A stretch of 64,000 nt of DNA, taken from Stegostoma tigrinum (Eukaryota). The position numbers and the translations under genes were made by a program. The DNA lies in NCBI RefSeq assembly GCF_030684315.1, contig NC_081397.1, positions 4,464,001 through 4,528,000 on the forward strand. Direction: 5' to 3'. Shown piece by piece: positions 1 to 64,000 of this stretch (positions within the stretch are counted from its first letter, which is position 1; each line of letters begins with the position of its first letter). The notes below the pieces were generated by a model. It was given only the letters and a program-made list of their open reading frames with translations. It was not told where the DNA came from and ran no database searches.

Positions 1-237
1 TTGGTCATTACCAGACTGTCAAACCTTAATTATTACCGAGGTGATTTCAACAACCCTGAATATATCGCAATTGAAATAGGAAATATACTCAAGTTGTTGA
101 GTTGTTTCCTGAACCCATGCATTTATGCAATCACCCAGAACAAATTCAGAGAAGAGCTTAAGACTGTGGTGAACTCTCCATGGAAACAAATTCTCAGATT
201 AGTTGAAAAACATGGTCATGAAATAAATCTAATTTAG
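1..237 (+). CDS. 3' end (TM7 + helix 8) of a class A GPCR, GPR139/GPR142-like orphan receptor type expanded in sharks; 5' part lies outside the window
   Basis: ORF open from base 1 to TAG at 235-237 encodes ...LKLLSCFLNPCIYAITQNKFREELK...; NPxxY motif (NPCIY) followed by an F(R/K)xxL helix 8. Family assignment is by recollection, not by search. Confidence 0.8.
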   Translation: MVITRLSNLNYYRGDFNNPEYIAIEIGNILKLLSCFLNPCIYAITQNKFREELKTVVNSPWKQILRLVEKHGHEINLI

Positions 238-495
238 GTGAAATTCTTTATGACTGAGACTTAATTTCACATCGTTTTCCACAAAGGAATTTCCTTCATC
301 CCCCGAGCTGCAAAAAAATGCTTTATACAAACATATCTGATATTTTCCATTGGACATTTTATGCGTGTGTTACTTTCTGTTATTTATGACCTTTTGTTTA
401 AATTTTGCAGAGAGCATTTCCATTTTAAGGTAACATGTTCAAAATCAGGGACTAATTTTAAAAGAAGAGGCTTTAGCAATGGCGTTTAATATGAA

Positions 496-501
496 AATAA
501 A
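496..501 (+). promoter_or_regulatory. Candidate polyadenylation signal of the GPCR
   Basis: AATAAA about 260 nt after the stop codon. Confidence 0.35.
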
Positions 502-1685
502 TGAACCTATTAGAGATACTGAGATCAAATGTGCCAGTTTATAACCGTGGTCACGTTTATTACTGTCTAGAAACCAATCAAAAACTAGGGCTGGTTCAAA
601 CTTGGAAACTGCAAGTTGTGTGTCAATATTGCACGAAAGGGATCTGAGTCGCCGACAAAATTACACATTGAAACGTCATACACGAACCTTCAAGAAAGGT
701 AAAACAAACTGCAAAGAACATGTCCTTTTCTTGCTAAGAGGCAGCAAGAATTGCAGGTGCTGGAGTTAGAGACAACAGTGTGGAGCTGGAGGAACACAGC
801 AGGGCAGGCAGCAGCAGAGGCCCAGGAAGTTAATGCTTCGGGTTGGGACAGTTCTTCAGAACTTTCTTGGAATCCTGGTTGCTGTATGATGCTGAATAAA
901 AGTTAGTTCATTGAACAGTCACAGCCAACAACATTTGTACATTCTGCTGAAGTGCACACTGCTGTGGTGGCTAGAACATTCATTTCTGGCTGCACTTACG
1001 AACCGTAGATTCAAGGAAATATCTCAAATAGGAGTGATCGGATCACGGCAATACGTTTTTTTCTTGCTTTCTCCCAAAACCCTTTCATCACTGCAGCCCT
1101 CAGAAATGTTTACATCTACTTCATGAATGTATTCAACGTTTTGAATTCAACTGCTTTCTGCACTGGAAACTCCACAGTCGCTGTTTGAAAACACTGTCAT
1201 CATCTAAGTCCCATACATCCTACCCAAAGTTGTAAGCCTGTGATCCATCATTCCAGTTCGCAGTCACATGGCTGAAAAACTCACCAGCTTGTTCTGTTCT
1301 CACCCAGAAAACCAAACATTCATCTCTCCATCCTAACATTTCGATTTGATTCAGCAGGAGGACTTTTGAGTCAGGTCCTAACCAAAATATTTAATGCCCA
1401 CACATTGTTGCTCCACTGAAATTATCGTGTGCCATCTTATTTAACGGTTGGTGTTCTTGTAGAAACACCAAATGTGCTAATGCAGGGACTCGTGTTGGAG
1501 AAAGGCAGTTGGGGTTGCTTACACACGTTTTCATGCAGATACATTGTCAGTGCACGCCTTCTCTCAGTTGATTAGAGCAGGATCACGTGTCTACACCATG
1601 GAGTCATGGAATCATACCACACAGAAACAGCATCTTCTGTCCAACCAGTCCATGTCGAACATAATCCAAACCTAAACTAGTCCCA

Positions 1686-1816
1686 GAGATAATGGGAACT
1701 GCAGATGCTGGAGAATCCAAGACAACAAAATGTGAGGCTGGATGATCACAGCAGGCCAAGCAGCATCTGAGATGCTGCTTGTCCTGCTGTGTTCATCCAG
1801 CCTCACATTTTGTTGT
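1686..1816. mobile_element. Fold-back Penelope-terminal-repeat mini-element with 14-bp target-site duplication, inserted in an older SINE/LINE tail
   Basis: CTAAACTAGTCCCA at 1672-1685 and 1817-1830; the insert is a near-perfect inverted repeat of the terminal sequence seen at 29.1, 35.6 and 51.0 kb. Confidence 0.85.
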
Positions 1817-2289
1817 CTAAACTAGTCCCACCTATCTGTTAGTTGCCTGTTTTCCTCCAAAAAATTATTTTTCATGTAATTATCTAAATGCCTTTTAAAC
1901 CTTCATTGAACAGATGTAGCCGACAATATCTGTAAATTATCCTAAAGAACACATAGAATATGATGCCAAAAACATCCAGTGATGAGAGCGCTTATGAACT
2001 GCAGTTTCAGGGAAACATCTAATGTAGGACTGATCAGATCAGCGCAGTACTCTTTTTCCGCATTCGCCCCACGCCCATTCATCCCATTCGCCCTCAGAAA
2101 TACACACAACTACTTCTTGAACGCATTGAATGTTTTGACCTCAATTTCTTTCTGTCCCAGTGAACTCAACATGAGCTGTTTTAAACCTTCCTCATCATCT
2201 CAGCCCTAAACGTCCCAGCTGATGTATTAGACAGTGAACCATAGTTCCAATTCACAGAAACATGATCAGCTTGTTATGTCCTCACCCCT

Positions 2290-3070
2290 TGTTGCAGACA
2301 GAAAGTGATAGTGCTGCCTTCTTTTACAGCTGCCATTCACATTATCTGTGCTCCTCATCATTTTATAAGCCTCTGTAAGGTCACCTTTCAGCCTTCCACA
2401 CTGCAGTGAAAAAGATTTCCAGCCGATCCGGTCTCTCATAACAGCTCAAATATTCCATTCCCCGCAGCATTCTCATTAATTTCAAACCTCTCCAGCTTGA
2501 TAATGTCCTTCCTTTAACTGGGCACGGTAAACTGTTCTCCAGGAAAGGCCTCTTCAAACCCGATCCAACCCCATGGTAACGTCCCAACTCCTTTACTCAA
2601 TGGTCTCAGCAACGAAGGCAAGACTGCTAAATGCATTCCCAAGCAACTTCTTATGTGATGCAAACTGCAAGGAATTAAGTCCCTGACTGCTTAAGAGTCT
2701 TTGTTCTACACTACCCAAAGCCCAACTTTTAATGACATTTTCCTTGCCGTTTTTTTTACAAACCTTGTGTGGACACCAATGAAACTCATTCTGCGACTCT
2801 TCAGAAATTTGACATAATTAATCAATCTTTGGAATCTTAACAAATCTTCTTCAATGTCCACATAAACTGCAATCAGGGTGTCATCCCCAAACTCACAAAC
2901 CGTTCCTCTTATACACTTACTAAAATCATTCAAAGAAACGACAAACAAAAGTGGTCCGTCACCGATCTGTTTGCTACACTGCTGGACATCGGTCCGCAGT
3001 CCAAAAATGAAACTGTCCACAATTCTCAATACGTTATCACTCACTGAGTAAAATTCTGAACACATCATAC
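2290..3070 (-). mobile_element. Degraded CR1-type LINE, RT 3' region
   Basis: Minus-strand remnants GPLLFVVSLND...CEFGDDT and ERPDRLEIF resemble CR1 ORF2 motifs (LGPLLF, KFADDT, ERLxRLGLF). Confidence 0.75.
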
Positions 3071-5309
3071 TTTGGGATAGTTCATAATGCTCCTATTAAA
3101 AATGGCAAGTTACATGTATTATCATCTCTCAAGCTAATCTTTCTTCCAGAAAATATATGATTCCAATGAGGGTTTGGGTACACTCTACCATACTGTTTCT
3201 TTCAATTATGAGGTTACTTTGAAAGAAGTGGGAGATGCCCAGAGTGAAAGGCCCAAAGGATGTTGGGTTTTGGTGTCCTATAAAAAATGAAAGGACCTAA
3301 TTGTGTTGCAGCATGTCATCTCATCGATCACTGATTACTGTGGGGGTTTAAATTTGTAAAAAAATGCTAACATGGGAGAAAGAATAGAAGAACCAAGAGA
3401 AGCACAGTGTTCAGAATGCACATTGAAGTGCAGACAAGAATTTCTGCAGTGATAAATGTTTCCTCTTATCAATGTATCGCTTTCAAGAAAAAAAAACTTT
3501 TGCTCCAAAAAGCGGAGGTAGCAAAGGAGAAATGGTGATCCGATTTTATGCGTGGTGGCCCTACTGCCACGACTAAAACGTTCAGACAATTATTTGACAC
3601 AAAGAAATAATATCACACCGAGAATTATGGGGCTACATTATGTGCTCACGTCAATAAGCATTTTGTGGATGGGGAGGAGGGGGCGGGGAAATTTAACATC
3701 GTGAGGATCTTGTACCATCAGCTCTTCGCAAATATCTCCAGAACGCAGTCTTCATCGAGTTGTGCTAATCAGACAAATGGAAGTCAGAACATTATAAGTG
3801 AAGGAAGACCCAGGGAAGAGTTATCTCACAAAACAATTAGCACACAAGATACAGGAATGGAAGTGGGATTGTTTGGCTCATCCAGTTTCCTCCATTAATC
3901 GATCATGGCTGATATGTTTCTCTATTCCATTAGTCTACCTTCTCCTGGTAAGGCCTGAATCATTTGCTGGTCTGCAAATTAACATAATCTACCTTTACTT
4001 TAAAAGAAATCTCACAGATACTCAAAAACTGAAATGTTTAATGCAACTCTTACTGCACAGAGCAAACGAAATGAGGCCTCTCAAGTCAGCAAGTTAAGCC
4101 TGACCACGCAATTTGGCTCTGGCGAAGTTGAATTCTACAACAAGATTCTGGCCTCAGAGTTTATGGTGTGAAACTTTATGGTTTATGATAATGATCCCTT
4201 CAAAATTCCGTCCACTTTTCTGATGTCTCCAGATGGGACAGCAAGTCTGGCACCTGCGTTCACGTCAGAAGTAGCTCCCCTGTTTTATTTTACATTCGGC
4301 ATGAAGTGTGTGTTTGAAGCACAGCTTTTGCTGAAATTAACCCCTTTACCTCAGGACTTTCCTTCTACAGATTTTTTTTAAAACTTTCTGCCACGAGGCA
4401 GCATGGTATCAAAATGAGGAAGGGTCACCGGACCCAAAAATGTTATCTTTTTTTCCTTTCCAGATGTTGCCAGATCTGTTGAGGTTTTCCACCAACTTTG
4501 TTTTTGTTCCGTTATTAAGTATTATCCCCTCTCTCCCAGCAAACAGCATGCCTGTGCTAATCACAGAAATAGCCAATTGTTTTCAACGCTTGTACAACAC
4601 TTTGTCCTTTTCCCTTAACTCTTTTGAAAAAAAAACAGCACAGAGGCTGGGTTCCATCATCAGGCACCCTTCATTTACCAGAGCACACTTTCGGCCAGCC
4701 CGGAGACAATTCTCGAGATTCTAATCGTCTGGTTATTTTGGCCAGACAATGCTGTCCTGATTGGGCAAGGTCAATAACCCCTCACGGCCTTCGTAGTTCA
4801 AGTGCTCGACCTGGTCCCAATTATGACAGGTTTACCTTGAAAAGAGTTGCTTTAGAAATTTACCACAATCTGTCCTTAGTTTGGCTGTATATTAAGAAAT
4901 TTCACACACAATTACTGAGACAATTAACTTAAATTCTATTGCATATCGCAACAAAGTTGAGGCTACTCAAGTCACCAAGTTAGGCCTCACAACCCAATGT
5001 GGCTTTGAACTAATTCATAGTGAATATTCGCTATGATTCCAACCAACAGTGTCTGTCTCTTAGTGCCCATAGATAGATGCTTGTGAAGTGTTGTTCTCCA
5101 GGGTTCTCCTGTCAAAAAGCTCTGGATTGAACTATGACACAGATTTCTGTCCTTCAGGTTTGTGGAGGTATGTTATTGATGGACATGTTGAGTATTTCGT
5201 TCAAACTATTAATTACTATTTCAGTCTTCATAAATCTGCAATTTACTACCTCATCAGATGAAATGCCCCATCTCCTTTACACTTTTATTTATTTGTAGTA
5301 TGTGTGCAT

Positions 5310-6410
5310 TATTTATTTCTGACCCATCCCAAGCTGCCCTTGGTAAAGTGATGGTGTGCTACCTTCTTGAGCAGCTGCTCTCCCCACAATGGCATTGGGA
5401 AGGGCATTCCAGGATTCTGATGCAGTGAACGCGAAAGATCGGTGAAATATTTCCATGTCAGGATGCTGAGTGGCTTGGGGAGGAACTTGAAGATGGTGGT
5501 GTTCGATTGCATTTGCTGCCCTTGTCCCACAAATGTGAAAATGGTCATGGGTTTGGAATATGCTCGCTGAGGATCTTTGGTGAATTTCTGAAGTGCATCT
5601 TGAAGATGGTATTCAGTACTGTGACTCAGTGTTGGTGGGGGAGGCCGGGGCTGCATGTGGATGTAGTGCCAGTTAAACAGAAGCTTTGTCCTGAATGCTG
5701 TCTCACTTCCTGAGTGCCGTTGGAGCTGTACCCGGAAAAGAGAAGGGTTCCCCATCTGACTCGTGACTTGTGCATTGCAGTTGCTGGAGAGGGATTGAGG
5801 AGTCAGGAGGTGATTTCATGGTCACAGTATTCCAAACCACTCATGGGGATTGTGTGGCCGTCCTATTCATATGGCAATTTCAGTTCAGTTTCTGTTCAAT
5901 GGTGAACACCAAGGTGTCGATAATAGGTGATTCAGTGACAGTAACTTCGTTGAATATCAACCAGTGATACTGAAATATTCTCTTATTGATGATAGTCATT
6001 GCTTATCCTTTGTGTTGTGTGAAGATAAATTGCCACTTGTCAGCCCAAGCCTGGATGTTGCCCAAAACTTGTTGCATTTGAACATGGACTGCTTTAGTAT
6101 CTCAGGTGTCATGAATGGGGCTGAACATTGTGCAGTCGTTGGTGAGCATCCCCACTTGTAATGGAGGGAAGGCCATTGATAAAGCCGCTGAAGATACAGG
6201 GCACTACCCTGAGGAACTCCACCAGAAATTCCCTGGAGCTGAAATGACTGATTTATACCAGCCTCAGTCAACTTCCAATTTACCAGCAAATATTCCGACT
6301 AGGGGAGAGTTTACACCCTGTTAACCCATTGATTCCAGTTTTGCCAGAGCTTCTTGATGCCACTCTCAGTGGAACGCAGCCTGACGTCAAGGGCTGTCAT
6401 TCTCACTTCA
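5310..6410 (-). mobile_element. Degraded non-LTR retrotransposon (CR1/L2 group), RT and 3' end
   Basis: ISGGVPQGSAL motif in ORF 5996-6289 and remnants of the DLxxIQAWADKWQ RT thumb. Confidence 0.75.
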
Positions 6411-7079
6411 GGTCACTTTCGGAATAAGACTGTATGCTGAATCACAGCTTCTTGCGAGTAACTCCTTATTTTTTTGCTTCAGGGCAATCATTTGTTCTTG
6501 TTGCATAAGGCTACCAGTTATCAAGCAAGTGTCGAGGTAATTTTGCTTACATATCTTGTACTCATTATTTGCAAGGTATGATAATTATTCTTAATCGCCA
6601 GTGCAATTTCCTGTCTTTGATCCTTTACTGGTTATTCCAGACAAGTAGTTCAATCCATAAACTCTTAGTACGTCTCTGAATTTTGTAGTATTACAGGCGC
6701 TACTATTTACTCACGGTTTAAATAGGATAAATAAATTTGAGTATAACTGGACATTTCACGGTATCTTGGTTTATTTCTGAGTTGATTTACTACACTATGT
6801 ACATTTTGAAAGTGCACCTTTTCATTATCTGTTACTGATATACATGAACTGTAATGAATCAATTAATTAGAGAAAAGTGAATGATAAATAAAACACAAAT
6901 GCAGTAATAAATAAACATGGTCAGAAGGTAAACAGATGAATAATCATGTCAATAAAGATAATAAAAACTATTACTGTGAAATAAGACAAATTCCTAGTTA
7001 TAAAATTAAAACTTCTGAACAGAACTAATTCCCATTTCAAGTGCTGCACATGTTGCTGACGTCAACGTTGAAACGTGAC

Positions 7080-8300
7080 AGAAATATACATCAAGTCCAC
7101 AAAACAAATGAGAGAAAACACAAAACCTTCTGACCGTGCATATATTACCTCCCCAATTTCAGATGCCATTGCAACAAGAACATTACTGCATTTTTTGACA
7201 GATCTTTCTTGATTCAGTGAGCATCAGACTGAAATTTAACTTGTAATCTGTATGCCTGTGTGAAAGTCTCTTTTATTTATTTCAAATATTCCTTTCATGT
7301 GGGGCTTCTGGACCGCATCGTTTTGCGAATTGTGAGAAGATATAATCATTTCTCTACAGAAGTCAGTGTCGACAAAAATAATAAATTATTTTTTCTTGTT
7401 CACCAATTCCATTATTCCTTGGCACATGGGCATTTGAGAGTCAATTCAAAATGTCGACTCAGTGATGGGACAAGACATGTTATGAAAAAAAATTATTAAG
7501 CCTTTTGACATACATTTAATTCCCTCACCTGTATATTCAACTCCACATTTTTTTTTCCTCTCTCCAGTGATATGTGAACCTTCAAGGGTACAGTCAAAAG
7601 TCTAATTACCGCTGGAATTGAAACTACATCTGGTTTGTCCAGTTGTGCACATTGGTTTGGGACAAATAATAATTTTATCAATCTCTTGGGATTCTCTCAT
7701 GGGTGTCCCTACAAAGTGTCCCCTTGTTCTCCTGCATAAGGAAACCTCCCTAACTCTCATACAGGTTGGACTTTGGATCACCCAAAAAATTCCAACTGTG
7801 GTAACATTTAATGGTTTGTCACCTGTACACATCAAATGTATCCCGAACCCATTCCATTCCTGCCAAAACACGGATTTTCAGTCTTCGCTTTTGTTAATCG
7901 CCTGAAATCACATCCATTTTATTTAATGTTCTGACCTGACCATAAACTTCAATATGATCATTTAGTCTGTCTAATATCCCTTTAAAGTGTGAAGTTATTT
8001 GAGTTAATTGATCACTTGTCGCATCATTGTCTATCCTATTCATGCAGGAACGGTGAACCGCATGTGTCTGCAGCATCTCCGATCAATCTTCTACATTCTC
8101 TGTTACATTCTTTCTCTCTGATTGTGTAAACCGCTTCATTGAACAATATCTTGATCAATTCGTTATAAATGTTAGGGAAATGTTCTGGACACCACGTTGG
8201 TAACTGAATACCTGAGAGATTCAAAACCACCGGCACCGATTCGTGCTGAACTTTCCGAACAATAAAAAACAATAAAACATATAAAAATAAAAACAATAAA
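7080..8300 (-). pseudogene. Frameshifted envelope/class I fusion glycoprotein-like gene, probably from an LTR retroelement or endogenous virus
   Basis: Stitched minus-strand frames: hydrophobic leader VLLFLFLYVLLFFIV, VPVVLNLSGIQLPTWCP, heptad-like DQLTQITSHFKGILDRLNDHIEV, Cys-rich IIICPKPMCTTGQTRCSFN..DCTLE..CGVEYTGEGIKCMSK..NMSCPI, and a late hydrophobic patch near 7.1 kb; N-glycosylation sequons NLS, NVT, NSS, NMS. Confidence 0.55.
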
Positions 8301-8729
8301 ACCCGCACTTCAAATAGCCATCCCTCCTTCGGGTCCTTCTTTTTCTGACAGGGCACTCCACAGGGTTTTCAGGCTCTTCCCGTGTAATAATGAGCGTGAT
8401 TTAAAACTCTGTGCAATTGTCAGCGAATTTGGACTTGATTTCCATTTTGCAAGTAAAATTAAACCATGAGAATGTGATGGCAGGGAACGGGGCAGGGAAG
8501 ATTCTCCCAACTCCACAGATCTGAACGCATCAACGTTTGATGAGTTCTGGAATTAGACACCTCATGATATACACAAGTACACAGGCTACAACTGGCTCTG
8601 CTGAAGGACTGGCTGAATACTTTGGCTCCTGTGTCCCTCACAAGACTGAGAGCGTCACGTCCGTATTAATATTGTGAACCCCCACCAAGCCACGGAGAGA
8701 CATTTGCTGATGTGTGACACATTACGTCA

Positions 8730-9260
8730 AGTGCGGATCTTTGTGTTTATTTTCGAGTTCCCAGTATGAATTGCTGACCTGCTGTCAATGCCCCGCTGCA
8801 AACTACAGCAGCTCCCCACATCATGCATGTGTTCACCCAAACTAAAGGCCCACTCCCTGCCATGGACAGGACCAGTGTCATCTACAAGATCCCCTGCAGA
8901 GACAGCGTGAAACACCACATCAGACAAACAGGAAGGAAACTAATAACAAGAGTGCATGAACACCAACTGGCTACAAAAGGCACGACCAGTACTCACTCAT
9001 CTCAATCCACATGGACAAGGAGAACCACAACTTCGACTGGGACAACACCAAGATCCTGGGACAGGCCAGGCAGAGGCAAGCGCCAGAATTCCTGGAAGCA
9101 TGGCACTCCACAAAGCAGGCTGTGAATAAACACACTGAACTCAATCCCACATGCATTCCGCTGCAGAAGAAACCTGGATGTGAGGCGATCCATTGCAACG
9201 GACCCCAGAGTTCAAAAGCCAGGCAGGCAAACCGACACTTCATCAGAGGCTGCATTGAGG
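8730..9260 (+). mobile_element. Penelope-like element (Poseidon-type), GIY-YIG endonuclease fragment
   Basis: SVIYKIPCRDSVKHHIRQTGRKLITRVHEH...HNFDWDNTKILGQ...EFLEAWHS (ORFs 8823-9125 and 9011-9385). Confidence 0.85.
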
Positions 9261-9528
9261 ATGCTTCTTTCATTTACTGTACACACAAAAAAAATACTTC
9301 CTCTGCACGTCATGGAGCAGACACCTCAGCACCTCTTTCACAACCCCCTCGTGAAGAGAAACCAAGCAGAAGAAATCACTCTTAAAGGCAAATATTTTCA
9401 TACATCTCTCTCTATCGCGCTCTCTTTGGACTCTATCAGCACCACTTCTCACCCCTCCCCTTCCCCACCATACCACCCCAAATCCAGTCTCCAGGATAAA
9501 TACCATTTATTCCTGACTGCTGTCAGTT

Positions 9529-9555
9529 GTGATGAAGAGTCACCAGACTCGAAAC
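9529..9555 (+). ncRNA. Degenerate minimal hammerhead ribozyme motif in a Penelope 3' repeat
   Basis: GTGATGA-A-GAGTC-ACCA-GACTC-GAAAC: perfect stem II; C3 mutated and no clear cleavage triplet. Confidence 0.5.
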
Positions 9556-9984
9556 AGGAAATCTGTTTTCTTCCTACAGATGGTGCCAGACCTGCTCAGT
9601 TTCGAGGGTTTACTTTAATAATTTTGAAGACAATTTGTGCTGGATAATTCACGGTTGATTTAGCCAGCAAATACACCAAAACAAAAAAGCTGAGCTTTCT
9701 CCACTGCTACTGCGGGGGTTCTGTCTGACTCCCTGCACTCTCATCCAGACATTGTACTATCTCTGAGTGCAGACAGAATCCAAAGTGCAGGACCAAGCTT
9801 ACGCTTCTGCCTCCTGGAACACAATTGCCAGATAATCGCCCCCTGATTGAGACACTGGCCTGCAGAGGTCAGACTTTATTACATCGTCACTGAGCTGCTG
9901 TTTCTTGACCTGCAGGCATTTGACATGACCTTGTCAAACCAGGTATTTAGAAATATAATGCCATGAATTCAGCAAGCTGCTTCA

Positions 9985-10940
9985 GAAAGAGAGGGAGACA
10001 GTAAGGAGGAGACAGGCTGATACACAGAGTGAGTCAGAGAGATAGAGAGAGAGGAAAAATAAAAAAAAATGCAAGACAAAGACACACAGAGAGGCAGTGA
10101 GACAGACAGAGTAGGGAGACAAATGGTGAAAGAAACAGTGTGTGTGTGAGAGACAGAGGGAGAGACAGAGACAGACAGGGAGGGGCAGAGGCAGACAGGT
10201 AGAAACAGTGTGAGAGGAAGAGAGGGAGACAGCGATTGAGACAGAGAGAATGATGTGTCTGTGAGAGACAAACAGAGAGACAGAGAGATATGTGTGAGAG
10301 AGAGAGGGAGTCAGTGAGTGAGAAATAGGTAGTGTGAGAGACACACCATGAGGAAGAAAGATTGTGAGAGAAAGAGAGTTTGAGGCAGGGCGAGACAGAA
10401 AGAAAGAGTCAGAGAGACAGTGAGACAGACATAGAGAGGGAAAGAACGAGAGACAGAGTGACAAGGAGAGAGCAATAGTGAGAAAGACGGTGAGAGAGAG
10501 AGAGAGGAGAGCGATACTGTGAGAGACAGAAAGAGAGGCAGCGAGTCAGACAGTAGACACAGAGAGACACAAAGAGGCGGAGACAAGGAGAGAGAGATTG
10601 ACAGAGAAACATGACAGAGAGGGAGAAAGTGCAAGAGGAACGGTGACAGAGAGAAAGAGAGCTCAACACAGACAATGAGAGACACAGAAAGAGGGAGAAT
10701 GACAGTGAGTGAGAGACACAGAGAGGAAATGAGCAAGGAGTAGGACAAAGAGTGAGACAGACGGAAAATGTGTGTGAGGTAGTCAGTAAATGAAAGATAC
10801 ACAGAGGGGGAGGCACTGAGACAGAAAGAATGAGAGAGAGACAAGAGAGCAAGAAAGAGGGAGGGAGAGTGGGAGAGAGAGAGATGGAGAGAGGAAGTGA
10901 GCAAACCGAATGGAGAAAAACAGCCAGACAGAGGCACAAG
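9985..10940. repeat. ~950-bp purine-rich compound (GA/GACA) low-complexity tract
   Basis: Continuous degenerate AG/GACA repeats. Confidence 0.95.
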
Positions 10941-11102
10941 AAAAATTCACTGACCTGAAACACCTTTTCTCTGAGCTAATTAATGACTCTGCCCTTGAGT
11001 CCTCAATTTATGTCACTCCCCATGTTGTCCTGACGTTTACATCTTGGCAAAACAATCTTCGTGGCCAAATGAAATACAACATGTCCATCCGTCTCTGAGG
11101 TC

Positions 11103-12375
11103 AACAGGCAGAGAATGCAAAGTGTAAAGCAATATTCAATTGTATTTGCATGTACCTTTGCTTCGTGCCCATTTGATGACTAAACTCTGGTGGCTGGTTC
11201 CAGACTGTCCTCAACTTGAGACATTTGTTCAGTATTCAACATTTCAAACATGTGTTTAATTACTTAAAATCTACTTTTTTTTAAATGAGGTAAATAGTTT
11301 CATGTGCAATGCTACTGCCATCTGACAAAATACTGTTAAGTTGAACTCTCCACTGGAAGCGTATCCTTCCCTCATAAGATCAGCAATACCATGCACTTTA
11401 CTGAAAGGCACAAACCATTTGAAATCTGGCAAGTGGACAACCTGACAGTGAAGCATTGCCTCACCACTGCTCCTGGTTCTGCGACAGTCTGTGCACTCTG
11501 TGCTTTGGATATCTTGCGTTTAATAGAAGATTTTAACAATTTCATCATTTGTAACAAATTAAATTCCAGTCATGAGCAGAAATCCAACAAAACCTAATCA
11601 TGGAACACAGGGGAAGGTAAAGATTGTTGTCATTCAAAGGAAAAGATGTGTAAAGCTGAATTTGGGGGTGAGGGGGGACACCTTGCCCTGCAGTGGGAAT
11701 AAGCAGGCGATTTGAAAAACAGGTTACATGAAAACAATTTGTAGAAAGCTGACATTACACTTCAGGCCTGGAGATTCGGAACACTTTTGAATTCAGTAAA
11801 GTGGAATGAACAATATAATGTGTGAAGAGAGAAAACAGCACGAAATTAAACTAGGAATAGACATAAAAGCTTTCCCCTGTATTCCATGATTGGATGTTCT
11901 CGGACTTTTGATCATGATTAGAACATAAATTTGTCACAAATGATCAAACAATTAAAACCTTCCATTTAAAAGCAAGCTGTGCAGACACAGACTGTCCCAT
12001 TACCAGGGGCAGTGGTGAGGCAATGCTTCACTGTCTGGTTGTCCACTTCACAGATTTCAGGTGGAATGAGTCAAATCACATGACTGGTGATCTTATGAGG
12101 CAAGGACATTGCTTCAAGTAGAGAGATCAGCATAACAGCATTTATTCAGATGACATGCTTCTAACAGTTGCATTGCACGTGAAATTATTCACCTTGCCAC
12201 AAAAAGTTGAGGTTTTTGAAAACGTGTTGAATTTCTGGATGCTGAAGTACTGTCTCACCTTGAGGACAGTCTGGATCCAGCCGCCAGCAAATCATCATCA
12301 AATTAATCTGAAGCAAAGGAACATGCAAACGCAATCAAATGTTTTGTTTTGCACTTTGCATTCTATCCCTGTTGG
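11103..12375. repeat. Inverted repeat: ~400-bp arms (11103-11505 and 11975-12375) around a ~470-bp spacer
   Basis: GACAGTGAAGCATTGCCTCACCACTGC (11444-11470) is matched by GCAGTGGTGAGGCAATGCTTCACTGTC (12009-12035); CAGACTGTCCTCAA is matched by TTGAGGACAGTCTG. Confidence 0.9.
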
Positions 12376-12379
12376 TGTA

Positions 12380-13500
12380 TGAGATGGATGGACATGCTGT
12401 GGTGAAAATCGTTTGGCCAAAAGGCTGTTCTGCAAGATGAACTTGCTTGGAGGATGGCAAATTTTGACAGTGTGAGGCAAGAACTTCCAAAAGCTGGCAG
12501 TGTATATTTGCTGGTAACGGGACAGCTGGAAAATGGGAAGGCTTCAAAAGTGAGACAGTGAGAATCCAGAAACAATATGTTGCTGTGAGGGTGAAGGGCA
12601 AGGATGGCAGGGATAGGGAATGTTGGATGACTGCAGAAATTGAGGCTTTTTCTGAAACAAAGAAGGATACATACGTCAAACACAGACAGCAGGGATCAAG
12701 TGAATCCCGAGGAGAGTATAAAGCCACCAGAACTATACGTAAGGAGGAAAGCAGGAGGGCACAGAGGTGACGTGGGATAGCTTTGCCAAATGAGAGTAAG
12801 GAGAATCCAAAGGGATTCTACAAGTACATAAGGATAATAAAGTAACGAGGGAGAGAATACAGCTCATTAAAGATCAACTTACGTGTGGAATCGCTGGGGG
12901 GGGGGGGTAAGTACGAAATGAGTAGTTTGCTTCAGTTTTTTATTGTGGAGAAGGATATGGAATCTAGAAATCTTGGAGAAATAAAGAGTGATATGTTTAA
13001 ATCATCGATGCCACAGAGTTTGGCTGAAATTGTCTCACTATTGAAGAAACATGGTAAAGGAAAGCCAGGGATCTATAGAAGGAGCGAGCCTGATATCAGT
13101 GGTGGGCACGATGTTGGAGGAAACCCTGAGGGACATGATTTGGATGTATTTGGAAAGGCCAGGACTGATTCGGGTTGGTCAGTATGGCTTTGTCCATGGA
13201 AATCGCATCTCACTAACTTGATTGAGTGTTTTGAAGAAGTAACAAAGAGGATTGATGAAGGCAGAGCAGTTGGTGTGATCTACATGGAGTTCAGTAAGGC
13301 ATTCGACAAGGTCCTGCATGGTAGACTGGTTAGTGAGGTGAGATGATGTGGAATATAGCAGGAACTAGCCATTTGGATACAGATCTGGCTTGAAGGTCAA
13401 AGACAGAGGGAGGTGGTGGAATGTTTCATTTCAGATTGGAGACCTGTGACCAGTGGTGTGCTACAGAGATTGGTGCTGGGTCCGCTCCTTTTCCTTGTTT
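12380..13500 (+). mobile_element. CR1 LINE ORF2 fragments
   Basis: KSHLTNLIECFEEVTKRIDEGRAVGVIYMEFSKAFDKVLHGRL. Confidence 0.9.
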
Positions 13501-13769
13501 GGTTGTGAGCGTATGACATGAAAATGAGTCATGCATTGGACATAGAAACATAGAAAATAGGAGCAGGGGAAGACCGTTCAGCCCTTCAACCTGTGGGATG
13601 TTTTAATTGTTTAAAAGCCAAAAGAAAGCTGGTGAGGATTCTAGACAGGAGAGAGGGAGAGAAAGACCCTCCTCCTAGATACTCAGTGAACTGGATTAAA
13701 ATGGCCAAACTGTGCTCTTGCTTATGTCATTCCCAAGTTATATTGTCCTACCCCACAAACATCGCACAT

Positions 13770-16700
13770 TACTCTGACATGAACAAGTCTTTCAGGAGAG
13801 TTTCATATTTAGGGTTTTAATTTTCTCTTCTGGGGGACTCCTGTCTGTCATAGCTGCAGGTTTGTGTGTTAATGTCAAATCCCAAGGTCCCAGTTACTTT
13901 CAGGCTTCAAACCCGTTTTAAAATGACAAGGCCACAATCCAACAGGACCCTGTTAACCAGTGGCCCATATAAAAAAAAAACAAGCAGGGACTCACAAAGA
14001 GAACAAACCTCGGGGTAATAACCATAAACAGCTCACATGGCCACCATGGAGTGTTGCCTGTTGTACAGGCCTCAGGCCTCAGAGCTATGGCCCCCCTCTT
14101 GGAGGATGCTCTTGTGCAAAGATCACCCTGTCCCAAAGTCACTCTCTCTCTCTCTTTGGATCTTCTGAGTGAACAACAATTCCCATGGGAGGAACAAGAC
14201 AGGATTAGTTAAAGGAGACAGAATGAACAGCAGATGCTGGAGACAGAATCAATACAGGGTGGGGCAGGAGGAACACAGCGGGTCCGGCAGCATCAGAGAA
14301 GTAGGAATGTCAACATTTCAGGTTGACAGCCCCCCACCAGGACTGGGAAGGGTGAAAGGAGCTGGGAAATAGAGGGAGAAGGGGTTGGGCTGGGGAAGGT
14401 ATGTGGGATCGTGTTAGGTGAATGCAGGTAGGGGGCAGTGGGGATTGTGTCAGAGCGAAAGGAAGGACAGATAGATGCGAACGAAGATGGACAGGTTGTG
14501 TCAGGTCAAGGGGGTAGGGATGAGAGGGAGGGTTGGACAGGGGTGGGGAGATTTACAACTAGTGAATTCTACTTTGAGGCCATTGGGCTGTGGAGTCCCG
14601 ACGTGGAATTTGAGGTGTTGTTCCTCCAGTTTGTGTGTGGTGTCACTGTGGTACTGGAGGAGGCCTGAGATGGACATGACACCAGGAGAGTGGGAGGGGG
14701 AGTTAAAATGGTTGGCAACTGGAAGGTGTTGTTGATGATAGTGTACAGAGCACAGACGCTCCATGAATTGGCCACAGAGTCTGCGCTTGGTCTCACTGGT
14801 CACATCGGGGGTACGGATCCAGTAGACCAGTTTGGAGGATGTACTGGTAAACCCCTGTCAGAGAATGGAAAGTTTGTCTGGGGCCTTGGATAGAGGAGAG
14901 AGGGGAGGTGTAGGGGCAGGTGTAGCACCTTCCGCGGTTGGAGGGAAAGGTGTTGGGTGTGTTGGGGTTGGTGGGGAGTGTGAAGTGGACGAGAGGGTCG
15001 TGCAGTGAGTGGTCCCTATGAAAGGCAGATGGGGAAATATCTCTTTGGTGGTGGGGTCAGATTGCAGATTCTGGCACGGACAGAGGGTGGTGCACTGGTT
15101 GTGAATGTTGGTCGGACGGTATGAGGGGGCCAGGGGGATTCTGTCCTTATTTTTGTTGCGGGGAGTGGCTTTGAGGGCAGAATTGTGGAAATGCAAGTGA
15201 GACATTTAAGGGCATTGTGAATCTTTGGGAGAGATGGCACAGCAAGTTCCCAACAATTCCAGTCTCAACAGGACACCGACAATCACTCAGCAACATATCA
15301 GTAACAATTTGTATTTTGAATACAGTCCTTTCAAAAACGTCACAAACCCCACAAAGTTGCTCAGTAGAACACTCCCTTCCTGCAGCAATGGCATTACAGC
15401 AATTGTGGCAAAGCAAGATCCCACTCCAACAAGATAACAGCTGCCAGCCCAATAGTCTGATTCCGTTATCCTTTGCGATGCTGCTTACATGTTAACTGCT
15501 TGCTGTAGCTCCAGAAACAAACTCAACTCAAACGCCTCTCTCTGTCTCTCCCTCCCACTCTCTTGCCCTCTTTCTCTCTGTTTCTGCCTCTGTCTCTCTC
15601 TGTCTCTCGGCCCCTCAATCTCTCTCTCTGTTCCCCCGCCTTCACCACACACACTCGCACACACACGCGCACAGAGGGACAGCTGCTCACTCCCTCGATA
15701 CAGAAAGGGAAAACAGGATTTATAAATGAATCTGATGCATTCGTCTCCAGATTTATTCTCAGTGAGGGCTTTATTGTCTCCTCCCCAACAGAGAGCTCTC
15801 TATCCCTTTGAGATGTTAATGTCAGGACAGGTTCCTTGTTGAATCTCCCTCAACATTGACATGTTAATTCTAGTGCAGAAAGCTTGATCATTCCTTGTTT
15901 TCTTTGACTTTTTTTAAGCTTTGTTATTGTTATCAGTGCAGTTTGAAATGTTGAACATTGATCCCACCGTTGCCTCTAAAATTCTCTGACCCGAAAACCC
16001 CCAACATACACAGAAGTGACCAGACTATGGGGATATTTGCTGAGGTCCTCGCTCTGAGGATTTTTATGCCGTCAGTGTGATTCCTAGATATGGCTCTCTC
16101 TTTCGGCTTCTGTCTGTCATTGTCCATCTCTCTTCCTGTCCTGCACTCATTGCAGCCATTTCAAGCCTGAATTTCCAACTTCCCCAGGCAAAAGACCAGG
16201 TAATCTGTCTCACTTCAGCATCAGCAATTCCTACTGTCACTGACATGACTGATATTTGATCATCTCAAATGCACCTCTCTCTCTTTCTCATTTTCTCTCC
16301 CTCTCTTTCTACTGCCCCTCTCCCTTTTTCAAGTCTCTCTCTCTCTCTCTCACACTCCCAATGTCAATTTTAAATTTCTGACATTATTACCCTGAAATTA
16401 TGGCAAGTCTTTAAGAGACAGTTTGTCATTTCGGGTTTTAATTCCCTCTTTGGGGAGTCCTGTCTGTCAGACACTCACTGTGGACGGTTGGGGTGAACGA
16501 GTTTGTGCCAAATTCCAAGACCTTGGTTTTTTTAACCCCAGGCTGCAATCCTGTTTTAAAATGACGCCACAATCTGACAGGACCTAGTGATCCAGAGGCC
16601 CCTTTAAAAAAAAACCAGGGTCCAACAGACAAAAATCAAACTTTGGGGGAATAAAGAGACGAAACTCATTTGGGCCCCAGGGAGCACAGCCTGTCGAATA

Positions 16701-17060
16701 GGCCTCAGGACTGTGTGCCCTTCTGAGAGGATGCACTTGCTCAAAGATTACTTTGTCCCAAACTCTCTGACTCTCTTCAGATCTTCTGAGTGAGGAACAA
16801 TTCCCTGGGAGAATACAGACAGGACTAGAAAATCTGCAGAGAGATGGCACAACAAGGTCCCAGGGATTTCCTCTCTCAGCAACATTGAAATATTAAACAT
16901 GTCAGCGGGAAGTTGGGTTTTCAGACCAGATCCTTTTGAAAAATTTACAAAACAAATGAGTTCTCTGATTAGAAGACTCACTGCTTACTAAGATGGCACG
17001 GTAGCAAATGACACAGAGCAAGATCCCACATGGAACAACCAGATCATCCGATTCCTTTCT
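13770..17060. repeat. Degenerate direct duplication: 13770-14220 plus 15230-15480 versus 16385-17060; the first copy is split by a Penelope insertion
   Basis: Shared blocks in the same order: GGGTTTTAATT..CTCT..GGGG..TCCTGTCTGTCA, GTTTTAAAATGAC, CTGTCCCAAA..ATCTTCTGAGTGA..AACAATTCCC, GAGATGGCACA. Confidence 0.75.
14215..15220 (-). mobile_element. Penelope-like element (Neptune-type), endonuclease and 3' end
   Basis: ETKRRL..F.ERL...HLPVANHFNSPSHS...KLEEQHLKFHVGTPQPNGLKVEF. Confidence 0.9.
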
Positions 17061-17274
17061 CCCCTGCAATGCTGCTTCAGTGTTAATCATTTTCCCTAAT
17101 GACAGAACCCATCACTACTGCTGTTTCTCAATCTCAAATATCTCTCCGTCTCTCTCCTCCTGTGGAAAAGGTATTCACACTCCCTCCATGGAAGAAATAT
17201 TGAGCAAACTCATGGAGCTGCAGTTTTTCAGTGTTTCAATCCTAGAATAAAGAGAAGAAGAGAACAAAGACCAA

Positions 17275-18060
17275 ATAGTAATGTAGCACAGGAACTGGTC
17301 CTTTGGCTTTTACACTTCCCCACCCGCTTCCCCTTCACATTCAACCTGTGGCCCCCAGTAATTGACATCTCCACCCTGGGAAAAAGCCTCAGTTTACCAC
17401 AGTAGTCATGCTATTCACAGTCTTATAAAAATCTGTTTATTTAGCCCTCAACCTCCTGCATTCCAGTGAAATCAAACCCAGTCTATCCAACTTTTCTTCA
17501 TAGCTAAAATACTCGACACGAAGCAACATCCTGGTAAACCCTTTCTGTACCCTCTCAAAAGCATTCAAACCCTTCTGGTAGTGTGGTGACCAGAACTGTG
17601 TACAATATTCCAAGTGTGGCCTGGTTAAATTTCTCTAAAGCTGCAGCATAACTTGACCTTTGTTATACTCAATGCCCTGTCCAATGAAGGTAAGCATGTC
17701 ATATACCTTTTTTACGACCTTACCTGCCTGTACTGACACCTTCAGTGATCTGTGGGCCTGCACACCCAGATCTCTGTGCATATCAATATTTTTTTTTCTT
17801 GATTCATTCACGGGACGAGGGTGTCATTAGCCCATTTATGGCCCATACTTAATTACCCAGAGGGCAGTTAAGAATCAACCACATTGCTGTGGGTTTGGAG
17901 TCACAAGTTGGCAAGACCAGGTGAGGATGGCAATTTCCTTCCCTAAGGGGCATGAGTGAACCAGATGGGTTTTTCTGACAATCGGCAATGGATTCACTGT
18001 CATCATTAGATTGTTAACTCCAGATATTTATTGAATATAAATTCCCACATCTGCCGTGGT
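17275..18060 (-). mobile_element. CR1 LINE 3' fragment (17275-17790) next to a second LINE/SINE tail (17790-18060)
   Basis: Reverse complement encodes PHLEYCTQFWSPHYQKGLNAFERVQKGFTRMLL-type CR1 C-terminus. Confidence 0.8.
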
Positions 18061-20814
18061 GATCTGAGTCCCTCAGTGCTGAACCCCACTGACTGCAATA
18101 CTCCCTCAGTGAAGCATTCCTTCAGCCAGGAGTGCTGCAGTAGGGGTGCTGCGCGGAGGGAGTGCAGCACTGAGGGAATGCTGCAGTAGCGGTGCTGCGC
18201 TGAGGGAGTGCTGCAGTTAGTGAGGTTCAGCACTGACGGACTCAGCACTCAGGGAATGCTGCACTGAGGGGTTTCAGCACTGAAGGGAGTGCTGCACAGT
18301 GTGGGGTCAGCACTGACAATGGATCAGCACAGAGGGATGTCAGCACAGATGGAGTGCTGCAGTGAGCGAGCGCTGCTCTGAGGTGCGGGTCAACATTGAG
18401 GGGATTCTACAGAAAGGGTGCTGCACTGAGGGGATGCTGCTCTCGAGGGGGTGGTGGAGTCAGCACTGTGGGGGTGGTCAACACTGAGGGAGGGCAGAAC
18501 TGAGGGAGGGTCAGCACTGAGATGGGAGGGCTGAGCACTAAGGGAATGCTGCACTCAATGGGGTCAGAACTGGGGGCATGTTGCACAGATTGGAGTAGCA
18601 CTCAGTGGTGGGTCAGCACTGAGGGAGTGCTGTACTGTAGTGGGTCAGCTTTGGGGAGGTCAGCACAGCGGGAGTGCTGCACTGAGCGAGTGCAGCAATG
18701 AAGGAAAGCCAATTTTCAGGGAGTACCGCACTGTCAGAGCATCAATAATAAGGGTGTGCTATGCTGTAGAAGGGTCAATAATAAAGGAATTCTGCACTGT
18801 CAGGGGGTTAATATTAAGGGAGTGCTACAGTTTCAGAAAGTTAATGTTGATGGGGGGGCAGCATAGCGTAAAGTGGCGATGGATAAGTGGTAAGTCAAGC
18901 TGCACTACTGAAGGGTCAGGACTGAGAGAAAGCTACCCTCTCAGAGGGTCAGTATGAACGGATAGCTTCACTGTCAGGAGGTCAATCTACACAGTGCTCC
19001 AGCATTGAGGCTCAATATTAAGTGGCTGCTATAGTGTCAGAGGGTCAATGATGAGCCTGTGTAGAAGTGTTGCAGAGTAAGTGCTGAGGGAGTGCTGCAT
19101 TGTCAGTGTCATCACTGAGTGAGATCCACACTGTCAGGAGGCCAATTTTTAAGGAGTGCTGCACTGTCAGAGGGTCATTACTGATGGACTACTGCACTGT
19201 CAGAACTGTCAGTCATCACAGAGGACTGCACTGTCAGAGGGTGAATGTTAATGGTACGCTAGACAGAGTGGGGTCAGCACTGAGGGAGTGCCACACTGAG
19301 GGGAGTCATTACTGAGGGAAACTGCCATCTCAGAGGGTCAACAGTTAGAGTGTGCCAGAGGGTCAGTGCTGAGGAATTACAGCACTGAGAGACGGCCAGC
19401 ACTCCCTCAGTCCTGACTCTCCGACGGTTTAGCGACTCCCTCAGAACTAACCATCTGGCAACAAGGTACCAACTCAGAACTGACCCTCTCTTTGTTTTGA
19501 CAATTTAAACATGAGGACGTTCAGCACTTCCTCAGTACTACTGCTCCCTCAATTCTTATCCCATTACAATGAGGCACTGCATTAGTATGGCCCTCTGACA
19601 AAGTAGCACAGCCTCAGAACTGACCCATTCATAATGAAGCTTTCCTCAGTACTGACCCTCAGAGTGTTGCTCTAACACAGCACTGACACTCCAATCCTGT
19701 AGCACTGTCTCAATTCTGACCCCGTGACAAGGAGGCAACAGCTCAGGATTGACCCTCTGACAATTATGTAGGCCCGCAGATCTGACACTCTGACAGTGCT
19801 CGAAGACCTCAGTCCTGTCCCTCTCATGGTGAGGCACTTATTCAGGTCTGACCCTGTTACATTGATCTTCCTCATTGTTGACCCTATCGTGGTGCAGAAT
19901 TCATTGACACTGACCCACTCCCAGTGTGGCATACCTTTAATAATGAATGTCTGACAGTGCAGCATTCTCTCAGTATTGACCCTCTGACAGTATTTAGGGG
20001 AGTGCTGCACTGTCAGAGAGTATGGACTGAGGATGACCTGCACTGTCAGAGGGCAAATATTAATGGAGTGCTCGGGTTAATTTTAATGGAGTTGTGCAGT
20101 GTCACAAATTCAACATTAAGAGAGTGCTGCACTGTGAGAGGGGCAATATGAAGTAAATGCTCCACTCTCAGAGGGTCAATTTGATGGGAGCATATCTCTC
20201 TGACACTGTCTTATTGGAGGGTCAGTTCTAACGTAGTGCTGCTCCGTCCGAACGTTCGTATAAAGGGAGTGACGCACTATCAGATATTCAGCGAGTGGTG
20301 AAATGAGGGGGCGTCAGCTCTAAGTGGGTGAGCACTGATTGTGTGCTGCAGAGAGTGGGCTCAGCACTGAGGGAGTCCTGCACTGAGAGGCGGGGGGAGT
20401 CTGCACTGAGGGAAGACAGCAATGAGAAAGTGCTGCATGGAGTAGGGTTGCACTGAGCAGGTGCTGCAGTGAGGGGGGTCAGCACTGAGAGAAAGCTGTA
20501 CTTTTAGATGTTCAATATTAGTGTGTCCTGCACTGTGAAAGGGTCAATATGACGGCAGACTGCGTTATCAGAGAGGCAATGATGAGTGTATGCTGCACTG
20601 CTGAAGTGTTACAATTGAAGGGGTGTTCCATGGTCAGTGTCGATGGTAAGGGACCGTGGCATTCTCAGTGTTATTGCTGAGAGAATACCAGGATGTTGGA
20701 GGGTTAATAGTGTGGCAGAGATACACTGTCAGAGAATCAATCATCAGAGAGTACGCACTGATGGAGGGTCAGTACTGAGGGAGTGCCTCATAATCAGAGG
20801 GTCGGTTGTCTGGC

Positions 20815-21015
20815 AGTGCTGGAAAAGCTCAGCAGGTCTGGCATCTGTGGAGGCGAAAACAGAATTAACGTTTCCTTCCTCAGAACTGTTCTGAGGAAGT
20901 TCCCCAGCCCAAAATGTTAGCTCTGTTTTTCTCTGCACAGATGCTGCTGGGCCCGCTGAGCTTTACCAGCAACTTTGTTTTTGTTACTAATTTACAGCAT
21001 CCACAGTTCTTTTGG
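20815..21015. mobile_element. Palindromic Penelope-terminal-repeat element with back-to-back hammerhead-like cores
   Basis: GCTGGAAAAGCTCAGCAGG...TTCCTCAGAAC followed by GTTCTGAGGAA...GCTGAGCTTTACCAGC. Confidence 0.75.
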
Positions 21016-22154
21016 TTTTTGTTGTCTGACGGTGCTTGTTTGTTTGTGCACCAATCTCTCAATGTGGATTGAATGAACCATCTCACGGGACAGAACCTCA
21101 GTTCATCAACCCCCACAAAATGGGCCTCTCAAAGTCTGCCATATCCTTTGTAGTGATCTTCGCAGCAGCTGCACTCCCTCAGTGTGGTCCCTCTGATAGT
21201 GCAATGCTCCTTTAATATCGACCTTCTGAAAGCACAGCACGCTCTTAATATTGGCCCTTCAACAGTGCAACACTCCCTCAATGATGACACTGTGACAACG
21301 CAGGATTCCCTCAGTACTGGCTCTGCACGCCCCTAAGATTGACCCTGTGACAGTGCACATTCCCTGAATATTGGTCATCCAAGAGAGTGGCAATTCCTCG
21401 ATGGAGACACTCTGACAATGCAGTTTTCCTACACTACTGATCTTCTGGCAGTGCAGCATTCTGTCATCACTGACTCCTCGATAGTGCAGCAACATGCTTC
21501 TCATTGATCCCACCGCCACACCCCTCCACCCGACAGTGCAGTGCAGCACTCCCTCTGTACTGACTCAACATTAATATTGATCCCCTGACGGGCGGTTCCC
21601 CTTCATACTCACCCCCTCAAAGAGAAGCTCTCTCTCATCTTTAACCTTCTGACAAAGCAGCACTCCCTTAATATTAACCCGCTACCAGTGTGGCACTCCG
21701 TTACAACTGAACTTCTGACAGTGCACAGCTCCAAAAAAAAATGCTCCTCTGAGTGTTGGACACACTCAATATTGGCCCTCCAACAGTGTAGCACTCCTTC
21801 AATATTGGACTTCTGACAGTACTGCGCTACTGATCCTTTGACAGTGCCCCGTCATATCAATCTTCTGACGTTATAGCACTCCTTCAGTACTAACTCTCTG
21901 TGGGTGCAGCATCTTCTCAGGACTGATTCTGTGATATTTCAGCATTCCCACATCACTAACCCTCTGACAGTGCAGCCCTCCCTTTATATCAACCCTCCAA
22001 CAGTGCATTATTTCCTTAATATTGGACCTCTGATTGTGTGATACTCCCTCAGTGTCAAACTTGACAATGCAGCACTCCCTCAGAAATAGACATAACAAAA
22101 TGTGAGGCTGGATGAACACAGCAGGCCAAGCAGCATCTCAGGGGCACAAAAGCT

Positions 22155-22182
22155 GACGTTTCGGGCCGAGACCCTTCATCAG
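22155..22182 (-). ncRNA. Minimal type I hammerhead ribozyme core in a Penelope terminal-repeat fragment (22090-22225)
   Basis: Minus strand CTGATGA-AGGGTCTCGGCCC-GAAACGTC: both conserved boxes, stem II GGG/CCC, palindromic ACGU, GUC triplet. Confidence 0.7.
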
Positions 22183-23269
22183 ACAGGGGGGATGGGGTGG
22201 GGGTTCTGGAATAAATAGGGAGAGAGCACATCCTCTGAACTAAACCTCTGAAAATGGAGCACTCTCTCATTACAGACCCTGACAGTGCTACACTGCCTCA
22301 GTGCTCACTCACCACAAGTGCAGCACTCCATTAATAGTGACCCTCCGACAGCGTGGTACTCCCCTAATATTGGTCCACTGACAGTGCGGCACTCCCTTCA
22401 TACTGACCTGCTCGCAGTGCAGCACTGCCCTAATATCAAGCCTGCACCTCTATCAGGGTGAGCAAGTGCCCCATTATCAGCATGTCAATTCTGAGGCAGT
22501 GCACAATGCCCTTTACCGTACGAGTCATCATCAATACATAGGTGTCAGATTCTGCGCTGTTGATACGGACGTAGTTATCAAACTGTACCTGTCAGTTCAT
22601 GCTGTGTGATAGTGGGAGGGTTATTACCAAGCTGATCCTGTCAGTTTCTGCTGTATGGATATGTGAAGTTAGTAATCAAAGTGAACCTGTGAGAATCTGT
22701 TTGTGAAAATTGGAGTGAAGTTATCACACTGCACCTCAGAATTTAAAAGAAAAACTGTTCATTTGAACGCAGTTATAAAATTGGACCTGTGAAGTTACAC
22801 TGTGAAACTGGAGTGTTATTAACAATCTGATCTTCTCTGTTGCTACGATGTGGATACGCAAGTGTAGTTATCATTCAGGTCCTGGTAGTTTGATATGTGA
22901 GCATAGATATTAATTTGTACATATCAGTTTTCATAATACGAATTTGAGAATGTTTTTAGCAAACTGTACATCAATATGCGAGCGTCAATCTGTTTTTGCC
23001 TGTTTCTACAGGGTGAATGATCGAGCAGAGGTAGCAACACACGCTTGTCAGTTTCTATTTGTCAATGTGGCTGAACTTTGGCAGCCAGTAACATTCTCTG
23101 TGAGGGTGCAATTTGTTATGTGGTAGCTGTTATTCGAATGATTTAATGCAGAATAGATTCAGCTCCTGAGTGTATATTTTGGATGAGTGTTCAGTCTCTC
23201 CATCGTCAAAAAAATGACGTAAACGCCAACAGGCTATGAATGGCAAAATGTGACATTATTGACTTGGTC

Positions 23270-24120
23270 ATCGAGCTGGCTTGTTTTTGTTCACACGTTT
23301 TGCCACCATGCTAGGTGACATCATCAGTGGAGCCTCTGATGATGCAACATTATTCTCGTCTGCTTGGAATTTACACTGTCAGGCCTGTTATGCTGAGTAC
23401 TGCTATTTCAGTTTTCATTTGTATGGGTTTATACATAGGGTCATACATGGGATCCAATTCTGTGTTTGTGTGGAGAACCATCTAGGAATTCCTGTACATG
23501 TTTGTTAGGCTTAGGCTGCTACGGTTTCTTTATCCAACAAAAACAAAAAGGTGCTGGATAAGCTCAGCAGGTCTGGCAGCATCAGTGAAGGGAAAAACAG
23601 TTCGCCTTTCGGGTTCAGTGATGTGTCCTCGGAACCAGTTACGGCTGAGCTGCAGACTTTGCTTTTTGCTCCTGATTTACAGCATCCTCAGTTCTTTGGT
23701 TTTATTTGGTTACTTTGTCCCAGTTCAACTGATGGCCTTCGTTGTCTGAATGTATCACATACTCAGACAATAAAGGCCAACAGGTCAATATGGGGACAAA
23801 GTAACCATGGTAGCCCAAGCCAAACACAGACACACACAGGAATTCCTAGAGGCATGGTTTTCCAACCAGTCTTCAATCAACAAGCACATAGAATCGTTCC
23901 CCATATACGAAAACTCAGATCAAAACCAGAAATGACAGTACTCACCATAATGGACCATAACAGTATAAATTCAACTCAAGAGTGGAATGACATTGACTCA
24001 TTGGAGGCTCCACTGATGATGCCACTGAGCACGGTGTTGTACTGTATGGAAAAGAAAAAGCAAGCCAGTTCAACAAGCAAGTCAACATTATCCACTAACC
24101 GAGCTGCAGATCTTTGCCAA
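23270..24120. mobile_element. Inverted Penelope (Poseidon-type) 3' fragments with a nested terminal-repeat element (23530-23700); hammerhead-like motif at 23294-23327 (-)
   Basis: TCTAGGAATTCCTGT versus ACAGGAATTCCTAGA inversion; minus strand CTGATGA-TGTCACC-TAGCAT-GGTGGCA-AAACGT. Confidence 0.65.
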
Positions 24121-24312
24121 AAACTTTAAATGCTGAAATTTGTTCAAACTGGGCAGGTGTGCATTGTGAATGTTGAAAAAAACAAACAAAACTTGTATTT
24201 CCTCAGTGTTGTTTGAACAAATCTCACTGGAAATTGACCTCAACGTGTGTCTGACTCAATCTGCTTTGTGACTGCGGAAAGGATGTTCTCTGCTCTGACA
24301 GCTGTAACATAC

Positions 24313-24394
24313 CTTCTGTTTGTTAGATGCAGCTAGTCACACTTGGCTTTGTGCCAAGGGAATATTACTTTCTCTTAGTCACTCAAGTATTAGG
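24313..24394 (-). other. Exon-like module copy A (82 nt) of the left-arm putative transcript
   Basis: Minus strand: acceptor TCTCTTCTGTCTCCCTCCAG| and donor AAG|GTATGT; homologous to copies at 31.4, 40.1 and 46.6 kb. Confidence 0.5.
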
Positions 24395-27300
24395 CTGGAG
24401 GGAGACAGAAGAGAGCCCTCCTGTAAATCACCATCAGCCAACTTTGATAATATTTCATTGATCAATGCAATGTTCAGTTAATAATCATGACAATATTTCA
24501 TTTCAAGTCAGGAATCTGAACAGAATTAGGTGTTTGATGATACTCTTGCTCTGAGCTGCTTCTTTGTCTTGTGATTTTTCTTTTTGTTAATTCCATACCA
24601 ATTGAGTGAAGTGCAGACACTAAGTGTCCAGATCCACGAATGGGATTACACAATGCGAGTGTGTCTGTGGATATGAGTTTTTGTTTATCTATTCATGTCT
24701 CACACAATCTGAGCCTTTGTTAAATTACTTATGTATTCACACAGCAGAGACTGGCAGGGACCGATGAGATTCTGCCCTGTGTTTATTTGAGAAGTCAAAC
24801 TGTACTTGACCGTGGTTTTCTTTCCCCTTTGTGAATATGAGAATGTTGTTGTCAGTTCTTACCTGATTGTGTGTGATGTGGGAATGTTTGTGTCAGTTTC
24901 TGCAAGGTGAGTATACTTATCCATCTGTGTCAGTTGTTTTCTGCTATCTGAATGTAGGAGAGTAGGCTTCAATCTTTGCTTCTCAGTTTCTGCTATGTCA
25001 ACAGGTGAGCTTGGTTTTTCATCTTTACCTGCAAGTTCCGAGCTTTGAACGTGTGGGTACAATTGTTAACATAATTCTGAATGTTTCTGCTTGTAAAAAT
25101 GCAACCATATTCATCCAATCGTACTTGTCATTTTCAAACAAGTGAATATGAATATCAGACTGATATCTACATTGTCAGTTTCTGTTCTGTAATTGAGTGT
25201 GCTTTTCAGTGTTTAATTAGTTATTAATTTGTATTATTAATTTAAATGGTTAATTTATTTATTAATTATATTATTAATAATATAATTATTATTACTATGC
25301 AGTTATTAATTTGTACCAATTTTTCTTGGTTTACAATGTCACTAGAGAGCTGATCTGTACCTGTCAGTTTCTGCTGAGAGTTTATTTATCAAATTGTTCC
25401 TGTCAGTTTCTGCTCTGTCAATCTGAGAGTGCAGTTATTAATCTATACCTGTCAGTTTCTGCAAGGTGAATGAGGGGGTTCTGTTATGAACATACACCAT
25501 CAGATTCTGCTCAGAGAAGTGAGAGCAGTTATGCTGCCACCATCAACTTTGCTCTGTAAATCTGAGTGCAGTTATTCATCTGCGCTTGTCAGTTTCACGT
25601 TTGTGAATGTGAGTAATTAGTGTTCTCTCCCCAACTGTTTCTTTTTCTTGAATATCAGTTTAGTTATCATCCTGTCCTTGGGGAGGCCAGGGAACTTGGG
25701 GAAATAAATATGGATGTCTTGAAAATAGTCTGCATGACATTAACAGGAGTTGTTAGAGGCAGCAAGAGTAAAAATACAAAGTGGCTAAATCGACAGGACC
25801 CAAACAAGTTTTTGTAGATTTTCAGGATATCAGGATTTTGTGGGAAGCTGTGTTGATAATTTGAACAAATGACATTGTTTTCTTGCTTTCTTGTAATATT
25901 TCGAGGGAAGGATCATCCCATCCCTGTCACATATTGCAATACGAAGTGTGATTATGGTCATCAAATGTGTACACTCAGTTTCTGTTATGTGAATGTGACA
26001 GTGCAGTTATAAATCTCAGTTTCTGCAGTGATAATGAGAGTGTAATTATCAGTCTGTCAGTTTCTGCTATATCCATATGGGTTTAGTTATTATCAGTACA
26101 TGTTAGTTTCTGTCATATGAATGTGACAGTGTCATCAGCCTGCCTCTGACAGTTACTGTACTGAAGGTGCGTGACTGTAGTTACCAAGCTGTAGCTCTCC
26201 ATTACTGCCATGTGAATGAGGGTAGTTGTGCACCTACACCTTGGCTTTCTAATGATCAATGTGTGAGTGTCGTTGTCATTTATATACCTGTTTGGATTTG
26301 CTTGTCAATCTGAGTTTAGTTATCGATCTGTACTTGTCAGATTCTGCTGAGAAAATGTATGATTAGTTATCAAACTGTACCCGTCAGTGTAAACAATGTG
26401 AAATCGGGAGATTTATTATTAATCTGTTCCTGTCAGTTTTTGTGTGGATATGATAGATGTGTTATCAAAAGTTCTGTCAGTAACTACCATGTGAGCATCT
26501 GAGTCTATTTACCGGTCAGTCCCTGTCCGTTTCAGCTCTGTATCCGAGTGTGCAGTTGTTAGTCTGCAACTGGTAGTCTCTGCTACATGACTATTTCAGG
26601 GCATTCATCAAACTTTCCCTATCAGGGAGTGAGTGTGCTATGAATGTGCTTAGCAATTTGGACTTGCCAGTTACGGTATAGAAATGTAAATAACAATTTC
26701 TCCTTGTCAGTTTCTGCTCTATGTGTTAATGAGTGGAGTTAGAAATCTGTACACATGTTTGTACCACACAAATACAGGTACAGATGTGACTCTTTCTCTG
26801 TATGTTTCTGCTACGTGAATATCTAAGCATGGTTATCAATCGGTACATGCCAGCTGCTGCTTTGTGAATCTGTGAATTTAGTTGTCAGTCCATGCCGATC
26901 AGTTTCTGCTTTAAGAATGTATGAGTGCAGTTATCAACCTGTACCTGTCAGTTATTGCTCCATCTATTTGTTTTGTGCAATGGATTGTGTCGAAGCAAAA
27001 GGTTTTGTAACTCCAACAGTGCAGAGTCTAACTGGGAGAAGTTATCAAGGGCTGTTCATCAGGATAACATCAGCTTTTCTGACTGCATTCGTAACATAAT
27101 TCTGTGAGTAATGCTGTGGAATAGACAGATGTGGCATTCCTTTCTTCGAGTCTAAAGGAAAAGGGCAACGAACAAATCAACTGTATTCAGCTGAATGACC
27201 ACGATATCCCTTCTACAGGGAAGGGTATTGGCTAATTCACTTCATTATTCTCATGAATATTACATAACCCTGCTCTGTGGTGTGACGGTGCACGGCAGCA

Positions 27301-28099
27301 GCAATACTCTTATGATGTGCTGTTGTGGGGATGAAGAAAGCAAAAGGACTTGTATTTTCTGTCTTACAGTGGAGAAGATTTAAACTTATTGAACATGGTC
27401 AAACTCTTTGCCAAAAAAATTGACAATTACAAGAGATTTAGTTAAGTGGATCATTCTTCATTGCTTTAAATGGAGATTACATCATTAATGTGAAGAAACA
27501 GCATTCTGTTTTCCTGCTTTTTTATGTAATTTCCTTTGGAGGGGCAAGTGACACAAAACTGTTTAACCTAGTTGCCAAATTCACTTCCATGCTTCCCCAC
27601 CGACGCCACCCCGCCCCCGACCCAAAAAGAAATTTTGCAAGCCAGATGGGAAATATGGTTTCTATTCCTGAAGGTGAACATGTTGAGGATCACGTTATGA
27701 TGAAGTTGGGGTTGTCAAATCTTATACTGCCATGGCACACTTATTGAAATGGAATGCTGGCTGAATGGGATCAGAATTGTCAGGTGCTTGTTTTTGTCTA
27801 CGATCAACCTGATGGGCTCAAAGGTCTTTTTTCTGTCCTGTAGACACCTCCTCTGCTTATATAAAAAAAGCCGTAAACATTTTGTATGTATCCACTTGTT
27901 ACCTGTAGTGTATATGGGTATACATTGTTGTTAGTCTTTGTATGTTATGTATTGATACAATGAGCATATTTGGGACTCAATCTGAATCAGTCAGCAGCTT
28001 TGTGTGTGTGTCTGCATGTGCTCAGTAGTGATTTGCTACTTGCCAGTAACACTTGTCACACGTGGTTGTTGAAACTAGGCAACATGATATATTTCTTAG

Positions 28100-29070
28100 A
28101 GGGGGTAACAAGGTGTAGAGCTCGATGAACAAAGCAGGTCAGGCAGAGGAACAGGAAAGCTGACATTTTGGGACTGTTAGAAATGGGTGAAGAGAAAGGG
28201 ACTCTGCAATAAAGAGAGAGAAGTGAGGAGATGATAATGAAAGGTGGATAAGGACCAGATAGGTGGAGAGAAGATGGACAGTTCAAGGAGGCAGGGCTGG
28301 AGCCAGTAAAGGTAAGTGTAGAGAGGGAGTTTGGATGTGGATTGGTCAGTTGAGGGAAGGTGGAGTGGTCAGGGAGGTAGGGATGATACTAGTTGGCCAG
28401 AGGTGTGGGTGTGTGTTGGTCAGTGAAGTGGGAGGAGCAGATTGGTGAGAGAAAAGATGGACAGGTCAAAGAGGCAGGGACCTGCTGGATGGGTTTGGGG
28501 TGGAGATATTTTGAAGCCCACATTGGGTTGCAGAGCTCTCAAGCGAAATCTGAGGTGCTGTTCGTGCAGTCTTCCGGTGGCAATGTTGTGGCACTGGAGG
28601 CAGCGTGGGATGGATATGTTGTCCAAGGAGTGGAAGGGGGTACTGAAGTGGTTCACAACTGGGAGTTGCAGTCATTTGTCAAGATACGAGCGTAGGTGTT
28701 CGACAGAGCAGTCTCCAAGCCTCTGTTTGGTTTCCCCAAAGTGGAGGCGGCCTCATCGGGAACAGCGGATACAATGCACCACATTAGCGGACATGTAGAT
28801 GAACATCTGTTTGATGTGGAAGGTTTTCTTGGGATGGGGATAAGGGGAGAGATGTTGCGGCAGGTGTTGCACTTCCTGCTGTTGCAGTGAGAAGTGGGGG
28901 TGGGGCTAGTGGGGAGTGTGGAGTGGACGAGGGAGTCAGAGAGAACAATCCCTCTGGAAGGCAGATAAAGGGTGGTGAGGGGAAAAAATAAGTGTCCTTC
29001 GGAGTGGGGTGAGATTGAAGGTGGCAGAAGTGGAGGAGGTTTATGCCTTGAATGCAGAGTTTGATGGAGT
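28100..29070 (-). mobile_element. Degraded Neptune-type Penelope element
   Basis: NHFSTPFHSLDNISI...RLHEQHLRFRLRALQPN. Confidence 0.85.
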
Positions 29071-29106
29071 GATATGTGATGACAAAAGGATATTATCTGA
29101 GTCTTT

Positions 29107-31080
29107 GAGAGACAATGGGAACTGCAGATGTTGGAGAATCCAAGAGAATAAAGTGTGGAGCTGGATGAACACAGCAGGCCAAGCAGCATCTCAGGAGCAC
29201 AACAGCTGATGTTTCGGGCCTAGACCCTTCAGAGAGGGGGATGGGGAGAGGGTTCTGGAATAAATAGGGAGAGAGGTGGAGGCAGACTGAAGATGGAGAG
29301 AAAAGAAGATAGGTGGAGAGGAGAGTATAGGTGGGGAGGTAGGGAGGGGATAAGTCAATCCAGGAAAGATGGACAGGTCAAGGAGGTGGGATGAGGTGGT
29401 GGGTGGGAAATGGAGGTGCGGCTTGAGGTGGGACGAAGTGATGGGTGAGGGGAAGAACAGGTTCGGGAGACAGAGACAGGCTGGGCTGGTTTTGGGATGC
29501 AGTCGGGGGGAGGGGATGAGCTGGGCTGGTTTTGGGATGCAGTGGGGGGAGGGGAGACTTTGAAGCTGGTACAGTCCACATTGATACCATTGGGCTGCAC
29601 AGTTCCCAAACGGAATATGAGTTGCTGTTCCTGCAACCTTCGGGTGGCATCATTGTGCCACTGCAGGAGGCCAGGACGAACATGTCGTCTAAAGAATGGG
29701 AGCGGGAGTTAAAATGGTTCACGACTGGGAGGTGCAGTTGTTCATTGCAAACCGAGCAGAGGCGTTCTGCAAAGCGGTCCCCAAGCCACCGCTTGGTTTC
29801 CCCAATGTACAGGGAGCCAGACCAGGTACAATGGATACAGTATACCACATTGGCAGATGTGCAGGTGACCATCTGCTCAACATGGAAAGCTATTGTGGGG
29901 CCTGGGATGGGGGTGAGGGAGGTGGTGTGGGGGCAAGTGTAGCACTTCCAGCAGTTGCAGGGGAAGGTGCCAGGTGTGGTGGGGTTGGAGGGAAGTGTGG
30001 CATGAACAAGGGAGTCACAGAGCGAGTGATCTCTCCAGAAGGCAGAAGGGTGGGGATGGAAAAATGTCTTGGGTGGTGCGGTCGGATTGTAGATGGCAGA
30101 AGTGTCGGAGGATGATGTGTTGTATCCGGAGGTTGGTGGGGTGGTGTGTGAGAACGAGGGGGATCCTCTGGGGATGGTTGTGGTGGGGTCAGGGTGTGAG
30201 GGATGTGTTGCAGGAAACGTGGGAGACGTGGTCAAGGGCGTTCTCGACCACTGCTTTTTGGGGGGGGGGGGGGGGGGGGGGTGGAGAGAACAGAAGTTGA
30301 GGTCCTTAAAGAACTTGGACATCTGGGATGTGCGGGAGTGGGAGCAGATGCAGCAGAGGTGGAGGAATTGGGAATAGGGGGACGGCATTCTTGCAGGAGG
30401 GTAGGTGTATTCTAGGTAGCTGTGGGAGTTGGTTGGCTTGAATTAGATACCAGTTTCCAGGTGGTTGCCAGAAATGGAAACAGAGGTCCAGGAAGGAGAG
30501 AGATGTATCAGGTGAACTTAAAGTTGGGGTGGAAGGTGTTAGTAAAGTCAATGAACTGTTTGAGCTCCTTGTGGGAGCACAAGGCAGCATCGATACAGTC
30601 AGTCATTGATATAATGGAGGAAGCGGGGTGGGGTGGGGCCAGTGTAGCTGTAAAAGATGGGCTGGTCCACGTATCCTACAAAGAGACAGGAATAGCTTGG
30701 GTCCATGCGGGTGCCCGTGGCCACCCCCTTTGACTGTAGGGAGTGGGAGAAGTTGAAGGAGATGTGGGTGGAGTCACAGACACAGGTGGGAGTTCCTGCA
30801 TCTGGGTGGGTGGGCGGGGGGAATGATGGTGTAGGCAAGGGAGTTGAGATAATTGGAGATCAGTTTGTTGGGGCGGGGTCATGCAGAGGCAATGGGTCAC
30901 CAGGGGCAGTCGGGTTTGTGGATTTTGCAATGAAGCAAAAACAGTTAACATGGCGTTGGGGAAAGATGAGGTTGGAGGCTGTTGGCAGGAGGTTACCTGA
31001 GCGGTTGAGGTTGTGGATGGTCTGGGGGATGATGTTTTGGTGATCAGGACAGGGTCATGATCAAGGGGGTGGTAGGAGGA
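29107..31080 (-). mobile_element. Neptune-type Penelope element: RT C-terminus, GIY-YIG endonuclease and terminal repeat, frameshifted
   Basis: KGVATGTRMDPSYSCLFVGY..FLHYIND (RT); NVVYCIHCTWSGSLYIGETKRWLGDRFAERL (GIY-YIG); terminal repeat at 29107-29240. Confidence 0.92.
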
Positions 31081-31401
31081 GTCTCTCTCTGTCCAGTTTG
31101 AGGCAAAGTACATTTCCTAAATGTAAATTGGATTCAGTTCCTGTTTGAGTACTTTCAACAAAGAGTCACCCGTTAACATTTCAAAGATGTGAATGTTGAT
31201 GGACTATGAATGATGTTAATTGGAACTAGCGGGATGTCAATTGGCAATGGAAACATTACAAAGAGAAACTTGCCTTTTCTCAGTTGGGATTGGGTGGTTG
31301 TTTCCTTGGTCAAGTCTCCGGAAATTGAGCTCAATGTAAGTCTGATTCAATCCGCTCTGACTATGGGAAAGATATTCTCCATTCTGATCACAGGAACGTG
31401 C

Positions 31402-31481
31402 CTGCTGTTAGTTGGAAGCAACTGCACACACTCGGCTTTGTACCAAGGAAATATTGCATCAACTGGTTTCAAGTATTTTGC
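31402..31481 (-). other. Exon-like module copy B (80 nt) of the left-arm putative transcript
   Basis: Minus strand: acceptor TCTTCTGTTTTCCTCCAG| and GC-type donor CAG|GCACGT. Confidence 0.45.
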
Positions 31482-32301
31482 CTGGAGGAAAACAGAAGAG
31501 ATATCTCTCGTAAATCAACATCAGCCAACTTTGACAATATCAAACAGATTAACATATTCAGGTACCAGTTATTAGGATGTTTCTTTTCTAGAACTTCACC
31601 TCCCAAAGCAGCAGAACTCCAAAAGCTTATGATTTTTAATATAAGCCTGTTGGACCACAACATTGTGTCATGAGAGTTGTGTCTTTTCTTTAAAAGGCAT
31701 CAATTTAAACACAAGTCTGACTCAATTCTTACATCGAACTGCTCCTTGTCTGAGTTTTTTTTTAAAATATGAAATTCGATACCAACTGGGCGACATTCAG
31801 AAACTGAACAGTAATTGCACAGCTCCATCTAAGGTGCTACCTGAAGAGGGTGAACTGGTGACACAGCTCATGTAACCAGATCCCAACACACTGACTGTTG
31901 AAGAGAACAACAGCCACTATTTCAAATGTTTTTTTTCCCCGAGACGTGTGATCTGTTAACTCCAATCTGCGTCCTTGACGGGTATTCGCCGCCCCACCCC
32001 CACACCTGGCTCCCGGCAACTCGCAACTAACAGCATGAAACAGCTGCCAAACAGTGAATTGTCAGTGTTTAGAAGTCTAAAAGCTACAAGACTGACCCCC
32101 AGCAGCTTCTTGCCGCTGTGTCTCCCTCAGCAGGCCCACACACAGCCCGAGAAAGGCCTCTCTCTCCCCGCCCCGCGGCCGCTCTCTCTCCAAGTTCCGG
32201 GACCAGTTCCTGCCCCGCTCGGCCTCTTACCAACAGACCCCGGTTCTCCCTGAACTGAGCCCGAATCAATGCCGGTCTCGGAGCCCCCCTCTGTGTCCCA
32301 G

Positions 32302-32510
32302 ACTCACATCTCGATACGCTGCCGGAAGGAGCCTGCTGCTCCCTCGCTTCCCTGGGCGCTGGTCTCTCCATTGCGGTCTGTTTCAAACAAACCTCTTCCA
32401 CTCACTGAGTAAATGCCCCTCAATGACAGCGAAGGGGGAGGGCCTCACGCATGCGCTCGCCTGGTCATCAAAAAGCAACATTGGGGGCCGGGCCAGCCTC
32501 ACGCATGCGC
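32302..32510 (-). promoter_or_regulatory. CpG-rich promoter with two NRF1 motifs and a putative first exon (ATG at 32371, donor GTGAGT at 32307-32302), facing left
   Basis: ACGCATGCGC at 32447-32456 and 32501-32510; GCAATGG start context; 64 nt from ATG to GAT|GTGAGT; inverted near-identical copy at 39064-39272. Confidence 0.6.
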
Positions 32511-33055
32511 TGTTAACCCCATTTTTTAAAAACAAGAGTTTGCAGGCAGCGCGGACCGGACACGGGATCATTGCCTGATCTGTATGTACCAGTCAGGAGG
32601 GAAGCGCGGGGTTTAATACAACCCAGGCAAACTGATCAACCTGCCGGGTAACCGTGGTTAATCAATCTGATCAAACCCGCCGATTTAAACAACTTCAAAG
32701 CGATTAATTACAGAATCCCTTTTTTTTTCGGGGCATGTTTAATTTGTAATTGCAATTGCTGCCTGAAATGCATTTCGCAGGCAAATGGAAGGAATAACCG
32801 TTAAAACATCGCCAGAGATCGTAGCATCAAAGTTAGATAAAATATCATTCCTGGAAGGGTTATACTGCAATATGCGACATTAGTGTCTGGGCAGAATTAC
32901 AAGCCGTGGCAGGAAATAACCAGATGCAGTTCCAGTGACCCTCCCGACATGATTCCATCCTCATTTTCAGTCTCCGCTCTCGGAAATGTGATATTTGAGT
33001 TACTAGAATCAATTCAAGTTTATGCTCTGTCTGCACTCGGAACCGGGACAGGGAT

Positions 33056-33242
33056 AATTTGACTTATAGACGGAGCTGCAGATGCTGGACAATCTGACAG
33101 AAGGTGTAGAGTTGGATGGACAGAGCGAGCCGAGCAGCATCAGAGGAGCAGGAAGAAGGATCTCGGTCCGAAACGTCAGCTTTCCTGCTCCTCTGATGCT
33201 GCTTGGCCTGTTATGTCCAGCCAGCTCTACACCTTGTTATCT
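33056..33242. mobile_element. Fold-back Penelope-terminal-repeat element inserted just downstream of the H1 processing signals
   Basis: CAGGGAT duplicated at 33049-33055 and 33243-33249; the homologous site in the H1 remnant (about 63140) is empty. Confidence 0.75.
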
Positions 33243-33290
33243 CAGGGATCATGTGATCCGGGCTCAGCTCTTTCCTGGAGAGATGTGGGT

Positions 33291-33306
33291 GGCTCTGAGA
33301 AGAGCC
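33291..33306 (-). terminator. Histone 3' stem-loop of H1 with downstream element
   Basis: Minus strand AAA-GGCTCT-TCTC-AGAGCC-ACCCAC, then GGAAAGAGCTG (U7-binding HDE-like). Confidence 0.93.
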
Positions 33307-33342
33307 TTTGGGTTCAGGTGGTGACACGATACACCGACTGCT

Positions 33343-33981
33343 TCATTTCTTTGCTGCTTTCTTGGTCACTTTCGCTTTGGCCTTCGCCTTCGTTCTCACC
33401 GATTTCGGAGCCGGTTTTGAGGCCTTGGGGCTCTTGGTCTTTTTCACCTTCTTCACGGGAGTCTTTTTCTGAGGCGCTGCTTTCTTCGCCGCTTTCTTTG
33501 GCGTTGCTGCCTTCTTGGCGGCCGCTTTCTTTCCTGTTGCTTTCTTGGCTGGGGATTTCTTCGCTGCTACCTTCTTGGCCGTTGTTTTCTTCACGGCTGC
33601 TTTCTTGGCGGCTGCTGCGGGTCTCGCCTTCTTTCCCACTTTTGCCTTGACCTGATTCTTTGCGAGTTTGAAGGAGCCGGAGACGCCCTGGCCCTTCACC
33701 AGAACCAGGGAGCCTTTCGCCAGGCACCTCTTGGTAGCCATCCTGATCTGTGCATTCTGCTTCTCCACATTGATCCCGCTTCTCTGCAGCGCCTTCTTTA
33801 TAGCGGCCAGAGACGTCCCCTTCCGATCGCTGTTCTCCCCGACAATCTTCACAATCCGCTCGCCCAACCCGGGACCGGCTGGCTTTTTCCTGGGGGCCGC
33901 CGCCTTCTTCTTCTTGGGAGCCTTGGGTTTGGTGCTGGCGGAGGCTGGAGGAGCCGTTTCGGCGGCTGCACTGTCGCTCAT
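33343..33981 (-). CDS. H1: Histone H1 (replication-dependent linker histone), 212 aa
   Basis: AAETAP..K-rich N-tail, globular domain RKGTSLAAIKKAL...KGSLVLVKGQGVSGSFKL, K/A/P-rich C-tail with SPKK, TPKK and TPVK motifs; intronless; stem-loop present. Confidence 0.97.
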   Translation of the reverse strand: MSDSAAAETAPPASASTKPKAPKKKKAAAPRKKPAGPGLGERIVKIVGENSDRKGTSLAAIKKALQRSGINVEKQNAQIRMATKRCLAKGSLVLVKGQGVSGSFKLAKNQVKAKVGKKARPAAAAKKAAVKKTTAKKVAAKKSPAKKATGKKAAAKKAATPKKAAKKAAPQKKTPVKKVKKTKSPKASKPAPKSVRTKAKAKAKVTKKAAKK

Positions 33982-34127
33982 GTCGGGAACTCTGCGCTGA
34001 ATCTCTCTCTGTCAGACTGAGCTGGGTCAGCAATGAAGCTGCTGGTGGCGGCACTGAGCAACTTAAAGGCAGCGAGCGGACGGCGCGGAGACAACCTGCC
34101 CTCAGCTCCCTGCTCCTGCTGCCTCTC

Positions 34128-34134
34128 TGTGTTT
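34128..34134 (-). promoter_or_regulatory. H1 box (AAACACA)
   Basis: TGTGTTT on + about 150 nt upstream of the H1 ATG; TATA-like TTTAAG on minus near 34062-34067. Confidence 0.75.
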
Positions 34135-34944
34135 CTCTCTCGGCAGAAACTCTCCAATTCCTCTGCAATTCCGCATCTCCAGAGAGCCAGGTTCGATCGT
34201 TCCTGACCATGACACGGGAAGGTTTGCGGCCAAAAAGTTTTCACTCGAATTGACGGCTCCGTTGTCGAGTTACACGCATTTTGCTGTTGCACTGATCGCG
34301 CTCTCTGAGCTGAGCGCTGGCATTATCCTCACTTTTGGGCTGAAATCTTGAAATCAACAAATACACAGCCTTGAATTCTAGCTTTCGGGTTTAGTGGGGG
34401 AGCAGGTGGATAATTGGAATTGAAAATATTTTCGATCTGCACAAGAGAGATTCGGAAATATCATGATATGAGCGGACAGACAAACACAGTGACGTTAGAC
34501 TAACCCGCCCGCCCTTTTCCCACAGTCTCTCTGATTCAATATTCACATCCACACAGTCACAGGCCAGAAACATTGCCAAATGTAAATGTGGAAGGATATC
34601 ATTTATTTTCCTTTCAGCTTTTGCTCGGATATCAGGGAGTTGTTGGAGATTTTCCCCTCAGTAACTGTTAAAATCTCTGAGGCCGGTGTGCTGGAGATTC
34701 GCTCTTCTCCACATTCAGCTGCAAAAGCCAATCATCTGGTTTGAAGTTCCATTGATCACCCAGATCAGTTTTTTTTTTATTTTCATTCCGGTGACAATAC
34801 TCAACATCGGTTCTGGGAGTAATCAGACATAGAAACACAAATAATGGCAACTTGGCCGAAGCTTTCGGCCCTTCAAACCTCTCCTCCAACTCATCATGAA
34901 AATGGCAGGTCATCTAACTCAATAGCCTGTGTCCGTTTTTCTCT

Positions 34945-35567
34945 CATATGGAGTCGTTCAGCAAGGATGCATAACCTTCAGTCCAACCATAGCATGCCGA
35001 ATATAATGGCAAACTGAACTAGTTCCACCTGCCTGTCCCTGGCCTGTTTCCTTTCAAACCTGTCATATTTACCTACTTATCCAAACGCCGTTTCAAGGCT
35101 GTATTTGTAGACACATGGGCCGTTTCCTCAGAAGTTCATTCCACTTGCAGCCGGCTCTGTGACAATAAAACCCTCGTGTCTTTTGTTTTAATCTCTCTAC
35201 TGTCACTGTAAAAATGTTCACGCCGTTCCTCAATTCCCCCCATCCCAGGCAAAAGACAACTCTCATTAACTCTGTCTCACCCCCTCATTATTTTATGAAC
35301 TTGTATAAGCTGCCTTTCAACATGCCACACTCTAGTGAAAAAAAAACTCCCAGCCTTTCCATCCTTCCTTTATAACTCGAAAACTACATACTCGGCAATT
35401 ACTGGTGAGCCTCTTTTGAACCATCCCCACCTTAATACTGTCCTTCCTCCAACTGGCCAACTGGCCTCACCCAATGCCCTGTGTAACGTCAATGTGATTG
35501 TCGCCTCCTAAACTCAAAGGACTGAGCAGTGAAGGAAAGCGTGCCAAACACCTTCTTCACAATCCTG
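34945..35567 (-). mobile_element. Degraded CR1 3' end, interrupted by the Neptune element at 35568
   Basis: IVKKVFGTLSFTAQSFEFRR (CR1 VKKAxGxLxFI motif). Confidence 0.7.
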
Positions 35568-36615
35568 AGATAATGGGAACTGCAGATGCTGGAGAATTCC
35601 AAGATAATAAAATGTGAGGCTGGATGAACACAGCAGGCCAAGCAGCATCTCAGGAGCACAAAACCTAGACCCTTCATCAGAGAGGGGGATGGGGAGAGGG
35701 AACTGGAATAAATAGGGAGAGAGGGGGAGGCGGACCGAAGATGGAGAGTAAAGAAGATAGGTGGAGAGAGTATAGGTGGGGAGGTAGGGAGGGGATAGGT
35801 AAGTCCAGGGAAGACGGACAGGTCAAGGAGATGGGATGAGGTTAGTAGGTAGATGGGGGTGCGGCTTGGGGTGGGAGGAAGGGATGGGTGAGAGGAAGAA
35901 CCGGTTAGGGAGGCAGAGACAGGTTGGACTGGTTTTGGGATGCAGTGGGTCGGGGGGGGAAGAGCTGGGCTGGCTGTGTGGTGCAGTGGGGGGAGGGGAC
36001 GAACTGGGCTGGTTTAGGGATGCAGTAGGGGAAGGGGAGATTTTGAAACTGGTGAAGTCCACATTGATACCATATGGCTACAGGGTTCCCAGGCAGAATA
36101 TGAGTTGTTGTTCCTGCAACCTTCGGGTGGCATCACTGTGGCACTGCAGGAGGCCCATGATGGACATGTCATCTAGAGAATGGGAGGGGGAGTGGAAATG
36201 GTTTGCGACTGGGAGGTGCAGTTGTTTGTTGCGAACTGAGCGGAGGTGTTCTGCAAAGTGATCCCCAAGCCTCCGCTTGGTTTGCCCAATGTAGAGGAAG
36301 CCGCACCGGGTACCGGTGGATGCAGTATACCGCATTGGCAGATGTGCAGGTGAACCTCTGCTTAATGTGGAAAGTCATCTTGGGGCCTGGGATAGGGGTG
36401 AGGGAGGAGGTGTGGGGACAAGTGTAGCATTTCCTGCGGTGCAGGGCAAAGTGCCGGGTGTGGTGGGATTGGACAAGCGAGTCACGGAGAGAGTGGTCTC
36501 TCCAGAAGGCATGCAAGGGTGGGGTGGGAAAAATGTCTTTGGTGGTGGAGTCATATTGTCAATGGCAGAAGTGTCGGAGGATGACGCGTTGTACTGGAGG
36601 TTGGTGAGGTGGGAA
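35568..36615 (-). mobile_element. Neptune-type Penelope 3' half with terminal repeat
   Basis: CGFLYIGQTKRRLGDHFAEHLRSVRNKQLHLPVANHF; terminal GAGATAATGGGAACTGCAGATGCTGG. Confidence 0.92.
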
Positions 36616-36616
36616 T

Positions 36617-37660
36617 GAACATAGAACAATACAGTGCAGAACAGGCCCTTCGGTCCTCAATATTGGCCCGACCTGCGAACTAATCTAAACCCCTCCCCCT
36701 ACACTATCCCATCATTATTCATATGCTTATCCAAGGACTGTTTAAATGCCCCGAATGTGACTGAGTTAACTACATTGGCAGGCAGGGTGTTCCATGCCCT
36801 TACCACTCTCTGAGTAAAGACCCTGCCTCTGACATCTGTCTTAAATCTATCACTCTTCAATTTGTAGCTATGCCCCCTTGTACAAACTGAAGTCATCATC
36901 CTCGGAAAAAGGCTTTCACTATCTAATCCACTGATCATCTTGTACGTCTGTATTAAATCACCTCTTAGCCTTCTTCTCTCCAATGAGAACAGACCCTAGT
37001 CCCTCAGCCTTTCTTCATAGGGCCTGCGCTCCAGACCAGACATCTTCCTGGTCAATCTCCTTTGTACCTTTTCCAATGCTTCCACAACCTTCCTCTAATG
37101 GGGGGACCAGAACTGCACACAATATTCCAAATGAGGCCGCACGAGCATTTTGTACAATTGCATCATGACATCATGGCTCCAGAACTCAATCCCTCTCCCA
37201 ATAAAACCTATCACACCGTAAGCTTTCTTAACCGCACTATCAACCTGGGTGGCAACTTTCAGGGATCTATATACATGGACAACAAGATCCCTCTGCACAT
37301 CCACAATACCAAGAATCTTTCCATTGATCCAGTATTCTACCTTGCTATTATTCCTCCCAAAGTCAATCACCTCACATTTAGCCATATTAAACTCCATTTG
37401 CCAACTTTCGGCCCAATTCTGCAGTTTATCCAAGTCTCCCTGCAACCTGCAACATCCTTCCACACTCTCCACCACTCCACCGACTTCAGAGTCATCTGCA
37501 AACTTACTAACCCATCCATCAATGACTGCATCCAAGTCATTAACAAAAATGACAAACGGCAGTGGTCCCAACACAGATCTTTGAGGCACACCACCAATGA
37601 CATGGCTCCAGGCTGAATATTTTCCATCAACCACAACTCGTTGCCTTCTTACAGAAAGCC
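36617..37660 (-). mobile_element. Relatively young 5'-truncated CR1 LINE (RT C-terminus and 3' UTR)
   Basis: GVPQRSVLGPLPFVIFVNDLD...SKFADDS...RPHLEYCVQFWSPH; ERRRLRGDLIQTYK. Confidence 0.95.
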
Positions 37661-38737
37661 AGAGGACTTTGGGATTCGCTGGGGGCAATTATTGTGAAGG
37701 CGTGGTGTGAGGGATGAGGTACGGAAAATGCGGGAGACACGGTCAACAGTGTTCTCGATCGCTGCGGGGGTGATGTTGCGGCCCTTGAAGAACGAGGACA
37801 TCTGGGATGTGCAGGAGTGGATTGCTTCATCCTGGGAGCAGATGCGCTAGAGGCAAAGGAATTGGGAATAGGGGATGGAATTTTTGCAGGAAGGTTGGTG
37901 GTAGGAGGAGTATACCTGTTAGCTGTGGGGGTCGGTGGGCTTGAAATGGACATCGGTTTATAGGTGGTCGCCTGAGATGGAGACAGAAAGGTCCAGGAAG
38001 GTAAGGGATGTGTTTTGGAGATGGTCCAGGTGAACTTGAGGTTGGGGTGGAAGGTGTTGGTGAAATGGATGAACTGTTTGAGCTCCTCTTGTGAGCATGA
38101 GGCAGCGCCGATACATTCATCAATGTGACGAAAGAAGAGGTGGGGTTTGGGGCCAGTGGAGCTGCGGAAGAGGGACTGTTCTACATAAGCCACAAAGAGG
38201 CAGGCATAGCTTGGGCCCATTCCTCAGACGACATGTCCATCCTGGGCATCTTGCAGTGCCATAATGATGCCACCCATGGGTTGCATGAACATCAATTAAT
38301 ATTCCGCTTGGGAACCCTGCAGCCCAATGGCATCAATGTGGATTTTACCAGCTTCAAAATCTCCGCTCCCCCCACTGCATCAAAAAACCAGCCCAGCTCG
38401 TACCACCCTCCCTAACCTGTTCTTCCTCTCACCTATCCCCTCCTCCCACCTCAAGCTGCACCTCCGTTTCCGACCTACGAACCTCGTTCCGCCCCCTTGA
38501 CCTGTCCGTCCTCCCCGGACTGACCGATCTCTTTCCTACCTCCCAACCCATACTCTCCTCTGCACCTCTCTTCTCTGTCCACCTTCGGTCCACCTCCCCC
38601 TCTCTCCGTATTTATTTCAGAATCCTCTCCCCCGCCCCATTTTCGACTGAAGCGCCTCGGCCCGAAACATCAGCTTTTTGTGTTCCTAAAATGCTGCTTG
38701 GCCTGCTGTGTTCATCCAGCCCCACACTTTGTTATCA
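37660..38737. mobile_element. Neptune-type Penelope element with internal inversion (RT on minus 37660-38220; 3' end on plus 38221-38737)
   Basis: MGPSYACLFVAYVEQ..FFRHIDEC on minus, joined at 38220 to plus-strand QLIFRLGTLQPNGINVDF and a terminal repeat. Confidence 0.88.
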
Positions 38738-39063
38738 TAAGATTAGGCGTGATGTTTTGAATTAGGGAGCACATCTAACGGGCCGAATGGCCGTTAGCTA
38801 CTCCACTTGCCACCAGAATGTGAGAGCCGGAGGGAGAGAGTTATTAACATGGTCCGGGAAACGATCGAAACTCATCGTTCAGCTTCTGTTTCACGCTCTT
38901 TTTTTGCGAATTGGTATTGAATCGTGGGAAAGAAAAGTCATTATATACAAACGGTCTCTGCTCTTTCCCCCACAGCCCCCAGGTGCTTTGCTGAAACTGG
39001 GTGTAAAGTGAATTGGGGAAATGATCAATTGATTTCTGTCTCTGGGAATTATTTGGAAAAGTA

Positions 39064-39272
39064 GCGCATGCGCGATGTCACCCCCCCCGAAAGAAGTGCA
39101 TTTGGCTGTTTAGAGGAGCGCATGCGTGAGGCCCTCCCCCTGCGCTGCCATTGAGGGGCATTCACTCAGTGAGTGGAAGAGGTTTGTTTGAAACAGACCG
39201 CAATGGAGAGACCAGCGCCCAGGGAAGCGAGGGAGCAGCAGACTCCTTGCGGCAGCGCATCGAGATGTGAGT
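39064..39272 (+). promoter_or_regulatory. CpG-rich promoter with two NRF1 motifs and a putative first exon (ATG at 39203, donor GTGAGT at 39267-39272), facing right
   Basis: GCGCATGCGC 39064-39073 and GCGCATGCGT 39118-39127; GCAATGG context; 64 nt from ATG to GAT|GTGAGT. Confidence 0.6.
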
Positions 39273-40049
39273 CTGGGACACAGAGGGAGGCTCCGAGACC
39301 GGCATTGATTCGGGCTCAGTTCAGGGAGAACCGGGGGCTGTTGGTAAGAGGCCGAGCTGGGCAGGAGCTGGTCCCGGAACTTGGAGAGAGAGCGGCCTGG
39401 GGGCGGGGAGAGAGAGGCCTTTCTCGGGCTGTGTGTGGGCCTGCTGAGGGAGACACAGCGGCGAGAAGCTGCTGGGGGTCAGTCTTGTGGTTTTCACATC
39501 CCCAACCACTGATGGAAATTCATTGTTTGGCTTCTGTTTCATGCTGTTTGTTGACATTGTGCAGTCAAAGTCGAAACACGGACAAGACTAGAAATAATAA
39601 GAACCCTGTAAAGGACATGGATTAGAGTCACTATATTCTACAGTTAGTGCATTGGGATTTGGTAACATGAACTGCGCAGACATTGCAGTGGCTGTGGGTA
39701 GCACCTCACGTGGAGCTGTACAATTATCGTTCCATTTCCAGATTTTACTCAATTGCTATCGAAGGAGATAGGTTTTTCTTAAAAGTCCTGAGACAAGGCG
39801 CAGCTGCAAGTTAAAATGGAATCAGACCTGCATTTGAATTCATGACTTTAAAGAAAAGGCAGATGTCTCATGACACTGTCATCATCTCTCAGGTTCTTTT
39901 GAAATGACAGACTTTTGGAGCACTGTTCTTCAGAAGAAGTAAAAGAAACATCCTAATAACTATTAACTGAGTATTACAGTAATCTTTTTGATATTGTAAA
40001 ACTTAATTGATGTTGATTTACAGGAGTAAACACTTCTGTCTTCCCCCAG

Positions 40050-40131
40050 GAAAACACTTGCAGGAACAAGACAATGTTATGTGTGCTTGGTACGAAGCCA
40101 AGGATGACCAGCTCCTTCGAACAACCAACAG
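40050..40131 (+). other. Exon-like module copy C (82 nt) of the right-arm putative transcript
   Basis: Acceptor CTTCTGTCTTCCCCCAG| and donor CAG|GTATGT. Confidence 0.55.
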
Positions 40132-40974
40132 GTATGTTACCATGTCCAAGCAGAGGACACCCTTTCCACAGGCACAGAGCAAATTGAGTCAGAAATACAA
40201 TCAACTCAATTTCTGGTGACATGCATGCAAGCCAACAGTCAAACACAACCAACAAAATAAAAATAGTTTTCCCCCCCCCCACCTCTGTTTTCTCAACACA
40301 CCACCCTGTTTCAAAAGAAGATCATTTGTAGCCTATTGGCATTTACGGCATTTTTGAAAGTGAATAGACTGAATTTTCATCTGAAATAGACACAAAAGAA
40401 CGGCAGTAAATCTACATTTAGGGTAAGCATGTTTTCAAATTTACTGTCAAGGTGAAGAAATAGTTCATGCTGTTACATAGTTACACCAACCAAACACATA
40501 GCAGATAATGAGAACAGATATGGAAGAAAACATTGACGTTATCATCAGTAACTGAGCAGGACAGCATTCATCTTTTGTCAAATGGATGTCCCAGGCACAG
40601 CCAGAACAGTTAATTAATGTGCCTTCCAAATGCACATCCTGTCCCAAAGCCTGACGTAGAATGCCAGCAGAGTGTATGCACACTTTTTGGCACACGCACT
40701 CCACTGAGTTGTAAATATATACACTATCTCCATCACACGTGTCACACCATCTAACAGCCATGAAGATCATGTATATTGCAAACTTCACAGTGTAACATTG
40801 AAGATGATTTCCACTCACGGATTTCAGGTCAGAGAGCTAGCCTTTCAAGATAAGAGACAAATAGAAAAGAATGTGAGCTAAATACTTCAATCCTCGTGTG
40901 GACATGCACTCCCGTGTTCATAATGTGAATATCACTCATTCACTGTATTTGGGGAAAAAACGACAAATTTTGTG

Positions 40975-41760
40975 GAGTTCAGTTCCGGCAAATGTGAGGT
41001 GATGCATTTTGAAAGATCCACTTCAAGTGCGAACTATGTGGTAAATGGAAAAGCCCTGGCAAAAATTGATGCTCAGAGAGATCTGGGTGTTCAGGTGCAT
41101 TGCACCCTGAAGGTGCAACGCGGGTCGATAGAGTGGTCAAGAAGACATACTGCATTCTTTCCTTCATCAGATGGGTCATTTAGTGCAAGAGTTGGCAGGT
41201 CCTGTTACAGTTTTATAGGGCTTTGGTTTGAACACATTTGGAATATTGTTTTCAGTTCAGGTCACCACATTACCAAAAGGATGTTGATGCTTTGGAAAAG
41301 GCGCAGAGGAGGTTCACCAGGATGTTGCCTGGTACGGAGGGTGCTCGCGATGAAGAGAGTTTGAGTAGATTACGATTATTTACATTAGAAAGATGGAGGT
41401 TGAGGGGAGACTTGATTGAGGCCGACACAGTCATGAGATGAATTGACGGGTTGGATAGCAAGAAGCTTTTTCCAAGAGTGTGGAACTCTATGACGACGCG
41501 TCATGATTTCAAGGTGAGGGGGCAAAAGTTTAAGGATGATATGCATGGAAAATTCTTTACACAGAAGGCTTTGGGTGCCTGGAATGTGTTGCCAGCGGAG
41601 GTTGTAGAGGAGTGCATTATAGTGTCCCTTAATATCTATGTAGACAGATAGGTGACTGGACAGGGAGCAGAGGGATACACATCCTTGGAAAATAGGTGAC
41701 AGGTTTAGATAGAGGATATGGATCAGCACAGGCTTGGAGGGCCAAAGAGCCTGTTCCTCT
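40975..41760 (+). mobile_element. CR1 LINE 3' fragment
   Basis: EFSSGKCEVMHF; EYCFQFRSPHYQKDVDALEKAQRRFTRMLPG; LERWRLRGDLIE. Confidence 0.92.
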
Positions 41761-44700
41761 CAGCCGAATTTTTTTTTTTGTTCTTTGACACTGAATTCCC
41801 AAGAAGTAGTCCAGGAAATATATCGAACAAGAGATTAATTTCACCTCTCTGTGTGTCACCATCTCATCGTAGAGAGATAATTAAAGTATCATTTCCTTTT
41901 GTACAAACTGGAGAAATTGCATGTCAGGATAAGTTTCGAATTGAAATTGACATTGACATTGCATTTCTTTGCATAAAACTACAAACTGAATAGTGAAAAC
42001 CATCTGATACACTTCTACTGAATATAAACTTTGCTATTAAACAGACCAGTAGGAAATCAAGTAGTGACCTGAAATGATACAGAGAATAAACCTACATTCA
42101 AATAGATAACCTAGATTGTTGACTGTACAATTAAGAATGTCTCATACAGTGAGCTTGCAACAACAAATGAACATTAAACTCTATATGTGTCCAGACCAGA
42201 GACAGAGCAAGCCGATATAAGACAGAAAACCTACCCTAGAAATTATACAGGGAGACAATGATAAATGCATTCACAAACCAGATAGCGTCAGGCATAGCCT
42301 AATAACTCATCTCTCAGATTTACACGTCAGGATCTGACGGGGCCAAATGGGTAAAAACACTTGCACAGCCAGAGAGAAGAAACTGACAGGCACGTATTGA
42401 TAACGGCGCACTCATATTCACAGATCAGAAAATGACAGGGACAGAAAGATAATTACACACACATTCAGACTACAAAAACTGGCAGGTACAGGCTGATAAA
42501 TACATGCACACATGACAGGAAAGCAAAAGCATAAGCATATGTAGATTGATAACTACATTTGCATATTCACAGACAAATTTGACAGGGACATATTTGTAAC
42601 ACTTTCACATTCACGAAAGAGCAATTGATGGATATAGGTTGATATCTAAACTCACATATTTCGCAGCAGAAACTGAGAGGGACAGTTTGATGATTACGCT
42701 CATATCTTCACATGACAGCAATCAACAAGTACGAATCGATGATTACCACTCACACACAAATATTCATAGACGTCTGCAGCACAGGAAACAGTCCTTTCTC
42801 TCACTGAATCTGCACTGTTTAGAAACAACCAGCCGACAATTCTACATCAATTCAGCCAGTATTCAAATTCCATGAATGTGCCATGTTGGCAGAGGAAGTA
42901 TCATCCTCACTTTTATCAGTTGTCAATTTCTTCAAGCGTGATCAGATTTTTTTTATTCTATATTAAGCAAGAGGACTTTATAATCAGAGACCTTTTGTTT
43001 TCAAAATAGCTTAAATTTTGTTCAAATAGCTCTGTGTTCCTCTTGACAATCCACCTGAATTTCTACTTAAAACACAAGAAAGCTTCATGCCGTTTTTTTC
43101 AAACAAGCAATATCACAATATAACTGTCCTCACTTATATTTTGCAAAGATTGGTCAACAGTGTTTATTCTTCAGTAAATTCAGTTTGACGGTTCCAGTTG
43201 TGCCCACTGAATGACAGAAAACAAAAGTTCAACACCGAGCATGTTAATGTCCGTGCCATAAAACAAATTCGAAGTAAGAAAACTAATTTTCTTTCCTGCA
43301 CAAGCAACATTGTGGTCAGTCAGCCGCAATGCAGTTGATTTGTTCATTGCACTTCCTCTTTGGCAATAACATACTAAATTAACATCTTTACTTTAGCAGC
43401 ATTCCAAGACTTGTGTCACTATGTAATGTTGAATAATATTAATCTCATCCTGAAAATATCCTTTGATATCACCACAGCGGTTAGACTCTGCAGTGTATCC
43501 TTGGCAAAGGTCCATTGCTTCTCTGTCCTCAACTCTGAAGAAAAGCACACACTCATTTCAGTTGCAATGCCTTGCATTTTCACTTGCTTATAAATGCTGG
43601 AGGCACAAACAACTGAAGAACACAGGCTGTTTCACATTTGCGAAAAAAGAGATGAACCAAAAACTCTGTCCTCTGCCATGGTGGTAATTGGCTCTCCAGT
43701 TTACAAGAAATACTTAATCTGCTCAGTAACGCAATACAGGAAGATAGAAATAGGATCAATTGAGTGTATCTGTCAGTCTTGTTTCATAACAGCAGCTCTT
43801 GTGCCAATGCACAGTAGGTACAGAATAACTTAGAAAGCGTGGAGATGCTGCCAGGTTAGTAGATACCCAGGCAAAAACAAAAGAAAATGCCATTTCTCTT
43901 AAATATCACATGGGTGGGAGAGCTCCCCTTTCATTACGCATTAATAGGACAGGGTAAGAGCCAAGTACTTCAATGCCAGTATGTGAATACTTTCCTTGAG
44001 GATTAAGTATGAGGTATCAGCTTGGCATAAAGTAAATTCGTAATGTTCACGACATCAGAAAATACTGAATCGATTGCATGATCAATGATGAATTATAATG
44101 AAATAGCTGAAGAAGTAAATTGAAATCCAGATTAAATATGCCTCCAAATATCACACCATGTCTTAGATTTGGACATGTAACTAGTGCATCAATTTCCTTT
44201 GTTGAAACTGAAGGAAATATATAGTAGGCCAAGTTTAAAATGAAATAAACATTACAATTACCAAAGGTCTGTTTCCCAGATGTACTTTGACAATATTGCT
44301 GCACTCTCATATTCACAAAGCAGAAACCGATCAGAAGAAACTCTCAGTAACACTCCCAAGCCGCATGAGGCATAAAATGGCATAACAAGGCACTTATATT
44401 CACAGAGTAGAATCTGATAGGGGGAAATAACAATTATATTTCCATATTTAAATCACAGAAACTGATTGGAAAAGTTTTACAACTGCACTTCAACATTCAC
44501 ACTGCAGGTAATGACAGGGACAGATTGATAACAATGTCCGTATATGCACATAGCCAGGAATGATAGGTCGAAATAGATAACTGTGTTCTCATATTCTCGG
44601 AGAGGAAAGCATTACAAATTCATAACTACATTTATATATTCACATCACAAAAACTGATAGTTGCAGATGAATAACTACATTCTCAGGTTCCCAGCGCAGA

Positions 44701-44939
44701 CGTGGACAGATACAGATTGAAATTTGCACTCAAATATTCACGTTGCATGTTCACACATCATTATCAACAGATTAATTACAAAACTCACATCTGTATAACA
44801 CAAATAGACACTGATTGCTGTGTGAAGGTGCAATTGTATTTTTCAATCAGTCCCTGTCAGTTTTCACAATGTGGATGTGTGATTTTAGTTATCAATCAAT
44901 ACCTGTCAGTGAATGCCACGTGAATGTGTGAGGATAGTG

Positions 44940-46100
44940 TAATGCACGTTAACGACATGGATTTTAGTAAGACATTTGATAAAGTACCATGCAGCAGATG
45001 AATCAGAAATGGAAAGGCTTTTGGGATACGGAGCAATTTGCTAAATTGGAAGCAAAGTTTGCTTAGCAACAGGAATCAAATGGTCAATGGCTGCCCTTGT
45101 AAACCGAAAGCTGTTTCAAGTGGTGTTTCTCACAGCTCAGTGTTGGGACTTATGCTGTTTGTTTTATATGATAACAACTTGGACTTGAACACGGGGATAC
45201 AATTGGGAAATTTTCAGCCAGCACAAAAATTTAACAGTGTACTGGTAGTGCAGAGGATAGCTGTCAGCTCCAAAATGATATAGAAGTTTTGGTGGAAGGG
45301 GCAGATGAGTGGCATATGGAGTTCAACTCTGATAAATGTGAGGTAATGCATTTCAGGAGGTGCAAGGACACAAAATAGGAATACATGAGGTGGTGTGGAA
45401 ATTGTACGTAAAGTGAGTGGTTTGGTGTGCAAGTGAAATGGAGTATGAAAATAGCAGTACAGGTGGATAAGATTGTGAAACTTGGTATGTAGAATGCTGT
45501 CGTTTATTGGCAGAGGTATACTACACAAAAGTAGGGCTGTAACGATGAAATTATGTAAGACACTGGTGAGGCTGGAACTGATGTATTGTGCGCCACGATG
45601 GTCACCACATTACAGGACAACGTTATTGCTCTGGATATATTGCAGAGAACATTTACTGGAATGTTGCTAGGGCTGGAGAGTTATAGCTATGAGGATTGAT
45701 TGTAGAGGTTGGAGCTATATTATTTTGAACAGTGAAAGCTGGGAGTGCCATTATTGAGGCAAATGGGATGGGCAGTGATAGAGTCGACAGGGGGAATCTG
45801 TTTCCCTTGGCATTGGGTTTAAAAACCATTGGGTGTAGATGAAGTGAAGTGGCAGGACGATGAGAGATGATGGGAGGAAAACCATTTTTATGAGAGGGTG
45901 CTTATCTCAAATACGTTTCGTGAGTTGCTGATAGCAGAGATTGTCAACTCTTGTAAGAACATATCTGGACCTCCACATTAAGTCTGCAAGCTGCAGGGCT
46001 ATGGGATGTATGCAAGAAGATCGGATTTTATGATGGCCATTTTGGGGTGTTTGGGTCAGCATGGATATAATGAGCCAAATGGCCACCTTCTGTGCTGTAT
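44940..46100 (+). mobile_element. Old CR1 LINE RT fragment
   Basis: MDFSKTFDKVP; VSSGVSHSSVLGLMLFVLY; MKLCKTLVRLELMYCAPRWSPHY. Confidence 0.85.
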
Positions 46101-46534
46101 AATTTTAATTGATCAATAGTTCCTGATCATTCTGTCCCTGTCAGCCTCTGCTGTGCAATACATGAATAATTACCAAAGACCTAGAGGGACACATTGATAA
46201 CTACACTCACACATTCACCAAGTAGCAACTGACATGAATAGATCAATAACTAAACTCGCATCCACTGACAAGCTTCCATTGGGTGGTTCCAGTCATGGAG
46301 CTGTACAGGTATCATTTACTTTCAGGAGCTCATTCAAATGGTGTTGAAGTTTTTAGAAATGATCAGACAAGGAGCAGCTCAGGGCAAGATTGGATCAAGA
46401 CCCATAGTTATGTTAGAATTCCTAGTAATAATATATCCAAATGATTAATAACTAAATGTTGTGTTGATCAGTTAAACATTGTCAAACCCAATTGATGTTG
46501 CTTTACACGAACTATCTCTTCTGTCATCCCACAG

Positions 46535-46618
46535 AAAAAAACACTTGAAGGACCAAGACAAAGTAAGATTTCTTCAGTGCAGAGGCAAGTGTGAGCAGAT
46601 CCTTCTGATAAACAGCAG
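46535..46618 (+). other. Exon-like module copy D (84 nt), donor apparently inactivated
   Basis: Acceptor TCTCTTCTGTCATCCCACAG|; donor position reads CAG|GGATGT. Confidence 0.4.
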
Positions 46619-47744
46619 GGATGTTCCCACTGTCAGAGCAGAGAACATCCTTTCCGCAGTCACAGAGCAGATTGAGTCAGACACACAGTGAGCTTAATTT
46701 CCAACAGATATGTTCAAATTTTACCAACAGGAGAACAAGGTTGGAGAAATTAAACTTTATTTTTCTTATCTCTCCATTCCACATACACAGTTCCAACAAA
46801 TTTCAGCATTCATCACCCATTGACTTTTACACTATTTTTGAAGAGGGATGAACTGAAATTATACACTCAGTATCTGAATGAAATCTATGTAAAATTACTC
46901 TACTAGCAATTATCACATAATGAATCACACCTCCACTAAGAATATTACTGGCTGCTGACAATTAAGCCACTTTTACAAGTAGAAAATGACCAGTATGGAT
47001 TGATGCCTAACCTCACTCATTTGTATTGCAAATGCATACAAAAGAGAAAGGATGACGAGACTCACATATTGACATTGCAGAAACTGACAGCTAAAGATTA
47101 ATAAAGATATTCACACATTCACATCATGGAAACTGGTATACACAGGTTAGTAAACAACACTCACATTCACATAGCAAACTGACAGCAACTGAACGATAAC
47201 TACTTTCACATATCCACACAGCAGAAACTGGCAGCTACATATTGATGACAACTCCCAATTTCACAGACCATAAAGTGACAGGTACAGTTTTATAACTGCA
47301 TACCCACAGATTTAAAAAATACCGACGGGTACAGTTTGATAACTATACTCAAATATTCACAAAGTAGATTCCCACAGGTACATATTGATAACTTTACTTG
47401 CAAATTATGAGGTACTGATAGGTACAGGTTGCTCTACATGCACATATCCATACAGAAGAAATTGATAGGAACTGATTGACGATCACTTTAGAGATAGCAA
47501 GAGCTGCAGATTCTGGAGTCAGCCTTCCCAGTTTCACAAAGCATTAGCTGACAGATACAGTTTGGTAACTACTCTCATATTCACAGAGTGGAAGCTGACA
47601 GGCCGTTATTGATAACTGCACTCACATGGTCACCAAGCAGAAACTCAGAGATTGATAACAGTGACATTCAAATTACAGAAACTGGCGGCTACACAATGAT
47701 AACTGCTGTCACACTTGCATTGCATGAACCGTTGGGGTCAGATT

Positions 47745-48520
47745 AATAACTATGCTGTTGTTGAATTGCTCGACAAGCTTGTTGCTTGTTTAGAGACATT
47801 TTGTCACCAGCTACATAATACGTTCAGTGCACCTCTGGTGATGTGTTGCTGTTGTGTCCTGCTGGCTGTTCATGTGCTGCAGTTTGCTGGGGTGGCTGAC
47901 ATCACTTCTGGATTTGTTTCTCAGTGGTTGGTGTATGGGATCCTGCTCTACGCATTTGTTAATGGCATTCCAGTTTGAATGTCAGGCCTCCAGGAATTCT
48001 CGTGCATGTCTTTGGTTGGCTTTTCCTCAGATGACTAAGTTGTCCCTGTCAAATTGGTGTCCCTCTTTGTCCATGCGTATTGAGATGAGTGATAGTTGGC
48101 CATGTCTCTTGGTAGCTAGTTTGTGTTTACGAATCATGATGGCTAGTTTCCTACCAGTTTGGCCTTTGTACTGCTCTTGGCATCTGTGCACGATATCGTG
48201 CAAATAACGTTGGTTCTGTCAGTTCTGGTTGTTGGCTCGGGGCAATATGGTGCTCATTTCTGATATGTTTTTCATGTTTGGTCAGGTGACTAGTGTCTCT
48301 GGACGTGCTGTGTAATCCATTTGTCGTCTGTTGTGCAGGTGTTGAAGGACAATGCTTTTCAGGTAACCTTCATTTCTATAGTCACTGTATCGTGTTCTTC
48401 CTCAGCTTTACGCAGCTCTGGATGCTGCAGTGTGTTGTGGCTCACTTGAACAGTGTTTTGGTGCAGCTCCATTAAGTAGATATTGGGATGATTGCTATTG
48501 TAGTTGAGTATCTGATCAGA
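47745..48520 (-). mobile_element. Degraded Penelope (Poseidon-type) endonuclease region
   Basis: Reverse complement gives YKGQTGRKLAIMIRKHKLATKRHGQLSLISIRMDKEGHQFD...KPKTCTRIPG/EFLEA, same family as 8.7-9.3 kb. Confidence 0.8.
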
Positions 48521-49049
48521 ATGTATTAAAACATGTAATAACTACACTCTCAGGCTCTCCTAATTGACATTGATGGAGAGCGATTGATAACTAAACATTC
48601 ACATAGCAAAACAGTGTCATGGACAGACTGATAATTTCAGACACATATTCACTGAGTAGAAACTGACTGACAGAGAATGACATCTATACTCAGGTACCCG
48701 GATAGCAGAAACTGACAGGAACAGGTTGATGATAACACGGACATGTACATGATACCTACATCCCTCATTCCACTTGCATTAACTGAGTGGTACAGATTGA
48801 TTCCTGCACTCTCACATTCACACAACAGAAAGTGGCAGAGACAGATATATAACTGCATTCATTCACACGGCACAAACTGTGAGGACGAGGTTGTCAACTA
48901 CGCTGTCACATTTACAGAGCAGAAACTGACAGGTACAAAGTAAATCTGCACTCATACATCCACAAATCAGAAACTGAAAGGCCCACATAGATACCCACAC
49001 TCAGTGTTTCACACAGCATAAACGGACAATATAAAAACCGAAAGAACTG

Positions 49050-50140
49050 CGGATGTTCCCCCCGCAGCGGTCGGCAATGCCCTCAACCGTGTCTTCCACA
49101 TTTCCCGTGCCTCATCCCTCACACCCTGACCCCGCAATAACCGCCAAAACAGAACCCCCTTGGTCCTCACATCCCACCCTACCAACCTCTGGATACAATG
49201 CATCATCCTCCGACACTTGTGCCATCTACAATTCAACCCGACCACCGAAGACATTTTTACTACCCGACCCTTGTCTGCTTTCAGATGAGACCACTCTCTC
49301 CACAACTCCCTTGTCCGCTCCACACTGCCCTCCAACCCCAGCACACCCGGCACCTTCCCCTGCAACCGGAGGAAGTGCTACACTTGCCCTCACACCTCCT
49401 CCCTAACCCCAATCCTAGGCCCCAAGATGACTTTCCACATCAAGCAGATGTTCCCCTGCACATCCGCCAATGTGGTATACTGCATCCGCTGTACGCGGTG
49501 TGGTTTTCTCTACATTGGCGAAACCAAGCAGAGCCTTGGGGACTGCTTTGCAGAACACCTCCGCTTGGTTCGCCATAAACAACTGCACCTCCCAGTCGCG
49601 AACCATTTCAACTCTCCCTCCCATTCCTCAGACAACATGTCCATCCTGGGCATCCTGCAGAGTCATAATGATCCCACCCGTAGGTTGCAGGAACAGCAAC
49701 TCATATTCCGCTTGGGAACCCTGCAGCCTCAAGGTATCGATGTGGATTTCACCAGCTTCAAAATCTCCCTTCCCCCCGCTGCATCCCAAACCAGCCCAGC
49801 TCTTCCCCACCTGCCTAACCTGTTCTTCCCCTCACCTATCCCGTCTTCCCACGTCAAGCCGCACCTCCATTTCCTACCTCCTAACCTCAGCCTGCCCCCT
49901 TGACCGGTCCATCCTCCCCAGACTGACCTATCCCCTCCCTACCTCCCCACCCATACTCTCCTCTCCACGTATCTTCTCCTCTGTCCATCTTCAGTCCACC
50001 TCCCTCTCTCTCCCTATTTATTTCAAAATCCTCTCCCCCTCCCCCTTTTTATGATGAAGTGTCTTGGCCGAAAATGTCAGCTATTATGCTCCTAAGATGC
50101 TGTTTGTCCTGCTGTGTTCATCCACCCCCATGCCTTGTTA
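49050..50140 (+). mobile_element. Neptune-type Penelope 3' half
   Basis: NVVYCIRCTRCGFLYIGETKQSLGDCFAEHLR...QLIFRLGTLQPQGIDVDF. Confidence 0.92.
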
Positions 50141-50552
50141 TCTGCGGAAGCTGTAAATCAGGAACAAAAACAAAGTTGCTGGAAAAGCTCAGCAGGTCCA
50201 GCAGCATCTGTGAGGGAGAAAACAGAGTTAACATTTCAGGTCCGGTGTACAGATCCATAACTAAACTCACGTATTCACATTGAGGAATCTTTGAGCGAGA
50301 GACTGATAATCACAGTCACACATTCAGAGAACAGGAACACACAGGCTTCGACTGATAACTAACTTCTGTATTAACATAGCAGAAACTGACTCGCATTGAC
50401 TGGTAACTGCATTCATGTTATCTTGTCAGGTGCAACAAACAGGTACGGATAGATAACTACACTCACACATTCACACCGTAAATACTGACAATGACAAACA
50501 GCTTCAATCCCACCGATTGCATAGCAGAGACTGTCAAGAACAGATTGATAAC

Positions 50553-50680
50553 AAAGTGTGGAGCTGGACAATCACAGCAGGCCAAGCAGCTCCTGAGACG
50601 CTGCTTGGCCTGCTGTGTTCATCCAGCTCCACACTTTGTTGTCTTGGATTCTCCAGCATCTGCAGTTCCCGTTATCACAG
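50553..50680. mobile_element. Fold-back Penelope-terminal-repeat mini-element in the 47-bp satellite
   Basis: Inverted repeat AAAGTGTGGAGCTGGA..CACAGCAGGCCAAGCAGC / GCTGCTTGGCCTGCTGTG..TCCAGCTCCACACTTT, flanked by GAACAGATTGATAAC at 50538-50552 and 50681-50695. Confidence 0.8.
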
Positions 50681-51078
50681 GAACAGATTGATAACTGCAC
50701 TCAAATATTGACACATCAGAAGCTGGCAGGCGCTGTTTAATATCCAAACTCTCATATTCACATACCAGAAAATGGCAGGTATAAATTGACAACAACACTC
50801 ACATACACACAGTCGCAGAAACTGACAGTGAAAGAACTGATAACAGCGTTCAGACGTTGACATCACAGAGCCTGGCAGAAACAGAGTGATAACTAAACCC
50901 TCACATTCTTATAACAGAAACTGCCATGGATAGACTGGAAATTTAATCATCAAGCAGAACCTGACAGATACAGAGTGATGTGATAATGGGAACTGCAGAT
51001 GCTGGAGAATCCAAGACAACAAAGTGTGGAGGTGGATGAACACAGCAGGCCAAGCAGCATCTCAGGAGCACAAAAGCT

Positions 51079-51106
51079 GACGTTTCGGGCCGAGACCCTT
51101 CATCAG
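51079..51106 (-). ncRNA. Minimal type I hammerhead ribozyme core
   Basis: Minus strand CTGATGA-AGGGTCTCGGCCC-GAAACGTC-AGC. Confidence 0.7.
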
Positions 51107-52352
51107 ATGGGGGGATGGGGAGAGGGAACTGGAATAAATGGGGAGAGAGGGGGAGGCAGACCCAAGATGGAGAGAAAACAAGATAGGTAGAGAGGAGCCT
51201 ACAGGTGGGGAGGTGGGGAGGGGTAGTTCAGTCCAGGGAAGATGGATAGTTCAAGGAGGCGGGATGAGGGGTAGGTAGGAAATGGAGATGCGGCTTGAGG
51301 TGGGAGGAAGGGATTGGTGAGAGGAAGAACAGGTTAGGGAAGCAGAGACAAGCTGGGCTGGTTTTGGGATGCAGTGGGGGGAGGGGAAGAACTGGGCTGG
51401 TTTTGGGATGCAGTAGGGTGACCCCAGAGGATCCCCCTCATCCTCACATACCAGCCCACCTACCTCTGGATACAACATATCATCCTCCGACTCTACCGCC
51501 ATCTACAATCCGTCCCCACCACCCAAGCCATTTTTCCATTCCCACCCTTGTCTCTTTCCGGAGAGATCACTCTCTCCATGACTCCCTTGTCCACTCCACA
51601 CTCCCCTCCAACCACACCACAGCAGACACCTTCCCCTGCAACCGCAGGAAGTGCTACACTTGTCCCACACACCTCCCTCACCCCCATCCCAGGCCCCAGG
51701 ATGACCTTCCATATCAAACAGATGTTCACCTGCACATCTGCCAATGGGGTATATTGTATCCATTGCACCCAGTGTGGCTTGCTCTACATTGGAGAAACCA
51801 AGCGGAGGCTTGGGGACTGCTTTGCAGAACACCTCCGCTCGGTTTGCAACAAACAACTGCACCTCCCAGTCGCGCAACATTTCAGCTCCCCCTCCCATTC
51901 CTCAGACGACATGGGCCTCCTGCATTGCCACAATGATGCCACCCGAAGGTTGCAGGAACAGCAACTCATATTCCGCTTGGGAACCCTGCAGCCCAGTGGT
52001 ATCAACGTGGACTTCACAAGCTTCAAAATCTCCCCTTCCCCTACTGCATCCCAAAACCAGCCCAGTTCTTCCCCTCCCACCACTGCATCACAAAACCAGC
52101 CCAACCTGTGTCTGCTTCCCTAACCTGTTCGTCCTCTCACCAATCCCTTCCTCCCACCTCAAGCCGCACCTCCATTTCCAACCGATCACGTCATCCCACC
52201 TCCTTGACCTGTCCATCTTCCCTGGACTGACCTATCCCCTCCCGACCTCCCCACCTATACCCTCCTCTCTACCTATCTTCTTTTCTCTCCATCTTCAGCC
52301 CGTCTCCCCCTCTCTCCCTATTTATTCCAGTTCCCTCTCCCCATCCCCCTCT

Positions 52353-52380
52353 CTGATGAAGGGTCTAGGCCCGAAACATC
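52353..52380 (+). ncRNA. Minimal type I hammerhead ribozyme core with CpG-decayed stem III
   Basis: TCT-CTGATGA-AGGGTCTAGGCCC-GAAAC-ATC-AGA; flanking TCT/AGA can form stem I. Confidence 0.6.
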
Positions 52381-53382
52381 AGATTTTGTGCTCCTGAGAT
52401 ACACTGATAACTGCTGCCAAACATTCGCAGAGCATGGATGAAAATAAACAGATTGATAACTAAACACCCGTTTTCACAAGGCAGAAGACTGATGGGGAAA
52501 AATTAGTACATCCTCTCATAATTTCACACAGCAAAGACTGATATGGACGGAATGATAACTACAATTACACATTCATGCAACAGAATCTTGCAGGAATGTA
52601 CTGATAATTGTACAAACAAACTCACTAAGGAGAAACTGACAGTCTCAGATTTAAAACCACACTCTCTTTGTCACAAACTAAAAACTGGGAGGTACAGTGT
52701 GACAACTGAACTCAATAGTCACAGAACAAAGTCTCCCAGGTCCAGTGTGATAACTACATTCTCACATCTGCCTAACAGAAACTAAACTCGCATATTGACG
52801 GAGCAGAAATTGGCATGTGCAGACTAATGCCTGCACTCTTACATTGATACCACCGAATGGACATGTAGGTACGAGTAACAACACTCATGCATTTTCTTGG
52901 AGAAACTGTCAGGCATGGATTGAGAACTACACCCACACATTCACAGAGCACACATTGAAAGGTACAGACTAATAATGTCACACTTTTGGACAACAGAAAT
53001 GACAGAGGTAGATGACCTGAAATATCAAGCGACGTTGAAGATCTGGTCGGGAAAGGGAAGAAGGCATACATTGGGTTTAAACTATCAGGCTCAAGTGAAT
53101 CCCTAGATAACTATAAAAAGTGGAGAAGCACACAAGAGGGAAATCAGAAGAGCAAAAAGATGTCATGAAATGGATCTGGCAGAAAAGGTTACAGATAATC
53201 CCCAGAGGCTCATTAGTTATAATAAGAGTAAAAGGTTGGCTGCGGAGAGGACGACCTCTTTAAGATCAGGATGGTGGTCCATGTGTGGAGCCACAGCAGA
53301 AGGGGAGGATTTTTAATGAATATTTCTACTCAGTGTTTGCTGAGGAGAGAATCATGGATGTTAAGGAAATGAGATTAATAAC

Positions 53383-53677
53383 CTACAGTGTGGAAACAGG
53401 CGCCTCGGCTCAACAAGTCCACACCACCCCTTCAAGCTTCCCACCCAGACCCATACCCCTGTAACCCACACACCCCTGAACAGTACAGGCAATTTAGCAT
53501 GTCCGATCCACCTAACCTGCACGTCTTTGGGCTGTGGGAGGAAACCGGAGCACCCGGAGGAAACCCACGCAGACACAGGGAGAATGTGTAAACTCCATAC
53601 AGACAGTCGCCCGAGGCTGGAATCGAATCTGGGTCCCTGGTGCTGTGAGGCTGCAGTGCTAGCCACTGTGCCACCCT
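53383..53677 (-). mobile_element. tRNA-derived SINE (HE1/V-SINE type)
   Basis: Minus strand GGGTGGCACAGTGGCTAGCACTGCAGCCTCACAGCACCAGGGACCCAGATTCGATTCC (A/B boxes), then V-domain GTGGGTTTCCTCCGGGTGCTCCGGTTTCCTCCCACAG. Confidence 0.9.
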
Positions 53678-54377
53678 ATAATCCCTATTAGAAATAAGGG
53701 AAGGAAGTCGAGATATTTTGGACTGCATATGTATGAACAGAAAGGGTGTCTTTGCAGCCTTAGATCATACAAAGGTGGATGAATTTCTGAGTTCTGATAG
53801 TGTCCATCTCGGATTTTGTGGGAAGCCAGTAAAGAAATTGCAGAGGCCCTTCCTTTGCAGAGATTTTAGCTTCATTTTTAGCCACTGGCGAGGTTCCAGA
53901 AGACTGGAGGGTGGCTAAAGTTATTACATTGTTTATGAAAGGGAGGAAAGACAAGCCAGGGAACTTCCAGCCAGTGAGCCTAACACCAGCAGTAAGCAAG
54001 TTATTGGAAAGGATGCTGAGTGACAGGATCAATGAACATTTGGATATTCAAGGTATGATTACGGATAGTCGGCATGGATTTGTGTGCGGAAAGGCACATG
54101 TGACAAATCTTTGAGTTTTTCAAAGAAGTAACCAAGTGAATAGATGAGGGGAGGGCAGTAGATGCAGTCTGTGTGGACTTTAGTAAGGCCTTTGACAAGG
54201 TCCTGCACGCAGACGAGTAATGAAGGTTAGGTTGCAAGGGATCCAGGGAGAGCTAGCTAATTTGATTCAAAAATGGCTCGATGGTAGAAAGCAGAGTGTG
54301 ATGGTTGAAGCTTGTTTCTCGGACTGGAGGCCTGTGACTCGTGGTGTGCCACAGGGGTTTGTGCTGTGACCTTTGTT

Positions 54378-54680
54378 GGGCACCTCGGTGTCTCAGTGGC
54401 TCGCACCGGGGATCTGGGTTCAATCCCATCCTCAGGCGATTATCTATGTGGAGTTTGCACATTCTCTCCGTGTCTGAATGATGTTCCTCCGGGTGCTCCG
54501 GTTTCCTCCCACAGTTCAAAGATGTGCAGGCTAGGTTGGTTGGCTATGGGAATTTTCCCGTAGTGTTCAGTCATGTGTTGGGTGAGTTATAGCAGGATGG
54601 ATCTGGGTGGGATGCTCGGAGTGTCAGCATGGACTTGTTGGGCCAAAGGGCCTATTTCCACACAGTAGGGATTCGATGAT
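54378..54680 (+). mobile_element. tRNA-derived SINE (HE1/V-SINE type)
   Basis: GGTTCAATCCC B box; GTGGAGTTTGCACATTCTC..TTCCTCCGGGTGCTCCGGTTTCCTCCCACAG. Confidence 0.88.
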
Positions 54681-56284
54681 TGTGTGATAAGTGGCCTTGA
54701 TGTGAATGTACAAGGCATGATTCGTATGTTTTTCAATAATACAAAATTAAGATGTAGTTTTGAAAGTGCGGAAGGTTTATCAAGAAAATAGAGGGATTTA
54801 AGAAGGACCTTGCGGAGTGGTGCACATGTGGAATCAGCTGCCAGAGAAAGTTGTTGAGGCAGGTGCAATTGCAGCATTAAAAAAAGGGTAGGTTTTAGAG
54901 GGATATGGACCAAATGTGGGCAGTTGGAATTAGCTGAGAGGGCACCATGATCAGCATGAACCAGTTTGGGCTGAAGGGCCTTTGTCCATGCTGCATGACT
55001 GCCTGACCTCAGACTACAACAAGACCTTGATCGAGAGGACCAATGGGCTCTGTCGTGGCAGCTGGGGTTTAATCTTGACAAATGTGAGGTGCTACATTTT
55101 GTCACAGAAAATCGGGGCAAGACTTGCACACTTCATGGTCAATTCTCGGGAAGTGTTGCCAAACTAAGTGGCCACAGAATGCAGGCTCATAGCGTCTTGA
55201 AAGTGGAATTCCAGGGAGACAGGGCAGTGAAGAAGGTGTTTGATACAATTGCCTTTATTGGTCAGGGCATTCAATGTATATTGAGGATTGGGAGGTGATG
55301 TTGTGACTGTACAGAAGATTGGTTAGACTACTTCTGAAATACTGCATTCAGTTCTGGTGCCCCCTTGCAATAGGGAAGGTGTTGTTAAACTTGCATGAGT
55401 CAGGAACATGTTTAAAAGGATGTTGCCACAGTTTGAAAGTTTGAGTTTCAGGGAGAGACTGAATAGACAGGGCTTATTGTGGCTTGTTTTGCAGCTTGTT
55501 TTCCATGAAGTGTCTGAGGCTGAGTGGTGACTGTATAGAAGATATAAAAGTAAGAGGGGCATGGATAGCATGAATAGTCACGTTCTTATGCACAAGGGAT
55601 AGGAGTCCGAAACTAGAGGGCATGGGTTTTGGATGAGAAAATCACGATTTGAAAGGAACTTAAGGTGGGCAGTGTTTGCTCACAGAGTGTAGTGTGGAAT
55701 TGCAGTGAACTGTCAGAGGAAGTGGTGGAGTTGAGTACAGCTACAACATTTAAATGACATCTGGGCGGGTGCATGAATAGGAAGGGCTTAGAGTGATGTG
55801 GGCCAAATGCTGGCAAATAGGACTAGATTAATTGAGGATATCTGGTTGCCATGGATGAGGTGGACCCACGAGTGTTGTATATCTTTATGACAGTATGACA
55901 GGAACAGACTGTGAGAGAGTAATAACCATCCACACTGCGTGAAATGCGTCAGATGGATAACTGCACTTCCATTTTCATATCGCAGAGACTGACAGATATT
56001 CGACAAACTATCCCTCATTAAACATCAAGCTCTGAACACAATACTGCTTATAGTGTAATGCAGAAACTACAGAGAGTGATGAAACAAAATAATATGTTAT
56101 ACATGAAAGGTTGCTTTGAGCAGATAAATACATTGTCGCAATTAAAAACTCTCAGGTACTGTGTTCACAATATCAATAAATGACAATAACGAGTTAAATG
56201 TAGAGTGATCCGGGTACAAAATTTCGGCTTGTGTTTCACTTTTCGTTGCATATCCTGACAGATCCCCGATGTATCCCACACTAA

Positions 56285-56395
56285 CCAATCACAGAAAAGC
56301 TAATCACATCCTCTGAGATTCTTGTAAACTGTCCAATCATGAACGAGACCTCCCCCATCCCTCATTAGCATTGCTGACGCCAGCAGCCTATAAAA
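56285..56395 (+). promoter_or_regulatory. H2B promoter: CCAAT boxes, H2B octamer-like element and TATA
   Basis: CCAAT 56285-56289 and 56333-56337; CTCATTAGCAT 56361-56371 (compare ATTTGCAT); TATAAAA 56389-56395. Confidence 0.85.
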
Positions 56396-56448
56396 AGCGA
56401 GCCCCGCGCCCACTTTCCCTTATTCTGTGTCTGACTGTGACCGTCGCT

Positions 56449-56829
56449 ATGGCAGATGAGAAGAAATCGCAGGCAACTTCCAAGAAAGGCGCGAAGAAAA
56501 TCATCAAGAAGGCGCCGGGGAAAAGCGGCAAGAAAAGGAGCCGACGCAGGAAAGAAAGTTACTCCATCTATATCTACAAAGTGATGAAGCAGGTTCACCC
56601 CGACACCGGCATCTCCTCCAGGGCCATGAGCATCATGAACTCGTTCGTCAACGATATTTTCGAGCGTATCGCAGGGGAGGCTTCCCGCCTGGCCCATTAC
56701 AACAAGCGCAGCACCATCAGCTCCCGGGAGATCCAGACCGCCGTGCGGCTGCTGCTGCCCGGGGAGCTGGCCAAGCACGCCGTGTCGGAGGGTACAAAGG
56801 CGGTGACCAAGTACACCAGCTCCAAGTGA
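56449..56829 (+). CDS. H2B: Histone H2B, 126 aa
   Basis: MADEKK...[24 protein letters not shown]...[24 protein letters not shown]; true ATG at 56449, downstream of TATA. Confidence 0.98.
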
Positions 56830-56871
56830 GACACCTCACTGCTGAAAGCAGACACCAATCCAAAACCCAAC

Positions 56872-56887
56872 GGCTCTTTTAAGAGCC
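56872..56887 (+). terminator. Histone 3' stem-loop of H2B
   Basis: GGCTCT-TTTA-AGAGCC-ACCCAC, then GAGACAGCTG. Confidence 0.95.
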
Positions 56888-57439
56888 ACCCACAATTGCA
56901 CTGAGACAGCTGAACCGTTTTAACTTGGATAGTCGATGCTAGAGAATCTGAGACAACAAGGTGTGGGCCTGGGTGAACACAGCAAGCCGAGCAGCGTCAG
57001 AGGAGCAGGAATGTTGTCATTTCGGGGCGAGACCCTTCTTAAGAAATTAGGTTTTAACTTTGTGGTTTATTCTGGGTCTGTATAATTCATGTCCCTAAGC
57101 TTTGTGTTTCGTTTTCAATAAACTTTGTTAAAAAAAATTCGTGTGATCCCTCACCCTCTGCCTTTTATTCTCGGTTGCGACGTTCCCTGACTGTTTTCCC
57201 TGCCTGTATAGAGAGCATACTTTTCGTCCCGGAGTCATTTTTTTCTGCACCTTCTATGTTTCACAGTTACTCTGTAACCCTTGATCAGCGCAAAAGCTAC
57301 AGTGCCCCGTGGGGTATGAAACACGAGTTTCACCCGGAATGAAAAGTAACTGTTCTAGTCCCACGAATAGATTTTGAAATTTACTTGTCCTTTTCTTTCA
57401 TTAACTTTTCAAAGCGCCACTGAGACTTCGTCTGATGTT

Positions 57440-58750
57440 TGCAGAGCACTGCAAATGAGGCTCTCAGCTGTCGATAAGGGGCTTTCAAACTGAACTGAGA
57501 TAAAACCAGATTAACTGCTGGATTGCCATATCAAGTGTGAAACTGGTTGAAGTCTGATCAAGGACCATAGGGACGGCACTTTAAACTAAAGTTTCACCGC
57601 TCTCTCCGGCAAGAAGATTATGTGAGTTTTTCCTAAATATTTCAGGGTCCACTTGCAATATGAAAAATGAATTAAATTCGATGAAAAATTAAATTATTCA
57701 TTCCTCTTTGTAAAACTTCTTTTTCCTATTTCGGACATGTTGGAGGGTTTTGTCCCTGTGGGTAATGAGCCCTAAATTTCTCCCGTGGGAACGAAAGCAA
57801 ATGACCCCGAATTTGAGACCCACGAAGGTAGTATCGTGCGATTTCTGTTTTGTTTCAATTCCCAAATCTCGACGTGAAGTTCTCGGAATTTATTTTCAGA
57901 ATGCAGGATGTGGGGCTTGCCGTTCTCGGTAAGAGGCTTTCAAAATGAACCGAGATTAACAGGGACGTCTGATCTAGCACAATAATTACAAAATTTCCCG
58001 AGGCCGGAGTTCCTCACTGAGTGAGAACGAGAGGTTATGTCAAGTATCAATTTGTAATCTGAAAGAAAATTAAATCGTAAACATTCATGTAAAGCGTCTT
58101 CCTCGTATTGCCCATGTTGGCGGGCTTTTCAAATCGGAAAGAAAACGGTGGATGATTTGGCGCCGGTATTTTCCTACGGTTTCCACGCAGAGGAATTTTG
58201 TTTTATTTTCAAATCTCCCCGCGGGTTCTATCCAGTTTTGCAGAAAGCTATAAATGAGGCTTTCTGCTGTCGCTGGGAGCATTTCAAAGTGAACCGAGAT
58301 GAAAGCAGAACAGCTGCCGGACTGGCATCGCAAAAGTAGAAATATTGTTGATCTCGTGCAGTAGGGAGCGCGATTGTAAAATGTTGTTTAAAGCAGTCAT
58401 GCGCTCAACGGGAAAGAAATTGTTGTGTGATACTGTTATCATTATCTCCATTATCAGCATTATATGCTGATCTGAAATAAAATAAATCTGTGCAGAGACT
58501 TACTTCGGGCGGGCTCCTTTTTCTGCCATCTGCTCATTCTTAAGTATAAAAAAAATCAGAAACACATCGATTCACTGAGGCCTGGGAATCAGAGAGAGAT
58601 TGTGTGAAGTATACAGGTGTATTTTAAAAGTAAATTATCTGAAATATGAACGCATTCTTCTTTGTAAAACTTCTTCCAGTTTTGTACATATTGGCGGGCT
58701 TTCCGAGTTTGAAAGAAAGCGGTTGATGATTTGGCGCCGGGATGTTCCCG
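57440..58750 (+). repeat. Degenerate repeated unit (2-3 copies) in the H2B-H2A spacer carrying E2F-like sites
   Basis: AAATGAGGCT..GCTGTCG..TTTCAAA.TGAAC.GAGAT near 57453, 57935 and 58252; TTGGCGGG/TTTGGCGCC at 58117/58156 and 58691/58730. Confidence 0.7.
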
Positions 58751-58773
58751 CCTCCTCCCCGGGCCCTCTCCGG

Positions 58774-58890
58774 ATTGGTGAGGGAAGCAGATATCTGATT
58801 GGGAATGGAAACGACATTAGGAGATACCGAACAATGTGACCAATCAGCAATGGCCGCACCCACATTCCTCCCGAAGGTAGAAGAGGGCGG
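58774..58890 (+). promoter_or_regulatory. H2A promoter: ATTGG/CCAAT boxes, GC box, non-canonical TATA position
   Basis: ATTGG 58774-58778 and 58798-58802; CCAAT 58840-58844; TAGAAGA at 58878-58884 followed by GGGCGG. Confidence 0.65.
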
Positions 58891-58930
58891 GATGGGGCCA
58901 CATTGCAGCATTCTCTGTGAAAGTGTTTGA

Positions 58931-59335
<405 letters not shown>

Positions 59336-59365
59336 AGAGGCCGTTCTTGAATTTGCAAACACAAA

Positions 59366-59381
59366 GGCTCTTTTAAGAGCC
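59366..59381 (+). terminator. Histone 3' stem-loop of H2A
   Basis: AAA-GGCTCT-TTTA-AGAGCC-ACCCAC, then GAAAAGCAGCTG. Confidence 0.95.
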
Positions 59382-60104
59382 ACCCACCACATCAGTTGAA
59401 AAGCAGCTGGACCGTCACTGCTGGCTAATTAACTTTCATGTTATGTTCAAACACGGTCCTTTAAATGAGCAAAAATAATCCCTTTTGTTTTCTCCTTAAG
59501 AGAGATAACACTAGAACAGCTGCCGGACGGGACGAATAAAGTTGGAGGTTTTGCTACAGGGACAGCGACTTTAAACAGTGACTCAAAGGGGCATTCCCAC
59601 CCATACGCTGACAGGGAAATAGAGACATGGAATAGCTCTGCGCCACAAAGAGGCCATTCGAGACTGACGCGACCCTCCTCAGTTGGTCGAACGAATCCAC
59701 TAGTGGGAGATTGCGCTGCGCAAAATTTCGAGTGCACGAACAAAAATATAAACATAGTTTGTATGTTGTGGTGGGTTTTGAAATTGGCGATTATTTTCCA
59801 CCATCCTCCTCCTCCGCCAAGTTCAGTTACAGCTGGGGAAACGCCAAGGGAAGCAATTCGCACTCAGAGGCGTTTCAATTAGAAATGTATAAATTATAAA
59901 ACGTGGAGTGCAGTACTTGAATTTGTTGCGATTAGTGAAAGTGTATAAATCTGATTGCCCCGAGTTGCGTCTTGACTTGAAGATGAATTCGTGCATCTCA
60001 GACACATTAAGTTTCTGTAAGAGCTGTTGCATTGAGACGACATCAATAGCATTAACTGAAGTCCATCGTGCCTGACGATTGCTGCGCGCTCTGGATAGTG
60101 CAGT

Positions 60105-60120
60105 GGCTCTGAAAAGAGCC
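60105..60120 (-). terminator. Histone 3' stem-loop of H3
   Basis: Minus strand GGCTCT-TTTC-AGAGCC, followed by atypical ACTGCAC. Confidence 0.92.
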
Positions 60121-60162
60121 GTTGTTTCGCGGGGTGAACGTGCAGGGCCGGGCCCTGTTCTT

Positions 60163-60597
<435 letters not shown>

Positions 60598-61408
60598 CTA
60601 CTATCAATGCTGAGCCTGCTGCGGCGCTGCCTATTTAAGGGAATGGAGAGCCCGCCCTCGAGCCTGGATTGGATACAGCCCCGTCCCTCAACCCCCTGAG
60701 AAACAGCCGCTGAAGGACAGGAAAGGGAGCAAAATAGTTGTTGGAGGCTGATTGGTTAAGTTGGAATGACAGTTGGTCAATTTCAAATCGCCCGCCGATT
60801 TCAGAAAGAGCTGAAGTAATTTTAAAACGAGAACTCCCATGTGTCTGCAACTAAGGTTATATCTTATGCTTTACAAAATTTTCTTGTGAACCTAACTTGC
60901 AGTCAGCGCGGAGTGGGCTCTGAATCATTTCCTGATGTGTCTCTGACAGGCAGTTAGAATGAACTCGCCACTAAAACATCGGCACGGCTACCAGAATCAA
61001 AATGAACAAAGTATCATTCCTGGAAGCGTGAATGAAGTACAAACACTGCAATATGCAATTAACGCCTGGGCCCAAAATTACGGACAGAGCAAATTATTAT
61101 TCATGGTATGGACAACTGGTAGTATTACTGATAGACTGGTATTCACAAGAAAGGGCATAACCAGCTGCAGAACAGTATCGTCTCGAATGGCGTGAAACCT
61201 CTATCTGTAGTGCAGGGATACCTTGGTTATAAAACACTTTTCTGCAGACAGTGTAATTTCACAATCCGCGCTCCCTCTCCTGCAACGCGGGGCACGAAGT
61301 TAATATATTTCCTGAAAGGATTGGTTCAAAATTAAAAGTCGCTGCACCAGCCCTATGTGTTGCCTTTCCCCGTCCTCAGGTCTCCGCTCTCAATCGGAGG
61401 GTTTGGGT

Positions 61409-61424
61409 GGCTCTGAAAAGAGCC
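61409..61424 (-). terminator. Histone 3' stem-loop of H4
   Basis: Minus strand AAA-GGCTCT-TTTC-AGAGCC-ACCCA, then GAGAGCGGAG. Confidence 0.95.
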
Positions 61425-61454
61425 TTTGGGTTCGCTGGAAAAGGGACGAGTTGC

Positions 61455-61775
<321 letters not shown>

Positions 61776-61823
61776 TCACTGCAATCGCTGCCGAGTGAGA
61801 GCCGAGCTGCCTCACCTTCCTTC

Positions 61824-61856
61824 TTTATACAGCCCGCCCCGACCTGGCTGAGAAAG
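61824..61856 (-). promoter_or_regulatory. H4 promoter: TATA, GC box and H4 subtype (HiNF-P-like) element
   Basis: Minus strand TTTCTCAGCCAGGTCGGGGCGGGCTGTATAAAG. Confidence 0.75.
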
Positions 61857-62227
61857 AGCTGACAGAGAGTGAGAGGCGGCCCGGGCAGGAAACTGAGTGA
61901 CAGACAGAGAAATGTCCAGCTCCGCCTCCAGCTACGACTCAAGCTTCATGTTCGAAGATAATAAAACCTGGAACTTTTAAAAGCAGTTGTGATACAATTA
62001 AACGCCCATGTGCCGGCCTTTCTTTCAGGAGACAGCATGTCAGCTTCCATTTCAAAGATAGCAGAAACTGCAGATGCTGTAGAATACGACAGTGTCAGTT
62101 TCCATTGCTCCAGCTGAATCACACAAAATCAATTCTTGAGGGCTGTGTTATGAAGCGGGGTTTCTGCGCCAGTGTTACTCTCTCCCTAAATGTGTAAAAT
62201 AGAAACGGACAGGAACTGAAACTGACT

Positions 62228-62990
62228 TTTCCACAGCCATGATAAGAAAGTGTGGGGCTGGATGAACACAGCTGGCCAAGCAGCATCTTAGGAGCACAAA
62301 AGCTGATATTTCGGGCCGAGACTCTTCATCCAGCCAATATCACTTTCCACAGCCATATCACATTCCTCAGTGACTGCCTCCGGCTCAGACTCACACCACG
62401 TGGATTCCAACTCAAGTTTCATCCCTCATGTTTTGAATACTCCCAGGATCATAGATACCACCATGATGTTCAACGTTCCACGGACAGCAGCTCTGGCCAC
62501 ATTCTGAGATCCACCCTCAATGCGATGCGGCTGCACATGCATAGTCTCAACCTCTCTCTCCAACAGCATCGTAACACACTGGCTCAGAGCTGTACCAGTC
62601 CTCAGTTCCACTTCATGCTCCGGCTCATTCGTCAGACTAACAAGGAATTTTTTTTTCTCTTCTGATCAGGCAATCAGGCCCACAAGATGCATCAACTCAA
62701 AAATACCAATGGCTGTCTGGAACCTACCGCTCCTTCCCTTCCCTCTGACTCTATCCCCTCCCACAAACACCCCACATCATGTTGGGTATTGGCCATCCCT
62801 CCTAACCTTCTGCTCTCTGATGCTGAACGCTCTGTACTCAGCAAAGGCCTCAGCTTCATCTCTCTGCATCCAGTTCTGAGGAAGGGTCATCGGACCTGAA
62901 ATGTTCACTTTTTTCCCCTCCATAGATGCTGCCAAATCTGTTGAGCATTTCCAGTAACTTTGTTTTTGTTCCTGAACTGCAAGTGCACCC
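62228..62990 (+). mobile_element. 5' ORF portion of a Neptune-type Penelope element with a nested terminal-repeat insertion and a hammerhead-like motif at 62876-62905
   Basis: FHSHITFLSDCLRLRLTPRGFQLKFHPS..LSDAERSVLSKGLSF; TTTCCACAGCCAT duplicated at 62228-62240 and 62344-62356; CTGAGGA-AGGGTC-ATCG-GACCT-GAAA. Confidence 0.75.
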
Positions 62991-63089
62991 GAACTGATGG
63001 TCAGTAAAAATGAGAGGGGGTGTCCTCACACTGATTCATTGTAGAATGTGCGAGAGGAACTGGTTGTAAATGGAGCCAAGAAAGCGTGC

Positions 63090-63295
63090 TTTGAGTGATT
63101 CAAATTAATTAATGTCTATGTCTCCAATCGGAACCAGGACAGGGACCCTTTGAGCCGGGCTCAGCTCTTTCCTGAGAGATATCGGTGTCTCTGACAGGAG
63201 CCTTTGGTTTCAGATGGTTACATGTTGCACCTATGGGTTCATTTCTTTTCTGCTTTCTTGGTCACTTTCACTATCGGCTTGGCCTTCACTTTAGT
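63090..63295 (-). pseudogene. Decayed histone H1 3' remnant (last codons, 3' UTR, broken stem-loop, HDE, flank)
   Basis: TTCATTTCTTTTCTGCTTTCTTGGTCACTTTC and CCGGGCTCAGCTCTTTCCTG match 33342-33373 and 33258-33277; the stem-loop is disrupted (GTCTCTGACAGGAGCC). Confidence 0.85.
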
Positions 63296-63729
63296 GAACC
63301 TTTCCAATGTTTTCAATTGTATTTGCTCCTCCTGCTCTGACCGTGAACATTACAAAATCAATCCCAGCGGAGATCAGCTGTTCTCCACGAAACATAGACA
63401 CACAGACCGTGCAGTTTCTCAGCATGGGGAGATGTAGCTAACCTCTAGTCAAGGTGAGTGTGTGCCTGGGCAGACTTTCCGAGAGGAGAAGGAACATTGA
63501 CTGCTTTGCTGTAATACAGGAGTATTGTTCTCAGGGTCAGTGCAACATGTCCAATTCTGTTCACTATCACTCACATTAATCGATACAATACCATAGAGAT
63601 TTGGGATTGTAGTGGGGATTGTTGTGATGGAACTTGCTGTTAGGGTGGATGGAGGCTATATCAAGTCTGATCAGTGTGTGAGTGTAAAACTGCATCACAG
63701 AGACATGCAGTAAGGCATCCTTTGACTTG

Positions 63730-64000
63730 GGCCTCAGCATCATTGTATCCTCCACTATCAACATCCTGAAAGCTACCATGAACCACAAACTGTACTGGAC
63801 TCACCCAATAAATGCAGTGGCAACAAGAGCAGGTCTAAGGCTATGGATACTGCAGCAAGTAACTTACCTCCTGATTTCTCAAACCTGTCCAAAATCTCCA
63901 ACATTTAAGTCATGTGTTAGTGCTGCTCCAACTGCACACGGCAAGCGAGATACTATCCATGAAAAAGCTGCTCCTGTTGAATTGGCACCACATTCACAAA
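63730..64000 (+). mobile_element. Degraded CR1/L2-group LINE fragment
   Basis: TINILKATMNHKLYWTHPINAVATRAGLRLWIL, typical LINE RT C-terminal region, same family as 5.3-6.4 kb. Confidence 0.65.

What the first reader, a model, noticed from the sequence alone, without database searches (positions are those of the whole stretch)
24313..46618. Mirror-image pair of NRF1-driven, spliced, apparently non-coding transcription units facing outward from the H1 gene
Seen: two inverted copies of a ~450-bp CpG-rich block (about 32020-32470 and 39110-39560, roughly 90% identical by eye). Each has two NRF1 palindromes (GCGCATGCG), an ATG in GCAATGG context and a GTGAGT donor exactly 64 nt later. Downstream on the same strand each arm has two copies of an 80-84-nt module bounded by a pyrimidine tract plus CAG and a donor (GTATGT in A and C, GCACGT in B, dead GGATGT in D). 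Splicing exon 1 to the nearest module gives only 21 aa (right, T|GA stop) or 28 aa (left, MERPAPREAREQQAPSGSVSRCKILETS). No long coding exon was found in either arm. Inference: a duplicated family of lncRNA, small-RNA-host or micropeptide genes inside the histone cluster, or the 5' leaders of genes whose coding exons were lost or lie outside the window.
Basis: partly seen in the sequence, partly recalled or inferred. Interest (0 to 1): 0.72.

Follow-up and report, generated by a model that had tools for sequence, protein, structure and literature searches.

The report
Multicopy non-coding genes among shark histones
The two mirror-image blocks beside this shark histone H1 gene are two of over a hundred near-identical gene starts scattered through the histone gene cluster, which likely make spliced RNAs that code for no protein; their use is unproven because no RNA reads could be examined.

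Summary
The 416-bp inverted blocks (93% identical), NRF1-type palindromes, ATG and donor, and four 80-84-nt modules are as described. They belong to a family of roughly 130 promoter cassettes concentrated in the histone-cluster contigs. Each heads an old duplicated arm of module exons plus a cluster-specific 49-bp repeat in the same orientation. The cassette is homogenised between arms (96-98%) whose flanks are unrelated, which points to gene conversion. Its CpGs escape decay, and a second NRF1 site persists in divergent flanks (18 of 23 copies). The module acceptor AG is invariant (51 of 51 copies), but there is no codon signal and 28 of 51 copies carry stops or frameshifts. Bamboo-shark gene models join the same exon-1 region to modules. 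No zinc-finger exon, Rfam family, conserved fold or dispersed-transposon pattern was found. Best reading: an undescribed multicopy spliced lncRNA family amplified with the histone genes, likely acting through transcription and splicing rather than its sequence. Transcription in this species is untested.

The parts
39097..39512 (+). Right promoter/exon-1 cassette (CpG-rich, homogenised among copies)
32062..32477 (-). Left promoter/exon-1 cassette
39064..39072 (+). Distal NRF1-type palindrome, outside the homogenised block
39118..39126 (+). Proximal NRF1-type palindrome
32502..32510 (-). Distal NRF1-type palindrome, left arm
32448..32456 (-). Proximal NRF1-type palindrome, left arm
39203..39266 (+). 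ATG to predicted exon-1 end (GTGAGT donor follows); 21 codons without coding constraint
32308..32371 (-). ATG to predicted exon-1 end, left arm
40050..40131 (+). Module exon, 82 nt, AG / GTATGT
46535..46618 (+). Module exon, 84 nt, donor GGATGT in this copy (GT in 7 of 9 members of its subfamily)
31402..31481 (-). Module exon, 80 nt, weak GC donor
24313..24394 (-). Module exon, 82 nt, AG / GTATGT
42262..52980 (+). Degenerate 49-bp repeat in seven patches (57 sense units, 3 inverted), interrupted by LINE/Penelope-like pieces
22523..26974 (-). Degenerate 49-bp repeat patches of the left arm (31 sense units, 1 inverted)
33346..33981 (-). Histone H1 gene between the cassettes; 3' stem-loop at 33266-33311
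56449..56829 (+). H2B gene, first histone gene downstream of and co-oriented with the right arm; this copy lacks the AG found 11 nt before the ATG in 10 of 13 H2B copies

Best explanation
These are two members of a family of over a hundred gene-start cassettes in the shark histone cluster that likely act as unmethylated NRF1-type promoters and would drive spliced RNAs with no protein-coding role. Shown: copy number and confinement to histone-cluster contigs, arm architecture (cassette, module exons, co-oriented 49-bp repeat), homogenisation of the cassette across arms with unrelated flanks, CpG retention, motif retention, invariant acceptor, and absence of coding signal. Inferred: NRF1 binds the paired palindromes and keeps the cassette unmethylated in the germline; Pol II transcribes outward and splices exon 1 to one or more modules; ectopic gene conversion homogenises the cassette; whole units spread by segmental duplication with the histone genes. 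What is selected is most likely the act of transcription and splicing (open chromatin between histone genes), not the RNA sequence.
For: Family: 158 exact hits of a cassette 15-mer against 25 for the reversed control; 70 of the first 100 listed lie on C56, including 17 triplets with an outward-facing pair. The 49-mer core has 27 of 27 hits on C56, control 0. Conversion: cassette 96-98% identical between left, right and third arms of one region whose upstream flanks are at background (50-56%, random about 53%), while the same arm type in another region is only 86-87% in the cassette but 81-82% in the flank. Methylation proxy: divergence at CpG sites 0-2.4% (group 1) and 8-10% (group 2) in promoter and exon 1, like H1 (2.4% and 8.2%), against 9-41% and 33-49% in the downstream arm. 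Motifs: proximal palindrome exact in 20 of 23 copies, distal in 18 of 23 at 44-70 nt spacing across dissimilar spacers. Splicing: AG in 51 of 51 modules with 0 changes on the tree, one of 4 invariant dinucleotides of 264 and 2 of 23 AGs; donor +5 G invariant. Non-coding: changes per codon position 2.73/2.77/2.69; 28 of 51 copies with internal stops or frameshifts; exon-1 variants 4 synonymous, 14 non-synonymous, neutral expectation 25% synonymous. Cross-genus: Chiloscyllium models XP_072422816.1 (isoform X2), GCC17773.1 and GCC21716.1 join the exon-1 region to a module at one shared point, in two different frames, and some join module to module.
Against: Transcription in this species is not shown. 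The donor dinucleotide is not more conserved than background (GT 39, GC 8, AT 2, GG 2 of 51; empirical p 0.6), and the exon (2.70 changes per site) is barely more conserved than the intron behind it (2.84). No A>G strand asymmetry in the right arm (134 vs 108, ratio 1.11, p 0.44). CpG counts are small and copies are related, so one search is not a set of independent trials. The Chiloscyllium models lack the GTGAGT donor and appear to splice about 48 nt further on, where this species has no GT; this is read from proteins only. Two C62 copies have lost both palindromes. The chromatin role has no direct support.
Confidence: 0.58

Rival explanations
1. Functionless relic: an old gene remnant hitchhikes with histone-cluster amplification. 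The cassette stays unmethylated and converted only because it binds NRF1 in an open locus, and any transcripts are noise.
For: Arms diverge about as fast as neighbouring transposon pieces; weak donor conservation and dead donors; no conserved RNA structure; some copies lost both NRF1 sites; conversion alone explains the cassette identity.
Against: The acceptor is invariant over a tree of length 4.0; the distal NRF1 site is kept outside the converted block; homologous junctions appear in another genus's gene models.
Confidence: 0.18
2. Far-upstream alternative leaders for spliced, polyadenylated H2B or H2A mRNAs; direct splicing of exon 1 to an AG 11 nt before the H2B ATG would be in frame and add 25 residues.
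For: The arm upstream of H1 runs into a co-oriented H2B, and the arm downstream of H1 into a co-oriented H2A, in most mapped units; 10 of 13 H2B copies have that AG behind a pyrimidine-rich stretch.
Against: This window's H2B lacks the AG; the window's left arm and the post-H4 arms have no histone gene downstream in the DNA fetched, yet most keep the cassette; co-orientation descends from one or two duplications; no histone-fused module protein among the hits; exon-1 codons are unconstrained.
Confidence: 0.1
3. Germline small-RNA precursor (piRNA-cluster-like) or repeat-scaffold lncRNA in which the 49-bp arrays are the payload.
For: The 49-bp repeat is cluster-specific and strand-coherent with every arm; germline-unmethylated promoter.
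Against: The arrays are about as divergent as adjacent DNA (non-CpG 5-7% against 6-12%); the 99% identity first seen extends over adjacent transposon DNA and is a conversion tract; no repeat position exceeds about 80% conservation; no precursor-like hairpin in modules or arrays.
Confidence: 0.1
4. Micropeptide genes, 5' leaders of zinc-finger genes, or a transposon.
For: Exon 1 and the module are in compatible phase and several module copies are open.
Against: No codon signal; no Pfam or PDB match; no cassette or module homolog next to zinc-finger genes in 100 kb of C55 and 100 kb of the C56 end; not dispersed.
Confidence: 0.04

Closest known systems
Multi-exon lincRNAs under splice-related constraint (Schuler et al. 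2014, PMC4245815; abstract and outline read)
   Same: Constraint sits at splice signals, not codons or folding; the authors propose splice-chromatin coupling affecting neighbours.
   Different: Here about 130 copies with repeated exons, embedded among replication-dependent histone genes; expression not shown.
BGW element of mammalian BEX/WEX/GASP genes (Winter and Ponting 2005, PMC1274310; abstract and outline read)
   Same: A GC-rich 5' element homogenised by gene conversion independently of its divergent downstream sequence.
   Different: BGW heads protein-coding genes (more than 20); here no coding exon was found and no sequence relationship was tested or claimed.
NRF1-type CpG-island promoters (motif assignment in PMC3575792, passages read)
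   Same: GCGCATGCG core in pairs, CpG retention, early donor.
   Different: Binding and start sites are untested; the motif often lacks the tenth base of the full palindrome.
Repeated-exon small-RNA hosts such as C19MC and SNHG14/SNORD115-116 (recalled, no call)
   Same: Short repeated non-coding exons under one promoter.
   Different: No conserved intronic hairpin, snoRNA box structure or Rfam hit.
Newt histone clusters interspersed with a transcribed satellite (recalled; search found no paper)
   Same: A cluster-specific tandem repeat lies between histone genes.
   Different: Here the repeat is short, degenerate and sits behind its own predicted promoter and exons.

Membership tests
Spliced lncRNA gene | Transcribed and spliced RNA over 200 nt | not testable with these tools
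   No RNA holder listed; only indirect support from Chiloscyllium gene models
Spliced lncRNA gene | No conserved protein-coding frame | tested here: met
Spliced lncRNA gene | Splice signals under constraint | tested here: inconclusive
   Acceptor invariant 51 of 51 (empirical p 0.015); donor GT not above background
NRF1-type CpG-island promoter | NRF1 motif retained | tested here: met
   20 of 23 proximal, 18 of 23 distal
NRF1-type CpG-island promoter | Germline-unmethylated CpGs | tested here: met
   Indirect only: no CpG hypermutability
NRF1-type CpG-island promoter | NRF1 occupancy and start site | not testable with these tools
   Needs ChIP and CAGE
Gene-converted 5' cassette (BGW-like) | Cassette groups by neighbourhood while flanks group by arm type | tested here: met
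   Identity matrices and trees
miRNA/snoRNA host gene | Conserved intronic structured RNA | tested here: not met
   Rfam; hairpin scan; SCI at most 0.17 in 14 windows
C2H2 zinc-finger gene leader | Downstream zinc-finger exon or homology to ZNF 5' ends | tested here: not met
   200 kb of ZNF-bearing DNA sampled, not all clusters
Transposable element | Dispersed insertion across the genome | tested here: not met
   only isolated fragments on C1, C2, C43; no repeat library available
piRNA cluster | Produces 1U 24-32-nt RNAs in gonad | not testable with these tools
   No small-RNA data

The most novel reading that the evidence does not exclude
A shark-lineage lncRNA family co-amplified over a hundredfold with the replication-dependent histone genes, whose NRF1 promoters and 49-nt-repeat RNAs organise the histone locus or feed germline piRNAs, and which in some copies splices into H2B to give an N-terminally extended histone.
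Probability: 0.13. Interest if true: 0.75.

Novelty: new variant of a known kind. Interest (0 to 1): 0.4.

Why it matters
If transcribed, a vertebrate histone cluster, normally made of intronless genes, would be interleaved with over a hundred spliced non-coding genes whose promoters evolve in concert with the histone genes. That gives a natural test of whether lncRNA transcription and splicing, rather than the RNA product, is what selection keeps. It also explains a set of spurious 'uncharacterized proteins' in bamboo-shark annotations. If not transcribed, it remains a clear case of gene conversion confined to a CpG-island cassette.

Tried and rejected
RNA evidence: no RNA holder listed. Three of the four listed runs were laid on 38800-47800; they cover introns evenly and none of the 15 joints shown (155 more not shown) matches a predicted junction, so they behave as genomic DNA and say nothing on expression. 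Relic coding exon: suggested by open frames, rejected. Pfam, PDB and ESM Atlas: nothing usable. Exon-1 ORF protein search found nothing but also missed the known homolog P0002, so it is uninformative. Selection on the 49-bp arrays: suggested, not upheld. Idea that the last exon of XP_072422816.1 comes from the 49-mer: no good match. snoRNA or miRNA in module introns: not found. Transcription-coupled strand asymmetry: inconclusive. Outlier hits on C1, C2 and C43 are isolated fragments without histone genes in the DNA fetched; one C43 and one C2 15-mer site had no cassette. Alignment A1 had one row out of frame and was not used. The bacterial promoter scan is irrelevant. tRNA scan: none. Literature searches found no description of this family; the library lacks most subscription papers. 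One search did not retrieve the paper on how the chiPu models were built.
Full report
Observation. The inverted blocks are 32062-32477 and 39097-39512 (416 nt, 93%), inside a longer 72.5% homology reaching past the first modules. Palindromes, ATG, donor, the four modules and the 21- and 28-residue splice products were confirmed by script. Rfam finds only three histone stem-loops in the window.

It is a family. The window is G000:C56:4464001-4528000, a 15.6-Mb contig. DNA searches gave 188 candidates for the cassette, 168 for module A and 275 for the 46.5-kb module; of the 40 scored in each, 40, 39 and 40 lie on C56. A cassette 15-mer has 158 exact hits against 25 for its control, so about 130 are real; 70 of the 100 listed are on C56 and 58 were not listed. 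Between 0.3 and 5.35 Mb these form 17 triplets, each with an outward-facing pair. A second histone cluster on C62 has five cassettes in 140 kb. Isolated fragments occur on C1, C2 and C43. Genomic contigs from three runs of one sample show about six- to sevenfold higher summed depth on the cassette than on its flanks (not a copy number).

Architecture. Each arm runs cassette, module, patches of a degenerate 49-bp repeat, further modules and more repeat. The window has 58 plus and 34 minus units, 0 in 5 shuffles, with 88 of 92 in the sense of their arm; a 19-nt core occurs 27 times, all on C56. Three arm positions recur: upstream of H1 leading to H2B, downstream of H1 leading to H2A or nothing, and after H4 leading to no histone gene in the DNA fetched. 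Several H1 genes have only one adjacent arm, so the mirror image is a property of one repeat unit.

The cassette behaves like a promoter under concerted evolution. Among 15 copies, left, right and third arms of the window's region are 96-98% identical in the cassette, at background upstream and 53-69% downstream, whereas same-type arms from other regions match better in the flanks (78-92% upstream) than different-type neighbours do. Purifying selection alone would not group cassettes by neighbourhood; ectopic gene conversion would (inference). CpG sites in promoter and exon 1 diverge no faster than other sites, as in H1, whereas downstream they diverge several-fold faster (8 paralogous units, few sites, related copies). 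The distal palindrome lies outside the converted block yet is exact in 18 of 23 copies across dissimilar spacers. PMC3575792 assigns this motif to NRF1 (passages).

The module behaves like a non-coding exon. In 51 full-length copies the acceptor AG never changes; the donor is GT 39, GC 8, AT 2, GG 2, not above background, although +5 G is invariant. The three codon positions change equally, and 28 of 51 copies are broken internally (partial hits were dropped, 3 of 50). Exon-1 codon variants are neutral-like, 4 synonymous of 18. No conserved structure was found.

Other species. Profile searches returned 2 of 2 and 10 of 10 hits from Chiloscyllium; of 14 hits, 12 are Chiloscyllium and 2 long repetitive proteins (P0010, P0011) were not looked up. 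All are uncharacterised or hypothetical models with unrelated tails, and their similarity runs through the flanking introns, so the homology is at DNA level. Three models join the exon-1 region to a module at one point about 48 nt beyond this species' donor, in two frames, and the RefSeq model is labelled isoform X2. From recall, such models usually rest on RNA alignments; I could not verify this. This is indirect evidence of splicing in a relative and suggests donor turnover.

Results against. No RNA could be examined. Strand asymmetry is absent for A>G. Exon and adjacent intron are nearly equally conserved, dead donors exist, and two C62 cassettes lost both palindromes. The arms overall evolve near the rate of neighbouring transposon DNA.

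Mechanism. Most likely (0.58): NRF1-bound, unmethylated cassettes fire Pol II outward from the histone genes; transcripts splice through repeated 82-nt exons; selection acts on promoter motifs and acceptors; conversion homogenises the cassette; segmental duplication multiplies the units. This matches the splice-centred constraint described for human lincRNAs (PMC4245815, abstract) and the converted BGW 5' element (PMC1274310, abstract). Rivals: functionless relic (0.18), distant leader for H2B/H2A (0.10), piRNA or repeat scaffold (0.10), coding, ZNF leader or transposon (0.04).

Novelty. Eight literature searches found no description; a shark genome preprint mentions histone clusters only with tRNA loci (10.1101/2025.06.08.657570, passages; its supplements were not seen). 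Earlier scan notes on other copies reach similar readings and are not independent support. Verdict: real, undescribed, a variant of known kinds, function unproven; interest 0.4.

Noticed in passing
G000:C56 4437902-4464234 and 4559738-4594753 (flanks of the window): Several single-exon seven-transmembrane receptor ORFs, GPR139-like by recall, flank the histone unit; not run against Pfam.
   Followed up: no
window 18100-22450: 16-bp and 33-bp degenerate satellites where other units have an H2A gene after the left arm.
   Followed up: no
window 23706-23795 (-): Long single hairpin (-36.3 kcal/mol, 29 pairs) inside an apparent insertion behind the 24.3-kb module; likely transposon-derived.
   Followed up: no
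window about 58880 (H2A promoter): The window's H2A has GTAGAAG where most other H2A copies have GTATAAG at the TATA position; possibly a weakened promoter.
   Followed up: no
window 39600-53000: A>C is rarer than T>G on the sense strand (53 vs 82, p 0.002, one of six tests); unexplained.
   Followed up: no
window 28100-31100, 49060-52400, 40920-41750, 45100-45900: Penelope-like and CR1-like fragments inside the arms appear to lie in the sense of each arm; few independent insertions.
   Followed up: no
window 63242-63287: Isolated 3' fragment of an H1 gene next to the third cassette beyond the window.
   Followed up: partly
G000:C62 430001-570000: The histone cluster on C62 is itself arranged as a large inverted duplication of arms and core histone genes.
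   Followed up: partly
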